A DNA stretch of 64,000 nt, from the NCBI GenBank assembly GCA_020057295.1, contig JAGVGF010000003.1:160001-224000 (forward strand). Direction: 5' to 3'. The stretch is from an archaeon. Its GTDB lineage: Archaea > Nanobdellota > Nanobdellia > Woesearchaeales > UBA9642. Position numbers and translations under genes: made by a program. The notes beneath the pieces are model-generated. The model saw nothing but the letters and a program-made list of their open reading frames with translations, did not search any database and had not been told where the DNA came from. Positions 1 to 64,000 of this stretch are shown in pieces (the stretch's first letter is position 1; every line of letters begins with the position of its first letter).

Positions 1-292
1 CTTTCATGAAACTTTCATATAACTTCATTTCTGATGTGCTTATACTTCTTAGTTTTGTCATCTTTACAATAAGACTTTGTAATAATCCTATCTGTATATC
101 TTCATCTACATTTTTCCATTCGCGGGAAAGATTGAATTGAATAATGTTTTTACTGTATCTTATATTGCCATTATAATTATTGAAGTGGCCTGAATATTTT
201 AGTGAGATTCTTCTATTTTGTATTATTTCCTTGCTTGATAAGAATTCTATGCTCGTGACTGCTTTCAAAGCTATTTTGTCTATATTATCCAT
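1..292 (-). CDS. Partial CDS running off the window; N-terminus resembles archaeal SprT-like/M48-type metalloprotease family proteins
   Basis: ATG at 292-290 opens MDNIDKIALKAVTSIEF...YSGHFNNYNGNIRY...IQFNLSREWKNVDEDIQIGLLQSL with no stop before base 1. The family call is from recollection; the HExxH motif would lie outside the window. Confidence 0.6.
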   Translation of the reverse strand, partial: MDNIDKIALKAVTSIEFLSSKEIIQNRRISLKYSGHFNNYNGNIRYSKNIIQFNLSREWKNVDEDIQIGLLQSLIVKMTKLRSISTSEMKLYESFMK

Positions 293-392
293 ATTCAAGG
301 TTTATGTGAGATGTTTAATAAGTTTATGTATAAGATATTGTTCTTACTTGAAAGTGACTATAAATCGAAACATTTATATATAAGTTATACTT

Positions 393-411
393 ATTACTAC
401 TAAGTAGTAAT
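393..411. promoter_or_regulatory. Perfect inverted repeat ATTACTAC-taa-GTAGTAAT, probable operator
   Basis: 8-bp arms between TATA box TTTATATA (373-380) and the GGGGG RBS/ATG (432) of the PLP-enzyme/RHH operon. Confidence 0.55.
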
Positions 412-431
412 TATTTGATTTGGGGGTATAC

Positions 432-1562
432 ATGAATGATGTTTTAGAGAAGGAAAGAGTAATAGTTCAAGAAAAACCTTTTCAAAGAAATTGGACTCAC
501 GAATATTTAGATCAATTGCTAGATACATTACCACAAATTAATTCTCATAATCCATCTAATCCAGAATGGCGTGAAACACCATTAATAAAATTAGATCTTA
601 ACAATTACGGTTCTAAAAAGAGAAATGTAAGAGTTCTTGTAAAAAATGAGGCTGACAGAACAAGTAATCCTGAAGGTCTTCTAAAAAATAGAATGGCACA
701 CGAAGTTGAACCAGTATTTTATAGACATGTAGCAGAACATTTATGGAGACAAAAACTTAATGGACAGTTGCATTTAATTCCATTACCATTACAAACTATG
801 TGCACAGCAGGAAATGCCGGAATGGTTCTAGCAAAAGCTGCAGAAAAATATGGTTTACCTCCTGTAAAATTATTACTTGACATTCACACTCCTTCAAACA
901 TTCTTGAAGCATTAAAAAAATCAAGGGCAGATATTTATCTTGCACCCTTAGATAGAAATGTTTTCACAGGAAAAGATGAACCTTACAGCCCATTACAACT
1001 AAGAATTTTAACGAACAATAATACGGGATTTGATACGACTTCTTCACATTCACCGATTAATCCTTTCAAGGATTACTATGATTGGCATTGGCATGAAATA
1101 TTTAATAAGCAACCATCAAGAGTTTATGGTCCATTCGGTACAGGAGATTGGTTCTCAAATGGAATAACATGGCAGAGAGAAACAGTCTATAATGGAGAAA
1201 CACGTAAAGATCCAAGATTAACTGCAGATATTTCTAGAGTAACAGATATTAGTATACTTGCTGCAGAGCCTGAATTACAAACAAGTTTAGCAAGAAAACT
1301 TACAGGATTAAAACCTTTCTTATATTATACAGAGAACGATATTACAGCTATGAAATTATCACGCTTCACAGGAAAAGATACAGGAGTTTACAAAATAAGT
1401 GAAGATTATTTGAAAGAAGGATTCAACATATTAAGTCATGTTGTAGAAACTTCATATGACGGATCTTCAGGAATGGCACTTTTAGTCAAAGATTTTGATG
1501 AAGGAAAATTAAAACCTGGAGAAACATATATTGCAGTAAATACTGGGAGGGGACTAGTATGA
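432..1562 (+). CDS. Divergent PLP-dependent enzyme, fold type II (Trp synthase beta/Cys synthase/Thr synthase superfamily)
   Basis: ETPLIKL, VKNE..SNPEGLLKNR (Schiff-base Lys region), TAGNAG, PFGTG phosphate loop, C-terminal AVNTGRG. Start placed at ATG 432 after GGGGG. Confidence 0.8.
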   Translation: MNDVLEKERVIVQEKPFQRNWTHEYLDQLLDTLPQINSHNPSNPEWRETPLIKLDLNNYGSKKRNVRVLVKNEADRTSNPEGLLKNRMAHEVEPVFYRHVAEHLWRQKLNGQLHLIPLPLQTMCTAGNAGMVLAKAAEKYGLPPVKLLLDIHTPSNILEALKKSRADIYLAPLDRNVFTGKDEPYSPLQLRILTNNNTGFDTTSSHSPINPFKDYYDWHWHEIFNKQPSRVYGPFGTGDWFSNGITWQRETVYNGETRKDPRLTADISRVTDISILAAEPELQTSLARKLTGLKPFLYYTENDITAMKLSRFTGKDTGVYKISEDYLKEGFNILSHVVETSYDGSSGMALLVKDFDEGKLKPGETYIAVNTGRGLV

Positions 1563-1708
1563 AATACAAAGTCTGCATCTCAGTGGATGAAGAAACGTTA
1601 TTAAAAATCAGAGAACATATACGTAAAGGTAAATTCAGAAATAGATCTCACGCTTTCGAATACGCAATTTCTAAAGAATTCATAGCACAAGGTGATGCTC
1701 ATGAGTAA
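1559..1708 (+). CDS. 49-aa ribbon-helix-helix (CopG/Arc/MetJ-like) DNA-binding protein, absent from the ORF track
   Basis: MKYKVCISVDEETLLKIREHIRKGKFRNRSHAFEYAISKEFIAQGDAHE*: alternating beta-strand, helix, then F-x-N-R-S helix-B cap. ATGA overlap with the upstream stop and an 8-nt overlap with the downstream start. Confidence 0.8.
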   Translation: MKYKVCISVDEETLLKIREHIRKGKFRNRSHAFEYAISKEFIAQGDAHE

Positions 1709-3827
1709 ATCATTAAAAGTTTCACTACAAAAATTACTTGGTAGTAGAGCACACTATTCTTATTTGAGCGATGTTGTATTTCCAGAATTAGAACAACTAG
1801 TGGCTGATAATATTATTGTTCCTCAAGAATTACGTAAAATAAGAGAGAACGTCGAATCTAAAGGTGTTGGTATATTAAATCCTGAAGTATCTTTTAGATC
1901 AGACATAACACGTAATACTTATGAGGCTGATGGTTGGATTGCTGAAACAGTTAATGAACTTGCTCCAGGAGTAAATGTTTCACACATTATTAAGAAATGT
2001 TCATCTAAAGAAGATTTCAAACGTAGTGTTAGAACTTATAGATCACTCGAAAGTGCATTAAAAGATACTCCTTATCAAGGCAAAATTCCTAAACATTTTT
2101 ACGCTATAAAATCAAAAAAAATTATTGACGCGCCTTTTGTAAAGGGAAAAATACTTTCAAGAGAATTAGATGAAAGTTCACAAGAAGACAAAGAAGCGTA
2201 TCTAAAAGGATGTATTGCAGATTATATAGATTTTTACAAATTTTTGAATCAACCTGAAGTTTCTCAGAAATTAGATTTAGGGCAATTATCAGATTTTAAT
2301 GAATTTTTCTTCTTCAAGTATTCAAAGAGCGGACCATTATTCCAATTATATCAGAGGGATATCGGTAATGATCTGAATACCGTTGGTAAGAAAGTTATTC
2401 AAGGAGACTTAGTTCCAACTAACGTTCTACACGGTGCAGAAAATGCATCTGATTTTTCATATGTAGATTGGGGTAATGCAGTAAACAATGGATTTTTAGA
2501 ATTTGATATAGGATATTTATTAAAAAAATCTAAAGTAACTCCTGAAGTTGAAGAGAAATTAGCAAGATATGCTGCAGAATTAGCTTATGATACTTCTGAA
2601 GATAGAGAAAGATCATTTAAGATATATACAAAAAATATGATTACACAAGAATTATTATCTGCTAGAAGATATGTTGATAGATCAAAATCTAAGGATATAA
2701 TTGACTCGGATCAAAGAGTTTCTTTAGAGAATATGGCTTTAGTAAATTATAATCGTGCAGTTGCAAGAACAAGAACTGCTGTAAATCGTGGAATTGTTAG
2801 TCAAGAATTTTTGAATGCTTTAGTTGATCAACCTATCGATGGATTAAAAGTTGTAGAAAATTATGATCACTTACTAAAAGATTGGGATCCAGATGGGTCT
2901 ATGTCGCAAGACAATTTAGTTCCAAAAGATATTACAAAAGCAGAACAATATGATCCAAAAAAGAATTTGAAAGCTATAAAGAAAAGCATATTCCGTGAAA
3001 GATCCCGTTCATTGACTTATTCAGCCTTGAAAATATTTGCTGTAGTCAGCGCTCTAAGTATGGCTGGAGGAATAATCTATAATCAGAATAGGGAAACTGA
3101 AATGCTAAAGGAAGATGCTGAAAAGACAAGAATAAGTTATCTTCAAGATAACACCACAAATTTATACGAAAGTTTATTCAGACGTCAATTCGATCTGGTT
3201 TCGAGAAGATTTGCCGAGGGATACAAGCAACTTAGTTTTAGAGAGAACGACACGAGAATTGACAGTGTAGCAAAAAAATATCAACTTGATCCACAATTAA
3301 TAAGGAATATAATGAAGGTCAATAGAGTATATGCTGGATACACTACTTTGGCTAGTGACCAAACCCTTGATGTTGAGGGAATCAGTGTTGCTGATTGTAT
3401 ATCTATGGCTGACTCAATTAATGAAACGAGACGTATGAGTACGTTTTATTTGCGTGATAATGAGGTAGAATCACTTGATCCTGTCAAGAATCTTGAGGCC
3501 TGTGCGCAAAGATTAAGTAAATATTTTAAAGAAGAAAAAGAAAAAACACCTCTAGAATCTGTAGGTTCATATGAAATATATGTCACAGAGCTCAATAAGC
3601 GTGTCTTAACAAGATTTTTCTTTCCATTTACGGAGAAAAAAGAACTTAATGTTGGAGAAAAAAGTTATCACATGCCTTATGGAGATTTCAGCGAATTAGA
3701 AATGAAAGATATACGTGATAGGGTTGTTAGACAGTTAGTCTATAATGCGATGTATGGAATATCTCACGGCGCGGAGTTCGGGCATTTGTATAGTTCATCA
3801 TTAAAAACCCCTCCGGATAATTTTTAA
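1701..3827 (+). CDS. Membrane protein: APH/choline-kinase-like phosphotransferase domain, one TM helix, C-terminal degenerate SLT/lysozyme-like domain
   Basis: IQGDLVPTNV and VDWGNA (Brenner-like catalytic and metal motifs), FLEFDIGYLL; TM LTYSALKIFAVVSALSMAGGIIY (3012-3080); IDSVAKKYQLDPQLIRNIMKVN and LDPVKNLEACAQRL resemble SLT motifs. GGTGA RBS before ATG 1701. Confidence 0.65.
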   Translation: MSKSLKVSLQKLLGSRAHYSYLSDVVFPELEQLVADNIIVPQELRKIRENVESKGVGILNPEVSFRSDITRNTYEADGWIAETVNELAPGVNVSHIIKKCSSKEDFKRSVRTYRSLESALKDTPYQGKIPKHFYAIKSKKIIDAPFVKGKILSRELDESSQEDKEAYLKGCIADYIDFYKFLNQPEVSQKLDLGQLSDFNEFFFFKYSKSGPLFQLYQRDIGNDLNTVGKKVIQGDLVPTNVLHGAENASDFSYVDWGNAVNNGFLEFDIGYLLKKSKVTPEVEEKLARYAAELAYDTSEDRERSFKIYTKNMITQELLSARRYVDRSKSKDIIDSDQRVSLENMALVNYNRAVARTRTAVNRGIVSQEFLNALVDQPIDGLKVVENYDHLLKDWDPDGSMSQDNLVPKDITKAEQYDPKKNLKAIKKSIFRERSRSLTYSALKIFAVVSALSMAGGIIYNQNRETEMLKEDAEKTRISYLQDNTTNLYESLFRRQFDLVSRRFAEGYKQLSFRENDTRIDSVAKKYQLDPQLIRNIMKVNRVYAGYTTLASDQTLDVEGISVADCISMADSINETRRMSTFYLRDNEVESLDPVKNLEACAQRLSKYFKEEKEKTPLESVGSYEIYVTELNKRVLTRFFFPFTEKKELNVGEKSYHMPYGDFSELEMKDIRDRVVRQLVYNAMYGISHGAEFGHLYSSSLKTPPDNF

Positions 3828-4729
3828 TTAATATTCAGTAACTGTCCCATTATTTTTATGATATGTTCTGTGATAGTTTCAAAATGTTTTAATATTATTA
3901 TTTCGGAATTTTTTATTTTAGAATTTTCTAATTGTTTGTTTATTTCTTTTATTATTTTGTCTCTCTCTACAGCTATTTGTACAGCTTGATCGAAGTTGAA
4001 TTTTAGAAATAATTTTTGCATCTCTTTATTGTAACTATTTATATTTTGATATATTGAAATAAATTCTTTATTTAATTGCATATTGTTTTCTGTAATGTAT
4101 TTGTTTAGCTTTTTATATTCGTCCGCTATCTCTTCTATCAAAAACAATGCGCAATACAGTACTGCTGTTTTCTTATGATCTGAATGTCCCTTCTTGTTTA
4201 GTATTCTAAAACAATAGTCTGTGAATTTATTGATATTTTTTTCAATATCTGATGTGTATTCTAAGTCTGTATTTTTTTCTTGAATTGTTTTTAGGCTTTC
4301 ATCAGATAATGTGTTGAGTAGATATAATACTCTTTTTATTATATTTTCAAAATTGTCTTCTCCTGCGGATGCCATATCTTTGATTATTATTCTGTCTTTT
4401 CCTTGATCTATTATTTCTACTCCTATTAATTCGTCAACTCTTCGTTGTATGATTCTTGATTTATCTAGTGTATCAAATATTACTTCTATTTCATCATTGC
4501 CTTTTAGATATCTTGAAACTAAAATTCTTTTCATTAACTTATCATATTTTGATAGATCTATTATTTCTCTTACTACTGAGCCTTTTCCATCTGTTGTAAT
4601 TACTAAACTACTGTTTTCTTGTTCTACGTTTATCTCATCGCCAGGCTTCAAATTTGTTGTTTTGAACCATTTACTTGGTAGACTTATGACCATTGTTGCT
4701 GGTCCTAATTTCATTATTTTCCGCTTCAT
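3824..4729 (-). CDS. Archaeal AbrB-PhoU (phosphate-uptake-regulator family) transcription regulator
   Basis: N-terminal RKIMKLGPATMVISLPSKW...LKPGDEI AbrB domain; YLKGNDEI, LIGVEII, INKFTDYCFRILNK and IEEIADEY PhoU-like helices. Confidence 0.85.
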   Translation of the reverse strand: MKRKIMKLGPATMVISLPSKWFKTTNLKPGDEINVEQENSSLVITTDGKGSVVREIIDLSKYDKLMKRILVSRYLKGNDEIEVIFDTLDKSRIIQRRVDELIGVEIIDQGKDRIIIKDMASAGEDNFENIIKRVLYLLNTLSDESLKTIQEKNTDLEYTSDIEKNINKFTDYCFRILNKKGHSDHKKTAVLYCALFLIEEIADEYKKLNKYITENNMQLNKEFISIYQNINSYNKEMQKLFLKFNFDQAVQIAVERDKIIKEINKQLENSKIKNSEIIILKHFETITEHIIKIMGQLLNIN

Positions 4730-4771
4730 AACAATGGTTAAGCACAAATAATATATAAATATTTCGAATTT

Positions 4772-4797
4772 ATCTATATATCTATATACATATATAG
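4772..4797. promoter_or_regulatory. Candidate operator in divergent promoter (CTATATA-ca-TATATAG plus tandem TCTATATA)
   Basis: Perfect 7-bp inverted repeat 4782-4797 between the regulator and the liv operon. The region is very AT-rich, so chance occurrence is possible. Confidence 0.4.
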
Positions 4798-4967
4798 TAT
4801 ATATTAAAAAAATATATATAAGTGGTTGCTGTTTCTATATTAAACGTCACTACTACAAAGATACAACCATTGTTCGGGGGTAAAAACGTGTAGTGCCAAA
4901 TGGGGGATAGCAAACAAGACAGAAATGTCAAAAAACTATTTCTCAAAAAAATTCACATTAAAAAACT

Positions 4968-5079
4968 ACGGGGGAAAAATAAAATGAATAAAACAATAAT
5001 TGGAATGTTTAGTTTATTTTTAGTAGCTTTATTTATAGTTGGATGTACACAAACACCAACTGGACCAACAGGTCAAGTA
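4968..5079 (+). repeat. 112-bp direct repeat, copy 1 (RBS + signal peptide + lipobox + linker)
   Basis: About 5 mismatches against 6154-6265 by manual alignment. Confidence 0.95.
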
Positions 5080-6123
5080 ATAGATAATAGCAATATACAA
5101 ACAGCAACACCAACAGTAGCAAAACAAACAATAGTTATCGGTCAATCTGCAGTATTAACTGGCGATTTAGCAAGTTTAGGCCAAGGTGCGGCTAACTCAG
5201 CAGCATTAGCCTTATCAAAACTTCCAGCAGATACAAAATATAATTATAAAATAATTTTAGAAGATGATAGGCTTGACGGAAAAACAGCAGCATCTATTGC
5301 ACAAAAATTTGTAACATCAGATAATGTTGATGCAATCATAAGTTTCAGTTCAGGAATGGGTAATGTATTTAGTCCTATAACTGAATCTAATAAAATTATA
5401 CATTGTGGAATTGCATCAGATAAAGCAATTGCTAATGGAACATATAATTTCTTACATTGGACAACTCCAGAAGAAGAAAATAAAGTAATGATTAGAGAAT
5501 TGAAAGTACGTAATGTTACAAGAATAGGATTTCTAGCGATGAATCAGCAAGGAGCAATTGCAATATTAGATAATATTAGATTACAGGCTGAGCCTGTTGG
5601 AATAAAAGTTGAAAGTCAAATATACAATCCTGGAGAAAAAGATTTCAAGACTATATTATTGAAATTTCAGGAGCAAAATGTAGACTATATTGTACTACAG
5701 GCATTTAGTCCTGAACTAGAAATATTTGCAAAGCAGTACAAGGAATTAGACGTTAAAACACCAATGACCAGTATTGAATCTTTCGAGTTCAGTGATCAAC
5801 CACAATTATTCGAAGGATTATGGTATGTTCAATCAGCAGATGCAACTTCAGAGTTTAGAACTAATTACAAAGCAACATACGGTAAAGACTTCAAACCAGG
5901 ATCACCAAATGCTTACGATTGTGTAAATCTAATAGTTAAAGCATACGAAACTGCTGGAAACGGAAAAACAAAGCCAGCACAGGATGTTGTAGCAAAAGAA
6001 TTTGCTAAGATACAAAACTTTCCTGGAGCATTAGGACCACTAACTGTAGATCAAAATCATATCGTACAAAGTCATGCAGTCGTTAGAGTAATAACAAACG
6101 GAACACCAATAACAATCGACTAA
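4984..6123 (+). CDS. Liv-type ABC substrate-binding lipoprotein 1
   Basis: Signal with lipobox FIVG-C; IGQSAVLTGDLASLG, EDDRLD, KDFKTILLK, AYDCVNL, FPGALG (periplasmic binding protein type 1). Start at ATG 4984 after GGGGG. Confidence 0.9.
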   Translation: MNKTIIGMFSLFLVALFIVGCTQTPTGPTGQVIDNSNIQTATPTVAKQTIVIGQSAVLTGDLASLGQGAANSAALALSKLPADTKYNYKIILEDDRLDGKTAASIAQKFVTSDNVDAIISFSSGMGNVFSPITESNKIIHCGIASDKAIANGTYNFLHWTTPEEENKVMIRELKVRNVTRIGFLAMNQQGAIAILDNIRLQAEPVGIKVESQIYNPGEKDFKTILLKFQEQNVDYIVLQAFSPELEIFAKQYKELDVKTPMTSIESFEFSDQPQLFEGLWYVQSADATSEFRTNYKATYGKDFKPGSPNAYDCVNLIVKAYETAGNGKTKPAQDVVAKEFAKIQNFPGALGPLTVDQNHIVQSHAVVRVITNGTPITID

Positions 6124-6153
6124 ACATGGAATTTTTTTATATTAAATAATATA

Positions 6154-6265
6154 ACGGGGGAAAAATAAAATGAATAAAACAATAATTGGAATTTTTAGTT
6201 TATTTGTAGTTTGTTTATTTATAGTTGGATGTACACAAACACCAACTGGACCAACAGGTCAAGTA
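6154..6265 (+). repeat. 112-bp direct repeat, copy 2
   Basis: acgggggaaaaataaaatgaataaaacaataattggaat...ggaccaacaggtcaagta, shared with 4968-5079. Confidence 0.95.
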
Positions 6266-7324
6266 GTAACTAATACACAAGCAGTAAAGACTCAAGAACC
6301 AATCAAGTTCGGTATAATTATGCCATTGACTGGCGATGCAGCAAGCATAGGACAATCTGTAGTTAATGCAGTAAATTTAGCTGCTGAAGAGATCAATGCA
6401 AAAGGCGGCATTGATGGAAGAAAAGTAGTAATCCTAGCGGAAGATGGTAAATGTAATGGTAAAGATGCAGTAAACGCAATGAACAAATTAGTATCTGTGG
6501 ACAGTATACATTACATGATTGGTGCAGGATGCAGTTCAGAAACATTAGCAGTAGTACCCATTGCAGAAGCAAATAAAGTAGTAATGTTAAGTCCAGCAAG
6601 TTCAAACCCTTCGATAACTAATTCAGGAGATTATATATTTAGAGATTATCCTTCTGATTCGTTTGCAGGAGATTTCGCAGCAAAATACATATATGATGGT
6701 GGCGCAAGAACAGTTGCAATAGCATCTTGTCAAAGTGATTATTGTACTGCAATCGGAGATGTTTTCGCAAAGAAATTCAAGCAGCTTGGTGGAAAAGTAG
6801 TCTTTAATGAACAATTCCCAATGACGACAACAGATATGAAGACAATATTATCAAAGATAAAGGATGTAAATCCTGATATGATATATATGCCATCATACAC
6901 AGAATCAACAATACTAGCATTCAAGCAGGCTAAAGAATTAGGAATACCGTCCGACAAATTTTTCGGAGGAGATGCATGGGATGATCCAAAGATATGGACT
7001 AGCACAAGTGGATTTTCCGATGGTGCAAAATATACTTTAGTAGGAGCAGATGTTCCACAAGAATTCAAACAAAAATATGTTAACAAGTATGGTCCAGATA
7101 TGGCATTAACTTTAGGAGCAACTCAAGGTTATGATGCATTATACGTCTTCAAGAAAGTAATAGAACAAGCAGGAGACAATCCAGAAGCCGTAAAGACAGC
7201 ATTATACGATGTCCAAAACTATCATGGATATTCTGGAACAATAAGTTTTGACAGTAACGGAGACTTAAAGGAATCACAATATAGTGTGATGACTATAAAG
7301 AACGGAAAAGCTGTGAAAGAATAA
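6170..7324 (+). CDS. Liv-type ABC substrate-binding lipoprotein 2 (LivJ/LivK-like)
   Basis: PLTGDAASIG, EINAKGGIDG, EDGKC..GCSS Cys pair, YIFRDYPSD, GYSGTISFDSNGD. Confidence 0.93.
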   Translation: MNKTIIGIFSLFVVCLFIVGCTQTPTGPTGQVVTNTQAVKTQEPIKFGIIMPLTGDAASIGQSVVNAVNLAAEEINAKGGIDGRKVVILAEDGKCNGKDAVNAMNKLVSVDSIHYMIGAGCSSETLAVVPIAEANKVVMLSPASSNPSITNSGDYIFRDYPSDSFAGDFAAKYIYDGGARTVAIASCQSDYCTAIGDVFAKKFKQLGGKVVFNEQFPMTTTDMKTILSKIKDVNPDMIYMPSYTESTILAFKQAKELGIPSDKFFGGDAWDDPKIWTSTSGFSDGAKYTLVGADVPQEFKQKYVNKYGPDMALTLGATQGYDALYVFKKVIEQAGDNPEAVKTALYDVQNYHGYSGTISFDSNGDLKESQYSVMTIKNGKAVKE

Positions 7325-7398
7325 ATATTTTTATTTTTTTTATTTAGTATTACAATAATTATAATAGAAATGATAATAGATTTTTGGGGGAAATTAAA

Positions 7399-7914
7399 AT
7401 GACAAAGAATTATGAATTAACTGTTCAACCAGGATTGGTTGTTAGAGAAACATACACTGTAAAGTTTGATAAAATATCAAAACAACAGGCGCCACAAGTA
7501 GATGGTTCGTTCAAAGCACCTTATGTTGCAACTGTAGAAGTTCCATTAGGTGAAGAAGGCGTTTCAGTAATCTCAGATGGTAGCGAGTTTATTGCAGATT
7601 TCAGAAAAAGAGGTAATAACACACCAAAGAGAATATTGAATCTAGGCAAATTAGTCTATAAAATTATAGCTAGTGAATGTGGAGCAATATTCAGTAAGAC
7701 AGACAAGAGTGTAGTTTCATACACCGGATTGCCTGTAGAAGCCGAAGAAGCTGTAAAACGTGCTGAAGAAGATTTCAAGAAAGCATGGAGTGCATACAAC
7801 GATGCAAGATTCTTACCAGAAGAGCGAACAGTACTTACAAAAAGAGAAATGGTACGTGTAACTCCTAAAGGTATAGAAAGAGTTCCTGCAGAAACATTAG
7901 ACGATAAGATGTAA
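7399..7914 (+). CDS. Hypothetical cytoplasmic protein
   Basis: 171-aa ORF with GGGGG RBS, followed by a T-rich tract; no motif recognised. Confidence 0.75.
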   Translation: MTKNYELTVQPGLVVRETYTVKFDKISKQQAPQVDGSFKAPYVATVEVPLGEEGVSVISDGSEFIADFRKRGNNTPKRILNLGKLVYKIIASECGAIFSKTDKSVVSYTGLPVEAEEAVKRAEEDFKKAWSAYNDARFLPEERTVLTKREMVRVTPKGIERVPAETLDDKM

Positions 7915-7983
7915 TCTTATCAATTTTTTATTTTTTTATTTTTAATATTATAATCACAATCAAAAAATAATGTTGGGGAAAAC

Positions 7984-8655
7984 ATGAAAACACCTTACTA
8001 TCACAACTATATTCAAGCCGTGGATCATCCATTGCCTGAATTGAAAGAGACATTCGAAAGAGAGACAGGTCTCTTATTAACATATGTGATAGAAACTACA
8101 GAGGCAGGCTCTACAATTGTAGATTTAGGTTGCGGAATAGGAAGACCATTAATCGATTTAGCTTTTTCGTATGCAACAAGAGAATATTTTGGAATAGATA
8201 ACGATCCTAATATGATTCGAATAGCTAAAAGACGTAGAAACAGGGGAAATGTAAGATACAGAATTAATTTATCGACGCAAAATTTTTTGGAATCAAATAT
8301 AGATAGTGCTTTTTCAAATTTAACATATTCAACATATAATTCCATCGGTCATCTAACTGATATTGAAAAGGAATTATTGATTAAAGAAAAATCTAGAATA
8401 ACACGTTCGGAAGGACATGTTATTACTGTAACTTGGAATAGAGATGAAAGAACAACAGAATTTTTACAGAAATACTATCCACATATAGGATTAAAAATAA
8501 TCTATTCTAGCGAAAATGGGACTGTTACAGATCAAGGGTCTTTTGATAGAGTACATCCGAGCAGAATAATGGATTTGTATAAGAGATTTAACATAAAACC
8601 TGTAGATGTTCAAGATTTAGGTTTATGGACCGCAGTCATAGGAAGAAAACAATAG
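7984..8655 (+). CDS. Class I SAM-dependent methyltransferase
   Basis: IVDLGCGIGR motif I, GIDNDPNMIRIA, YNSIGHL. Confidence 0.88.
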   Translation: MKTPYYHNYIQAVDHPLPELKETFERETGLLLTYVIETTEAGSTIVDLGCGIGRPLIDLAFSYATREYFGIDNDPNMIRIAKRRRNRGNVRYRINLSTQNFLESNIDSAFSNLTYSTYNSIGHLTDIEKELLIKEKSRITRSEGHVITVTWNRDERTTEFLQKYYPHIGLKIIYSSENGTVTDQGSFDRVHPSRIMDLYKRFNIKPVDVQDLGLWTAVIGRKQ

Positions 8656-8667
8656 GAGGAAATTAAA

Positions 8668-9846
8668 ATGAATAAAAAATTTGATAAAAATTTTTGGTAT
8701 GTTTTTGGAACATCAGTTGGCATAATTGTAGTTGCTGTACTGATTGTTATGATGATTGTAGATTTAAGTACAACTAAAGGACTAACAGGTCAAGTAATAA
8801 AAAATAAAGATTCTATAAAATTAGGTCTTATCACTCCATTGACTGGTGATGCAGCATCATTTGGTCAAGCTGAATTAGATGCAACAAATATTGCTATAGA
8901 TGAAATTAATTCTAAAGGCGGAGTTAATGGTAGATTATTACAATTAATCCCTGAAGATGGAAGATGTAATGGAAGAGATGCAACAAGTGCTGCTCAGAAA
9001 TTAATTAATATAGATAAAGTAAGAATTATTTTAGGCGGAGCATGCAGTGGAGAAACATTAGCAATCGCACCAATATCAGAACCAAGCAAGATAATATTAT
9101 TTGCCGCATTCTCTAGCAGTCCAAAAATAAGTGATGCAGGAGAGTATATTTTCAGAAATAGTCCAACAGATAATGATTGGGCACCAATAATGGCTGAAAC
9201 GTTAACAAAACAAGGTTATAAAAAAGTTGCAGTTGTAACAGAAAATACAGATTATGCAATGGGTGTTAGAGATATATTCAAAGTAAAATTTAAGGAACTT
9301 GGTGGAACAATAGTTGCTGATGAAGTATACAGTCAAGGATCCAAGGATTTCAGAACACAAATACTAAAAGTAAAAGATGGAAATCCTGATGTAATATTCG
9401 TAAATCCGCAAGATGATGTATCAGGCGCGTTGCTTGCAAAACAATTAAGAGAATTAGGAGTAAATACTCCATTTTATAGTGCATTCTTCTTAAGCAGTCC
9501 AAAAGCTATAGAATTAGCAGGATCTGCAGTCGAAGGAGCAACATACTTAGATGTAAGAGATTTGAGTACAAATGCAGGGAAAGCTCTTATTGAAGAATAT
9601 AAGAGAGAAAAAGGAACTCCTGTAAGTGAATTTATCATAGGAGCAAATTATGATAGAGTTTACATAATTAAGGGAGCTCTAGAAAAATGTTCTGAAGATA
9701 CTACTTGTATTAAGAATTATCTTTACACTATAAAAAATTACGAAGGAGTAATCGGAACATACGGTTTCAAAAGTAATGGCGATATGGACACAGTGTTCTT
9801 ATCGATGAAAAGAATCGTAAATGGAACTTCAATCGTACTAGAATAA
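8668..9846 (+). CDS. Liv-type ABC substrate-binding protein 3 with N-terminal TM anchor
   Basis: TM FGTSVGIIVVAVLIVMMIV; PLTGDAASFG, EDGRC..GACSG, YIFRNSP, DFRTQILK. Confidence 0.92.
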   Translation: MNKKFDKNFWYVFGTSVGIIVVAVLIVMMIVDLSTTKGLTGQVIKNKDSIKLGLITPLTGDAASFGQAELDATNIAIDEINSKGGVNGRLLQLIPEDGRCNGRDATSAAQKLINIDKVRIILGGACSGETLAIAPISEPSKIILFAAFSSSPKISDAGEYIFRNSPTDNDWAPIMAETLTKQGYKKVAVVTENTDYAMGVRDIFKVKFKELGGTIVADEVYSQGSKDFRTQILKVKDGNPDVIFVNPQDDVSGALLAKQLRELGVNTPFYSAFFLSSPKAIELAGSAVEGATYLDVRDLSTNAGKALIEEYKREKGTPVSEFIIGANYDRVYIIKGALEKCSEDTTCIKNYLYTIKNYEGVIGTYGFKSNGDMDTVFLSMKRIVNGTSIVLE

Positions 9847-9862
9847 GCTTATTTATTTTCAA

Positions 9863-9918
9863 GGCGGCACGAGTTTATGCTATCCCTAATAGTAATTTAC
9901 ATAAATTCACGTGCCGCC
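9863..9918 (+). other. GC-rich stem-loop between the third binding-protein gene and livH
   Basis: GGCGGCACG-AGTTTATG ... CATAAATT-ca-CGTGCCGCC: perfect 9-bp basal stem plus an 8-bp upper stem. Confidence 0.75.
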
Positions 9919-9941
9919 GAGATACTTTAAAGAGATGAAAA

Positions 9942-10037
9942 ATGAAAATATTTACAAAAATATTATTGTTGTCATACGCGACAGTTTTTGTAGTGTCAGC
10001 AATAGTAGATATTATATTAAAAAGCTTAAAAGGATAA
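9942..10037 (+). CDS. Possible 31-aa single-TM peptide
   Basis: MKIFTKILLLSYATVFVVSAIVDIILKSLKG*, co-oriented, within the 225-nt gap before livH. Confidence 0.35.
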   Translation: MKIFTKILLLSYATVFVVSAIVDIILKSLKG

Positions 10038-10071
10038 AAATATAAACACATTATGCCAAAAAGAGGTAAAT

Positions 10072-10953
10072 ATGATACTTGCACAATTAATTGCTAACAG
10101 CATCATCATTGGTAGCATTTATGCATTAGTTGCTGCAGGCTTCGCGTTAGTCTATTCTACAAATAAATTCATGCACTTTGCACATGGTGTTATGGTTGCA
10201 TTTAGTGGATACATGTTATTTTTGATGTTTTCTATATTAGGCGTAAATTTTTACATATCTTGTTTTATTACTTTAATACTTGCAGGATTATTAGGTTGGA
10301 TTTCTTATAGGGTTGTTTATGAACCTTTACAGAAACGTAAATCTTCTAATGTTATACTATTAATAGCATCATTAGGATTATTAATATTGTTAGAGAATAC
10401 TTTAATGATTTTTTTTGGTCCAGACATAAAGACTATAAATTATTTCGGCATCGCTAAAGGAATAGATATTCTAGGAGCAATAGTTACTCCTATACAGATT
10501 GCAATTATAATAATCACGTTAGTTTTACTTGTAGGATTATATTTTTTTATGAATAAATCTAAGATTGGTAGAAATATGCGTGCAGTAGCAGATAATAAAG
10601 AATTAACAAGTATAACGGGAATAAATTATAGATCTATTGCAGATTTATCATTCATAATAGGTTCAGTGCTTGCTGGAATTGCAGGAATACTTATAGCAAT
10701 AGAACAAAATTTGACTCCAGCAATGGGTACTGGATTAATAATTAAAGGATTTACTGGAGCGGTAATTGGAAGTATAATGTCTGTTCCAGGATCAATAATT
10801 GGAAGTTACATCCTAGGATTTGCAGAAAATTTTGGAGTATGGTTTTTACCATCAGAATATAAAGATGCGATAGCATTCATATTATTATTTATATTCCTAT
10901 TATTCAAACCAAACGGACTTTTCGGAGTAGACAAAGGAGTAAGAAACAAGTGA
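10072..10953 (+). CDS. livH: Branched-chain amino acid ABC permease LivH
   Basis: GSIYALVAAGFALVY..FMHFAHG, IGRNMRAVADN, LLFKPNGLFG. Confidence 0.93.
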   Translation: MILAQLIANSIIIGSIYALVAAGFALVYSTNKFMHFAHGVMVAFSGYMLFLMFSILGVNFYISCFITLILAGLLGWISYRVVYEPLQKRKSSNVILLIASLGLLILLENTLMIFFGPDIKTINYFGIAKGIDILGAIVTPIQIAIIIITLVLLVGLYFFMNKSKIGRNMRAVADNKELTSITGINYRSIADLSFIIGSVLAGIAGILIAIEQNLTPAMGTGLIIKGFTGAVIGSIMSVPGSIIGSYILGFAENFGVWFLPSEYKDAIAFILLFIFLLFKPNGLFGVDKGVRNK

Positions 10954-10957
10954 AAAA

Positions 10958-11833
10958 ATGATAGAAGCATACCTTATACATTTACTAATCCTGGTAGGAA
11001 TTTATAGTGTATTAGCTGTAAGTCTAAATTTAGCTCTAGGAAATACCGGATTAATGAATATGGGTCATATTGCATTTTTCGGAATAGGAGCTTACACTTC
11101 TGTAATATTCACGAAAGATTTGGGTGTTCCATTCTTTGCAGCATTTCTGATTGCTGGACTATTAACGAGTGTATTTGGATTTATACTAGTGTATGCTACG
11201 AGAAAATTACGTGGAGATTATCTTGCTCTTGCAACTTTAGGATTTAGCTTCGTGATTTATAGTTTAATGCTTAATTGGAGTTCTGTAACAAGAGGACCAT
11301 TAGGAATACCTGGAATAAGTAAACCTTGCTTCTTCGGATTATGTATCGCTAATAATTTACAATATCTAATATTTGTGTTAATAATCTCAGCAATATCAAT
11401 TGCTATAATGTATATTATTGTAAATTCTAGTTTTGGAAAGTTACTTGCTGCAACAAGAGATGATGATATTGGATTGAGAGCATTAGGAAAAAATACATTC
11501 ATGTTAAAATCAAAGGCATTGATGATATCGGCTTTCTTTGCTGGCATTGCAGGAAGTTTATTTGCACACTACATAACTTATATTGATCCATCATCATTCA
11601 TGCTTTCAGAAGTTATACTAATATTTACTATAGTTATTGTTGGAGGAATAGCTTCAATAAAGGGAAGTATTGTATCAACATTCCTTATAATATTAATTCC
11701 TGAATTGTTAAGATTCCTTAACATTCCAAGCAGTGTGCTTGGACCAGCAAGACAGATAATTTATGCATTAATACTTTTAGTGATAGTTTTATGGAGGCCT
11801 AAAGGTTTATTTGGAAAAATAGATCTTGAATAA
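10958..11833 (+). CDS. livM: Branched-chain amino acid ABC permease LivM
   Basis: SLNLALGNTGL.NMGH.AFFGIGAY, LRGDYLALATLGF, TRGPLGI, RPKGLFG. Confidence 0.93.
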   Translation: MIEAYLIHLLILVGIYSVLAVSLNLALGNTGLMNMGHIAFFGIGAYTSVIFTKDLGVPFFAAFLIAGLLTSVFGFILVYATRKLRGDYLALATLGFSFVIYSLMLNWSSVTRGPLGIPGISKPCFFGLCIANNLQYLIFVLIISAISIAIMYIIVNSSFGKLLAATRDDDIGLRALGKNTFMLKSKALMISAFFAGIAGSLFAHYITYIDPSSFMLSEVILIFTIVIVGGIASIKGSIVSTFLIILIPELLRFLNIPSSVLGPARQIIYALILLVIVLWRPKGLFGKIDLE

Positions 11834-11845
11834 TTAAGTGAAAAA

Positions 11846-12589
11846 ATGATATTGCAAATAACTAATTTAACAAAACATTATGGAGGAATTCATGCACTTG
11901 ATAAGTGCACATTAGATATTGCTCCTAAAAAGATAACTGCAATAATTGGTCCAAATGGTTCAGGAAAAACTACGTTGTTCGATGCAATAACTAAACTAAT
12001 AACAGTAGATGAAGGACGAGTAGTTTTAAATGGTAAGGACATAACTAACATGAATGATTATGATATTGCAAAATCAGGAATTTCAAGAACATTCCAACAA
12101 GTTAGATTATTCAAAAATTTAACAATCAAAGAGCATCTAGAAATCGCGTTAAGAGTTGATGACGAAAAATTATTCAAAGTTTTATTAAATAAGGTATTTA
12201 TTAAAGAAAAAAATAATACTCACAAAATTAAAGAAATTCTTGCACTAGTGGGTTTAGACAAACCTCTTGAAACTTATGCTTCAGATTTAAGTTATGGGCA
12301 ACGTAAACTTTTAGATTTAGCAATAGCTATTGCAAAACCACATACAATATTATTATTGGATGAGCCTGTGGCAGGAGTAAATCCAAAATTAAGAGTAGAA
12401 ATTGTCAACATAATAAAGAAGTTAAAATCTTTAGGAGAAACAATTGTGTTAATAGAGCACGATATGAATTTTGTAATGGGTCTAGCAGATACAGTGTTTG
12501 TATTAGAGGCAGGACGGGTGATTGCGAATGGAAAACCATCAGAAATACAAAACAACAAAAGAGTATTAGAGGCATATTTAGGAGGATAA
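11846..12589 (+). CDS. livG: Branched-chain amino acid ABC ATPase LivG
   Basis: GPNGSGKTT, SRTFQ, LSYGQRK, LLDEPVAG, IEHDM, VLEAYLG. Confidence 0.93.
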   Translation: MILQITNLTKHYGGIHALDKCTLDIAPKKITAIIGPNGSGKTTLFDAITKLITVDEGRVVLNGKDITNMNDYDIAKSGISRTFQQVRLFKNLTIKEHLEIALRVDDEKLFKVLLNKVFIKEKNNTHKIKEILALVGLDKPLETYASDLSYGQRKLLDLAIAIAKPHTILLLDEPVAGVNPKLRVEIVNIIKKLKSLGETIVLIEHDMNFVMGLADTVFVLEAGRVIANGKPSEIQNNKRVLEAYLGG

Positions 12590-12613
12590 ATACTTAAGAG
12601 TATTAAAATTAAA

Positions 12614-13321
12614 ATGTTATCAATAAAAAATTTACATGCAGGATATAATGGACTGAAAGTCCTGAAGGGCATAGATGTACATGTCAAACCAAATGAGATA
12701 GTTGCATTAATAGGTCCGAATGGCGCAGGAAAATCTACTGTCATAAAAGCAATATTCAACATAGCAAACGTTTATGATGGTAAAATTATTTTTAAAGATA
12801 AAGATATAACTAATATGAAAACACATCAGTTAATGAAATTAGGAATAAGTTATGTAAACCAAGGAAGAATAAATTTTGGAAATCTTACTGTTGAAGAAAA
12901 TCTTACAATAGGCGCAGATTCAATCCATGATTCTAGTGTAGTAAAGAAAAATTTAGATGCAGTATATAAGAAATTTCCTGTACTTAAAGAGAGAAGAAAA
13001 AGTTTAGCTTACGGATTAAGCGGTGGGCAACAACAAATGTTAGCGTTAGGAAGAGCATTAATGCACAAGCCATCATTATTATTACTTGATGAACCATCGT
13101 TAGGATTAAGCCCGTTATTACAGAAACAATTATTCAAAATAATTCAAGACTTGCGCGATGATGGAATTTCTATATTAATTGTTGAACAGAATGCTAAGCG
13201 AGCTATAGAAATGGCTGACAGAACTTATGTTCTTGAAGATGGTAAAATTGCATTGATGGGCGGAAAAGATATCGTAAACCATGAAAAGATAAAAAGTGTA
13301 TATCTTGGCGGTAGATATTAA
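12614..13321 (+). CDS. livF: Branched-chain amino acid ABC ATPase LivF
   Basis: GPNGAGKST, LSGGQQQMLALGRAL, LDEPSLGLSP, VEQNA. Confidence 0.93.
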   Translation: MLSIKNLHAGYNGLKVLKGIDVHVKPNEIVALIGPNGAGKSTVIKAIFNIANVYDGKIIFKDKDITNMKTHQLMKLGISYVNQGRINFGNLTVEENLTIGADSIHDSSVVKKNLDAVYKKFPVLKERRKSLAYGLSGGQQQMLALGRALMHKPSLLLLDEPSLGLSPLLQKQLFKIIQDLRDDGISILIVEQNAKRAIEMADRTYVLEDGKIALMGGKDIVNHEKIKSVYLGGRY

Positions 13322-13388
13322 TGGACATATCAATAAACTAAATATTACTTAGTACTTATTTTTCTAGAGGTGAGTTAGGGAAAAATGA

Positions 13389-13931
13389 ATGGGCTTAGAA
13401 AAATTAATCAAAAACGAGAACACGAGAACTGTCGTAGCGGATGTTACTGCACAAATAACTAATGCTCTTATATTTGGATCTTTCTTAGATTATAATGCTG
13501 GTCTGAGGACATTCTGGCCTTTTTTTACTTCAAGATTACTTAATACATCTATCGCTGCTTCAACAGCAGATCATTACAACAAGATACGCGAATATTTTTA
13601 TGATAAAACAAATACAAATGATGCTAGCGGTTTTTGGAGAAAATACTTTGTAGAACTTGCAGCGTTTAACACTTTACCAACGATGGGATATGGTGTAGCT
13701 CTAGGAATTGTAAGCATTGCTTCATCTTATATGACGGATTTTAAAATAGATAGTAATACATTAAATAAAGCATTACATGATGGATGGCACGCGTACACAA
13801 GCATCGTCCTATATACTCCTGTGACATCTATTCTTACATCGAAATGGAATGATTGGTTCAGAAAAATGTTTAATGTATATACTCCTGCCGAGAAATCAAC
13901 ACTACATCATATGAAAGATATTACGCCATAA
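13389..13931 (+). CDS. L-alanine exporter AlaE-like membrane protein
   Basis: ADVTAQ...AGL...TSRLLN...Y.K.R.Y pattern and C-terminal DWFRKMF recall the AlaE/YgaW family. Confidence 0.6.
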   Translation: MGLEKLIKNENTRTVVADVTAQITNALIFGSFLDYNAGLRTFWPFFTSRLLNTSIAASTADHYNKIREYFYDKTNTNDASGFWRKYFVELAAFNTLPTMGYGVALGIVSIASSYMTDFKIDSNTLNKALHDGWHAYTSIVLYTPVTSILTSKWNDWFRKMFNVYTPAEKSTLHHMKDITP

Positions 13932-13963
13932 GATTTATTATAATTAATAATTATTTTTTAAAA

Positions 13964-15100
13964 TTATTCTCTATGTAGTTCGTATCTTAATATCGCAGCG
14001 ATTTTTCCTATCTCTCTTAATTGTACCCCTTCACGTGTTTCTATCGAGATAAGATTCACTTGAGAACTCATTTTTTCAGCTTCTTCTGTAAATTCATCTA
14101 TTACTTCATCTTCTAATGATTCTGATAATAATAATGTGTCTACCGCTCCTAGTTTTATGCATTGCATAACTTCATCTTTACCATATGCTGCCCTCATAGG
14201 GCTCTTTCCTAGAGTGTCAAAGAATTTTTGCATTATCTTCTTTTCTTCCCCAACTTCTTCTTCGGCAAGAATATCTTCTGACTTTTCCACTAACTCTTGT
14301 AATCCAAATTCTTCTGTATACGATAAATCTTTTATTCCTATAATTTTCTTTTTAACTTCATTAGTAATAAATGCGCCGTCTGCAAACTCATACTTTGTTG
14401 GTCCAGGACCACCTATTATTATACCTTTTAATTCCGGCCCCATATTTAGAAATTGGTCTTTCATTATCTCTCCAATCTTTTTATAGAATGCTTTTGCAGC
14501 AAGTTCCCTGTTCTGTGCGAATCTTACTGAAGACTGTCCACCAGCTCTCATCTTTCCCGGAACCATCGAATCTTCTTTAACTAATGGTATAATTGTTTTT
14601 CCTTTTAATATAGCAACAGTTGCATCACGCTTATCCATCACTACTAAACCATATATTGTCCTATCTTGAGATAATTCTATTAATGGATCGAGAATAAATT
14701 CTTTATCACAGCGATATATTCTGATATTAATTGGTGATGGTGGCTCTATAGACCATACGCGATAATCTTGAAATCCGTCCCTTTCAGCAACATTTCCAGC
14801 GAACGCGGCAAGTCCATATGCTGGAGTTCTTCCTATCTGTTTCAAATGCTGAATCATTCTTTCAAGTGCAGAAATAACATTATCTCGTGTGCCTTTACTT
14901 TTAATGTTAGAAGCAGTTCCCTGTTCTTGTTGCAAATGATTAATAACACTAATTAAATCATAACCCGAAGGTACATAAACTGATACTAATTCTGTATGTC
15001 TACCCTTAAAATTTATTAGTTCTTTAACAAAATGTTTCAGTTTCTGTCTCTGTTGCGGTGTTATCTTTCCCTTTCCTTCCTTTGTAGCTTCATTTGCCAT
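13964..15100 (-). CDS. prf1: Peptide chain release factor aRF1
   Basis: GRHTELVSVY, ASNIKS, YRCDKEF, GGQS, AAILRY. Confidence 0.97.
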   Translation of the reverse strand: MANEATKEGKGKITPQQRQKLKHFVKELINFKGRHTELVSVYVPSGYDLISVINHLQQEQGTASNIKSKGTRDNVISALERMIQHLKQIGRTPAYGLAAFAGNVAERDGFQDYRVWSIEPPSPINIRIYRCDKEFILDPLIELSQDRTIYGLVVMDKRDATVAILKGKTIIPLVKEDSMVPGKMRAGGQSSVRFAQNRELAAKAFYKKIGEIMKDQFLNMGPELKGIIIGGPGPTKYEFADGAFITNEVKKKIIGIKDLSYTEEFGLQELVEKSEDILAEEEVGEEKKIMQKFFDTLGKSPMRAAYGKDEVMQCIKLGAVDTLLLSESLEDEVIDEFTEEAEKMSSQVNLISIETREGVQLREIGKIAAILRYELHRE

Positions 15101-15146
15101 ATTATTAGAATAAGAGGATGGTTTTTAAATGTTATTGCCTTACTTG

Positions 15147-15698
15147 CTAAGAATTTACTTTAATGTTTAATGCAGTCGTATTAGCTCTTTTTAATTTTTC
15201 GAATTCTGCTTTTAACTCTTCCCATTGAGTTCCTATACTCATTTTATTATATCTAGATAGGATTGGATGCATCATTCCAGGAATATTCCTGTTGCTTGCT
15301 ATGTATTGCCAATAGTCATATAATTGTTCTAACTCTTCTAACAATTCATTATTATCATCAACAACATTTTTGAAAGTGATATTTTGATTCGTAATTTTAG
15401 ACATTTTATCTATAATATTATCTCTATCTGTTTTTATTTTTTCCATGCTTTTTGTCAATGTATCTCTCATAATCGTCGCAATTTGCATCAAAACTACAGG
15501 TCTTTCAATAAGCATCTTAGGAGTTTCATTATGATGTTGATTAAAAAACAATCCCAAGCCAGAATCGAAGTTATCTCTAACCTTTTGTATGTCTTGATTT
15601 TGATTAACAACTGCTACCTTAAATTGTTCAATTCCAGCTTTCTCGTTCACCCAAGAATTCTCTCCAGCCTTAGCGCGTGCAATGTTTGGTGTTACCAT
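15147..15698 (-). CDS. Hypothetical alpha-helical protein
   Basis: 183-aa ORF with its own TATA box (TTTAAATA, 15728-15721) 30 nt before ATG. Confidence 0.7.
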   Translation of the reverse strand: MVTPNIARAKAGENSWVNEKAGIEQFKVAVVNQNQDIQKVRDNFDSGLGLFFNQHHNETPKMLIERPVVLMQIATIMRDTLTKSMEKIKTDRDNIIDKMSKITNQNITFKNVVDDNNELLEELEQLYDYWQYIASNRNIPGMMHPILSRYNKMSIGTQWEELKAEFEKLKRANTTALNIKVNS

Positions 15699-15770
15699 AC
15701 ATATTCAATTAAGTCATGAATATTTAAATTTTGTCAAAAATTTTATAAACAATACAATTAATCCATACAT

Positions 15771-16658
15771 ATGGAGTTCAGACATTCTACAGGATTGTTT
15801 CAAGAAGGAAAGGCTGTAAAGTATTATGATGATGTAGAATCATTAAATGTATCTTTAGAACAATTCAATAATCCTTTACCAATATCGCGTTTAGCATTAA
15901 AAGAGTTACGTAAAGTAGAATATAAAGAAAAGATTATTCATGCAAACATGCTTCTTGTAAAGAAATTAATTGCTGATTCCGTAAATACTGATACACATAT
16001 TATCCAAGCTATCAATTCCATTGAAGAATTAGATAAAGTATGTAATACACTTGTTAAAAGAATCAGGGAATGGTATGGATATTATTATCCTGAATTAGAA
16101 CATCAAATCCAGGATAATGAGGCATTCATTAAATTACTATTAGAAAAGTCTAAAAACGAATTTATGGTTGAGTCGAATCAGCAAGTTTCTATGGGTCCAG
16201 ATTTAGATCCTAAAGATTTAGACACAATATTAACATTTGCAAGACAAGTTGATGATTTATATCTTCAAAGATCAAAATTAGTAACATATATTGATAATGT
16301 CATGATTAAATATTGTCCAAACATGTACTCATTAACAGGAGCAATTATAGGAGCAAAACTACTTGAGAGAGCAAGATCATTAAAACATTTAGCAATGCTA
16401 CCAAGTTCAACAGTACAATTACTCGGAGCAGAGAAAGCATTATTCAGACATTTACGTAATAAAAATATTAGGCCACCAAAACATGGTTTAATATTAAGTC
16501 ATCCATTAGTGATGGGTGCACGAAGAGATATGCGTGGAACAGCAGCAAGGCTATTTGCATCAAAAGTTAGTATTGCAGCAAAGATAGATTACTTCCACGG
16601 AGAATTCATAGGAGATAAATTACTCCAAGAACTAGAGAAAAAATTGAAAGGAAAATAA
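15771..16658 (+). CDS. nop5: Box C/D sRNP protein Nop5 (Nop56/58)
   Basis: RIREWYGYYYPEL, PSSTVQLLGAEKALFRHL, PPKHGLI, IAAKIDYF. Confidence 0.96.
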   Translation: MEFRHSTGLFQEGKAVKYYDDVESLNVSLEQFNNPLPISRLALKELRKVEYKEKIIHANMLLVKKLIADSVNTDTHIIQAINSIEELDKVCNTLVKRIREWYGYYYPELEHQIQDNEAFIKLLLEKSKNEFMVESNQQVSMGPDLDPKDLDTILTFARQVDDLYLQRSKLVTYIDNVMIKYCPNMYSLTGAIIGAKLLERARSLKHLAMLPSSTVQLLGAEKALFRHLRNKNIRPPKHGLILSHPLVMGARRDMRGTAARLFASKVSIAAKIDYFHGEFIGDKLLQELEKKLKGK

Positions 16659-16659
16659 A

Positions 16660-17361
16660 ATGCCAGAGATAAAACAGTTTAAACATTTCAAGGGAGTATA
16701 TTGTATTGGTAGTGGTAATCGAACTACTTTGCTCACTAAGAATCTTGTTCCTGGAAAAATTGTTTATGGAGAATCATTATTTTATGATAAGGATGCTGAA
16801 GGTAATAAAGTAGAATATCGTGAATGGGATCCTGAACGTTCAAAACTTGGCGCTGCTTTAATGCGTGAAGTTAGTCAGATTAGTATTAAAGAAAATGATT
16901 ATGTATTATATCTTGGGTGCTCTACTGGAACTACTGTTAGTCACGTTTCTGATATTGTTGGAAAGAATGGTTTAGTTTACGCACTTGATTTTGCACCAAG
17001 AGTGTTAAGAGATATGGTATTTGTTGCTGAAGATAGAACTAATATAGCACCAATAATGGCTGACGCAAATAAACCAGATACGTACGCGCATTTGATATCT
17101 GAAGTAGACACAGTATTTATGGATATTGCACAGAAGAATCAGGCTGAAATATTTATTAAAAATTGTCAATTATATCTTAAAGAAGGCGGATTTGGACTAC
17201 TTGCTGTAAAGGCAAGAAGTGTTGATGTAACAAGATATCCTAAGGATGTATTCAGACAAATACGTGCACTTTTAGAGAAAGAAATGACAATCACAGATTA
17301 CAGAGAATTAGATCCTTATGAGATGGATCATGCAATATTTGTTGTTAAGAAGAAAATATAA
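16660..17361 (+). CDS. flpA: Fibrillarin-like rRNA/tRNA 2'-O-methyltransferase
   Basis: VYGE, YREWDPERSKLGA, VLYLGCSTGTTVSHVSD, DIAQKNQ, KARSVD. Confidence 0.97.
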   Translation: MPEIKQFKHFKGVYCIGSGNRTTLLTKNLVPGKIVYGESLFYDKDAEGNKVEYREWDPERSKLGAALMREVSQISIKENDYVLYLGCSTGTTVSHVSDIVGKNGLVYALDFAPRVLRDMVFVAEDRTNIAPIMADANKPDTYAHLISEVDTVFMDIAQKNQAEIFIKNCQLYLKEGGFGLLAVKARSVDVTRYPKDVFRQIRALLEKEMTITDYRELDPYEMDHAIFVVKKKI

Positions 17362-17411
17362 ATTACTAAAAGATTAATTCTTAAAATAATATAAAAATAA
17401 AAATATTTTAT

Positions 17412-18296
17412 TTAGTTTAATGATGGTCTGTAATTTATTCCCTTATTTAACAAGTCTAGTTGTTTAACAACTTCTATAGCATATTCTTTTGGAGCATTTT
17501 CTGCTAATTTCCATGGATGTGTTATTCCTGAAGAACTATTTATTCTTGCAAGACCGCCATTATATGTTCCGTTATGCAATGCATTTCTTATTCTCATTAA
17601 ATCTCCTTCTTGATCGCCTACGCCAGGAATTAATAATGGTATTCCGCAAAATGATCCATCATCTACAATTATTTCTAAATCTTTTGGGTGTGTTGCTCCA
17701 AATACCATTCCAACATTTGAGTGTGGTCTTGCCCAATCAAGAACTTTACTTGCAACAACACCATACAATTGTCTTCCTTGTGATGTTCCAAGTAGTTGAA
17801 AATCTTCAGATCCTTTGTTTGATGTTAATGTTAAAACATAAACTCCTTTTTCTGGAGATAAATCTGCAAATGGCATTACGGAATCAGTTCCCATATATCC
17901 ATGAACTGTTACTGCATCAACATTCCAATTAATTAATCCCGCTATTGCATAATTTTTTGATGATTTACCAATATCTCCTCGCTTAAAATCTAGTATTATA
18001 GGAACATTTGGAAGTTCTTTTCTAACCATTTGTATTCCGTGTGCGAGTGTTAATGATCCTTCAAAATTCCCTTCGTGAGGTTTGTCGTGAATTTCGTAAA
18101 ATCCGTGATTGAATTTAATCGCTCCTGGAAGAACTCCTTGATGATTCATTTTTGTAAATACTTTGTATAAGAATTCTAGTGATTTATCATTAAAACTTCC
18201 TTTTTCTGGTATTGCGCCATCTACTAGATCTAGTCCCATACATGCTATGCTTTCATTTTCTAATGCAGAACGTATTAATTTATCTTTGAAATCCAT
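17412..18296 (-). CDS. pyrF: Orotidine-5'-phosphate decarboxylase
   Basis: ACMGLD, ILDFKRGDIG, YMGTDS, TSNKGS, GATHP, LIPGVGDQ, INSS. Confidence 0.93.
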   Translation of the reverse strand: MDFKDKLIRSALENESIACMGLDLVDGAIPEKGSFNDKSLEFLYKVFTKMNHQGVLPGAIKFNHGFYEIHDKPHEGNFEGSLTLAHGIQMVRKELPNVPIILDFKRGDIGKSSKNYAIAGLINWNVDAVTVHGYMGTDSVMPFADLSPEKGVYVLTLTSNKGSEDFQLLGTSQGRQLYGVVASKVLDWARPHSNVGMVFGATHPKDLEIIVDDGSFCGIPLLIPGVGDQEGDLMRIRNALHNGTYNGGLARINSSSGITHPWKLAENAPKEYAIEVVKQLDLLNKGINYRPSLN

Positions 18297-18352
18297 TTTA
18301 TTTACCTCGTTATTTAGTCTGATAATTTATCTTTGTATAATTATTTTATAAA

Positions 18353-19075
18353 CTATTTTTTTACTTGAGGAAATCCGTGTTTTTCTCCCCAACCAAATGG
18401 ATCTTCACGCCATTCTTCTAACATTTTTAGTTGTTCAGAAGTTATCTTTTTGTCATCTAATGCAATTTGTAATAATCTATCATATGTCAATATAGGTATC
18501 AATTTGCATGGTTCTGTTAATTTATGCCCTTCTTTATTGTATGCTTCTGTTCCTGCAAACATTGCTTGTGCTTTTGGCAGACCATAACTGAATATTGAAA
18601 CGCAGAAATTTATCTTTCCATTAGCATCTCTTATTCCTTGAACGGCATTTACAGAACTTCCTCCTGTAGACACAAGATCTTCTATTAGAATTACTGTTCT
18701 TCCTTCCAAATCTTTATCTTCTGATAAACCTTCTATTCTATTTTTTAAACCATGATCTTTAGGTTTTTCTCTAATATAAATAAATGGAGAATTTTTAAGG
18801 TTTGCAAGTGTTGTAGCTGGAGAAATTCCTGCAGTACTTGTTCCTGCTATGACTGTTCCGTCATTATAATCTGTTTGTGTTAATGCATTGTTTAATGCAT
18901 GTGCAACCATTAATCTGTCTTGTGGTTCAAATAATAGCAATCTATTATCGTTATATATTGGCATAAAAAATCCTGATGCCCATTGAAATGGTTTTTCGGG
19001 TCTTAATATTATTCCGCCTATTTGTAAAGATCTTCTAGCTATTCTCTCACTAAATCCGTTATATTCAATTGCCAT
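18353..19075 (-). CDS. pyrE: Orotate phosphoribosyltransferase
   Basis: FQWASG..PIYNDNR, YIREKPKDHG, LIEDLVSTGGS. Confidence 0.95.
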   Translation of the reverse strand: MAIEYNGFSERIARRSLQIGGIILRPEKPFQWASGFFMPIYNDNRLLLFEPQDRLMVAHALNNALTQTDYNDGTVIAGTSTAGISPATTLANLKNSPFIYIREKPKDHGLKNRIEGLSEDKDLEGRTVILIEDLVSTGGSSVNAVQGIRDANGKINFCVSIFSYGLPKAQAMFAGTEAYNKEGHKLTEPCKLIPILTYDRLLQIALDDKKITSEQLKMLEEWREDPFGWGEKHGFPQVKK

Positions 19076-19185
19076 GACAATCCCCCCATAAAATATGAAT
19101 AAGATTCCTTATAGTATAAGCTTTATATATTTTACTATTCTGAAGTGTATACACTATCTTTGTTTTTTAATTTTTTTTATGAGAA

Positions 19186-19764
19186 TTAATGTAATAGTAA
19201 TACTCTCTTTTTTTCAAATTCTACTTCTTTAGGTTTATATGGTATAGAACTGACCCACACAATGTTTGCATGAACATTTTCTAAAGATCTAACTAATTCA
19301 GGCATGTAACTTCCATTAAGGTGAGGATCTATTATTACTACTCTCTTGTCTTTAAACTCTTGATAAGAAGTTTCTACCCTCATAGGATTTGGGATGTATG
19401 TAAAAGTTCTTTGATGAATATTGGCCACATGTGTTCCTCTTACAAGACCGTAGGGTACAGTGCCTATAACTATATCGAGTTCCTTATCAATACCGTCTTG
19501 TAATAAATCTGTTAAATCTTCGTTATGTTTGTCTTTGACTAACACCAAAGATTTATTTGTTGTCAATGCTAATGTTGTTCCTGCGATTAATGCAGTATAA
19601 TTTGCAACGACTATAATATCAAAGTTAGGAGGTATTTGAGAAAACAACATCTGATCTAATTTTCTACGATCATGATACTCATTTATTTTTGGAAGCGTGT
19701 ATGTCTCAGGCACTCTCAACGAGACTGCATCATCAGGTAACATTACTCCAGCGATAATTTTCAT
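19186..19764 (-). CDS. Degenerate type I phosphoribosyltransferase-fold protein (PyrE paralog)
   Basis: Colinear similarity to the adjacent PyrE (TTLA..NKSLVLVKDK; KRVVIIDPHLNGS), but the PRPP loop is degenerate. Confidence 0.6.
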   Translation of the reverse strand: MKIIAGVMLPDDAVSLRVPETYTLPKINEYHDRRKLDQMLFSQIPPNFDIIVVANYTALIAGTTLALTTNKSLVLVKDKHNEDLTDLLQDGIDKELDIVIGTVPYGLVRGTHVANIHQRTFTYIPNPMRVETSYQEFKDKRVVIIDPHLNGSYMPELVRSLENVHANIVWVSSIPYKPKEVEFEKKRVLLLH

Positions 19765-19867
19765 ACATGTGGGAATTCAAAATCTTTTATAAGATTTACT
19801 ATTTTTTTGAGTGACATCTAAACCTTTTTTCCTTAAACTTTATAAAACATTATCTATTATTTTAATT

Positions 19868-21274
19868 ATGGTTCCTATTAGACTACATAATACTTTGACA
19901 AGAAAGAAAGAAGATTTTATTCCCATTAAGGAAGGTCACGTAGGGCTATATACTTGTGGACCGACAGTTTACTGGTTTGCGCATATTGGAAATTTACGAA
20001 CATACATATTTGAAGATTTACTCAAGAGAATGTTCTTATACAATAATTATCAAGTTAAACATGTAATGAATATTACAGATGTCGGTCACTTAACATCAGA
20101 TGCTGATGAAGGCGAAGACAAAATGTTGCTTGGTGCAAAGCGTGAAGGTAAAACTGTATGGGATATTGCAAAATTCTATGAACAAGCATTCTTTAATGAT
20201 ACTAAAAAATTAAATATTCTAGATCCAGATATCACATGTAGAGCTACAGAACATATTAAAGAAATGGTTCATTTAATTGAAAAACTTGAAAAAAATAAAA
20301 TAACTTACTCAGTTGATGGTAATATATATTATGATATAAGTAAGTTCAAAGCATATGGAAAATTAGCAAATATCAACCTTGAAGATTTAAAAGCTGGTGC
20401 AAGAATAGAAGTTGATAAGAATAAACATAATCCTCATGATTTTGTATTATGGTTTACTAAAAGTAAATTTCAAGATCAAGAAATGAAGTGGCCTAGTCCT
20501 TGGGGTGTAGGTTATCCTGGATGGCATATTGAATGTTCAGCAATGAGTATGAAATATCTTGGAGAAAATTTTGATATACATTGTGGAGGAATAGATCATA
20601 TAAGTGTACATCATACTAATGAAATTGCACAATCAGAAGGTGCTACTGGACATAAATGGGTTAATTATTGGTTGCACGGAGAATTCTTAGTAATGGACAA
20701 AGGTAAAATGTCTAAATCTAGTGGAGAGATATTAACTGTTGAAACATTAGAAAAACATGGCTACAATGCAATGGATTATAGATATTTATGTTTAAACACA
20801 CATTATAAAACTCCGTTAACATTCAGTTATGATTCTCTTGACGCGGCAAAAACTGCGTTTCAAAGTCTTAAGAGTAAAGTCTTAGAATTAAAAAATAGTT
20901 CTGGACATTTAAAAATCGAACATAAAATAGATATGGATAAATATCGGCGTGAATTTTTAGAGGCTATTAATGATGATTTAAATATTCCAAAAGCTTTAGG
21001 GTTATTGTGGACTCTGCCTAAGGATAAAGAGTTGAATAATAAAGAAAAGTACGATTTAATTCTAGAATTTGATAAAGTCTTCGGATTAGAATTAACACAT
21101 GTTAAAGAGGAAAAAATCGAAGTTCCTTATGAAATTTTAGAATTAGTTAAAGAACGTGAACATGCACGTAAAACTAAAGATTGGAAGAAATCCGACGAAT
21201 TAAGAGATTTAATAGCTGGTAAAGGCTATGCTGTTGACGATGCTGCTCAAGGTTCTAAAGTTAGAAAATTATAG
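19868..21274 (+). CDS. cysS: Cysteine--tRNA ligase
   Basis: YTCGPTVY, HIGN, PGWHIECSAM, DIHCGGIDH, KMSKS. Start placed at ATG 19868, 29 nt after TTTATAAA. Confidence 0.97.
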   Translation: MVPIRLHNTLTRKKEDFIPIKEGHVGLYTCGPTVYWFAHIGNLRTYIFEDLLKRMFLYNNYQVKHVMNITDVGHLTSDADEGEDKMLLGAKREGKTVWDIAKFYEQAFFNDTKKLNILDPDITCRATEHIKEMVHLIEKLEKNKITYSVDGNIYYDISKFKAYGKLANINLEDLKAGARIEVDKNKHNPHDFVLWFTKSKFQDQEMKWPSPWGVGYPGWHIECSAMSMKYLGENFDIHCGGIDHISVHHTNEIAQSEGATGHKWVNYWLHGEFLVMDKGKMSKSSGEILTVETLEKHGYNAMDYRYLCLNTHYKTPLTFSYDSLDAAKTAFQSLKSKVLELKNSSGHLKIEHKIDMDKYRREFLEAINDDLNIPKALGLLWTLPKDKELNNKEKYDLILEFDKVFGLELTHVKEEKIEVPYEILELVKEREHARKTKDWKKSDELRDLIAGKGYAVDDAAQGSKVRKL

Positions 21275-21359
21275 GATAAAATAGAATTTCTAAGATAATC
21301 CTAGAATAAAATGAAGCAATTATCGTCAATTTTATAAACAATATTCTATTATATAGATT

Positions 21360-22046
21360 ATGAGTATTTCGCCTAAACTAAAGACTGCTGTACTATTTTC
21401 TGGAGGGAAAGATTCAGGCCTCGCTCTCTCATATGCATTGGAACATACTGATGTTAAATGTTTGATAATTATGGTTTCTCAAAATCTTGAAAGTTACATG
21501 TTTCACACTCCAAATATTAAATGGGCACAAGTTCAAGCTAAAGCTATAGGAATTCCGTTTATTATTCAAGAAACTAAAGGTGTTAAAGAAAAAGAATTAA
21601 AAGATTTAGAAAAAGCCATAAAGTTAGCAAAAACAAAATATAAGATTCAAGGAATAGTTACTGGAGCAATAGAATCTGTATATCAAGCATCACGTGTTCA
21701 AACAATAACTAATGATTTAGATCTTGAATGTTTCAATCCGTTATGGCAATGTGATCAGATAGAATTATTAAAAGAGTTATTAGATAAAAAATTTGAGATA
21801 ATAATTATAGGAGTTTTTGGTTATGGTCTTGAGAAGTTGATTGGTAAAACAATTGATAGGGTATTCATTGAAGAAGTGAAATTTTTGAAGGATAGATTAA
21901 AGATTAATCCTGCAGGGGAAGGCGGAGAATTTGAAAGTTTCATGCTAAATGCTCCCTATTATACAAAGCGTTTAGAAATAATTAAAAGCACAATGACTGT
22001 CGATAAAGAAGGCGGAAAAATAATGATTATTGAAGAGTTAAAATGA
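21360..22046 (+). CDS. dph6: Diphthine--ammonia ligase (DUF71 ATP pyrophosphatase)
   Basis: LFSGGKDS PP-loop, SYMFH, GAIESVYQ, PLW, GEGGEFES. Confidence 0.9.
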   Translation: MSISPKLKTAVLFSGGKDSGLALSYALEHTDVKCLIIMVSQNLESYMFHTPNIKWAQVQAKAIGIPFIIQETKGVKEKELKDLEKAIKLAKTKYKIQGIVTGAIESVYQASRVQTITNDLDLECFNPLWQCDQIELLKELLDKKFEIIIIGVFGYGLEKLIGKTIDRVFIEEVKFLKDRLKINPAGEGGEFESFMLNAPYYTKRLEIIKSTMTVDKEGGKIMIIEELK

Positions 22047-24520
22047 AAATTATAGATTTTATTCAACCTCATAAAACTAAATTAGTTAAGACAGCAATAG
22101 CTATAACTATACTTGTTATTTTATTAATTATAGGATTATTATTACTACAAATAAATTTTCTAATTGGTGAGGAAATACGTGTGAGTGTAAATCCCGAGTA
22201 TTCTACTATTCAAACTACCAGTCCTTCTCTTTTAGAATTTTCCACATCTGTAACTATATATAACAAATTCGTATGCAGTGCCGAGTGTTCATATACTTTA
22301 GCAGATCTATCTCATGATACTATTTTAGATAATGGAACTTTTAATTCTAAAGCATATAATAATAAACGTTATACAAAAAATATTCAATTAGCGGATTATG
22401 GTTATGGTAGAAATCTATATAGTTATACTATTAAGTGTGGTAATATTCCCACAACTTTGTGCCCATCATCTAATATTACTGTCGTACGAGAATCTCTTAT
22501 GATTGTAGAATATAGTCCTTCTAAGGAACAGATTTCGGCACTAACAGAATTGAGAAAATCTTATGATAATATTAGCATCGCATTATCTTCTTCATGGAAA
22601 AATATTGATTACGCAATTAATGTGACTAAAGAATTTAATGATATAAAGTTTGACACTAATAAATTATATTCCCTAAAGTCAACACTTGATTACGTGAAAA
22701 CCGATTTTAACGATGTACTAAATGTCTGGCGTAGCGATAATTACATTTTGGCTAAAGATTCTTTATCTACAAAGATATTAGTTGCAAGATCTAATATGTT
22801 ATTTGATGATTCAAAAAAACAGATTTCAGAAATAATTAGTATTATTAATAAATATAATTTTGTGATTACTCAATTATCCTATGTCAATAATGATATAGTT
22901 TTATATCCTTCATTATATTCGAAAAGTTATTTACTTAACGATTCTGTTGTTGAAAATCAAATGTTTAATACTGTAAAAGATGTTAATATCTTAATCACGG
23001 GATTCAATAGTAATGGTTACGATAATTATGATGTTGTTCTGAGTCAAATATCAGACATAAACAAAGAAGTTATATCTACAAACAACAAGATAGTTAGCGA
23101 TTACCCTCTTCTAAAAAAATATTATCCATCATTATATGTTTATTCTGGAATAACTTGTATGCTTAATAACACTAATTGTGATAGAAAATATACTTCTGTG
23201 CCATTAAATATTACTGACATGAACTTAATTCTAGATACTCTCTGTTCTGATAGTAAATCAATATTAAACACTCCACCTATAAATAGTAATACTACTGGCT
23301 TAGACTCGGAAGAATCATTATTATTTGAATATTATTTGTTGAATGATTATAAATCAAAATATGCAGATAATGATAATATTAATTTAGTTACAGCATATCA
23401 AGAAAATATAAGTAATACTTTGTTCTTAGCATATAATATTACTATAAATCAGAAATCACTTAATAACTACAAATTTAATAAAGCACAATTCTCGTTTTAT
23501 AATAATGATGTAGTTCTTCGTGACGTGGTTAAATTATATAATTTGTGCAATGCTGATGTTTCTAGAAATAATTTTGTTAGTGTTGTAAAATTATCTAAAT
23601 CTTATAAGTACATGCCTAATATTTCTACCACGGAATTTAATGTTGTTATTCCTGAACAGCCTATAAGTGCGGAGAAATGTTGTATATATGGTGAATGCTT
23701 GTCCTGTAAGAATAATAATAACAATTCTAAGAATCCTTTAATATTATTGCATGGACATTCTTTTAATAAAGATGATACAGCATATCAATCTATAGAAATA
23801 TTTAATTTCTATGCTCATAATTTCTCTTCTAGTAAGGAATATTATTTTGGTGGAACTCTTGTACGAAACACTAATAGCACTTTAGGTCCTGAAATTTTAG
23901 GAGGATATAATGTTCCAGTACTAGTGAAACCGACTTATTATATTGATACATACAGCGATATTTTAGGATTAAAATCTAGTGAGTCAAAAAATGGTAATAT
24001 TGACACGTATGCATTAAGACTTAAAGATATTATAGATTATACATTATATACTACGGGTGCTAGCAAGGTTGACATTGTTGCGCATTCAATGGGCGGAATA
24101 GTTGTAAGAAGATATGTTCATATATTTGGTAATCAGCATATAGGCAAGGTTATACTAATAGCTACTCCTAATAGCGGTATTGATGATCATTCATATATTA
24201 TATGTAAAATTTTTGGCGCAATAAACGAATGCGATGACATGAAATCAGATAGTTTATTCTTAAAAAAACTTAACGATCCAATAAATCAACAAAAAATTCA
24301 AGAATTATACTTGGTTATTGGTAGAGGATGTGATACTAACGGGGTTGATGGTGATGGGGTTGTTACTGTGAATAGTTCTTTAATTAGTGGTGTATCTTCA
24401 AGTAACATTCTTTTTGTCAACGGTTCATGTACTACAACAACTCCTCTACATAATGCTTTATTAAATCCTGGATTGTATCCTGAAGCATTATCTTATGTGC
24501 GTGAGGTATTATCAAAATGA
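22043..24520 (+). CDS. Large membrane-anchored protein with C-terminal alpha/beta-hydrolase (lipase/PGAP1-like) domain
   Basis: N-terminal TM; PLILLHGH, VDIVAHSMGG nucleophile elbow, IATPNSG, DGDGVV, PLHNAL. Confidence 0.85.
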   Translation: MKIIDFIQPHKTKLVKTAIAITILVILLIIGLLLLQINFLIGEEIRVSVNPEYSTIQTTSPSLLEFSTSVTIYNKFVCSAECSYTLADLSHDTILDNGTFNSKAYNNKRYTKNIQLADYGYGRNLYSYTIKCGNIPTTLCPSSNITVVRESLMIVEYSPSKEQISALTELRKSYDNISIALSSSWKNIDYAINVTKEFNDIKFDTNKLYSLKSTLDYVKTDFNDVLNVWRSDNYILAKDSLSTKILVARSNMLFDDSKKQISEIISIINKYNFVITQLSYVNNDIVLYPSLYSKSYLLNDSVVENQMFNTVKDVNILITGFNSNGYDNYDVVLSQISDINKEVISTNNKIVSDYPLLKKYYPSLYVYSGITCMLNNTNCDRKYTSVPLNITDMNLILDTLCSDSKSILNTPPINSNTTGLDSEESLLFEYYLLNDYKSKYADNDNINLVTAYQENISNTLFLAYNITINQKSLNNYKFNKAQFSFYNNDVVLRDVVKLYNLCNADVSRNNFVSVVKLSKSYKYMPNISTTEFNVVIPEQPISAEKCCIYGECLSCKNNNNNSKNPLILLHGHSFNKDDTAYQSIEIFNFYAHNFSSSKEYYFGGTLVRNTNSTLGPEILGGYNVPVLVKPTYYIDTYSDILGLKSSESKNGNIDTYALRLKDIIDYTLYTTGASKVDIVAHSMGGIVVRRYVHIFGNQHIGKVILIATPNSGIDDHSYIICKIFGAINECDDMKSDSLFLKKLNDPINQQKIQELYLVIGRGCDTNGVDGDGVVTVNSSLISGVSSSNILFVNGSCTTTTPLHNALLNPGLYPEALSYVREVLSK

Positions 24521-25086
24521 TTTTAATTGTTAATATATGTAATAATTTATTGCATTATCAAGAATTTGTAAGACCTATAGAGGACATAATTCGAAATACA
24601 GAAGAGCCTTTCATAACTAGGCATTATACGGAATTAACCTCTAAGGATGTGTATGATTCTCATAGAATAATTATTACTGGAACATCGCTTCAAGATTTTG
24701 AATATTCTAAACATTTAGATAAATTCAAGTTTATATCTGATGAATTATTGAAAAACGATTCTTCAAAGAAACCAATACTCGGTATTTGTGGTGGGATGCA
24801 GATATTGTGTTTGATGCGTGGATGTAAGCTTGTTAAAGGTTTAGAAATTGGTTTAGTTAAAGCAAAATTTTCAGCTGAATTTCTTGGAATGAATGGCGAA
24901 AAGGACGTTTACTCATTGCATAATATGGTTGTTAAAAAGGATAATGCTTTAGAAAAACATTTCCATATCTATGCTTCAACAAAATATGTTCAAGCTGTTA
25001 AAGATAAACATTATAAAATTTATGGTGTATTATTTCATCCTGAGGTTCGCAACAAAGATATTATACGACGTTTTTTATGTGTATGA
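24517..25086 (+). CDS. Class I glutamine amidotransferase (GMP synthase subunit A-like)
   Basis: PILGICGGMQ (Cys) and FHPE (His-Glu) catalytic triad. Confidence 0.88.
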   Translation: MILIVNICNNLLHYQEFVRPIEDIIRNTEEPFITRHYTELTSKDVYDSHRIIITGTSLQDFEYSKHLDKFKFISDELLKNDSSKKPILGICGGMQILCLMRGCKLVKGLEIGLVKAKFSAEFLGMNGEKDVYSLHNMVVKKDNALEKHFHIYASTKYVQAVKDKHYKIYGVLFHPEVRNKDIIRRFLCV

Positions 25087-25140
25087 TAGTAAAATTTTTA
25101 AGTGTATAAGCAAGGTTTTCATTGAGGTTTTATTTATCTG

Positions 25141-28100
25141 ATGGTGAGGCACAATCTAGTAATAATATTAGTAATAGCACTGTTAGCTTTTAGCATATTT
25201 TCTATTAATGTATCTGGTACTAGTTTTAAAAATGATGATAAAAGATATCGTAATATAGAAGATAAAATAAGTAGCGAAGGATATGCTAATGTCATTATAG
25301 TTTTTGAAGATGAACAATCAAGTGAGCAATCGGTTAGTGATAGAGACACTAAAGGTAGATTATTGCATACAGCATCACAAGATATTCAAGATACACGTTA
25401 TATTCAAGACGTGCTTGTGTCGAATGTAAACGGATTTGATAAAAAATCTGATTTGGATATAATAAATGGTTATGCTGGAAAGTTAACTGTTCAAGGATTG
25501 AATGATTTAACAGTAAAGTCTAAAAATTCTGGTAAAAAATTTAAAGTTTATGAAGATAAAATATTGCATATTTTAGATGTAGATTCTAATACCCTGACAG
25601 ATCTTAATATAAGTACATCAGCTGTGAATGCAAATTATTCTTGGAATGTTATGAATATAACTGGAAGAAATATAAGTATAGCTGTGATTGATACAGGAAT
25701 ATATTATAATAATTCAGATCTTGGAGGATGTTACGGTAATGGTACTAATACTAGTTGTAGAGTATTTGATGGTTACGACTTCGTCAACAGCGACTATAAT
25801 CCTATAGATGACAACGGACATGGTACACATGTTGCTGGAATAATAGGAGCTAATGGAACAATTAAAGGAGTTGCTCCTGAAGTTACTATTTATGCATTAA
25901 AAGCTTGTAGTGTTGGAGGTTCATGTCTTACTTCAAATATACTTCAAGCAATTAGTTGGGCAGAAAATCATTCGATTAAAATAATTAGTATGTCTATTGG
26001 AGGATGGGTTTCTAATACTGATGAAGGAAATAGCGGTAAAGATCCTTTGTCTCTTGCTGTGGATAGCGCTTTCAATAATGGCATAGTTGTTGTAGTAGCT
26101 GGAGGAAATAGTGGTGCAGGAATATCTACTATAAATGCTCCTGGAGCTTCTGAAAAAGCTATAACTGTAGGAGCTGTTAACGATGCAGGAACTATAAGCA
26201 CTGGCGATGATACTGTAGCAAGTTTTAGTAGTTTAGGTCCTTCTGCATTTGGAAGATTAGATCCTGATATTACTGCACCGGGTGTTAATATTCAGTCAAC
26301 ACGTGCAGGAAATTTAACTCCTTCAAATTTTGTTTGTAATGGAAATTATTGTACTGCATCAGGAACAAGTATGGCTGCTCCTTTTGTTGCAGGAGCTGTA
26401 GCTTTATTATTAGAAAATTATCCTTCCTTGACACCTTCGCAGGTTAGAGCTATTATTATGCAATCTTCAAAAGATGTTTCTGGAAAAGTATTTCAGAAAG
26501 GAACAGGAGAACTAGATTTACAGAATTTGTTCCAATCACATGTTTATGCTAATGTACAATCAGCTAATCCTTACGGGATTAGTGTGATAAATGATAGATG
26601 GGAGTTTGTTATAACTCCTTATTCTACTAACTATGCAAATATTACTATAATAAACAATAATAATTATAATATTACTTTTAACACTTCTATAGATTCTATA
26701 AGTAATATGGAAAATTCTCAGACATTAAATATTTCACAATTACAATTACCCTTAAGTTTTAATGTGACCAATAGTAGTAATTATACTTTTATGATAAATT
26801 TTACATTGTCAAATTTCACTAGTATTTATGCTACAACTTATGGTGGAGCAATTATTCTTTCAGGACTTGGTAATAACGGTTCTAATAATATTACTAAAAC
26901 ATTACGCGTTCCTATAGTAATCACAGTTCCTATAATGAATTATGGATTATTGAGTAGAACAATGACTAATAATCCTAATAATGCTCCTTTAGATAATGAG
27001 GATGTATATTTCTACGCTTATTATAATAATAATTCCCGTAATCCTAAGGTTCAGATTAACTGGTCGAGTTCATCAAACGATTTACGTTTATATTTATATA
27101 ATTCTACAGGAGATTTTGATGTAAATTCTAAAACTCTGTTAACAACTACACAGTCTGTTAATACTTTTAAGAATGATGTTTTTAAGTGGTTTAGGATTGA
27201 TGGTTATGATTTTTCTCCACCAATAACATTTAATATTAATATTACAGAACTAGGAAATACTGCACCAACAATAGTAAATATTACTGATGTGAATGATACA
27301 TACAATTCTACAAATGGTTCAACTACTTTGTTAAGATTTTTACGTGGAACAAACATTACAATAAAAGTTAATTATACTGATAGTGATAATGATAGTGTTA
27401 CGGTATCATTGAACGATTCTAGATATAATTTAATCAATTCTTCAAATAATTATGCATTATATCAACTAGATTATAATTCAAGTCTTCCAAGCAATCACAC
27501 AGCACTTGTTACGTTGACAGACACTTATGGTGCATCTTCAACATATTATGTTAATATTTTATTATATACAACAATTAATATTCTAAGTTTTACGCCTTCA
27601 AACACAACAGTTTATGTGCGTAGAAATGACACCATTAATTTTACACAGTATACTACAGAATCTAATGCTTTAACATTATATTATTATTGGTTTATTAATA
27701 CAACATTGAACGCTACTACACAAAATTTTACTTTCAACACGACAGGATATGTCGCTACCAATTATAATATAACATTCACAGTATCCAATAATGCCTCGAT
27801 TAATACTACCAACGAAACTGTTACATGGAATGTTTTTATTGATGATCAAGGACCAACTGTAAATATAATAAGTCCTAATATAACACAAAATTATTCAAAA
27901 ATATATATTAATTATACTTCTACAGATTCTCTTTCTGGAGTATCATCATGCTGGTATTATATTAACATAACAAATACTTCAATCAATACCACTTCTGGTT
28001 CATGTTCTAATATCTCAATATATCTTCCTAATGGAGATTATACGCTGATTTTATATTCTAATGATACTGTAGGAAATGTAGGTTATAACAATTTAACATT

Positions 28101-29214
28101 TAACTTAAATGATACGGTTGCGCCAGTAATTACAAACCCTTTGCCTAGTGCAACGCAAAGTGCTGGTGTGATTAGCGTTACTTTAAGTGTGATTACAGAC
28201 GAAAATGCTACATGTAAATATAGCACAACGAATGTGAATTATTCTCTCATGACAGGTTCATTTACAGACTCTGTTACAAATCATTCTACGAGTTACAGTG
28301 TTGCTGACGGATCAACAAATACTATATTTGTACGTTGCAGCGATATGTCTAATAATTCCAATAATTTATCTACAAATATTTCTTTTAGTGTCAATAGTCC
28401 TGCGCCCGTTTCTACTTCGGGCGGTGGCGGTGGTGGAGGCGGTTCAATACAAAGATCTGTTGATACAATAACAAGTAGTATCGATACAGTACATGTGGGT
28501 GAGACAAGCATCGCTGTAGATAGTTCTACCATTCCATTAAGCAGGATATCTTTTGAAACAAACGATGTTGCAGAAAAAGTCAAATTCACAATTAGTAAAG
28601 TAAATTCTCCCGCAAATACTTATAGTGATAATAACAATAAAGTTTATGCATATGTTAGTGTTGATCATGTAAATCTTCCAGAGAGTATTGTAAAAAGTGC
28701 AAAAATATACTTCGATGTAACATCTGCATGGCTCTCAAATAATAATATAAATAAAGAATATGTGAAACTTGTAAGGTTTAATAATTATGATAGTACATGG
28801 AATGTTTTATCTACAGAATTATTGAACGAAGTTGATGGAAAATTATATTATGTTGCAAATAGTCCCGGATTAAGCTTATACGCTATAAGTTATCAATTGC
28901 CCGTAATTAATGATACAAGTGCTATAATTATTCCCAATATTACTACGGAAAATGTTACTCGAGATAATACTATAAGAATCCTTGACTCAAATAATTCTAA
29001 CGTTTCTAATAATCAGAAAACTAATAAACAGGTAAATAACTCTAATTTCTATACACAAATGGTTGTTGTTATATTGTTTAGTGTGTTTGTACTTGTATTG
29101 TTAGTAGGATTTATTGTGCGTCAAAGATCTACCAAAGAGTATGAGGAAGAAATTATTCGAGAAACAAATAATGAGCTTAAAAGCAGTAAGATGCCTCGAA
29201 ATAAAATGAAGTGA
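25141..29214 (+). CDS. Cell-surface S8 subtilisin-family serine protease with Ig-like repeats, PGF-pre-PGF domain and C-terminal TM
   Basis: Signal peptide; IAVIDTG, HGTHVAG, SGTSMAAP; Asn/Thr-rich middle; SGGGGGGGGS linker; SPGLSLYAI; C-terminal TM. Confidence 0.93.
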   Translation: MVRHNLVIILVIALLAFSIFSINVSGTSFKNDDKRYRNIEDKISSEGYANVIIVFEDEQSSEQSVSDRDTKGRLLHTASQDIQDTRYIQDVLVSNVNGFDKKSDLDIINGYAGKLTVQGLNDLTVKSKNSGKKFKVYEDKILHILDVDSNTLTDLNISTSAVNANYSWNVMNITGRNISIAVIDTGIYYNNSDLGGCYGNGTNTSCRVFDGYDFVNSDYNPIDDNGHGTHVAGIIGANGTIKGVAPEVTIYALKACSVGGSCLTSNILQAISWAENHSIKIISMSIGGWVSNTDEGNSGKDPLSLAVDSAFNNGIVVVVAGGNSGAGISTINAPGASEKAITVGAVNDAGTISTGDDTVASFSSLGPSAFGRLDPDITAPGVNIQSTRAGNLTPSNFVCNGNYCTASGTSMAAPFVAGAVALLLENYPSLTPSQVRAIIMQSSKDVSGKVFQKGTGELDLQNLFQSHVYANVQSANPYGISVINDRWEFVITPYSTNYANITIINNNNYNITFNTSIDSISNMENSQTLNISQLQLPLSFNVTNSSNYTFMINFTLSNFTSIYATTYGGAIILSGLGNNGSNNITKTLRVPIVITVPIMNYGLLSRTMTNNPNNAPLDNEDVYFYAYYNNNSRNPKVQINWSSSSNDLRLYLYNSTGDFDVNSKTLLTTTQSVNTFKNDVFKWFRIDGYDFSPPITFNINITELGNTAPTIVNITDVNDTYNSTNGSTTLLRFLRGTNITIKVNYTDSDNDSVTVSLNDSRYNLINSSNNYALYQLDYNSSLPSNHTALVTLTDTYGASSTYYVNILLYTTINILSFTPSNTTVYVRRNDTINFTQYTTESNALTLYYYWFINTTLNATTQNFTFNTTGYVATNYNITFTVSNNASINTTNETVTWNVFIDDQGPTVNIISPNITQNYSKIYINYTSTDSLSGVSSCWYYINITNTSINTTSGSCSNISIYLPNGDYTLILYSNDTVGNVGYNNLTFNLNDTVAPVITNPLPSATQSAGVISVTLSVITDENATCKYSTTNVNYSLMTGSFTDSVTNHSTSYSVADGSTNTIFVRCSDMSNNSNNLSTNISFSVNSPAPVSTSGGGGGGGGSIQRSVDTITSSIDTVHVGETSIAVDSSTIPLSRISFETNDVAEKVKFTISKVNSPANTYSDNNNKVYAYVSVDHVNLPESIVKSAKIYFDVTSAWLSNNNINKEYVKLVRFNNYDSTWNVLSTELLNEVDGKLYYVANSPGLSLYAISYQLPVINDTSAIIIPNITTENVTRDNTIRILDSNNSNVSNNQKTNKQVNNSNFYTQMVVVILFSVFVLVLLVGFIVRQRSTKEYEEEIIRETNNELKSSKMPRNKMK

Positions 29215-29218
29215 TATT

Positions 29219-29776
29219 ATGAGAATGTTCCTATCAATTAATTTAAGTAAAGAAATTGTTACAGAATTATCTAGGTTACAGCATGCTATACGAAGCAATT
29301 TATCCTCTGTAGATAAGTTGCTGCTTGTAAAGCCTGAATCTATTCATTTAACACTAAAATTCTTTGCAGATGTAGACAAGAGCAAATTACCTCAAATTCT
29401 TGAAGCACTACGATCTGTTGCTTTGAGTATAGAAAAATTTTCTATAGATACAGATAAATTAAACTATTTTACAGCACCAAACGGTAGACCACGAGTTGTG
29501 TTCTTATCATTTAAAAAATCTGTTCAATTATCAAAATTACATGAAGATATAGGATTGAAACTTGCACCATTAGGATTTAATAAAGATGAATTTAAATCGC
29601 ACGCGACTTTATTTAGGGTAAAATTCTTACGAGATAAATTCAGACTTATAGAGATATTAAAGCATGTAAAAGTCGAACCACTAAAACTAGAAATAAATTC
29701 AATAGAGTTATTTGAAAGTGTTCTAATGGAATCTGGTCCAACATATACTCTTGTTGAGAAATTTGAATTGAAATAA
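29219..29776 (+). CDS. thpR: RNA 2',3'-cyclic phosphodiesterase (2H family)
   Basis: MRMFLSI, HLTLKF and HATLFR 2H motifs, SVL..GPTY. Confidence 0.92.
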   Translation: MRMFLSINLSKEIVTELSRLQHAIRSNLSSVDKLLLVKPESIHLTLKFFADVDKSKLPQILEALRSVALSIEKFSIDTDKLNYFTAPNGRPRVVFLSFKKSVQLSKLHEDIGLKLAPLGFNKDEFKSHATLFRVKFLRDKFRLIEILKHVKVEPLKLEINSIELFESVLMESGPTYTLVEKFELK

Positions 29777-29815
29777 AGAGTAAACTATTTATATCCTTTT
29801 TCTAACATATTCCTT

Positions 29816-31147
29816 ATGAACTGGTATTTAGTTTTTTTCATATTGTATATTCTAATTGTTGTTATAATAGGTATAATCTCTTCCCGCAAAGAATCTGAAG
29901 ATGGATTCATGATTGCCGACCGTAAAGTTCAAGGATTTCAAGTTGCAGCCACAATGAGTGCAGGATTCTTCGATGGAGCAACGCTTGCGATTTACACAGC
30001 ATATATCTATATGTATGGACTGTCCGCCATTTGGTTATTTGTAGGTTTAGCTCTTGGTTTTTTGCTTGTTAAAAAATACGCTCCAATTATAAAGAAAAAG
30101 GCTGATAAACTAAAAGTATATTCTATGCCCGAATATTTTTATAAGGCATTTGGAAAAGATAACGGTCTGATGTTTTCCTTTTTTTTAATATTGCAATTCT
30201 TCTTGCTTTTGACAGTAAATTTGATAGTAAGTGGTAAGATTTTATCCATGATATTTCCTATATCATACAATTTAGCTGTTATAATCGGCGGAATCGTAAT
30301 ATTAACATACTTATTGTTAGCAGGATTCAAAGCTGTGATTAAGACGGATTTTTTTCAGTTAATGATAATGTTTCTTATGACACTTGGCGTTGCAATAATT
30401 TTATTTGGAGATATCAAAGCTATTCCAGTATCCGAATTCAATCTTACAAGTCTAGGAATTGGAAATATAATAGGTTTTCTTATAATTGCAGGCGTGGGTC
30501 TTTTAGTGGCACCAGATCTTTGGCAGAGGATATTTGCAACAAAAGATAGAAAAAATCTTGATAGAGGCCTCTCATACTCGTCAATAATAGTAATATTACT
30601 AGGGTTGCTACTTAGTATTATAGGTTTAATCACTAAAAATAATTTTCCAAATATAGCATCTGAAGACGCATTAGTGATAGGATTTTCTAGCTTATTACCG
30701 GCAGGAATTCTAGTAGCGCTTGGTATGGTTTTATTATATGCTGTAGCATTATCGTCATCAGATACAGCAACGTTTGTTGTATCTTCTATTGTGACAAGAG
30801 ATTTGAAAAATTATTCTAGAAAAAATTCTACTGAATCAATGAAAAAATTAACAAGAATATTTATGATGATTTTTGTTGCTCTTGCTGTAATTCTTGGAAT
30901 ATTTTATCAAAACGTTATGAGTCTAGGATTTTCTCTCGCAAGTCTTAATCTTGCATTAGTTCCTGTTGTCTTCGGATCATTTTACTGGAAATTAAAAGAA
31001 CGAGCAGTATTCTGGTCATTAATATTGGCATTTTTAAGCATCTTAATATTATTTATCTTTGGACAACTCGATCCACAAACTGCTGTAATATCACTGCCTG
31101 TAGCTTTGATATCGCTGTTTGTGTTGCAGAAGGTGTTTAAGAAATAA
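29816..31147 (+). CDS. Sodium:solute symporter family transporter
   Basis: About 13 TM segments; FMIADR, GFKAVIKTDFFQ, DLWQRIFA, ALSSSDT. Confidence 0.9.
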   Translation: MNWYLVFFILYILIVVIIGIISSRKESEDGFMIADRKVQGFQVAATMSAGFFDGATLAIYTAYIYMYGLSAIWLFVGLALGFLLVKKYAPIIKKKADKLKVYSMPEYFYKAFGKDNGLMFSFFLILQFFLLLTVNLIVSGKILSMIFPISYNLAVIIGGIVILTYLLLAGFKAVIKTDFFQLMIMFLMTLGVAIILFGDIKAIPVSEFNLTSLGIGNIIGFLIIAGVGLLVAPDLWQRIFATKDRKNLDRGLSYSSIIVILLGLLLSIIGLITKNNFPNIASEDALVIGFSSLLPAGILVALGMVLLYAVALSSSDTATFVVSSIVTRDLKNYSRKNSTESMKKLTRIFMMIFVALAVILGIFYQNVMSLGFSLASLNLALVPVVFGSFYWKLKERAVFWSLILAFLSILILFIFGQLDPQTAVISLPVALISLFVLQKVFKK

Positions 31148-31153
31148 ACATAA

Positions 31154-31597
31154 TTATTTTCTGATATAGAATTCTTTTCTATTGTAGTTTTCTAGAACTT
31201 TAGCGCTTGGAAAATACATAGGGCTAGGAAGTTCTTTTAAATCAAACCATTTCCATTCTGTAATTTCGTCTGGTTCCATAACTTGTGGTTCTCCCTCGAA
31301 TTCTTCCGCAAATAGTCCTATTGTTATGAAATGTGCTGTTTCTATAATATCTTGATTAACACAAATCACTTTAACGTTCTTTAATTTTATTCCTGTTTCT
31401 TCAAGAACTTCTCTTGCAGCTCCTTCCTCAAATGTCTCTCCAAAATTTAATTTTCCACCAGGCATAGTCCATTTTCCTGCACCATTTAGTTGACTTGATG
31501 CTTTTTCTGGATCGTCATGTCTTTTTCCTAGTAGTATCTTACCATATCTTAGAATCATGACACCAAATCCTGCTCCTATTTTCTTTTTTTCTTCCAT
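31154..31597 (-). CDS. NUDIX hydrolase
   Basis: Nudix box GGKLNFGETFEEGAAREVLEETG. Confidence 0.93.
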   Translation of the reverse strand: MEEKKKIGAGFGVMILRYGKILLGKRHDDPEKASSQLNGAGKWTMPGGKLNFGETFEEGAAREVLEETGIKLKNVKVICVNQDIIETAHFITIGLFAEEFEGEPQVMEPDEITEWKWFDLKELPSPMYFPSAKVLENYNRKEFYIRK

Positions 31598-31603
31598 TTT
31601 AAC

Positions 31604-34003
31604 CTATATCTCTATCTTCTGTTCTCCAAACTCTAACTTCTTTACGTTATGTGCAGAAATAATGTCGTGTTGGATTGGTTTGAACTTCTCGTTGATAACA
31701 AGTCTTTGTACTTCGTCTTTCAAACTCTTGCCTTTTTCTTTCTTTGATTTCCATATGAAACTATTTAATTCTGAGATTTCATCTTTTGTTATATTTACAT
31801 CTGTATATAATTTCCATTCTTTAACAAATGGTTCGAAGTGAATGTCCTTACCGCGTATTTCTTTATAGATTTTGTATGTTATTAATGGCATGATTGGTGC
31901 AAGCATGTTTAACACTGAATCAAGTATTTTGTTTAATGAATATATTGCTGCATGTTGTTGTTCTTTTGTGAATTCTTTATTTTGATTATATGCTCTATTC
32001 TTTACTAACTCAATGTATTGTGATGCGAATGTTTCCCATATGAAATGTCTTAATTCAACTGCTGGTGTGTGGAAATCGTAATTAGGGTAATGTTTATGAC
32101 ATTTTATTACTATGTTGTTTGCTTCATTTAATGCCCATTTATCTAGCATTGTTAAATGATTCTCTGCCTCTTTTGATTCTTCATCAGTTAATTGTGGGAA
32201 CATCGTTATGAATTTTGATGCATTCCATAATTTTGATATGGTTTTTCCTGCTCCTTCAATTCTTTCAAATGAACATCTAAAATCGGTTCTTTCAAGATTT
32301 CCTTCTAATGCAGCCCATAATCTGAACGGTTCTGCACCAAATTTGTCTAATACTTCTTGAGGATTAATTCCGTTACCAAGAGATTTAGACATCTTCTTAC
32401 CATTTTCATCTACAATATGATAATTTATCCAAACATTTTCAAAAATACATTTTCCTGTAATCAAATAGTCTTTAAGTAACGTATAATATAACCATGTTCT
32501 TATAATCTCTTTTCCTTGTGGTCTTAAACTGCATGGTGAATTATTCTTGAAGAATTCATTTTCTTTTTCATATTTTAGAATGTATAATGGACTGTTTGAA
32601 CTATCAAACCATGTATCAAACACTTTTTCTTCGCCGACAAATTCTGTATGATTACACTTAGGACATTTTTCTACTGGACATTTATCTTTCCATGGCTGAT
32701 TATATTTTCCTTTTGACGGAACTACTGGATGTTTGCATGATTTACAATACCATAACGGAATTTCTGTAGCATAATATCTTCTTCTAGATATTGGCCAATC
32801 AATATTTATACTATTTATCCAGTCAATTAATATTTTTCTTGAATCTTCTGAGAAGAATTTTGATTGTTCAGCAATCTTTAACATTTCGTTTCTGAAATCT
32901 AACTGTTTTAAGTAGAATTCTTTCATTCCAATAAATTCGATAGGATCCTTACTTCTCTCACATATTGGTGTTCTATGCTTTATTCGGGATTGTTTTACAA
33001 CTAAATCTTTACTTTTTAACTCATCAATTATTGCTCTTTGTGCATCTCGCGCTTTCATTCCAGCAAATTGTCCTGCATGTTCATTTAACGTGCCGTCCTT
33101 ATTTATTGCAATTGTAGCTTTAAGGCCATTATCTCGGAAGAATCTTATATCTGTAACATCTCCAAAACTACACATCATCATGAGTCCTGTTCCTTTGTCC
33201 ATTTGTGCTACTGGATCTGCTTTTATCGGAACTACTTTTCCGAATAATGGCGTGACAGCATGTTTTCCTTCTAAGTTCATGTATCTTTCATCTTGTGGAT
33301 TGTAACATATCATTTCACACGTACAGATTAATTCAGGTCTTGTTGTTCCTATAATTATATCTTCTCCTGTCTCTTTGATTTTGAATTTTATATCGTTAAA
33401 GAATGCTGGAAGTTCTGCATAATCTATTTCCGCATCTGCAAGTGTTGTCTGACATCCTGGACACCAATTATTTGTCCTATAATCTTCATACACTAATCCT
33501 TTATGCCATAAATCTATGAATGTATCTTGCGTTAGCGCTCTATAATCCGCACTATCTGTCTCGTATACTTCTCCAATTCCGGTTCCTTTCTCCCAAGAAT
33601 TGAATCCTATTCCACATCTTAAGAACGAGTCTACGGATTCTAAGGAACACTCTTCAAGCATTTCTCTACATTTTGTTATAAACTCAATCCTTGGAGTTTC
33701 TGTAAGTTTCATTCCATAACGTTTTTCTGCAGCCATTTCTATCGGAAGACCGTTTCTATCCAAACCCAATGGAAATAAAACTTCTTTACCCATCATTCTG
33801 TGAAATCGTGCAAACATATCCATACATACATATGTAGTAACTTGCCCAATATGTACAGGAGTATTAATATATGGTGGAGGAGTATCTATAGAATACACCT
33901 TTTTCTTAGAATTCTTGTTAAACGCGTACCTTTTATTAGCCTTCCATTCAGTATATATTTCCTTTTCTATTTCCTTAGTCCAATTCTTCTCGTTTAAAGG
34001 CAT
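31604..34003 (-). CDS. valS: Valine--tRNA ligase (archaeal type)
   Basis: IDTPPPY, HIGQ, GTGLMMMC, DWPISRRR, DTWFDSS, KMSKSLGN. Confidence 0.95.
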   Translation of the reverse strand: MPLNEKNWTKEIEKEIYTEWKANKRYAFNKNSKKKVYSIDTPPPYINTPVHIGQVTTYVCMDMFARFHRMMGKEVLFPLGLDRNGLPIEMAAEKRYGMKLTETPRIEFITKCREMLEECSLESVDSFLRCGIGFNSWEKGTGIGEVYETDSADYRALTQDTFIDLWHKGLVYEDYRTNNWCPGCQTTLADAEIDYAELPAFFNDIKFKIKETGEDIIIGTTRPELICTCEMICYNPQDERYMNLEGKHAVTPLFGKVVPIKADPVAQMDKGTGLMMMCSFGDVTDIRFFRDNGLKATIAINKDGTLNEHAGQFAGMKARDAQRAIIDELKSKDLVVKQSRIKHRTPICERSKDPIEFIGMKEFYLKQLDFRNEMLKIAEQSKFFSEDSRKILIDWINSINIDWPISRRRYYATEIPLWYCKSCKHPVVPSKGKYNQPWKDKCPVEKCPKCNHTEFVGEEKVFDTWFDSSNSPLYILKYEKENEFFKNNSPCSLRPQGKEIIRTWLYYTLLKDYLITGKCIFENVWINYHIVDENGKKMSKSLGNGINPQEVLDKFGAEPFRLWAALEGNLERTDFRCSFERIEGAGKTISKLWNASKFITMFPQLTDEESKEAENHLTMLDKWALNEANNIVIKCHKHYPNYDFHTPAVELRHFIWETFASQYIELVKNRAYNQNKEFTKEQQHAAIYSLNKILDSVLNMLAPIMPLITYKIYKEIRGKDIHFEPFVKEWKLYTDVNITKDEISELNSFIWKSKKEKGKSLKDEVQRLVINEKFKPIQHDIISAHNVKKLEFGEQKIEI

Positions 34004-34111
34004 AATATTGTGATTTATAGAAGGTATTTAAAGTTTGTGCTGTAATTATAATCGGTAAATATATAAATTAAGTAGCTGAACGTATATTATATTCAATTTG
34101 GAGGGATATTA

Positions 34112-35785
34112 ATGAAAAAGATTCTATCGTTTATTGTAATGATGGTATTCGTACTATCAATTGTGGGTGCAGCATACGCTGAAGGTAATGATACTAATGT
34201 GGGCAGTAATAATTCAACAACATCAACCGGTACAAACAATTCAACTACATCAACTTGTGTCATTAAAGAAGGTAAATGTTGTCTAGGAGATATTTGTTCA
34301 ACAAGTTCCGCAAATTGTGTTCAAGGAACTACACCTAAATTCTTAGGATGCGATGCTGCATGTGTTGCAAAGGTTGAATGTGTCAAACCTGACGTTAATA
34401 ACACAATTACATGTGTTAGAGAAGGTAATTCATATCCTGTAGGTACAACTCCTGGTTCTCCTACTTATACTTGTTGTTCTGGACTTGTTCCTTACTCTCC
34501 TCCAGGATTGGTTGGCGGAGTAAAATGTGTTAAACCAAATAGTACTAACACAATTACATGTAAGCCTGTTGATAAAGCTTGTACTGCTAATACTAGACAA
34601 GTGATTTTTAAAGATAAGGATGGTTGTGAACAAATTCGTTGTGAGGGCTTAGAAGGTCCAGAATCTAATGATGACGAAGGAAGATCTGGTAATGATAATA
34701 AAGCAACACCTGTATCTGGTAGAATTCCACAAGGTGTAGCTGTTGGTCAAAAATGTGATATTTCTGAAGAGTATAAAAATGCTGGAGAAGCATTGAAAGA
34801 AGAGTATAAGAACGCTTTAGAATCTAAAAAATTAGATGCAGCAAAGGTTGCAAGAGAGAAAATGCAAGAATTAGAACAAAAAATTATGGATCAACGAAGA
34901 GCTTGTATGACTTTAAACGTTCCAGGTTTAATTAAAGAAGATAAAAAAGAATGTTTAATTCCAAAAGATTTGGCAGATAAGATGGAAGCATTACGAGCAA
35001 AGGTTGATACTTTAAGAAGTCAGAATGTATCCATTCCTTCTGATGTTAAAAATCAAATATCAGATTTAGAATCTAAGGCTTCTGATGTTAGAGCTAAATG
35101 TAATGCATTAAAGTTTAGTGATCAAGCTAAAGAAGGCGATGTAGCAGCAATTTATACTGCTAGATTAAAAGAAGCTATGAGCAACAATGATAGTGATACA
35201 AAGATTCAAACATTAAAAGAATTAAGAAAAGAGATTGATGAAACGATAAAGAATCTTATTGAGCAGAAAAAGAAATTGAAGTTTAGTGATATGGAAGGAG
35301 TCGCTGATAAGGTAAGATTAAGACCTAAAACTATCGATGTAGGAGATTCATCAACATCAAGCGAAGATGTAGAAATAGAAACAGAGATTGAAGGAAGTGA
35401 AGTAACTTTATCATCGACAAGCACTGATGTGATCTTAAGCCAAGATGGTTTGAATGTTACAGCAACAGATTTAACTGTTGATTCAGATGGTTTGAGTGTT
35501 GAAGGCGTAGCTGTTAAAATTTCACCTACTGCAATGCTCAATAAAAATCAGAATTTAGATAGAAACAGAGCAAGAGTTACTGAAATGAAACTAGAAAAAG
35601 AAGGAGAAAAAGCAGTATACAATACAAAGTATGATGCTAAGAAAAAAGTTCTAGGATTTATTCCAGCAACAGCAAAGCAAGAAATGAAAATTGATGCATC
35701 TAATGGTCAACTTGTTTCTGAAAAGAAACCATGGTGGGGCTTTATAGCATCAGATGTAAAAGAAGCGAACACTACAACAGAATAA
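34112..35785 (+). CDS. Secreted protein: Cys-rich N-terminal modules, coiled coil, PepSY-like C-terminus
   Basis: Signal peptide (AAYA-E); Cys-rich repeats CVKP-x4-TITC; long helical region; VLGFIP...IDASNGQLV..KPWWGF. Confidence 0.8.
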   Translation: MKKILSFIVMMVFVLSIVGAAYAEGNDTNVGSNNSTTSTGTNNSTTSTCVIKEGKCCLGDICSTSSANCVQGTTPKFLGCDAACVAKVECVKPDVNNTITCVREGNSYPVGTTPGSPTYTCCSGLVPYSPPGLVGGVKCVKPNSTNTITCKPVDKACTANTRQVIFKDKDGCEQIRCEGLEGPESNDDEGRSGNDNKATPVSGRIPQGVAVGQKCDISEEYKNAGEALKEEYKNALESKKLDAAKVAREKMQELEQKIMDQRRACMTLNVPGLIKEDKKECLIPKDLADKMEALRAKVDTLRSQNVSIPSDVKNQISDLESKASDVRAKCNALKFSDQAKEGDVAAIYTARLKEAMSNNDSDTKIQTLKELRKEIDETIKNLIEQKKKLKFSDMEGVADKVRLRPKTIDVGDSSTSSEDVEIETEIEGSEVTLSSTSTDVILSQDGLNVTATDLTVDSDGLSVEGVAVKISPTAMLNKNQNLDRNRARVTEMKLEKEGEKAVYNTKYDAKKKVLGFIPATAKQEMKIDASNGQLVSEKKPWWGFIASDVKEANTTTE

Positions 35786-35816
35786 ATATTTATTTTTATT
35801 TTTTTTAATTTAATTT

Positions 35817-36275
35817 TTATAGTAATAATAGTATTTCTTTGCTGTGATCTTTTACAGATACATCATTGAAATGTTTCACAAGTTTTCCTTTCTCATCTAT
35901 AATGAACGTTTCTCTGCTTGTTCCCATATACTTTCTTCCCATAAATGATTTTTCTTTCCATACACTATAAGAATTTACAATCTTCTTTTCTGAATCTGAA
36001 AGTAATATAAATGGCAGTTTATATTTATCAACAAATTTTTTGTGTGATTTAATATCATCAACACTTATTCCAAGAATTATTGCTCCTTTCTTTTTATACA
36101 ACGCACTGTCGTCTCTAAAATTGCATGCTTCAATTGTACATCCAGGAGTATCATCCTTAGGATAGAAGTAAAGGATAATCTTCTTTCCTTTATAGTCTGA
36201 TAACTTATGTGTCTTCCCGTTCTGATCTTGTAATTCAAAATCTGGAGCCTTTGAACCTTCTTTTAATTGTGCCAT
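35817..36275 (-). CDS. bcp: Peroxiredoxin Bcp/PrxQ
   Basis: YFYPKDDTPGCTIEACNFRD. Confidence 0.95.
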   Translation of the reverse strand: MAQLKEGSKAPDFELQDQNGKTHKLSDYKGKKIILYFYPKDDTPGCTIEACNFRDDSALYKKKGAIILGISVDDIKSHKKFVDKYKLPFILLSDSEKKIVNSYSVWKEKSFMGRKYMGTSRETFIIDEKGKLVKHFNDVSVKDHSKEILLLL

Positions 36276-36277
36276 TG

Positions 36278-36838
36278 TTAACCTCGTTGATTAAAGTATC
36301 CATTATCTCTAGCATGCTTTGTAGTCTCTTCGAATGCATGTAATATTTCTGGAAAATCTTTGAAGTATTTTTCTTTACTTTTTCTTAAAAATTCTTCAGT
36401 CCATCCCTTCCAATCATCTTTATAATCCAATTCGTGAAGCTCAGCGTCAAAAGAATCCACTGCTTTAGCAAATTTTGCTTCAGGTGTTTTACTTTCTTGA
36501 AACTCTTCAAATAATTTTAAATATTTATTTCCAAATTTTTCTGGAAGTTTTCTACTAATTATTTTTGCAGCATCTGTCTCTTTTTGTAGTATTTCCTCTC
36601 TGTGTTCATCAGGTATTAATGGACTGTCTCCTACTTCTATTTCTACAAGATCATGGAACAGAATTAGTTCAAAAACGTGAATTTTATCTAATTCAGGATA
36701 TTGCTCTAGAAAGAAATCTGCTAGAACTAATGCAGACCATGTATGTTCTGCTGTTGACTCTTTTCTATTTCCTACAGAATTGAATCTATAAATATCTTTA
36801 AGCTTGTATATCTCTCTTAATTTTTGGATGTCTGACAT
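36278..36838 (-). CDS. HD-domain phosphohydrolase (5'-deoxynucleotidase-like)
   Basis: ESTAEH, FHDLVE..GD, EAKFAKAVD. Confidence 0.88.
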   Translation of the reverse strand: MSDIQKLREIYKLKDIYRFNSVGNRKESTAEHTWSALVLADFFLEQYPELDKIHVFELILFHDLVEIEVGDSPLIPDEHREEILQKETDAAKIISRKLPEKFGNKYLKLFEEFQESKTPEAKFAKAVDSFDAELHELDYKDDWKGWTEEFLRKSKEKYFKDFPEILHAFEETTKHARDNGYFNQRG

Positions 36839-36839
36839 T

Positions 36840-37448
36840 TTATTTTTTTACTGCCTCAAGATATAATCTTTCAACTTCTTCCCAATTTATTACCTTGAAG
36901 AAATTTTCTACATATTCTGCACGCTTATTCTGATACTTTAGATAGTATGCATGTTCCCATATGTCAATCATTAATATTGGATGTTTTCCTTCTGACCATG
37001 GGGTGTCTTGATTTGCTGTTGATACAATTTCAAGTTTTCCGTTAGAGACTACAAGCCATGCCCAACCAGAACCAAATCTATTCAATGATGCATCTGTAAA
37101 CTGCTTCTTAAAAACATCAAACGAACCAAATGCATGATTTATTACTTCGGTCATCTTGTGCGTTATTGGAACATCTTTCTTCATAATATTCCAGAATTGA
37201 TTATGATTTAAAACCCCTCCTCCATGATTTCTTACAGCATTTCTTGACTGTTCGGGAATGGTGTTTAAGCTTTGCAACAAAGTTTCTATAGGAACTTTCT
37301 GTAATCCTGCATATGGTTCGAGTGCCGCATTTAATTTATCCACATAAGTTTGATGATGTTTGTCGTGGTGTATTCTCATAGTCTGTTCGTCAATGTACGG
37401 CTCAAGGGCGTTATATTCGTAAGGTAATGGTGTTAATTCGTGTTTCAT
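36840..37448 (-). CDS. sodA: Fe/Mn superoxide dismutase, probably Mn type
   Basis: HHDKHH, NHGGGVLNH, FGSGWAWL, NQD, DIWEHAYY. Confidence 0.95.
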   Translation of the reverse strand: MKHELTPLPYEYNALEPYIDEQTMRIHHDKHHQTYVDKLNAALEPYAGLQKVPIETLLQSLNTIPEQSRNAVRNHGGGVLNHNQFWNIMKKDVPITHKMTEVINHAFGSFDVFKKQFTDASLNRFGSGWAWLVVSNGKLEIVSTANQDTPWSEGKHPILMIDIWEHAYYLKYQNKRAEYVENFFKVINWEEVERLYLEAVKK

Positions 37449-37486
37449 TTTATTTTCCTCCTAGGATTTTCTTTTCAAATTTTCGC

Positions 37487-38053
37487 TTATTTCATAATTT
37501 CTTTCAATAGTATAGATATTTTTTCGGTTTTACCTTCTTCAAAATGTCCCTTATTTTTTTGAATTATTATTTTTGATCCGAGTGTTTTCTTGAATTTATC
37601 GGCATTTTTTATTGAGACAAAAGGATCGTTGGTTGAAAATATTGCTGTCGATGTTTTCATATTAGATTTTACTTTTTTAAAGTCTATTTTCGTTTCTAAC
37701 CAAGGCTTTGCAATTTCTTTACTTTCTGTTTCATCAACTGCTGCATCTGTTAATGTTAACCATGGCGCAACAAATAAGACTTTGCCGACTTTTTTTGCTT
37801 TAGAAGTTTCAAGATATCTCATAACTGTTTGGCACCCAATACTGTGGCCGATGATTATAGTGTTTTCATCAGAATTTTTTGCAATTTCTGAAAGTTTTTT
37901 AACCCAAGGTTTTATTTTTGGTACAGCAGGATTAGGCATGATAGGCTTGATAACTTTGAATCCTTTCTTTGTCAATTCTTTTCCTAACCATACAAACCAT
38001 CCCTTATTAGGATTTCCATCCCATCCATGAATAATTATTGCAGTTTTTTTCAT
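37487..38053 (-). CDS. RBBP9/YdeN-family alpha/beta hydrolase
   Basis: IIHGW, GHSIGC, STNDPFV, KGHF. Confidence 0.9.
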   Translation of the reverse strand: MKKTAIIIHGWDGNPNKGWFVWLGKELTKKGFKVIKPIMPNPAVPKIKPWVKKLSEIAKNSDENTIIIGHSIGCQTVMRYLETSKAKKVGKVLFVAPWLTLTDAAVDETESKEIAKPWLETKIDFKKVKSNMKTSTAIFSTNDPFVSIKNADKFKKTLGSKIIIQKNKGHFEEGKTEKISILLKEIMK

Positions 38054-38065
38054 TTTAACCTCTTA

Positions 38066-38944
38066 TTATTTTAATCCGTCCCAATATTTTTTCATTAAGA
38101 GTGCGTCACCTTCGATATTTGGTGATTCGCAGATTACAACACCTTTTAATTTATATTCTTTCCACGTCTTGATTAAGTCTCTCCATTTGAAATCTGACTC
38201 TTCTAGTATAAGATGATTTTTCTCTCCTTTTTCAGAGTATGCTATTCCAGACATGTGAATATGCATATTATTTAATCCCTCTTTTCCTAAAACTTTTTCA
38301 ATCATATTTAACATATCTTTGAATTCCGGAACTGTATTATTTTTACCGCCTGTTCTTGCGTGCATGTGTGAGAAATCAACACACGGCATTACTCCTTCAA
38401 TCTCTGAACTTAATTGTAATATCTCTTTTAGTCCGGCCCATTGTACAGGTTTTCCTGTTGTTTCAGGTCTAACCCAGATATTATTATCGTTATCACGTAA
38501 TTCTTTAACAATAGCTTCCATTTGTGTCTTTACATTTTCATAAACTGTTTTTTCATCCATTCCTAAATAGAATGCTGAGTGAAACGTCATTGACCATGCG
38601 CCTGCAGCACGTGCCATATTTGCTGCTTGTAATACTCGTTGAGCTGATGCAGCAACTTTTTCTTTCTCTTTAGCGTTTAAATTAATATAATAAGAACCGT
38701 GGCATGTTAACATTACATCTGATTTTTGTCTTTCAATGTTTACCTTTTCTGCAGAATCTTCATTTAAGTTAACAGAGTGTACGAACTCAATTTCCATTGC
38801 TTCAAGTCCAAGTTCACGAACAGTTCTTACTCCATCAAATGTTTTGAGTCCCTTAGAAGATGCTATTGAAGGCATTCCTGCAGTTCCAAATCTAAGTCTG
38901 TCTGGTTTCTCTACTTTTATTTTTGAAAAATCAATCTGTGCCAT
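38066..38944 (-). CDS. nfo: Endonuclease IV (AP endonuclease family 2)
   Basis: FGTAG, HGSYYINL, PETTGK, DFSHMHAR, HIHMSGI, ICESP. Confidence 0.92.
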   Translation of the reverse strand: MAQIDFSKIKVEKPDRLRFGTAGMPSIASSKGLKTFDGVRTVRELGLEAMEIEFVHSVNLNEDSAEKVNIERQKSDVMLTCHGSYYINLNAKEKEKVAASAQRVLQAANMARAAGAWSMTFHSAFYLGMDEKTVYENVKTQMEAIVKELRDNDNNIWVRPETTGKPVQWAGLKEILQLSSEIEGVMPCVDFSHMHARTGGKNNTVPEFKDMLNMIEKVLGKEGLNNMHIHMSGIAYSEKGEKNHLILEESDFKWRDLIKTWKEYKLKGVVICESPNIEGDALLMKKYWDGLK

Positions 38945-39501
38945 TATATTCTTATTTCTTTGATGTCTATGCTAGACTTTTTATACATATCATTCATCAT
39001 TTTCTGATACTTATCAGCGTCTAATTCTTTTAATTTCATCTTTTTGAACAATTTTGATATATTTTCTGACTCCTTGTCTATCAATTTTTTATTATCTGTA
39101 ACTAATTCTATTTCAATTATTATCCCTAGATATTGATGATTCGATACATCGATAGTGTATTTGTCATATTTGTATGTTTCTCTTTTTGATTTTAGTAGCG
39201 CACATTTTTTGAAACCCTTTTTCTCCAATTTTTTTAATGAAGCCTTTACATCTGATAATTTTATATCTTTTTCAGTTTCTGTTCTTGCTTTATCATGATA
39301 CGTTCCGTTCTTTATTGTTATCTTTGCTTTATCTTTTCCTTCTTCGTATCTTATCCTTATATATGATGGCTCTTTAAATAACATAGTGATGAGATTTTTT
39401 GAAGATATTAGTTTAGCATTATCTTTTAGATATTTAGTTATCCTTGAATACTCTTTATCTGTAAGGAGTGATCTTTTTTCTATTTCATAATTTGAAGTCA
39501 T
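38944..39501 (-). CDS. CYTH-domain protein (class IV adenylate cyclase/triphosphatase fold)
   Basis: YEIEK (ExExK), YIRIR, ITIK, KRETY, IEIE. Confidence 0.85.
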   Translation of the reverse strand: MTSNYEIEKRSLLTDKEYSRITKYLKDNAKLISSKNLITMLFKEPSYIRIRYEEGKDKAKITIKNGTYHDKARTETEKDIKLSDVKASLKKLEKKGFKKCALLKSKRETYKYDKYTIDVSNHQYLGIIIEIELVTDNKKLIDKESENISKLFKKMKLKELDADKYQKMMNDMYKKSSIDIKEIRI

Positions 39502-39505
39502 TTAT

Positions 39506-40249
39506 TCACCTGAATGATTTATAACCTTCTTTCTCTAGTTGATCAACAAGTTCTGTACCGCCTTTCTTGATTAGTTGACCATCAAGCATTATATATACAT
39601 GATCTGGCTTGATATAGTTTAACATTCTCTGGTAATGTGTAATAATTAGTATTGTTAAGTCTTTATTTTGTTCTTTTAGTGCGTTTACACTTTCACAAAC
39701 TTTCTTTAATGCATCAATATCTAATCCTGAATCTGTTTCATCTAGTATTGCAACTTTTGGTTCAAGCATTGCAAGTTGTAATATCTCCATTTTCTTCTTT
39801 TCTCCGCCAGAAAATCCTTCGTTAATATATCTTGATGCAAACTCTTTAGGAATATGTAATAATTCCATTTTTTCATTTAATTTTTTCATAAAATCTAATA
39901 ATCGAACTTGATTCTTTTTATCACGGCGTGCATTGATTGCAGTTCTTAAGAAGTTTGATATTGTAACTCCTGGTATTTCTACAGGGTTTTGAAACGATAA
40001 GAATAATCCTTTTTTAGATCTTTCATCAGCACCTTTATCGCTTATATCTTCGCCGTCTAATACTATGCTTCCAGAAGTTTCATATTTTGGATGTCCCATT
40101 AATCCGTTTGCGAATGTTGATTTTCCAGAACCATTAGGACCCATGATTACAGAGACTTCTCCTTTAGCCAATTCTAAATCTATTCCCTTGACAACTTCTT
40201 TACCTTCTATGCTTACGTGTATGTTTTTTAAATGTAATACATTATTCAT
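39506..40249 (-). CDS. sufC: Fe-S assembly ATPase SufC
   Basis: GPNGSGKST, FQNPVEIPG, NEGFSGGEKK, LDETDSGLDID, ITHYQR. Confidence 0.96.
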   Translation of the reverse strand: MNNVLHLKNIHVSIEGKEVVKGIDLELAKGEVSVIMGPNGSGKSTFANGLMGHPKYETSGSIVLDGEDISDKGADERSKKGLFLSFQNPVEIPGVTISNFLRTAINARRDKKNQVRLLDFMKKLNEKMELLHIPKEFASRYINEGFSGGEKKKMEILQLAMLEPKVAILDETDSGLDIDALKKVCESVNALKEQNKDLTILIITHYQRMLNYIKPDHVYIMLDGQLIKKGGTELVDQLEKEGYKSFR

Positions 40250-40266
40250 TTTATTACTCCATATTT

Positions 40267-40677
40267 TTAGATTTTCGGTTTCTCATTACTTATTTTTTTA
40301 GATTCGTATTCTATTACCCCTTTCTTTATAGTTACTAACGGTAACATTGCACACTTTATTCGTGCTGGTGTAAGTTTTAATCCTATAATCTTCAATAAAT
40401 CATCAGTATCCATCTTGTGTATATCTGACAATTTTTTACCAATCACTTCATCAGTTAATATTGAAGTTGATGCCATACATATTACACATCCTCTTCCTTC
40501 AAATTTGATATTTTTAATCGTGTCATGATTCTTTTCATCTAACTTAACATATATTTCTACTTCATCGCCACATGAAATGTTAATATCATGCTGATGAATG
40601 TCTGCATTCTTTATTTCTCCCTTATTATGAGGGTTTTTATAATGATCTAGTAAATATTCTCTGTATAATTCGTCCAT
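40267..40677 (-). CDS. sufU: SufU/IscU-type Fe-S scaffold or sulfur acceptor
   Basis: LDHYKNPHN, NISCGD, GCVICMAS, RIKCA. Confidence 0.92.
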   Translation of the reverse strand: MDELYREYLLDHYKNPHNKGEIKNADIHQHDINISCGDEVEIYVKLDEKNHDTIKNIKFEGRGCVICMASTSILTDEVIGKKLSDIHKMDTDDLLKIIGLKLTPARIKCAMLPLVTIKKGVIEYESKKISNEKPKI

Positions 40678-40694
40678 TTTTATCTCTCATAAAT

Positions 40695-41900
40695 TTAATT
40701 TCCGATTATTTTTATAGCGTTTTTAATACTTTCAACCAATTTATCGATATCTGCTTTAGTGTTGTAAAATGAAATGCTCAATCTCGATGTTGCTAATAGT
40801 CCTAATTTTTTCATTAATGGTTGTGCACAATGATGTCCTGCTCTTATGCAAACATTATGTTCATCACATATTGATGATAAATCATGAGGATGTACTTTAT
40901 CTAAGGTAAAACTTATTACAGGACCATAGGATACTTCTCTGTTGTTATGTCCTATGATTTTAACTTGTTTAATCTTTCTTAATTCTGTTAATGCATAATT
41001 TTTTAATGATTCTTCATATTGTAATAATTTTTTATAATTATTTTTGTTCAAATATTCTAATGCTTTACTGAATGCAACAATTCCTGGAGTGTCAATTGTT
41101 CCGGCTTCGAATTTTTCTGGAATATCTGCCCATGTTGTATCTTGTAATTCTACTTTATTGACCATATTTCCGCCATAATGGAATGGATGAATTTTTTCAA
41201 GTAAAAGCTTTTTTCCATAAACAACTCCTACTCCTGTAGGACCATAAACTTTATGCGCACTAAATACTAAAAAATCGACATCTAAATTTTTAACATCAAC
41301 AATATCATGTGCAATCAATTGTGTTGCATCAACAATTATTATTGCATTATTGTTTTTCTTTCTTATTTCTTTAACTATTTTTTTTATATCGATTTTTAAT
41401 CCTGTAACATTACTCATTCCAGTAAATGCCACAATTAAAGTATTTTCATCGACAGATTTAGACAGGTCTAATAGTTTCTGTGCTTTTGTATCATAATCTA
41501 TTACGCGGAACTCTGCTCCTGTTCTCTTTGCTAATTGTTGCCACGGAACAAAGTTGCTATGATGTTCGATAACTGTACTAACTATATTGTGTTCTTTAGT
41601 AATAACAAGTGTGCGTTCTATACTATTTGCTAAATTATTTAATCCTTCAGTTGTGTTTTTAACAAAAACTATTTCGTTGTAATCTGCATTGATGAATTTA
41701 GCAACAATTTTACGTGCATCTTCAAGTTTTAATGTTGCTTCTTCTGATAATGTATATAATCCACGATGTACATTCGAGTTATACTTTTCATAAAAATCTT
41801 TAATTGAATCAATAACTATCTTAGGTTTTTGTGTAGTTGCAGCATTATCTAAGTATGATATTTTACGATTCTGTAATATTGTAAAATCCTTTTCTAACAT
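40695..41900 (-). CDS. sufS: Cysteine desulfurase SufS
   Basis: YLDNAATTQKP, EHHSN, SAHKVYGPTG, RAGHHCAQP. Confidence 0.96.
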   Translation of the reverse strand: MLEKDFTILQNRKISYLDNAATTQKPKIVIDSIKDFYEKYNSNVHRGLYTLSEEATLKLEDARKIVAKFINADYNEIVFVKNTTEGLNNLANSIERTLVITKEHNIVSTVIEHHSNFVPWQQLAKRTGAEFRVIDYDTKAQKLLDLSKSVDENTLIVAFTGMSNVTGLKIDIKKIVKEIRKKNNNAIIIVDATQLIAHDIVDVKNLDVDFLVFSAHKVYGPTGVGVVYGKKLLLEKIHPFHYGGNMVNKVELQDTTWADIPEKFEAGTIDTPGIVAFSKALEYLNKNNYKKLLQYEESLKNYALTELRKIKQVKIIGHNNREVSYGPVISFTLDKVHPHDLSSICDEHNVCIRAGHHCAQPLMKKLGLLATSRLSISFYNTKADIDKLVESIKNAIKIIGN

Positions 41901-41941
41901 TTTTCTTTCCTTATCGTTTGCTTAATTTTTAATTATGCGAT

Positions 41942-43156
41942 TTATGCTATGATCTTAATTTTTATTTCTTCTCTAAGTTTTTCATCAGTGATATCGTTTA
42001 ATATTTTATCATAAAATCCTTCAATTAATATTTTTGAAGCTTCTTCTTTGCTTATTCCTCTGCTTTGTAGATAGAATATTTTATCTTCATCAAGTGTTGT
42101 AATTGTTGATCCGTGTGTACATTTTACTTCATTATTATGTATTTCTAAATCAGGTATAGATATTGCTCTGGATTTATCATCCAATAATATGGTTTCTGAT
42201 TTTTGATATCCGTTTGAGTTGAACGCATTTTCATTAATACGCACTAATCCTTGTATTATTGCTCTACTAGATCTTAATACGCATCTATTTTGCATTAATG
42301 ATTCAGTTCCTCTCCCAGTATGTTCAGAAATATTATATAAGGTATATTCAGAATCTTTGCCGCATATTATATTGCTCATTACTGATTTAGAATTTTCACC
42401 AAGTAACGTGTTATGTTGTTCTATCAGTGTTAATCTAGAATCTTTATCAATATTAATCCAGTTAGCATTAGATCCTATCCCTAAATTAAGTGTTTTTCTA
42501 CCATATACTATATCTCTTACATTCATATTTCTAAATTCTACAATATTACTTTTAGAATAATCATCAAGTATTATATCTGTAAAATCTGTTATTATACTAT
42601 TATGTGATTCATAATTTTCAGGATGTACGGTATTTATAGAAATGTTTACATTAACATTCTTGCCAATGAATAATATTAAGTGATTATAACTATTTCCTCT
42701 TACATTATTATCTATACGAAATGTTTCTTCCATGCTAAAGTTATCTTTAAAAATTATTACTTTAATATTTGATAATGCTGCATGAAGATAGTCTAGTTTG
42801 TTAAGTTTCTTAACTATTTTATTGCTGAATATGTTTAACGTGTTAAGTATCTTGTCCTTATGATTCTGATCAATATCTTTAGAATATATTAATTCGTGTA
42901 AATTTAATATTTTGATTCTATTATCTAGTAAGTCTTGATGTGTATGTTTAAATTCTGTTGTTCCTTCATTAAACACTGTATCATAATTAATGAATTCTAT
43001 ATCTGTCTTAATGTTTAGTCCGTGTGAAAGATTTTTTTGTATTCCTGTATTAAACTTTTCAAAAGCTTCAAGTCTTTCTTCATAGAATCCTCTATGTTTA
43101 ATCCTATTACTTAGTTCTTCAGATATATTTATTGAATTTTCTGTTAAACTGTTCAT
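41942..43156 (-). CDS. sufD: Fe-S assembly protein SufD
   Basis: Beta-helix C-terminus SIPDLEI..EVKCTHG, FYLQSRGI. Confidence 0.9.
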   Translation of the reverse strand: MNSLTENSINISEELSNRIKHRGFYEERLEAFEKFNTGIQKNLSHGLNIKTDIEFINYDTVFNEGTTEFKHTHQDLLDNRIKILNLHELIYSKDIDQNHKDKILNTLNIFSNKIVKKLNKLDYLHAALSNIKVIIFKDNFSMEETFRIDNNVRGNSYNHLILFIGKNVNVNISINTVHPENYESHNSIITDFTDIILDDYSKSNIVEFRNMNVRDIVYGRKTLNLGIGSNANWINIDKDSRLTLIEQHNTLLGENSKSVMSNIICGKDSEYTLYNISEHTGRGTESLMQNRCVLRSSRAIIQGLVRINENAFNSNGYQKSETILLDDKSRAISIPDLEIHNNEVKCTHGSTITTLDEDKIFYLQSRGISKEEASKILIEGFYDKILNDITDEKLREEIKIKIIA

Positions 43157-44541
43157 CCTAATGATCCTTCCATTTCTAATTCTATTAGTCTATTCATTTC
43201 TACAGCATATTCTAATGGTAATTCTTTTAGTAACGGTTCTATAAATCCAGAAACAATCATTTGTATAGCCTGTTCTTCGCTTAATCCCCTGCTTTTAAGA
43301 TAAAATATTTGATCTTCGCTGATCTTGCCAACACTTGCTTCATGGACTACATCAACATTTTCTTCTTCTACATCGATTGCTGGATATGTATTTGATTGTG
43401 ATTTATTATCAAACATCAATGCATCACACGTGACTGCACATTTACTATTTGTTGCGCCCCTTTTTATTTTAACTAGACCACGATATGCGGTTATTCCGCC
43501 ATTTTTACTTAAGCTTTTACTTTTGATAGTGCTTGTAGTATTATTTGCTAAATGATATACTTTAGCTCCCGTATCTTGATTTTGTCCATTGCCTGCATAT
43601 GCTATTGATATGTGGTCTGCTTTTGCTCCAGGTGCCATTAGCATGCTTGTTGGATATAACATTGTAACTCCACTTCCTAAATTTCCAGAAACCCATTCCA
43701 TCGTCGAGTTTTCTTCAACGATTGCTCGTTTAGTATTTAGATTAAACGTATTTTTAGACCAATTTTCGACAGAAGAATATCTCATTCTACCATTTTTATG
43801 TACAAACACTTCAACACATCCTGCATGAATACTGCTTGCATTGTAAAGAGGAGCACTACATCCTTCAATATAATGTACTTGTGCATCTTCATCAACAATT
43901 ATTAATGTATGTTCAAACTGTCCCATACTTTTTGTATTCATTCTGAAATATGCTTGTAACGGTAAATCGACATGTACTCCTTTTGGAATATAAATAAATG
44001 TTCCACCACTCCATACTGCGCCGTGCAACGCGGCAAACTTATGTAATTTTGAACTGACGCACTTGGTCATAAAATATTTTTTAACAAGTTCTGGATATTG
44101 TTGTACTGCAACATCCATATCTTCAAATATTACTCCTTGAGCTTTTAAGTCATCGCGAATTTTATGATATACGACTGAACTATCGTACTGTGCTCCTGCT
44201 CCAGCAAGTGATTTTCTTTCAGCTTCTGGAATTCCTAATCTCTCAAATGTATTCTTAATATTTTCTGGAACTTGATCCCATGAATCTGCATTACTTTTTG
44301 CGTCAGGCACTAAGAAGTATGTTATCTTGTTTAAGTCAAGTTTTTCAAGACTCGGACCCCATTCAGGCATTTTTAATTCATTAAATATTTTTAGTGAGTC
44401 TAATCTTTTCTGTAAAATCCAGTCCGGTTCATTTTTATATTTAGATATTTGTCTAACTATATTTTCGTTTAGTCCTGGAACTACTTCATACTTTGTTTCA
44501 ACATCATCATATTGATCGTATAGTTCTCTTGAGATTTCCAT
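43153..44541 (-). CDS. sufB: Fe-S assembly protein SufB
   Basis: LGIPEAE, AVWSGGTF, QFEHTLI, YIEGC, HEASVGKI, LPLEYAVE. Confidence 0.97.
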   Translation of the reverse strand: MEISRELYDQYDDVETKYEVVPGLNENIVRQISKYKNEPDWILQKRLDSLKIFNELKMPEWGPSLEKLDLNKITYFLVPDAKSNADSWDQVPENIKNTFERLGIPEAERKSLAGAGAQYDSSVVYHKIRDDLKAQGVIFEDMDVAVQQYPELVKKYFMTKCVSSKLHKFAALHGAVWSGGTFIYIPKGVHVDLPLQAYFRMNTKSMGQFEHTLIIVDEDAQVHYIEGCSAPLYNASSIHAGCVEVFVHKNGRMRYSSVENWSKNTFNLNTKRAIVEENSTMEWVSGNLGSGVTMLYPTSMLMAPGAKADHISIAYAGNGQNQDTGAKVYHLANNTTSTIKSKSLSKNGGITAYRGLVKIKRGATNSKCAVTCDALMFDNKSQSNTYPAIDVEEENVDVVHEASVGKISEDQIFYLKSRGLSEEQAIQMIVSGFIEPLLKELPLEYAVEMNRLIELEMEGSLG

Positions 44542-44542
44542 T

Positions 44543-44875
44543 TTATTTTAACACATTAGTATGAACGCGTTGGCTTCCTTCAATTTTCAAACAGTGCGGA
44601 CACATTTTTTGTGCATGCTTGTCCACAATTTCAAGTATTGGAACAATAGTTTCCTTGTTTAACGAATATACTCTCTGTTTTCCTGACCTTTTAACATGAA
44701 CTATTTTACATTCATATAATCTCTTTAACGAGTGGCTTACTTTGCTTTGTTCTAATTTTGTGCTCTCTGCTATCTCGCTCACATTCTGAGGTTTTTTTAG
44801 AAGTGAATTTATTATAGTCTGATTCGTAGGATTAGCTAATACTTGGAAAAACTCATTATATGACTGACAAAACAT
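44543..44875 (-). CDS. ArsR/SmtB-family regulator heading the suf operon
   Basis: FFQVLANP, NVSEIA..LEQSKVSHSL, GKQRVYSLN; C-terminal HAQKMCPHC. Confidence 0.9.
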   Translation of the reverse strand: MFCQSYNEFFQVLANPTNQTIINSLLKKPQNVSEIAESTKLEQSKVSHSLKRLYECKIVHVKRSGKQRVYSLNKETIVPILEIVDKHAQKMCPHCLKIEGSQRVHTNVLK

Positions 44876-44905
44876 ATGAAACAGTATTCATTTATCATTT
44901 ATAAA
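44872..44905 (-). promoter_or_regulatory. suf operon promoter: TATA box plus ArsR-type operator
   Basis: TTTATAAA (44898-44905) 30 nt upstream of ATG; inverted repeat ATGAA-acagta-TTCAT (44876-44891) over the start site. Confidence 0.6.
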
Positions 44906-44945
44906 TATTGCTAAGTATGCGCTATCTTATTTAGAATTAAAATAC

Positions 44946-45428
44946 TTAGCCTTTATATCCTGATTTTGATGGACCGTTATTATATGCTGCAACAGCAGGC
45001 ATTCTATCTGGTTTACGATCATAGCTAGCCGTGCTCTCTTCTGATTTTCCATATTGACTATTATTCCTGTCGTATTGACTTATTTCTTTCATTTTAAGGT
45101 TGGGATCTTGAGGTTCAACCTTTTGTGTGTTTACATCTATCTCAAACTTTTGTCCACATTGACATCCAGCTACAAATTTTTTACTATGCATATCATATTG
45201 TATTACATGTTGTTCTTCAGTCTTTTTTCCAACTTTTCTTTCGAATTCTGAAAGCTCTTCTGTAGAATCTATAGGAACCATCTTAGCATCTTTATGTCGG
45301 TTTGCATGTCTCTCCCATGCTGCAGAATCTTGCAACATTCCCTTAATCATCATTTCAAGTTCTTGCTCGCTAATGTTCATTCTACTATCTATTGTTCCAT
45401 CTTCCACTGCTTGCGTAAAGAATGTCAT
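44946..45428 (-). CDS. Hypothetical protein with a CxCG motif
   Basis: 160-aa ORF 11 nt downstream of hisS with GAGG RBS; FVAGCQCGQKF. Confidence 0.75.
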   Translation of the reverse strand: MTFFTQAVEDGTIDSRMNISEQELEMMIKGMLQDSAAWERHANRHKDAKMVPIDSTEELSEFERKVGKKTEEQHVIQYDMHSKKFVAGCQCGQKFEIDVNTQKVEPQDPNLKMKEISQYDRNNSQYGKSEESTASYDRKPDRMPAVAAYNNGPSKSGYKG

Positions 45429-45439
45429 TTTTCCTCTTT

Positions 45440-46744
45440 TTATTTTCTTTCTTGAATAACTAAATCATATACTTCATCTAATGTTACTAATTTTTCTACT
45501 CCTGTAATCATATTTTTTACTTTTAACTTCTGCTCTTTTAATTCTGCTTCACCTATAAATACGACAAAAGGTATCTTTAATGTATTAGCATAATCAAGAT
45601 TTTTACTTACTCCTCGATCCATTAAATCTATATCAACATTTAATCCTGACTCTCTAAGTTTGGTTGCTATAACTAACGATTCTTTAAATGTCTGTATCGG
45701 TATGATATATATTTCTGTAACTGTCTTTTTGATATTTGGATTAATAAGTTTTAATGCATCTGTTATCGGTTCTAATCCGAAACTTATTCCTACAGCAGGA
45801 TATTGTCTATTATTTTCTGCATACATTTGAATCATATTATCATATCTTCCGCCACCGCATATACTGCTTGTGACCTTGCTATCTCGCAAGAATCCTTCAA
45901 ATACTGTGCCTGTATAATAAGCTAAACCTCTTGCAAGAGTTATATTCAATTTTATTTTACCATGCTCTACAAACTTTAAGTAACCGAGTATATCTTTTAA
46001 TTCATTTAATCCTTCAACACCTATTGGTGATGTTACAATATTTGTTAGATTTTCAAGTATTTCATCGTTAGTTCCTTTAATTGTGAATACTTCTGACAAT
46101 TTTTCTATTGAATGTTTGTCTATGAATTTATCTACTAACTCTTTTTTTACAACATCTGTCCCGTACTTTGTGATTTTGTCTAATGATATTATTACTGTCT
46201 CACGTTTTTCAGGTTCTATGTTACAGTAATCCATTAATCCAAATAATAGTTTTCTATTATTTACTTCTAAATATGCATCTAATTCTAATTTTTTGAATAC
46301 TTCTAATGCTAATAATAATAACTCTGCATCTGATCTCATATTTGATGTTCCTGCAATGTCAACATCACATTGCCAGAATTCTCTATATCTACCAAGCTTT
46401 ATTGGTCCATCCCTAAAGACTCGGCCTATCTCGTATCTTTTGAATGGTATTTTGATATTAGGATTTAATGCTATAAATCTAGAGAATGGAACTGTTAAAT
46501 CAAACCTTAAACCTAGTTCTCTATTTCCTTGATCTGACATCTTAAATATTTCTTTAGCAGCATCACTTTCAGATCCAGCTGCAAATTTAGCTGTAAGAGT
46601 ATCTAAACGTTCTATAGAAGGAGTTTCTAGAGGAGAATAACCATAACTCTCGAAAACAGTCTTCAAACTACTAACTAACTTATCTCTTATTATCTTATCT
46701 TCTGGCGGAAAATCTCTAACGCCTTTAGCCATTTCAACTGTCAT
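45440..46744 (-). CDS. hisS: Histidine--tRNA ligase
   Basis: KGVRDF, LRFDLTVP, GRYREFWQCD, RGLAYYTG, GGGRYD. Confidence 0.97.
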   Translation of the reverse strand: MTVEMAKGVRDFPPEDKIIRDKLVSSLKTVFESYGYSPLETPSIERLDTLTAKFAAGSESDAAKEIFKMSDQGNRELGLRFDLTVPFSRFIALNPNIKIPFKRYEIGRVFRDGPIKLGRYREFWQCDVDIAGTSNMRSDAELLLLALEVFKKLELDAYLEVNNRKLLFGLMDYCNIEPEKRETVIISLDKITKYGTDVVKKELVDKFIDKHSIEKLSEVFTIKGTNDEILENLTNIVTSPIGVEGLNELKDILGYLKFVEHGKIKLNITLARGLAYYTGTVFEGFLRDSKVTSSICGGGRYDNMIQMYAENNRQYPAVGISFGLEPITDALKLINPNIKKTVTEIYIIPIQTFKESLVIATKLRESGLNVDIDLMDRGVSKNLDYANTLKIPFVVFIGEAELKEQKLKVKNMITGVEKLVTLDEVYDLVIQERK

Positions 46745-46788
46745 ATTATCACCCTGTTTATCTTCTTTAAATATTTAGTGGAATGTAG

Positions 46789-46896
46789 GGCGACTGCCGG
46801 GGATTGAACTCGGTCCTCAGGCTTTCTGCCTTGTATAGTCCACAAGCGTGAACTGTAATCCACAGGCCTGCATGCTACCATTACACAACAGTCGCC
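46789..46896 (-). tRNA. tRNA-His(GTG) with encoded G-1 and a 36-nt intron at 37/38
   Basis: G-1 GCGACTG...CAGTCGC C73; anticodon stem CAGGC/GCCTG; loop CT-GTG-G|intron|A; central helix CTGT:GCAG with an AA|A bulge; TTCAATC T-loop. Confidence 0.92.
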
Positions 46897-47137
46897 ATTG
46901 AGAATAATATAGATAAATCTAGAATAATTTTTTATTAAAAAATCAATAGAGAACAATCTAAGAATAACTTTACTTGTGATGAACTAAACCAGCTTGATTC
47001 AAGCTTTTGTCCTCGAATTTACTCATAATATAGGAATACATCTAAAGTATTTAATATTTTCTATTTTTAATCCGAAAAATATCTGATTATAAAAACAATC
47101 AACTTTAAATATGCTTTTCTTGTTCTGTAGAATACCT

Positions 47138-47253
47138 GGGTGTGTAGCGCAGCTTGGATAGCGCGACAGCCTTCTATTTGACTGCGTCTAATCCTTTTTG
47201 GACGCAACCAAAAAGTAAGCTGTAGGTCCGGGGTTCAAATCCCCGCACGCCCG
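47138..47253 (+). tRNA. tRNA-Arg(TCT) with a 41-nt intron (47177-47217) at 37/38
   Basis: GGGTGTG/CACGCCC acceptor, GCGC D-stem, ACAGC/GCTGT anticodon stem, CGGGG-TTCAAAT-CCCCG; TATA box at 47104. Confidence 0.93.
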
Positions 47254-47254
47254 T

Positions 47255-47911
47255 TTAATTTCCTCTTTCTAGAAGTTCTTTTATTATTTGTAAATCATAT
47301 TCTCTTATAGGATCTGGTGCTTTTGTTATTCTTTCTTCTGCTAGTTTTAATTCTCTGAAAAGTAACCGATTTTCTAATGGGACTCTTTCATTTCCTAGTG
47401 TTAGTGTTCTCCCTTTTCTTTCTATGTTGAGTACTACCGGAGTTTTGTGTGTGTAGGATATTGTACTTCCATCAATTTGATCGTATGGTTTTAAATCTAT
47501 AAGATGTGGAAAATCTTTTTTTTGTTTTGTTCCGAATATAAAATGATGTGCGAACGTACTCGAAATGTCTCTTTGTGTTGATTCATGAAATATGCCTAAA
47601 TACTTTGTTGATGATGTGTTTGTTAGCAAATCTCTTGTTAATGTTATGTATCCTTGATTTTTTAAACCAGCTATTAATCTATGAAAATCTCTACGATCAA
47701 AACTTATATCTATATCGCAATGATGTCTTGTTAGTTGCGGCATTTCTAAATCTATGCATAGTCCGCCTGCTACATACCAGTTTATATCTAATCTATTCAT
47801 TACGGACGCTACTTGTTCTACTTCGTCATACATGCGTTGTTGATAGATTGCGTTCGGAAGACTTAGTACTTTTTCTTTTTTAGAGTACAATTTAAAATGA
47901 TACTTCTTCAT
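47255..47911 (-). CDS. Nucleotidyltransferase, ANT(2'')/Lnu-like family
   Basis: WYVAGGLCID....TRHHCDIDI (GG...DxD) and a later IDL. Confidence 0.75.
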   Translation of the reverse strand: MKKYHFKLYSKKEKVLSLPNAIYQQRMYDEVEQVASVMNRLDINWYVAGGLCIDLEMPQLTRHHCDIDISFDRRDFHRLIAGLKNQGYITLTRDLLTNTSSTKYLGIFHESTQRDISSTFAHHFIFGTKQKKDFPHLIDLKPYDQIDGSTISYTHKTPVVLNIERKGRTLTLGNERVPLENRLLFRELKLAEERITKAPDPIREYDLQIIKELLERGN

Positions 47912-48046
47912 AGTAACTACAAAAGTGCTGTTTGTTTTATATAGTTTTTGTTTCCACTACATTTTTAAAGAACTTATTATTCTTTTTACAAAGTGCTTAA
48001 CCGAAGGTTAACACTTACTTTTGATGTGACTTTTTGTAAAAGGCAC

Positions 48047-48118
48047 GCGGGTATAGCCAAGCGGTAAGGCAGTCGCCTGCAGAGCGACCATGCATGGGTT
48101 CAAATCCCATTACCCGCT
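48047..48118 (+). tRNA. tRNA-Cys(GCA), intronless
   Basis: GCGGGTA/TACCCGC, GTCGC-CTGCAGA-GCGAC, ATGGG-TTCAAAT-CCCAT, U73. Confidence 0.95.
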
Positions 48119-48191
48119 ATCTTTTTTAAAAAAAAGATAGGACCAAAAAACCATAAGGACGATACAAGATCGTCCGAAGAACTTTTATTCT

Positions 48192-48617
48192 TTACTCAAA
48201 ATAATCTTCGTATGAGAAATTTCTTCTGAATGGTTCGTATGTACAATTGCCTTTTTGTAGGATTACTGCATCGTCTAAGAATTCTTTATATCTATTGATT
48301 AAATTTGTGCAATCTGTACATCTCTTGAAATCTGTTCCTATTTCTATGTCGAATTCTTTCTCATTTATTTTTATTAACTTGCTTGGTGTTGTGGCTTGTT
48401 CTTTGAAATATTTATGTATATTTTCTATGAATTTATTTTCGTTCATTGCATCTGATAATGTTATGTGTAGTATACATTTTTTTGGTGCACTAAAATTCAC
48501 AACTTCTTTTTTGATAAGAATACATTTAGCTTTCTTCATTCTATCTTCTGTTTCCTGCTTATGTTGTATCGTGCTGGCTGGTAGCTTTAAACTTCCATCG
48601 GGATTGAATTGCATCAT
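48192..48617 (-). CDS. Hypothetical protein with a CxxC motif
   Basis: MQFNPDGSLKLP...RCTDC...GNC; clean ORF with its own upstream TATA-like element. Confidence 0.75.
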   Translation of the reverse strand: MMQFNPDGSLKLPASTIQHKQETEDRMKKAKCILIKKEVVNFSAPKKCILHITLSDAMNENKFIENIHKYFKEQATTPSKLIKINEKEFDIEIGTDFKRCTDCTNLINRYKEFLDDAVILQKGNCTYEPFRRNFSYEDYFE

Positions 48618-48706
48618 ATTCCAACAAATTTAGATTCGTTTAAAAGATTTGTGATTAATTTAAAGTTATAACAATATTTAAATAACGTTGTGTTTAAAGT
48701 ATTCTT

Positions 48707-49081
48707 ATGACAAAGAAATTATTTGCATTTTTTGCACTAATTGTATTATCCTTTCTTCTGGTTGGATGTACTAAACAACTTTCTTGTAAAAATGTAATAG
48801 ACTCTATACTTAAAGAAAATAAAACCCTTGATATAAATACTACGCGTCAATTAATGGAGCAGAAATATATTTCTGAAGGTTCTATCTATCCAAAATTTGC
48901 TGAAGGAAATCGTGGCATTAATCCTCCTATATCCTATTTTGCTATCTTTATTTATAATGAGTCTGATAGGGGATATTATGATAGAGAATATTATTATGTG
49001 AATGGCGGATTTTATAGTCAAAAATGGCATGGTCCGTATAAAGGAAATACTCCTGCAGAATGTCGTCCGCCTAGTAAATAA
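48707..49081 (+). CDS. Small lipoprotein
   Basis: Signal peptide with LLVG-C; TATA box 30 nt upstream. Confidence 0.78.
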   Translation: MTKKLFAFFALIVLSFLLVGCTKQLSCKNVIDSILKENKTLDINTTRQLMEQKYISEGSIYPKFAEGNRGINPPISYFAIFIYNESDRGYYDREYYYVNGGFYSQKWHGPYKGNTPAECRPPSK

Positions 49082-49089
49082 TTATAGAA

Positions 49090-49755
49090 TTATTTTCTTT
49101 TTCTAACTAATTCGTAAACGAAATATACTACAATCAAACTTAATGCTCCGATGAAGAACCACGCAATCATTTCTGATTGTAACAACGGCCTAGATACACT
49201 TGTTGTCTGTGTAGCTGTTGTTGCAGTCTTAGAAAGTGCTTCTGAACTTGCTGCCATTAATTTTGGTGCAACATCTAAATTCGAACCTGTACTCATTTTG
49301 ACTGAAGAGCCAGTAAATAATGAGAATGCTGATAAAACGAATCCTGCAGCAATTGTTATTATTCCTAATGGTAAGACTTTATTTAATGCTTCCATAAATC
49401 TATTATTATCAGATTTTGGAGCTATAATTATGTATTTATTTGCTAACTTGTAATGATTTACTTCCTTACCTTTTGAGGAATAATGGAATTCATCGACAAT
49501 GACTAGATTAACATCCATTAATTGTTTTAGATTATAATGTATTGTAGAGATTGGAATATTCAGCTCTTTAGAAAGATCTGTTTCTGTACATTCTTTCTTT
49601 GCTAAATGATCTATTATCTTTCTTGAAGTTTCATTACTAATCACTTCAGCAATCTTCTTTGCTTTATTCTCTTCTAATGATATTAATAGGAAATTGTTTT
49701 GCATATTATCTTCCTTTTTCTGAACATTCTTTTCAGACATTCCTTCGGTCTTCAT
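49090..49755 (-). CDS. Membrane-anchored ArsR-like HTH regulator (two TM helices)
   Basis: ISNETSRKII..L..TETDLSKELNIPISTIHYNL, YSSKGKEV; two hydrophobic segments in the C-terminal half. Confidence 0.85.
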   Translation of the reverse strand: MKTEGMSEKNVQKKEDNMQNNFLLISLEENKAKKIAEVISNETSRKIIDHLAKKECTETDLSKELNIPISTIHYNLKQLMDVNLVIVDEFHYSSKGKEVNHYKLANKYIIIAPKSDNNRFMEALNKVLPLGIITIAAGFVLSAFSLFTGSSVKMSTGSNLDVAPKLMAASSEALSKTATTATQTTSVSRPLLQSEMIAWFFIGALSLIVVYFVYELVRKRK

Positions 49756-49871
49756 AATAGAACTAGAATAGTGGTATTTAAATATGTTTTTGATTACAAA
49801 CGAAATGGAAGTTATCATATTACACTAAATTTAAATATTCCTATGTGTGATTATGTGTTAAAAGAGGTGTA

Positions 49872-50828
49872 TTGTTGAATATTAAAAAAATTCTTGGCGA
49901 CGCTCCGCTGAATGAGTCGTTTTGGTTTAATAATGGCGTCGTGGTTAGGAACATCTATGAGTTAGTAGATGAATTAAAAATATTGAACGATTTCTATTTC
50001 AGGTATCATTCAAACGATACACGTGATGATTTTGGTGCATGGATAGGTGGGGTCTTAGAAGATGTTGAGTTAAGCGAAAAATTAAGAGGAGTCAAGAATA
50101 AAGACAAATATATACATATTATAGAACATAGAATTAGGCATTTAGAACGTGTACGAAAACTTCAGGTTGTTAAACATTTATTTATGGGAAGTGTTGTTGA
50201 ATGGTCTAAGAAGTATAGTATCTTATCGAAAATTACTGTGCTCTTAATACTTCTTCTCGTCGGGATTATAGTATATGTACAATACACATCTGTTGATAAG
50301 CTCAATACGATGTCAAATAAATTATCTTATCTTGAACAAAAAAGTGCATGTTACAATACTTATTTAGATCAAAAAATAACAGAGACACAATCATATGTTA
50401 ATACTACATTCAGAGAACCTCTGCTTGAATGTCAGAAAGATTATTCATTATTAATAAACAATCCTGATCTAGAAAATATTCCTGAGAGAATATCCGTAAA
50501 GGATATGACTGTTCTAAGTAATGAAGTAATTTTGCGTCTTCAAAATCCTATATGGGCTGTGTTTGCTAACACTTCATCAATGATTCCTGTGATTAATCAT
50601 AATACTAAAGCTATACAGATCAAACCTAAGGATATTCAAGAAATAAATGTTGGAGACATTATCGCTTATAGTAGTGGAAATGATATTATTATACATCGTG
50701 TAATAAGTAAAGAGCGAGATGATACGGGTTATTATTTAATAACAAAAGGGGACAATAACAATGTGGTAGATCCTACTAAAATAAGATTTGAACAAGTCCA
50801 AGGAATAGTTGTTGCATTAATATATTAA
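49872..50828 (+). CDS. Signal peptidase I (S26B, Ser/His) domain fused to an N-terminal DUF5752-like domain and a TM helix
   Basis: TSSMIP, GDIIAY, IIHRVI, TKGDNN..DP; N-terminus FWFNNG...NIYEL...FRYH..RDDFGAWI; TTG start with GAGGTG. Confidence 0.8.
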   Translation: MLNIKKILGDAPLNESFWFNNGVVVRNIYELVDELKILNDFYFRYHSNDTRDDFGAWIGGVLEDVELSEKLRGVKNKDKYIHIIEHRIRHLERVRKLQVVKHLFMGSVVEWSKKYSILSKITVLLILLLVGIIVYVQYTSVDKLNTMSNKLSYLEQKSACYNTYLDQKITETQSYVNTTFREPLLECQKDYSLLINNPDLENIPERISVKDMTVLSNEVILRLQNPIWAVFANTSSMIPVINHNTKAIQIKPKDIQEINVGDIIAYSSGNDIIIHRVISKERDDTGYYLITKGDNNNVVDPTKIRFEQVQGIVVALIY

Positions 50829-50911
50829 TTAATGAAAAATTTTTCTATATTATTTTAGAATTTTTACTAGTAACTTAAAGTCATTTCATTCCTGGCATCG
50901 AGATATTCTTT

Positions 50912-52153
50912 TCATTCATATCTCAATGCATCTACTGGTTTTAGTTTAGATGCTTGATATGCTGGAATAATGCCTGCTATTACCCCTACACCGACTGATA
51001 CTGCAATTGCCATAAGCATAGAATTTAATGATACGATAGCTGTAAATCCTCCTCTTGCAAATGGAACTGTGCCTCCTCCTATTAGTGATGGTAATATTCC
51101 TGAGAGTATTCCTCCAATAATTATTCCTATTGCTCCACCAACGAACCCTATTAGTGCTGAATTAAATAAAAATATTAAAAGTATGTCTTTATTTGCTGCT
51201 CCTATCGCTTTCATTATTCCTATCTCTTTAGTTTTTTCTAGAACTGACGTAAACATGGTATTTGCAACTCCTACTGCTCCTACAATAAGTGATACTGCTG
51301 CTAATGCTACAAGAAATGCTGTTACTGAACTAAGAGCAGCTGCCCTTGTAGCTTGTTGTTGTGCATTTGATGATATAGAAAAGTCTTGAGTAGCTGCTGT
51401 TACATGTCTAGAATTCATTAACCTATTTTCTATATCTGTCATTGTTTCATTTAGTAAATCTTGATCCTTCATCTTTATTATGAGTGTATCAAATATGTTC
51501 TGTTCCTTGTTTGGTATGATTTGGAATGCCATATCTATAGGCATATATATCGAGCTACTTTGATCATTTAATATCCCTACGACTCTATAAGAATTTCCTT
51601 CAATGCTTATTACTTGATTAATTCCTACAGGCTTACTAAAATAAGTTGATGCTAGTCTGCCTCCTATTACTATAACATTTTGGTCTGCAGAGTCTAGAAA
51701 TCTTCCTTCTTTAATTGTACTTGTAGTAATTTGAGACCATACCTTTTGATCAACACCTGTCACACTTACTGTCCCGTTTTTACTTAAGTATGATACTTTT
51801 ACGTTTCCACGTATTTCTGTATCTACAAGATATACATTAGGAGTTCCTCTTAATACTTGAACATCTGTTCTTGTAAGAGTTACGGCTTTAGTTGTGGCTT
51901 GTCCTCCTCCCCCGCCAAAGTCTCTTCCTCCAAAACTATTTCCTCCTCGAGAAAATCCTGGAGTAACTGTCAATATATCTCCTCCAAGTCCATTTAGTTG
52001 AGATTCTAAAGATGCTTGTGCACCTCCAGCAATTGAAACTATAGCAATAACTGCTGCAACACCTATTACTATTCCAATTATGGTAAGCCAACTTCTAAGC
52101 TTACTATGAAGCACCATTCCTAATGCATGTTTGAAGCATTTGTATACTTTCAT
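50912..52153 (-). CDS. MacB/FtsX-family ABC permease
   Basis: RSWLTIIGIVIGVAAVI, VANTMFTSVLEKTKEIGIMKAIGA, PVDALRYE. Confidence 0.93.
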   Translation of the reverse strand: MKVYKCFKHALGMVLHSKLRSWLTIIGIVIGVAAVIAIVSIAGGAQASLESQLNGLGGDILTVTPGFSRGGNSFGGRDFGGGGGQATTKAVTLTRTDVQVLRGTPNVYLVDTEIRGNVKVSYLSKNGTVSVTGVDQKVWSQITTSTIKEGRFLDSADQNVIVIGGRLASTYFSKPVGINQVISIEGNSYRVVGILNDQSSSIYMPIDMAFQIIPNKEQNIFDTLIIKMKDQDLLNETMTDIENRLMNSRHVTAATQDFSISSNAQQQATRAAALSSVTAFLVALAAVSLIVGAVGVANTMFTSVLEKTKEIGIMKAIGAANKDILLIFLFNSALIGFVGGAIGIIIGGILSGILPSLIGGGTVPFARGGFTAIVSLNSMLMAIAVSVGVGVIAGIIPAYQASKLKPVDALRYE

Positions 52154-52189
52154 GTGTTGATTTTCTTACAGTTTTTTATTCAATAAATT

Positions 52190-53554
52190 TTATTTCTTTT
52201 TTCCGCTAAAAAAATCTTTTATTTTCTCTTGACCTGATGTTTTTGTATTTTTTACTCTTTTATACACAAAATATCCTACTATTAGAATAACTAATATTAT
52301 TATATACATTCCATATTGTGTAAAGAATCCTTGATTTTGTGTACTTGATATTCTTCCAGCATATGTCTGATTTGTTGAAAACATTTGAGCTGATACTTTG
52401 ATACTTTTTGTAATAATTCTTCTTGCTCCTGTAGTATCAGTATATGATAATTGAACACTTAATTCGCCAGGATTATTAGAAACATTCATGTTACCAAATC
52501 CGCTCCCATTATTCTGACTATTTCGTGTTCTATTTTGTTGTGTTGATGCTCCTGATTGAAGTTTGAAACTTGCAACAGTATAATCTCCTTTATTTAGATT
52601 TCCTATAATCACAGAGCTTGTTCCTGTTACTGTCCATCCTCTTTGTTCTGGAATACTTACAGACACTGATGTTGCAGGATTGCTTCCGATATTCGCGATG
52701 CTGAGTGATGTTGTTCCACTGGAACTATCTGATAATGCTACATCAAAATCTGTCTCTCCACCAACATATACTCCCGCAATTGTTGAAATTGTTTTTTGAG
52801 TATTATTTAATGTATCGTAGTAAGATAAGTATAGATTTAATTTGTATAATCCTGCTGCAGCATTTGAGTCAGCAACAACATCATATTCTAAATCTGTACT
52901 ATTATTTATTTCTATATACTTCATATATCTCGTATTATCGCTTCCGACTGGTAATATGGTGTTACCGTCATTTGTCCAGTAAAATGTTAAATCTCTAAGT
53001 GGAGAATTACCAACATTATTTATTCTAAAAGTTAATGTGTCTTGTTTTCCGGGTGTTAATAATGTTTTATCGATATGTATCACTTCAGCGTTTGATCTTG
53101 AACTTACAGCAACGTACAAACTCTTTTGAACAATATTTCCTGATGCTCCATCAGAATATTTTAATTTAAATTCATATTGTCCTCCTATAGTGTCTTTGTT
53201 AACTTTAACCTTGTATGTTATTATTTTCATGTCTGTAGATCCTATTGCTCCTTGATATGCGTTCATTGTTCCAATATCTTGCACAGGATTATCTCCTGGA
53301 ACAAGCTCGAATGGATAGCTCGGATTAAACTCTACACGTAAATCATTGACGGCTTGTCCACCATCATTTATTATTCCAATTTTTACTTCCACAATGTCTC
53401 CTGCCATAGCAGGGCTTGGATTTTGACTTACAAGACTCAGAGATAATGATGCTGGATCTGATGCATACACTATTGATACAAATAGTAATGCAACCGTCAT
53501 TAATCTTAAAACTAGTATACTTGTTTTTCTAATATTTTCATTAATCTTTTTCAT
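52190..53554 (-). CDS. COG1361-type S-layer-domain surface protein
   Basis: Signal peptide, Ig-like repeats (QNPSPAMAGD, INNVG, IANIGSNPA), C-terminal TM. Start at ATG 53554 after AGGTG. Confidence 0.85.
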   Translation of the reverse strand: MKKINENIRKTSILVLRLMTVALLFVSIVYASDPASLSLSLVSQNPSPAMAGDIVEVKIGIINDGGQAVNDLRVEFNPSYPFELVPGDNPVQDIGTMNAYQGAIGSTDMKIITYKVKVNKDTIGGQYEFKLKYSDGASGNIVQKSLYVAVSSRSNAEVIHIDKTLLTPGKQDTLTFRINNVGNSPLRDLTFYWTNDGNTILPVGSDNTRYMKYIEINNSTDLEYDVVADSNAAAGLYKLNLYLSYYDTLNNTQKTISTIAGVYVGGETDFDVALSDSSSGTTSLSIANIGSNPATSVSVSIPEQRGWTVTGTSSVIIGNLNKGDYTVASFKLQSGASTQQNRTRNSQNNGSGFGNMNVSNNPGELSVQLSYTDTTGARRIITKSIKVSAQMFSTNQTYAGRISSTQNQGFFTQYGMYIIILVILIVGYFVYKRVKNTKTSGQEKIKDFFSGKKK

Positions 53555-53555
53555 T

Positions 53556-54269
53556 TTACGCACCTTCTGATTTTTGATGTTTTCTAATAATTTCACCATC
53601 CTTTAACTCGATGGTTGTATGAGCATATTTTGCTAAATTTAAGTCATGTGTTACCATTATGATTGTTTTTCCTTGTTCTTTCCATAATTTTGTTAACATC
53701 TCTAATAATTCTTTACCAGTATTACTATCTAAAGCTCCTGTCGGTTCATCAGCGAGTAATATTTCAGGATTGCTCGCAAGACTTCTTGCAATTGAAACAC
53801 GTTGTTGCTGTCCTCCAGATAATTGTGTAGGTCTATTATTTATTTTGTCTGATAATCCTACAGTTTTTAATAATTCAGTCACACGTGCTCTAGCATTTGT
53901 ATCATCATGTTCTAAGAATTCTAATGGCAAAAGTACATTTTCAAAAGCTGATAATGATGGTATAAGATTATATTGTTGAAATATGAATCCTATTGTTTTT
54001 CCTCTTAATGCAGCAAGCTCTGATTCGCTCATACTAGTTATATCTCTAGATTTTAGGAATATTCTGCCTTTCGTTGGTACGTCAAGACATCCCATAAGGT
54101 TCATCATAGTACTCTTTCCAGATCCTGATGCACCGATTATTGCAACAAAATCTCCTCTCTTTATTTCTACAGTGATGTTCTTTAATGCTGTAACATCTAC
54201 TTCACCCATACTGTATGTCTTCCAGACATCTTTTAGTTCAAGTATAGTTTCGTTAGTGTTTTTTGACAT
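53556..54269 (-). CDS. LolD/MacB-type ABC ATPase
   Basis: GASGSGKST, IGFIFQ, LSGGQQQRV, ADEPTGALD, VTHD. Confidence 0.94.
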   Translation of the reverse strand: MSKNTNETILELKDVWKTYSMGEVDVTALKNITVEIKRGDFVAIIGASGSGKSTMMNLMGCLDVPTKGRIFLKSRDITSMSESELAALRGKTIGFIFQQYNLIPSLSAFENVLLPLEFLEHDDTNARARVTELLKTVGLSDKINNRPTQLSGGQQQRVSIARSLASNPEILLADEPTGALDSNTGKELLEMLTKLWKEQGKTIIMVTHDLNLAKYAHTTIELKDGEIIRKHQKSEGA

Positions 54270-54388
54270 AATGACTCAGTATAATATCTAATATTGCTCT
54301 TCTATATAACTCTTACTCAGAATCGATTTATAAACCATATGGACTTGCAGTCCACCTTTTTTATATATCCTGACTCGTGTTCTGAAAT

Positions 54389-54486
54389 GCCAAAGAAATT
54401 CGTGTAAATTTCTTGGCCCAAAAAATCTTAAAGATTTCTTTGGGATCAAAAACTATATATTGCGGGTTTTAGTTCATAGTTTTTGA
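54389..54486. repeat. Three consecutive inverted repeats (REP/MITE-like hairpin cluster)
   Basis: GCCAAAGAAATT/AATTTCTTGGC, CCCAAAAAATCT/AGATTTCTTTGGG, and perfect TCAAAAACTAT/ATAGTTTTTGA. Confidence 0.7.
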
Positions 54487-54522
54487 CATAAGTTTATATA
54501 TTTGTAAGGATTGGTGATATTT

Positions 54523-55191
54523 ATGGCTGTAGGCATTCCTCCTGTATTTAGTCCATGGATTTTTGGTATAGAATTAGCATTCGCTTTAGCTACATTATTA
54601 TTATGTTTGCTTGTATATTTTAAGACTCGAGAAATTTATAGTCTCACGAAGCATGAGGGAATAAGATACTTCAGGGATGCGTTTTTATTCTTTGGTCTAT
54701 CTTACTTGTTAAGATTCTTATTTGAATTGTCAAGATTTTCTATGACTTTTTTTGATTTAGATATATCAAGAGAAGTTGTCGGTCCAATATTTATCTTTTT
54801 GCTAGGATATTTTAGCACTATGGCTATATTATATCTTATATTTACATCACTTTGGAAACGTCTTTCTGGAAAGAATTTTTTAATAGCAGGACATGTAGTA
54901 GCTGTTATTCTTTCTGTTGTAACATTTCTAACAAGATCGCACATACTCTTAGTAATACTTCAAGCATTACTTTTAGTTACTGCCCTAATTTTAGGATTAA
55001 TAAGTAAGAATGTGAAGAAAAAGATATCAAAGACAAAAATACTTTACGTTTTGATATTTGCATTATGGCTCATAAATTTGTTTGTGTTAGAGCGTCGAAG
55101 ATTGCCTTTTGATATCTCATTACTATTTGAAATAATCTCATTAGCAGTTCTTGTAGCATTGTATTACAGAATAACTAAATGGATTAAATAA
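54523..55191 (+). CDS. Polytopic (about 7 TM) membrane protein
   Basis: Hydrophobic ORF with YFKTREIYSLTKHEGIRYFRDAFLFFG; GGTGA RBS. Confidence 0.8.
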   Translation: MAVGIPPVFSPWIFGIELAFALATLLLCLLVYFKTREIYSLTKHEGIRYFRDAFLFFGLSYLLRFLFELSRFSMTFFDLDISREVVGPIFIFLLGYFSTMAILYLIFTSLWKRLSGKNFLIAGHVVAVILSVVTFLTRSHILLVILQALLLVTALILGLISKNVKKKISKTKILYVLIFALWLINLFVLERRRLPFDISLLFEIISLAVLVALYYRITKWIK

Positions 55192-55215
55192 TTTTAGATT
55201 ATAACATAAAATAGA

Positions 55216-55500
55216 GTGATATGGTTGGTTAAAAAACGTGATAGATTAGGAGTAATATATAGTATATTAAAAATAATTATGGAAAATCATAACTCCATAA
55301 GATCTACTCCTCTTCTTAGAAAGTCTAATCTCTCATCAAGTGGTTTTAGCGATTATTATGATGAACTAATCTCTAAAGAATTAATCAAAGAGATAGTTGA
55401 TGATTCGGGTAAAAAATATTTAACATTAACAGATAAAGGATTTTTATACTTAGAAAGATATAAATTCATCCAAGGATTCATTGAAGAATTTGAATTATAA
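55216..55500 (+). CDS. Archaeal winged-helix DNA-binding protein (HTH_45-like)
   Basis: KRDRLGVIYSIL..TPLLRKSNLS..Y.LTDKG. Exact start uncertain (GTG 55216 or TTG 55225). Confidence 0.85.
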   Translation: MIWLVKKRDRLGVIYSILKIIMENHNSIRSTPLLRKSNLSSSGFSDYYDELISKELIKEIVDDSGKKYLTLTDKGFLYLERYKFIQGFIEEFEL

Positions 55501-56073
55501 TTATTTTATCTCTAATAATTTATCTGGGATTTTCTTTACATCTATTCCCCATCTTTTTAACTGTTTCTTGACTGCTTCTCCTGTAATTATTGTTGCAAAT
55601 CCGTCATGAGATAATCTTTGTAGTAGAACATATCCGTTATGTAGTTGTTCATTTTTAGGTTTATCATGTTCGCCAGAAGAATATAGTATAGTATACATTT
55701 CATCTTTTTTTGGAATTGGATTTAGTTCAAATATTTCTGTTATCTTTTCAAAAAAGGGTGTGTTATGTTTTATAAAATCTATATTTATGCAAAAATTATA
55801 GTTTGATTTTACAAATAATCCTTTATCTGATTTGTTTCTTCTATCATATTTGCTGAATCCTCTATGTACGTAATCTCCTATTTCAAAGGGTCCTTGTACA
55901 TTAAATAAACTAAAATACGAGAATCCTTCTCCTCTATGCAAAAGTAATGGAAAACTTTCAGATGTAGAGTATCTTTCTGCCATCTTGTAGAGTCCTATGT
56001 TTGGAAAAATATGTGCTTCTCTAACTACTTCTGTTTCGAGATTCATTCTTTTTCCAAGAGTAACTATCTTCAT
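55501..56073 (-). CDS. Hypothetical protein
   Basis: 190-aa ORF with a TATA-like element about 29 nt upstream; no motif recognised. Confidence 0.65.
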   Translation of the reverse strand: MKIVTLGKRMNLETEVVREAHIFPNIGLYKMAERYSTSESFPLLLHRGEGFSYFSLFNVQGPFEIGDYVHRGFSKYDRRNKSDKGLFVKSNYNFCINIDFIKHNTPFFEKITEIFELNPIPKKDEMYTILYSSGEHDKPKNEQLHNGYVLLQRLSHDGFATIITGEAVKKQLKRWGIDVKKIPDKLLEIK

Positions 56074-56180
56074 ATTTTGTGTAATTTTGAGGTAATTATA
56101 AATGTTGTTGTTTTTACCATTTATAAGTGATTAATACCTTTCTAGTAACCTTTTTAAATACGAAAATCTCTCTATTTTAT

Positions 56181-56497
56181 GTAGGGTAGCGCTTGGTTGT
56201 GGGTAGCACATCTTAAACGGTGTGCAGCTCAGGAAAGTCCGCCCACTAAATAAAGGTCACTTACGGAAGTAAGAACTCTAATAAGGTTGGCTCCAACTCA
56301 GAAACGGAACCTGATGTTATAGGGATGATGGATAAAATTCTTGGCGACAAGATAATAAATCCTGACGTCGTGACATCGATGGTTGAAACGGTTAGTCCTG
56401 ACCAGTGCAACTGCAGAACGCAGGCTTAGTCGAATACCAAGAAGATTTGCTCGTCGCAAGGCGAAGATCTACAGAAGGCGGCTTACAACTACCCTAC
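56181..56497 (+). ncRNA. rnpB: RNase P RNA (archaeal)
   Basis: P1 GTAGGGTAG/CTACCCTAC; P4 AGGAAAGTCCGCC with ACAGAAGGCGGCTTA; AGAAAC and TGAAAC loops; GTGCAA; TATA box at 56153; T-run at 56501. Confidence 0.93.
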
Positions 56498-56581
56498 AAC
56501 TTTTTTTATTTCAATAATTCTAGATTTTGTTTATCACTATAACATAGTAATATTTTTAAACAGATTTTGTTTCCTATTCTT

Positions 56582-57193
56582 ATGATTCCATACTATAAAA
56601 CTATGATTGGTAAAAGGGATGTTCTTACAAAAAGACTTAACATTGATCGATTAGATATGCCTGTGGATGTTATACGTGCTGAAGAAGGTTTAGTTGTAAA
56701 TCATGAATATTTGAATCTAGTAGGATATTTTACGTGGGAAGACTTTCGTCTAGCATATGATTCAGAAAAGAAAATAATCGAGTATGCAGATAAAAATTCA
56801 AAGACTGCTAAAGAATTTGAGCAAGTAATAGAAGAATTAGTTGATCAAGAAAAATTTGATGTTGAAAATTTAAGTAATCATGAAGTGGGTATAGCTTCAT
56901 TAGTTTTTGCACTATCTGCTTTTTGCTGCGCACCAATATCTGGATGCCGAGCTCATCCAAACGGATCATATTCTGATGCTCCATCTGTAGGATTATATGC
57001 TCCAAAGAGAAAAGCCAAAACATTACTACGTATTGCGCAATATTCTACTGTTGGAATAGTAAATAATGATAACATGGATGCTGCTGGCGGTATAGAAATA
57101 TATGCTCATACAGTCACAGATCTTATGCAATATGCACACAACTTATTCGTATCACAAAATCCTTCTGCAAAAAATAAAAGATTAATCAAATAA
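56582..57193 (+). CDS. Hypothetical protein with a PISGCRAH motif
   Basis: Start placed at ATG 56582, 29 nt after TTTTTAAA; LVFALSAF..PISGCRAH. Confidence 0.7.
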   Translation: MIPYYKTMIGKRDVLTKRLNIDRLDMPVDVIRAEEGLVVNHEYLNLVGYFTWEDFRLAYDSEKKIIEYADKNSKTAKEFEQVIEELVDQEKFDVENLSNHEVGIASLVFALSAFCCAPISGCRAHPNGSYSDAPSVGLYAPKRKAKTLLRIAQYSTVGIVNNDNMDAAGGIEIYAHTVTDLMQYAHNLFVSQNPSAKNKRLIK

Positions 57194-57223
57194 CTTTATA
57201 TATAGTTTTTCTATAATTATTTT

Positions 57224-57853
57224 ATGGTCGGCAACATTGGTGTTAAGCAACAATATTTTATAAAAATCTTTGAGAAGGCAGAGAAACATTATGGTTCCTC
57301 TACTAAGAGACTTGCTGCTGACGGATGGGAAAAAGATTGGCAAATGCTTATTGCAACAATGATGTCTGCTCAGACAAGAGATGAGACAACAATTCCTGTT
57401 GCTGAAAATTTATTTTCTAGATATTCTACGCTTGAAAAATTATCTAAATCGAAATATGATGATATTTTGAAAATAATTAGAAGAGTTAATTTTAGTCCAC
57501 GTAAAGCAAAATATATTATTGAAACTGCAAATATTTTAGTAAAAAATCACGCGTCAAAAGTTCCGTCAGACATTGATGTTCTAGTAACATTTCCCGGTGT
57601 TGGAAGGAAAACTGCAAACTTATTTATTTCAGAAGTTCATAATATGGACGGAATTTGCGTCGATACACATGTTCATAGAATTTCAAACGTTTTTGGATTT
57701 GTTAAAACAAATACTCCTGAACAAACAGAAATGGCGCTTCGAAAACTTGTTCCACAAAAGTACTGGTCAAGAATTAATAGAGTTTTTGTTCTTTGGGGTC
57801 AAGAAGTCAGAGGAAAAGATAAGAAGAAATTCTTAGAGAGGTTAAATGATTAA
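57224..57853 (+). CDS. nth: Endonuclease III (HhH-GPD) without a 4Fe-4S motif
   Basis: MSAQTRDE, FPGVGRKTAN, VDTHVHRI; no C-terminal Cys cluster. Confidence 0.9.
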   Translation: MVGNIGVKQQYFIKIFEKAEKHYGSSTKRLAADGWEKDWQMLIATMMSAQTRDETTIPVAENLFSRYSTLEKLSKSKYDDILKIIRRVNFSPRKAKYIIETANILVKNHASKVPSDIDVLVTFPGVGRKTANLFISEVHNMDGICVDTHVHRISNVFGFVKTNTPEQTEMALRKLVPQKYWSRINRVFVLWGQEVRGKDKKKFLERLND

Positions 57854-58424
57854 GAAAAAATTCGATATAACAAAAGAAAAGACGGTTACGCCGAAAAGTG
57901 TTTCTGATTGGAGAAATTGGCTGAAGAAGAATCATCTTAAAGAAACAAAGGTTCATCTAATTAAACATAAGAAACATACGGGAAAATTTTCTTTAATAAA
58001 CACTGAAGCGATGAGAGAGGCAATATGTTTTGGATGGATAGATACTACTATTAGAAGAATTGATGATGAAAGATACTCGCAATGTTTTGTTAGAAGAAAT
58101 CAGAACAGTAAATGGAGCGATAACACATTGAGGTATGGTAAGGAGTTGTTGAAAGAAGGAAAAATGTCTCCGTTTGGTCTAAAGATGTACAAGGAAGGTC
58201 TTAATAAGAAAACTCACGATCATGGTATTCCAAAAGATCCGGACATGCCTTTAGCTTTAAAAAAAGAACTTGATAAAAATGTGGATATAAAAAAGTCATT
58301 CGATAAAATATCTCCTTCTATGAAACGAATGTATTATAGAATGATTTTACGTGCTAAACGCGAAGAAACAATAAATAAAAGGGTTTCGAACATAGTTAAA
58401 ATGTGTGAAAAGAAAAATTCTTAG
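57846..58424 (+). CDS. YdeI/OmpD-associated family protein
   Basis: WRNWLKKNH, EAICFGWID, RNQNSKWS, AKREET..KR. Confidence 0.88.
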   Translation: MIKKKFDITKEKTVTPKSVSDWRNWLKKNHLKETKVHLIKHKKHTGKFSLINTEAMREAICFGWIDTTIRRIDDERYSQCFVRRNQNSKWSDNTLRYGKELLKEGKMSPFGLKMYKEGLNKKTHDHGIPKDPDMPLALKKELDKNVDIKKSFDKISPSMKRMYYRMILRAKREETINKRVSNIVKMCEKKNS

Positions 58425-58728
58425 AAAAATTAAAATAAATTCTTAGAGAAGTTCGATATTTGTTATTTATCGCTACTTTTAGAGGTATGTTTCACAAAGC
58501 TTATACAGTCTATTACCCTTCCACGTCTATAGGGGGTTTATTGACAAGATCCGCGCTGGAAAGCATATACTGTACACACTCATCGGAATTGCTCCCAGAA
58601 GGAGCATTTATATTAGGCGTCCTGATGAAATTTTCTTATGCAAAGACTTTATTGACCGACATATTAAGATACATTCTTGAAAATTATTCTACAAATTTTA
58701 GCAACATTACATTATCGCGGGTGACTTC

Positions 58729-61413
58729 ATGAGCAAGCCTCTTGAAATTCTATTATTAGAAGATGATGAACAATATCTATCTGTCCTTAAAGAACAATTA
58801 GACACTGGTGGATTAGGCTCTAAAATAACCTTAGTAGGCACAGAAGACGAATTTCTAAAAGAGATAGGTGACCAAAATCACGAATATGATGTATTGTTAT
58901 CAGGTCATAAACCGCCAGGATTAGACGGTCTCAAAGCATTAAATATATTTAGGAAAAAATATGTTGACACTCCATTCATCATTGTAGCCGATGAGATGGG
59001 TGAGGAGGCAGTCATAGCTGCAATTGAGCAAGGTGCAACAGATTATGTTTTTAAGGTTAATCTAAAGAGGCTGCCAGTAATCATTAAGAGGTCATTATCA
59101 GATTCAGATCTAAAGAAAAGGTTGCGTGAAAGCGAAATAAAATACAAACAGTTTATAGAAACATTACCTGCAACTATATTTTCTTCAGATATTCAAGGCA
59201 ATATACATTTTGTAAATCCTTATGGGTTAAAGGAGTTTGGATATACTGTTGAAGATATCGCTCATGGATTGAATGTGTTCGATATTATACATCCTGAAGA
59301 CAAACTTCGTTTGACTCAAAACCTCACTCAATTAGTGTCTACGCATCAAATTTTGTCCGATGATTATAGATTACTTAATCGATTAGGTGAAACATTAGAC
59401 GTGACTGTAACAACAAATTCTTTGTTAACAAGTGGTGGACAAATAGAATTACACAGTGTAGTAATTAATAATACTGAACGTAGGCGTATGGAAACAGATG
59501 TTATTGCTTCTAGAGATTTATTGCAGAGAGTAATTGATATTCTTCCCGTACGAGTGTTTTGGAAAGATACTCACTTACACTATCTTGGTTGTAATACTAT
59601 TTTTGCTCAAGATGCAGGATTAGCGAGTCCAGCAGATCTAATTGGCAAGAATGATTTTCAAATGGGTTGGAAAGAGCAAGCAGAAAAGTATCAAAAAGAT
59701 GATCGAGTAGTTATAGAATCGGGAGAATCTTCTCTTGATTTCGAAGAACTTCAAACTACTCCTCAGGGTAATAAAATTTGGATAAAAACAAGCAAAGTAC
59801 CATTAACAAATCCGCAAGGAGGCATACTTGGTATTTTAGGAACATACGAAGACATAACTGCACGTAAGAGTGCAGAAGAAGCGTTGTTGTTACGAGATTC
59901 TCAATTCAAAAAATTATCTCTTCATGTACCGGGAATGATTTATCAATTCGAAAAAAAAATCGATGAAACGTATCGTGTTCCTTTTACTTCAGAAGCTATC
60001 AGTGATATTTTTGATTGTTCACCGCAAGATGTACTTGAAGATTTTTCTCCTATTACCAAAAGAATATTGCCGGAAGATTTAGATAGAGTTGTTAAGTCTA
60101 TTGAATATTCGGCAAAGAATTTAACGCCTTGGCAATGTGAATATCGAATACAAATTCCTGAAAAACCGATCAAATGGCTATTTGGTCATTCATCTCCTGA
60201 AAAATCAGATAATGGAAGCATTATGTGGTATGGGTTTAATGCAGACATAACAGAACATAAAAAGGCAGAAGAGGAACTCTTACATACTCAGAGAATGGAA
60301 GGTATAGGAAACATCGCTACAGGTATAGCACACGATTTTAATAATGTATTGGGAGTAGTTCTAGGTTACGCTAATCTTTTAGAACGTCAAACATCTTCAG
60401 AGTCAACTCGAGAATCTTTAGAAAAAATTATTATTGCTGTAAAAAGAGGAGCAGATATGGTAAAACAAATAATGATTTTTGCGCATAAAGGAGATATTGA
60501 TTATGTTACTATGGATTTGAGACACATATTAAAAGATTCAGCGGATTATGTGACTGAAGCAACTAAAAGCCTCGAATCAAGAGGTGTGCATTATAAGGTA
60601 ATTTCCTCTCTTGAAAAAACTTCTAATGTTATTGCGGATATTGGGCAAATGAAACAAGTATTGGATAATCTTTTGACTAATGCTATACATGCAATGCCAA
60701 GAGGCGGAACAGTAAGTATATGTTCCAACAATGTTTCTATAGCTACTCCGCTCGTATTACGCAATACTACTGTGCTTCCGGGCGATTATGTTCATTTCTC
60801 AATAACTGATACGGGTTCGGGCATTACAGAAGAGGTGTATAACAAAATGTTTGAACCGTTCTTTACAACAAAACCTAAAGGTAGAGGTACGGGTCTTGGT
60901 TTAGCAAGCGTAAAAAGTATCATCGAGAAACATAATGGTTACATAAATGTAGAAACAAAGCTAGGTGAAGGTACAACATTTGAATTTTATATCCGTGCAG
61001 TCTCACAAGAAGAAACGCTACCTGCTGTTGTAAGCATTGATGATATTGTCGGCGAAGGAAAAATTTTAATTGTCGACGATAACGAACCTTATTTAGCAGT
61101 TTTGAAACTAAGTTTGGATATGAAAGGGTATTCTACACTTATTGCGAGAAGTTATGATGAAGCTACAGCCATACTTAAGGAAAATAAAGATATAGATTTA
61201 CTTTTGACTGATATTCATATGATAGGAAGGAGCGGCATAGAATTAGCGCAAAGTTTGACCGGTAAGAAAGTTTGCGTTGTAGGCATGACTGGACTTATTG
61301 ACGAAGACACAAGAGAGGCATGGCCTCAAGAGTATACACTACTTCAAAAGCCTATATCTATGGATGAGTTGAATTCTACAATACGTACGGTGCTATCTGC
61401 GAATAATGGATAA
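58729..61413 (+). CDS. Hybrid sensor histidine kinase (REC-PAS-PAS-PAS-HisKA-HATPase-REC)
   Basis: ILLLEDD; three PAS/PAC domains; AHDFNN, NLLTNAIHAM, DTGSGI, FEPFFTTK, GTGLGL; C-terminal ILIVDD..LLTDIHM..QKP. Confidence 0.95.
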   Translation: MSKPLEILLLEDDEQYLSVLKEQLDTGGLGSKITLVGTEDEFLKEIGDQNHEYDVLLSGHKPPGLDGLKALNIFRKKYVDTPFIIVADEMGEEAVIAAIEQGATDYVFKVNLKRLPVIIKRSLSDSDLKKRLRESEIKYKQFIETLPATIFSSDIQGNIHFVNPYGLKEFGYTVEDIAHGLNVFDIIHPEDKLRLTQNLTQLVSTHQILSDDYRLLNRLGETLDVTVTTNSLLTSGGQIELHSVVINNTERRRMETDVIASRDLLQRVIDILPVRVFWKDTHLHYLGCNTIFAQDAGLASPADLIGKNDFQMGWKEQAEKYQKDDRVVIESGESSLDFEELQTTPQGNKIWIKTSKVPLTNPQGGILGILGTYEDITARKSAEEALLLRDSQFKKLSLHVPGMIYQFEKKIDETYRVPFTSEAISDIFDCSPQDVLEDFSPITKRILPEDLDRVVKSIEYSAKNLTPWQCEYRIQIPEKPIKWLFGHSSPEKSDNGSIMWYGFNADITEHKKAEEELLHTQRMEGIGNIATGIAHDFNNVLGVVLGYANLLERQTSSESTRESLEKIIIAVKRGADMVKQIMIFAHKGDIDYVTMDLRHILKDSADYVTEATKSLESRGVHYKVISSLEKTSNVIADIGQMKQVLDNLLTNAIHAMPRGGTVSICSNNVSIATPLVLRNTTVLPGDYVHFSITDTGSGITEEVYNKMFEPFFTTKPKGRGTGLGLASVKSIIEKHNGYINVETKLGEGTTFEFYIRAVSQEETLPAVVSIDDIVGEGKILIVDDNEPYLAVLKLSLDMKGYSTLIARSYDEATAILKENKDIDLLLTDIHMIGRSGIELAQSLTGKKVCVVGMTGLIDEDTREAWPQEYTLLQKPISMDELNSTIRTVLSANNG

Positions 61414-61514
61414 ATAGTTATTATTTATGAATATATGTAAAACATTTTTTTATTAGTAGTATTTATTTTTTAGTAGAAAAAGTTTATAAGCAATTTAAGA
61501 ATCCTATCATACTC

Positions 61515-63305
61515 ATGAAAAATATTTCGCGTTCAAAAATTCGGGAATTATCTGATGATGTAAAAGAAGCATATAATAATGTTAATTGGAAGACTGCTAG
61601 AATTGTTTTTGGAGTTACAGGTGTAGCTCAGATTATTGAAGCATATATATCACATGGATTGAACAATTGGCCATTATCTGTTTTTGATGATTCAGGAGAA
61701 CTATTTCAAACAATTACAACATTAGCATTAGTCAGCGGCGTAGGATTAGTTGCATCCTATCTTGATTCTCAGAGAAAAAAAGAGTTTTCACGTATAAAAC
61801 TACTTGAAGAAAAATTTAGAACTGTCGCAGATTTTACTCATGATTGGGAATATTGGAAATTACCTAATGGAAAATTTGAATACATATCTCCAGCTGTTGA
61901 ACAAATTACGGGGTATAGTGTTCAAGATTTTAATAATGATCCCCACTTATTAGAAAATATTATTCATCCAGAAGATAGACCTTTCTTTATTAATCATCTA
62001 GATGGAGTACCTCTAGAGAGTTCTATCCCTGAAGAATTACTCTATCGTATTATAACACGTTCTGGTAAAGAGAAATGGATTTCACACAATTGCACTTCGA
62101 TTTATAATAGCGACGGAGTATATATGGGTAGACGCGCAAGCAATAGAGATATTACTACACGTAAAAGGTCTGAATTAATTCAGTCAGCAACATATAATAT
62201 GTTAGATGCAAGTGTAACAACAAATACTCTTGAAGAACTATTAGAAAAAATGCATTCTGAGATAGGTAATTTGATGTATGCTAAGAATTTTTTTGTTGCG
62301 CTATACGACGAAAAAACAAATTTATATACATTTAGATATTTTTCTGACGAAAAAGATAAAGATTCGCCTCTAACTCCTGTACAGATAAATATAGGATTTA
62401 CAGACTATGTTCGCAAAACTGGAAAACCCTTATTAGTTGATGAGAATCAATCAAGACAAATGATTAATTCAGGAGAAGTACAACTTATTGGCTCACCATC
62501 AAAATCTTGGATGGGTGTGCCTTTGTTTAAAGAACAAAAAGTTATTGGTGTTGCAGTAATTCAATCGTATGTAGATACACAACAATATACGCTTCAGGAT
62601 TTGGATGTTTTCAATCATATTTCTCAAACCATTTCATTAACCGTTAATCGAAGAACTGCTGAAGAAAAATTAAAATTTTATAAACATATAATAACAAATT
62701 CCGACATGGCATTAAGTGTTACAGATTTGAATAATACTTTTATTTTTGTTAATGCCGCATTCGAAAAAATGTATGGTTATAGTCGAGAGGAAATTTTAGG
62801 CAAGCCTCTTAGTATATTAAGATCTAAAAATAATAATCCTCGACTAATGAGCCAAATACAGTCTAGAACTTATGAGGGAGGATTAGAGTTTGAGCTTCTT
62901 AATGTTGATAAAAATGGTAGAGAATTTCCAATATATTTACGTACTTCTGTAATTAAAAACGATCAAGGAGAAATAATTGCGACTATGGGGACTGTTGTAG
63001 ATATCACAGAGAGAAAAGATCTTGAGACAAAATTACAGCAATCAGTTGCAGATCTAACTGATGCACTCGCTAATGTAAAACAGTTAAGCGGTTTACTTTC
63101 AATATGCGGTTATTGTAAAAATATACGTACTGATGAAGGAAGTTATGTTAGAATAGAGCAGTATATCAAAGAACATACCGATGCAAATTTTAGTCATGGT
63201 ATATGTCCTGATTGCATGAAACAACACCATCCTGAGATATATGCATCTATTGAAGCCAAAAAGAAAGTTAGTGATGTTACTTCTGGTACTATTAGTCAAA
63301 AATAA
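61515..63305 (+). CDS. Membrane sensor: 2TM-PAS-GAF-PAS-coiled coil-Cys4 zinc-binding domain
   Basis: FRTVADFTHDWEYW PAS; NFFVALYD..SWMGVPL GAF; second PAS; LSGLLSICGYCKNIR...FSHGICPDC. Confidence 0.9.
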   Translation: MKNISRSKIRELSDDVKEAYNNVNWKTARIVFGVTGVAQIIEAYISHGLNNWPLSVFDDSGELFQTITTLALVSGVGLVASYLDSQRKKEFSRIKLLEEKFRTVADFTHDWEYWKLPNGKFEYISPAVEQITGYSVQDFNNDPHLLENIIHPEDRPFFINHLDGVPLESSIPEELLYRIITRSGKEKWISHNCTSIYNSDGVYMGRRASNRDITTRKRSELIQSATYNMLDASVTTNTLEELLEKMHSEIGNLMYAKNFFVALYDEKTNLYTFRYFSDEKDKDSPLTPVQINIGFTDYVRKTGKPLLVDENQSRQMINSGEVQLIGSPSKSWMGVPLFKEQKVIGVAVIQSYVDTQQYTLQDLDVFNHISQTISLTVNRRTAEEKLKFYKHIITNSDMALSVTDLNNTFIFVNAAFEKMYGYSREEILGKPLSILRSKNNNPRLMSQIQSRTYEGGLEFELLNVDKNGREFPIYLRTSVIKNDQGEIIATMGTVVDITERKDLETKLQQSVADLTDALANVKQLSGLLSICGYCKNIRTDEGSYVRIEQYIKEHTDANFSHGICPDCMKQHHPEIYASIEAKKKVSDVTSGTISQK

Positions 63306-63414
63306 TTAAATTTCTTAATAGTTTGTTGTCGAACATTTTTTGATTTTTTATCTAACAGAAAAATTTATAAATAGAAATTAGTTACTTCTTAGTAGTTATT
63401 ATAGGGTATTTTTT

Positions 63415-63891
63415 ATGGGTAAAGATTTAGATTTAAGGACTAATGAAGCACATATACAATATGCAGGTTTACATAATCATTTGAAAGATGATAATGCTAG
63501 ATGGATTGCATATCATAGATTAGGCGTTGGTTCTCATCCCCAAACATTGTATGTAAAAAGTTATGAAGGATTATTTAAAATAGCAGAAACCACTATCGAT
63601 GTATTAGTTGATTTAAATAAAGCACTCGATGATAAACTCTCCATTGTTGTAGATAACATAAGATATTATGGAAGTGATGGTAGAGAATTTTTACTACACG
63701 GTATTATGATGCGTATGAGCCATCAACAAGAGAAGGGCGCAGATGTTTCCAAGGAAGCAGAACTATTCCATCAAGTATTATCTAAGTTGCCTTCGGGTGA
63801 TCGTAATGTTTTTGTATCTTTGTATAAAATTTCTACAGGTATGAATGTTGATGAAGATAAAGTAAGACCTTATGATGTGTCAAATCAGTAA
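63415..63891 (+). CDS. Hypothetical protein
   Basis: 158-aa ORF with upstream TATA box (63364); no motif recognised. Confidence 0.7.
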   Translation: MGKDLDLRTNEAHIQYAGLHNHLKDDNARWIAYHRLGVGSHPQTLYVKSYEGLFKIAETTIDVLVDLNKALDDKLSIVVDNIRYYGSDGREFLLHGIMMRMSHQQEKGADVSKEAELFHQVLSKLPSGDRNVFVSLYKISTGMNVDEDKVRPYDVSNQ

Positions 63892-63940
63892 ATTTATAAA
63901 AGATTTTCCTTTTCGATAATTATACTTAAGGGTGATATTT

Positions 63941-64000
63941 ATGGCTGATGACAAGATTTCAATGCCGAGCAGTGGTGCAGGTTTAACAAGATATTTTGAC
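63941..64000 (+). CDS. secG: Preprotein translocase subunit Sec61-beta, partial (runs off the window)
   Basis: MADDKISMPSSGAGLTRYFD, the conserved archaeal Sec61-beta N-terminus; GGTGA RBS. Confidence 0.88.
   Translation, partial: MADDKISMPSSGAGLTRYFD

Follow-up and report, generated by a model that had tools for sequence, protein, structure and literature searches.

The window analysed here, 64,000 nucleotides of an archaeal genome, encodes a 708-residue protein in which a cytoplasmic kinase of the APH/choline kinase (ChoK) fold is joined through a single transmembrane (TM) helix to an extracellular domain that appears to be a dead relative of the SLT/GH23 lytic transglycosylases (LTs). At roughly even chances, the protein is read as a single-pass receptor-type kinase, a pseudo-enzyme glycan sensor that would steer the neighbouring regulator and uptake genes. 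It represents a newly found, rare family that is embedded in a conserved gene cassette and whose ectodomain recurs on a Hanks-type kinase in two relatives. A preliminary description of this DNA had proposed the three-part arrangement of APH-type kinase, TM helix and non-catalytic SLT-like domain, and every part of it that can be tested in silico has passed; a non-lysozyme fold, placement of both domains on the same side of the membrane and a lack of conservation of the SLT-like motifs had been named beforehand as grounds for rejecting it, and none of the three was found, the lysozyme-like fold being a tentative assignment. A literature search returned no description of a kinase-TM-dead SLT architecture.

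Table 1. Positions of the kinase gene, its parts and its neighbours in the window.
Feature	Position	Strand	Basis
Ribbon-helix-helix (RHH, CopG-type) gene, 49 aa	1559-1708	+	Pfam RHH_1, E 0.0011
Whole kinase gene (kinase, TM helix, pseudo-SLT ectodomain)	1701-3827	+	708 aa plus stop
Cytoplasmic part (residues 1-400)	1701-2900	+	AF2 model, Foldseek, Pfam APH in family
K98, predicted ATP-binding beta-3 lysine	1992-1994	+	Strand 91-99 of model
Catalytic loop QGDLVPTN (D236, N241) and Mg-binding D256 of VDWG	2400-2468	+	Family alignment
Single TM helix (residues 438-460)	3012-3080	+	Hydropathy
Extracellular stalk helix, ~41 residues, right after the membrane	3093-3215	+	C-terminal AF2 model
Degenerate SLT/GH23 lysozyme-like domain (residues ~515-645)	3243-3635	+	Profile searches, hhalign, Foldseek
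Asn541 at SLT catalytic Glu position	3321-3323	+	Profile alignments
C-terminal beta-hairpin subdomain (residues ~650-708)	3648-3824	+	Strands 192-201 and 225-237 of model
Convergent AbrB-domain regulator, 301 aa	3824-4729	-	Pfam MazE_antitoxin
Liv-type ABC importer cluster, divergent from regulator	4900-13321	+	Pfam
Three Peripla_BP_6 binding proteins	4900-6123, 6170-7324, 8668-9846	+	Pfam
ORF of 176 aa, function unassigned	7384-7914	+	
SAM methyltransferase	7984-8655	+	Pfam
Two Liv-type permeases	10072-10953, 10958-11833	+	Pfam
Two Liv-type ATPases	11846-12589, 12614-13321	+	Pfam

The reading frame of the kinase gene is open on the forward strand from 1692/1701 to 3827, and the ATG at 1701 agrees with the N-termini of the homologues. 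Taken alone, the protein has no match in Pfam, NCBIfam or the PDB sequences, and a word-indexed homologue search recovered one relative only; an exhaustive HMMER search was required, which provided 57 other cluster representatives at 50% identity. The motifs first picked out by eye lie where they had been placed, with QGDLVPTNV at residues 234-242 (from nucleotide 2400) and VDWG at residues 255-258 (2463) in the kinase, and IDSVAKKYQLDPQLIRNIMKVNR at residues 520-542 (3258) and LDPVKNLEACAQRL at residues 592-605 (3474) in the ectodomain.

Structural modelling and the family alignment together identify the N-terminal half as an APH/ChoK-fold kinase with all the catalytic residues, for which phosphotransfer is predicted. 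The AF2 model (pLDDT 89.5) consists of a conserved helical N-terminal extension (about residues 1-60), a bilobal APH/ChoK-fold core and a helical C-terminal subdomain, and its Foldseek comparison with the PDB, the check that had been proposed for this half, gives 34 matches at E<=1e-3, all with probability 1.0 and with methylthioribose (MTR) kinase best at 6.3e-6. The matches to MTR kinase, APH(2''), choline kinase and PsiK range from E 6e-6 to 1e-3, and the top matches, which include corramycin kinase, are all small-molecule kinases. Within the family, where the consensus is IHGDLHxxNI...IDW, conservation extends to D236 (54/56), N241 (53/56) and D256 (55/56), and K98 is kept in 51 of the 53 aligned members; the His of HGD is replaced by Gln in 3/56, the 708-residue protein among them. 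Pfam APH matches 43 of 59 family members at E<=0.01 and Choline_kinase matches 8 of 59, with the 23.2-bit APH cut-off reached by 7 of the 12 relatives that are listed singly. The protein itself gives no Pfam match at E<=1, so that the APH gathering score is not reached, and likewise no match to Pkinase (HRDxKxxN, DFG...APE); a language-model atlas provides a weak APH lead (score 0.83), and the stretch that follows D256 reads NGFxEFD, as in APH-type and not Hanks-type kinases.

The TM helix is the only 19-residue window with a mean hydropathy of at least 1.5, and this sole hydrophobic segment (residues 438-461, nucleotides 3012-3083) is at the place where one TM helix had been noticed. There are five K/R residues in the 15 positions before the helix and two in the 15 after, and the count is higher on the N side in all 7 of 7 homologues. 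This excess, combined with the presence of a single TM helix, points to a kinase that is inside and a C-terminal domain that is outside, in keeping with the earlier expectation of domains on opposite sides of the membrane. The predicted stalk corresponds to helix 2-42 of the C-terminal AF2 model, in a block with pLDDT of 90-96.

Beyond the stalk, profile comparisons identify the C-terminal domain as a diverged SLT/GH23 homologue and, with Asn at the position of the catalytic Glu, a predicted pseudo-enzyme. A profile of 7 ectodomains searched against the PDB sequences finds 9vi7_A, 'lytic transglycosylase c', at E 5.2e-6, followed by E. coli MltC (1.7e-3) and another MltC-type LT (1.9e-3), after which the next match is at 0.11. 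With hhalign, 49 ectodomains align to 27 archaeal SLT domains of the same order with a probability of 94.7% and E 5.8e-8 over 86 columns (30 loci were fetched, and L060, L063 and L065 were omitted as partial matches), and the ectodomain profile compared with single SLT sequences from the organism's own genome gives probabilities of 0.2% and 3%. A lysozyme-like fold had been expected in structure searches, and this is borne out in rank and not in significance: g-type lysozymes and LTs fill the first rows in Foldseek, with best E-values of 0.066 (PDB) and 0.047 (BFVD), a TM-score of about 0.3 and no match at E 1e-3. Pfam SLT matches 4/7 ectodomains at E<=1 (0.23 for this one) and 3/59 whole proteins, all of these matches being weak and under the 21.3-bit cut-off.

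That the catalytic 'ES' reads NR, as originally noted, is agreed upon by two independent profile alignments, in which Asn541 pairs with the E of MltC 'IMQTESSFN' and with the E of the archaeal SLT 'AIIAQESGGN'. The column holds N in 37/49 and E in 0/49 members in alignment A2, and N in 33/49 and E in 1/49 after re-alignment, where the true SLTs have E in 27/27. Two other motifs, GLMQ and AYNxG, which we take to be SLT-defining, are replaced, the former by a non-conserved stretch (family consensus xNxLDP), consistent with the reported lack of GLMQ, and the latter by ALxxFYxP. The motifs that are retained, VAxKYgLD and DPxxNLxxGxxRL, represent the SLT scaffold and are conserved in the homologues, with N597 in 40/43, G at 601 in 39/45 and L605 in 38/43. 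The ectodomain is the faster diverging part of the protein, with 32.8% identity to the closest homologue against 70.6% for the cytoplasmic part, and such faster divergence is usual for sensor domains.

The kinase belongs to a conserved cassette, in which an RHH gene precedes the kinase, a convergent AbrB-domain regulator follows it and a Liv-type ABC importer operon diverges from the regulator. The ATG of the RHH gene overlaps the stop of the gene upstream and its stop overlaps the kinase ATG; an RHH gene of 46-49 codons lies directly upstream, overlapping the kinase start, in 6/8 loci and is missing in 2/8, and Pfam RHH_1 matches 5 of 6 orthologues (best 9.7e-5). In the regulator, an N-terminal DNA-binding domain of the AbrB/MazE/SpoVT type is combined with some 250 aa of helical domain, and the stops of the regulator and kinase genes overlap by 4 nt. 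It adjoins the kinase convergently in 8/8 loci, and Pfam MazE_antitoxin matches 6/6 orthologues (best 4.6e-8). Its family is present in 305 of 401 phylum genomes, often in several copies, and the kinase-linked copies are the closest of all the family matches in those genomes, being 47-81% identical (37% in the most distant locus), with the other paralogues at 37% or less. The Liv layout is found beside the regulator in 6/8 loci and is absent in 1/8, one contig being too short to tell. Three of the five Peripla_BP_6 genes in the genome are in the Liv cluster, and the weak best matches of the methyltransferase within it are archaeal protein-lysine methyltransferases. The repeats between the regulator and the Liv genes are AT-rich TATA-like runs. 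A PALP-like gene upstream was rejected as a cassette member after tblastn gave no match at E<0.5 in 9 locus records. A likeness of the helical domain to PhoU comes from language-model features only: no Pfam PhoU match is found in 6/6 orthologues or in the paralogues, no PhoU structure appears in the PDB profile search, and PF01895 matches the genome only once (E 0.29, contig C3), away from all four regulator copies found.

How widespread is this arrangement? A search for the architecture among DPANN genomes, as the preliminary description had suggested, shows it to be rare, in 7 of 401 phylum genomes, and patchy, in 1 of 9 other genomes of the genus; a locus search with a 9-sequence alignment gave 5 loci only. 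Two relatives, P0054 and P0057, contain true Hanks-type Pkinase domains (E 5.5e-26 and 8.1e-20), which lead into a TM helix and a whole ectodomain homologous to residues 482-708, with 30% identity over those residues in the one (E 4e-19) and 27% in the other (E 4e-15), and in which the C-terminal beta-hairpin subdomain is conserved. These Hanks-type fusions form two singleton clusters and were not found in the 401 phylum genomes searched. As the ectodomain is fused to a Pkinase domain in these proteins, it would seem to be a module that is wired to protein kinases. In a further relative, P0004, the kinase domain is joined to a methyltransferase instead of the TM helix and ectodomain. This methyltransferase is 46% identical to that of the Liv cluster (E 5e-62), and for the fusion an enzyme pathway fits as well as signalling does.

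The host is an archaeon, as had been thought, as shown by an RNase P RNA of archaeal type at 56184-56494 and by two tRNA matches whose length is probably due to introns; its relatives are labelled Candidatus Woesearchaeota or Nanoarchaeota. Its genome is 1.2 Mb and 100%-complete, and encodes an intact 337-aa SLT (QES, GIAQ, SYNSG) as well as a protein of more than 1040 aa with an SLT that is intact ('TQES'; PF01464 matches weakly, E 0.05) and an amidase-like motif that was read by eye, with no domain search. SLT domains occur in 49/81 genomes of the order. MurQ, NagA and NagB were not found in this complete genome, which leaves a phosphorylated amino sugar without a canonical pathway.

What, then, might such a receptor do? 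The dead transglycosylase domain would bind a beta-1,4 amino-sugar glycan, most plausibly bacterial peptidoglycan or fragments that the archaeon frees with its intact SLT and amidase enzymes, and the stalk and TM helix would relay binding to the cytoplasmic side. There the kinase would act on a protein substrate, for which the AbrB-domain regulator and/or the RHH protein are the likeliest candidates, and this phosphorylation would alter how the cassette and the uptake operon beside it are transcribed. In Bacillus subtilis, phosphorylation of AbrB by PrkC, PrkD and YabT lowers its DNA binding (PMC4837961, accessible text). Counted in favour of the receptor are the kinase residues, the topology, the SLT homology, the Hanks fusions, the dedicated partners and the intact SLT as a plausible source of ligand; counted against it are the APH/ChoK type, in which most characterised enzymes act on small molecules, the Pfam thresholds that are not reached, the weak ectodomain Foldseek result, the low hhalign probabilities with single SLT sequences, the restriction of the Hanks-type fusions to two singleton clusters, P0004 and the gaps in RHH and Liv occurrence. 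Like the preliminary description we infer glycan or peptidoglycan binding and a function in sensing or scavenging, and the context favours sensing, because of the two conserved adjacent DNA-binding proteins, the Hanks-type relatives and the apparent lack of MurQ, NagA and NagB. A more specific version, which we consider unlikely and advance tentatively, is a cross-domain sensor of prey or host, in which the ectodomain recognises peptidoglycan that the archaeon has freed from bacteria with its secreted transglycosylase and amidase, and the APH-fold protein kinase acts through the AbrB-type regulator and/or the co-translated RHH protein to turn on the Liv-type amino-acid importer when bacterial wall is at hand. 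If true, archaea would possess a counterpart of PASTA-kinase signalling, independently built from different parts.

The protein could instead be a membrane-tethered small-molecule kinase, where the ectodomain merely positions the enzyme or captures polymer and the regulators only control the operon, which is a real possibility if on the unlikely side. Substrates could be an ABC-imported solute, an amine or alcohol head group, or an amino sugar as with AmgK, which we take to have the APH fold. This would agree with the small-molecule nature of all the top structural matches (MTR kinase, PsiK, APH(2''), ChoK and corramycin kinase), with the Pfam APH and Choline_kinase matches across the family, with the complete ABC importer that the gene adjoins, with the kinase and methyltransferase pair of P0004, typical of small-molecule tailoring, and with the activity of AmgK as a MurNAc kinase (PMC11980594, accessible text). 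However, the same ectodomain is found on Hanks-type protein kinases in two relatives, two DNA-binding proteins, one a dedicated paralogue, are conserved with the kinase, the genome appears to lack MurQ, NagA and NagB, a metabolic kinase has no obvious need of a stalked ectodomain, and the methyltransferase most resembles, albeit weakly, enzymes that modify protein lysine. Another model follows those sensor kinases for which a periplasmic binding protein serves as co-sensor, whereby the receptor would dock a ligand-loaded Peripla_BP_6 protein, not a glycan, and the module would report solute availability. Three such proteins at one locus exceed the need of one transporter, binding-protein genes accompany the cassette in 6/8 loci, and with the catalytic and GLMQ motifs lost the sugar groove may be out of use; yet the motifs that stay conserved are those of the SLT scaffold, and the cassette of locus G307 has no binding-protein genes within ~9 kb; this model is considered improbable.

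Could the ectodomain still be an active muramidase or transglycosylase that employs another acidic residue, the protein being a membrane-anchored wall hydrolase with a kinase attached? The homology to GH23 enzymes, a Glu that lies two residues before the catalytic column in 11/49 members and an organism that plainly makes secreted peptidoglycan hydrolases would allow for it, but the 708-residue protein reads K-V-N-R at the site, with no acid, E is present in the catalytic column of only 0-1 of 49 members against all 27 true SLTs, and GLMQ and AYNxG are also replaced, so that an active enzyme is very improbable. Similarly little credence is given to a toxin-antitoxin or conflict-type module, with the kinase as toxin and the RHH and AbrB/MazE folds as classic antitoxins. 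The locus does give RHH_1, MazE_antitoxin and weak 'doc_partner' matches, the RHH and kinase genes overlap, the distribution is patchy, and 24/59 family members match TCAD9, a kinase-like domain known from conflict systems, at E<=0.01, with scores that are all under the model cut-off in the proteins inspected. Against this, a membrane protein of 708 residues whose ectodomain is conserved differs from the known kinase toxins and falls outside the type II pattern of a small cytoplasmic toxin with an adjacent small antitoxin, the AbrB-domain protein has 301 residues and belongs to a widespread and often multicopy family, and the cassette is tied to a transporter operon.

To our knowledge, the means by which DPANN archaea recognise partners or prey are largely unknown, and receptor-type signalling in archaea is poorly mapped. 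The locus is a compact, testable candidate, which brings together an extracellular pseudo-enzyme derived from a bacterial wall hydrolase with a kinase, a regulator and an importer. The placement of one ectodomain on either an APH-type or a Hanks-type kinase represents a natural experiment in receptor assembly. If the ectodomain does bind peptidoglycan, an APH-fold kinase would be shown to be able to act as the output of a transmembrane receptor, and there would be direct molecular support for the view that some Woesearchaeota-type archaea live on or off bacteria (Castelle et al. 2021, accessible text).

Each part of the system has known counterparts. With the family-1 LTs (E. coli MltC, MltE and Slt70, and goose-type lysozyme) the ectodomain shares profile homology, its top structural neighbours and a motif order of A-x-KYg-(I/L)-D-P-x-L, a helix to the catalytic site and DPxxN(I/L)xxGxxYL. 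It differs from them in the changes of Glu to Asn, 'ES' to 'NR', GLMQ to a non-conserved stretch and AYNxG to ALxxFYxP, and in the addition of a stalk helix, a C-terminal beta subdomain and a kinase fused across the membrane. The kinase has the bilobal fold and Brenner-type catalytic loop of the APH/choline kinase/methylthioribose kinase family (PF01636), together with the IDW...G-x-x-E-F-D segment after the Mg-binding Asp, but carries a conserved N-terminal helical extension of ~60 aa, a membrane anchor and ectodomain, and Gln for the His of HGD. A parallel can also be drawn with PhoR-PhoU-PstSCAB, the bacterial phosphate-signalling triad, in that a membrane kinase, possibly a PhoU-like protein (on language-model features only) and an ABC importer are co-encoded, whereas here the importer is of the Liv type, the kinase does not belong to the histidine kinases and Pfam PhoU is unmatched. 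The proteins reported in 2021 (PMC8204110) belong to the same lineage and domain superfamily and have a proposed bacterial cell-wall target, and proteins of that type with an intact Glu are also present in the host genome; as described in the accessible text they are, however, huge secreted enzymes with a catalytic Glu and without a kinase, and that text mentions no kinase fusion.

A functional comparison may be made with the PASTA-domain Ser/Thr receptor kinases of Gram-positive bacteria, such as PrkC and PknB, which are likewise single-pass membrane kinases with the kinase inside and with a non-catalytic outside domain, from a cell-wall enzyme family, that binds cell-wall fragments, a property that is only proposed here. 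PrkC, moreover, phosphorylates the AbrB regulator in vitro (PMC4837961; PMC4478028, accessible text of both). The parts are nevertheless different, a Hanks-type kinase with PASTA repeats there and an APH/ChoK-type kinase with a dead SLT/GH23 domain here, and so is the host, an archaeon that itself has no murein wall, such that any peptidoglycan sensed would be foreign.

Translation from the ATG at 1701 yields the 708-residue P0001, whose N-terminus agrees with that of its closest homologue. Arithmetic on this translation places five motifs exactly where the preliminary description had put them, namely the kinase motifs QGDLVPTNV (nt 2400) and VDWG (nt 2463), the hydrophobic helix (nt 3012-3080) and the SLT-like motifs IDSVAKKYQLDPQLIRNIMKVNR (nt 3258) and LDPVKNLEACAQRL (nt 3474), and the structural reading offered there, that of an APH-type kinase, a TM helix and an SLT-like domain lacking the catalytic Glu, is correct. 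On its own P0001 gives no Pfam or NCBIfam match at E<=1 and no match to PDB sequences at E<=10. When 1.84 billion cluster representatives were searched exhaustively with HMMER, 58 proteins came up at E<=1e-3, P0001 included, with 35 of these at E<=1e-30 and most being 650-850 residues long. Together with the 56%-identical relative P0002 they make up the 59-sequence family alignment (A2), within which a domain scan finds APH in 43 members, TCAD9 in 24, Choline_kinase in 8, Pkinase in 4 and SLT in 3.

The APH/ChoK fold that had been expected for the N-terminal half is returned by the AlphaFold2 model of residues 1-440 (48-row alignment, mean pLDDT 89.5), which in Foldseek gives 34 PDB matches at E<=1e-3, with probability 1.0, headed by 5-methylthioribose kinase (6.3e-6) and followed by PsiK, APH(2'') enzymes and choline kinases. 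The family core reads IHGDLHxxNI ... IDW, the His of HGD being replaced by Gln in P0001 and two other members, and the key residues are nearly invariant: the predicted ATP-binding K98 in 51/53 sequences, the catalytic D236 in 54/56, N241 in 53/56 and the Mg-binding D256 in 55/56. The segment that follows D256, NGFxEFDxxKLL, is of the APH/ChoK rather than the Hanks activation-loop type. The domain is probably catalytically active.

A 19-residue window exceeds a mean hydropathy of 1.5 in only one part of P0001, residues 440-461, and the N-terminus carries no signal-like segment. Five K/R residues lie in the 15 positions before this helix and two in the 15 after it, the N side being the richer in seven of seven homologues (5/2, 6/1, 2/1, 5/3, 6/2, 9/4 and 4/3). 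This bias, together with the ATP dependence of the N-terminal domain, places the kinase inside and the C-terminal domain outside, so that the proposal of opposite membrane sides stands.

The core of the ectodomain is tied to the SLT/GH23 lytic transglycosylases by three lines of comparison drawn from profiles and a predicted model. A profile built from seven ectodomains alone (A5) and run against all PDB sequences retrieves just eight at E<=10, the best three being MltC-type lytic transglycosylases (5.2e-6, 1.7e-3 and 1.9e-3) and the fourth match standing at only 0.11. With hhalign, 49 ectodomains align to 27 bona fide SLT domains with a probability of 94.7% (E 5.8e-8, 86 aligned columns); this reference profile comes from 30 fetched loci of the same archaeal order, three having been dropped as partial matches. 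The model of residues 464-708 (41-row alignment, mean pLDDT 90.1) shows a helical core, preceded by a 41-residue helix that leaves the membrane directly and followed by two beta hairpins towards the C-terminus, and its best 17 PDB rows in Foldseek are all goose-type lysozymes or lytic transglycosylases (best E 0.066, probability up to 0.97), with PRD1 transglycosylase (E 0.047) and phage SLT proteins as the best rows in the viral library. Of the lysozyme-like domain proposed earlier, then, the homology holds by PDB profile and hhalign, whereas Foldseek gives no match for the model at E<=1e-3.

In both sequence alignments the catalytic Glu of the SLT 'ES' motif is Asn541 and the Ser is Arg542, just as had been read by eye. 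The Glu column holds Asn in 37/49 and Glu in 0/49 members of A2, and after re-alignment Asn in 33/49 and Glu in 1/49, against Glu in 27/27 true SLTs. GLMQ is indeed absent, its position falling in a variable stretch, and the position of AYNxG reads ALxxFYxP. Since an SLT homologue of this kind fails the defining catalytic test, the ectodomain is, by prediction, a pseudo-enzyme, for which binding would be the most plausible function. P0001 and P0002 share 32.8% identity in the ectodomain and 70.6% in the cytoplasmic part, and averaged over the family the values are 22.4% (42 sequences) and 30.3% (52 sequences), respectively; judged by these identities the ectodomain is evolving faster than the kinase.

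The same ectodomain is found on a different kinase. The relatives P0054 and P0057 align to P0001 in HMMER from the juxtamembrane region onward only, have Pkinase domains of the true Hanks type (E 5.5e-26 and 8.1e-20) and retain the complete ectodomain, Asn included, at 30% identity over residues 482-708 for P0054 (E 4e-19) and 27% for P0057 (E 4e-15), the latter being named 'protein kinase [Nanoarchaeota archaeon]' in the database. Matches to the P0054 ectodomain among the 401 phylum genomes are confined to six of the seven that have the APH-type gene, G102 showing none, and the Hanks form is therefore even rarer than the APH form; P0054 as a whole has matches in 61/401 at E<=1e-8, a tally that counts in ectodomain-only matches. 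Reading frames with a Hanks-type kinase domain are common in the phylum, mostly at 600-750 aa (for example G090:C1:30091-31071). Seven divergent members (P0039, P0044-P0046, P0051, P0056 and P0058) are without the DPxxNL block and seem from their sequences to have other ectodomains. In P0004, a fusion present on two contigs, the kinase is retained (45% identity to P0001, E 2.6e-100), and a methyltransferase stands where the TM helix and ectodomain would be, joined on right at the juxtamembrane motif. This methyltransferase shares 46% full-length identity (E 5e-62) with the stand-alone one encoded among the binding-protein genes of the window, and is a generic class-I SAM enzyme whose weak best matches, far below cut-offs, are archaeal protein-lysine methyltransferases. 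The fusion is a Rosetta-stone-type link between the kinase and the window methyltransferase.

The kinase-ectodomain family is rare, patchy and unannotated. A search for the architecture in related archaeal genomes, as had been suggested, does find homologues (E<=1e-10), in 7/401 phylum genomes with the window's own counted, all within two classes, and in one of the nine other genomes of the genus; the clusters looked up are singletons or very small, and bear the name 'hypothetical protein'. Gene-bearing relatives are labelled Candidatus Woesearchaeota archaeon or plain archaeon, save for two under the title 'uncultured Methanosarcinales archaeon' (one belongs to the same genus), which is taken to be an automatic label; other kinase-family members carry protein names of Nanoarchaeota archaeon. 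The host genome (1.2 Mb, 6 contigs, rated 100% complete) has a G+C content of about 31% in the window, where an RNase P RNA of archaeal type bears out the archaeal identity of the host. Two tRNA matches there probably hold introns, given their lengths.

Positions of genes and RNAs in the window
Feature	Position	Strand	Remarks
PALP-like 380-aa ORF	420-1562	+	weak PALP (pyridoxal-phosphate enzyme) match, E 8.6e-7, below cut-off
RHH gene	1559-1708	+	
Kinase-ectodomain gene (P0001)	1692/1701-3827	+	
AbrB-domain regulator gene	3824-4729	-	
Liv-type ABC importer operon	4900-13321	+	
176-aa ORF	7384-7914	+	between second binding-protein gene and methyltransferase; no family match
Stand-alone methyltransferase gene	7984-8655	+	
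tRNA match, 107 nt	46789-46895	-	without ARAGORN call
tRNA match, 116 nt	47138-47253	+	without ARAGORN call
tRNA-Cys	48047-48118	+	
RNase P RNA	56184-56494	+	

The gene belongs to a cassette that, with the Hanks-type and methyltransferase variants, is new here relative to the preliminary description. Eight loci were compared (the window, G177, G307, G066, G364, L015 from a Woesearchaeota MAG, G089 and G102). In 6/8, a small RHH gene (46-49 aa) comes directly before the kinase gene and runs into its start, with an RHH_1 match in five of the six copies; the ATG of the window copy shares bases with the stop codon of a PALP-like gene, which tblastn does not find next to the cassette at the other loci. 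At G102 (L007), which is without the RHH gene, the frame just upstream of the kinase has by eye a short AbrB/SpoVT-looking ORF, and a separate AbrB-plus-PIN-like pair is seen close by. An AbrB/MazE-type regulator of about 300 aa, its domain N-terminal, is convergent with the kinase in 8/8 loci, all six aligned copies having a MazE_antitoxin match, and the two 3' ends overlap by 4-8 nt or lie 2 nt apart in seven loci, the gap in G102 being about 90 nt. The regulator family is widespread (305/401 phylum genomes, often with 4-6 copies, a tally including six genomes flagged unpublished, none kinase-bearing), and the window's genome has four copies, the others being at C1:22525-23424, C1:150623-151396 and C5:51131-51778. 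Outside the window, every one of the six top-ranking matches (47-81% identity) is a kinase-adjacent copy, the seventh (37%) adjoins the most divergent kinase, and all remaining paralogues are at or below 37%. Ranked by kinase identity and by regulator identity, the loci fall into almost the same sequence, which would fit inheritance as a unit and equally tracks phylogeny alone. Only to a language-model atlas does the helical domain of the regulator look PhoU-like (score 0.97; clusters with 23-41% PhoU-carrying members); Pfam and PDB profile searches gave no confirmation. Divergent from the regulator is a Liv-type ABC importer in 6/8 loci, with one contig too short to tell and no importer within about 9 kb in G307; the window cluster comprises three Peripla_BP_6 binding proteins, from the genome's five such genes, two permeases and two ATPases. 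The intergenic DNA before the first binding-protein gene (4752-4820) has a TATA-like repeat run, with ATCTATATA twice and overlapping palindromes, which could be promoters or operators, or mere AT-rich DNA.

What does such a protein do? We give about an even chance to P0001 being a receptor kinase, in which the ectodomain would bind a glycan, the signal would cross the membrane and the kinase would act on a protein. This is favoured because genuine protein kinases, too, carry the identical ectodomain, because two small DNA-binding proteins, one a dedicated paralogue, are conserved with the gene, and because a metabolic kinase would need no stalked outside domain. The main rival, a membrane-tethered small-molecule kinase, draws on the APH fold, its structural neighbours, the adjacent importer and the P0004 methyltransferase fusion, and we consider it about half as probable; its amino-sugar version is countered by the host genome, where, complete as it is rated, MurQ, NagA and NagB were searched for and not found. 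Co-sensing via one of the binding proteins is improbable, and lower still, at the level of a slim chance each, stand residual lytic activity in an ectodomain that has lost its Glu and a toxin-antitoxin-like module.

For the favoured receptor kinase the most plausible ligand is peptidoglycan, since the ectodomain descends from peptidoglycan-cleaving enzymes and since the genome also encodes an intact SLT and an amidase-like/SLT protein. The former is a 337-aa protein on contig C5 (L008 955-1965, -) with QES, GIAQ and SYNSG; the latter is an ORF of more than 1040 aa on contig C3 (L010), with an intact SLT-like 'TQES' (PF01464 E 0.05) and, read by eye, an N-acetylmuramoyl-L-alanine-amidase-like motif. 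Both look like peptidoglycan hydrolases that this archaeon secretes. SLT domains occur in 49/81 genomes of the order, and Castelle et al. (PMC8204110) propose that such SLT-type enzymes act on bacterial walls.

The finding is real: P0001 is a candidate single-pass receptor kinase with a putative cell-wall-derived sensor, from a rare kinase family. Full-text literature searches, judged by titles and listed abstracts, returned no description of the kinase-TM-pseudo-SLT architecture. By modelled fold and motifs we assign the N-terminal domain to the APH/ChoK branch of the kinase-like superfamily, though P0001 itself does not reach the Pfam threshold for membership, and the ectodomain compares with GH23 enzymes as a diverged homologue that fails their catalytic test. 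In its workings P0001 would most resemble PrkC and PknB, PASTA kinases that sense muropeptides on the outer side of the membrane and phosphorylate regulators within the cell. AbrB itself is described in PMC4837961 as phosphorylated in vitro by PrkC, PrkD and YabT. From the PASTA kinases P0001 differs in both kinase type and ectodomain, and it is therefore not a member of their family.
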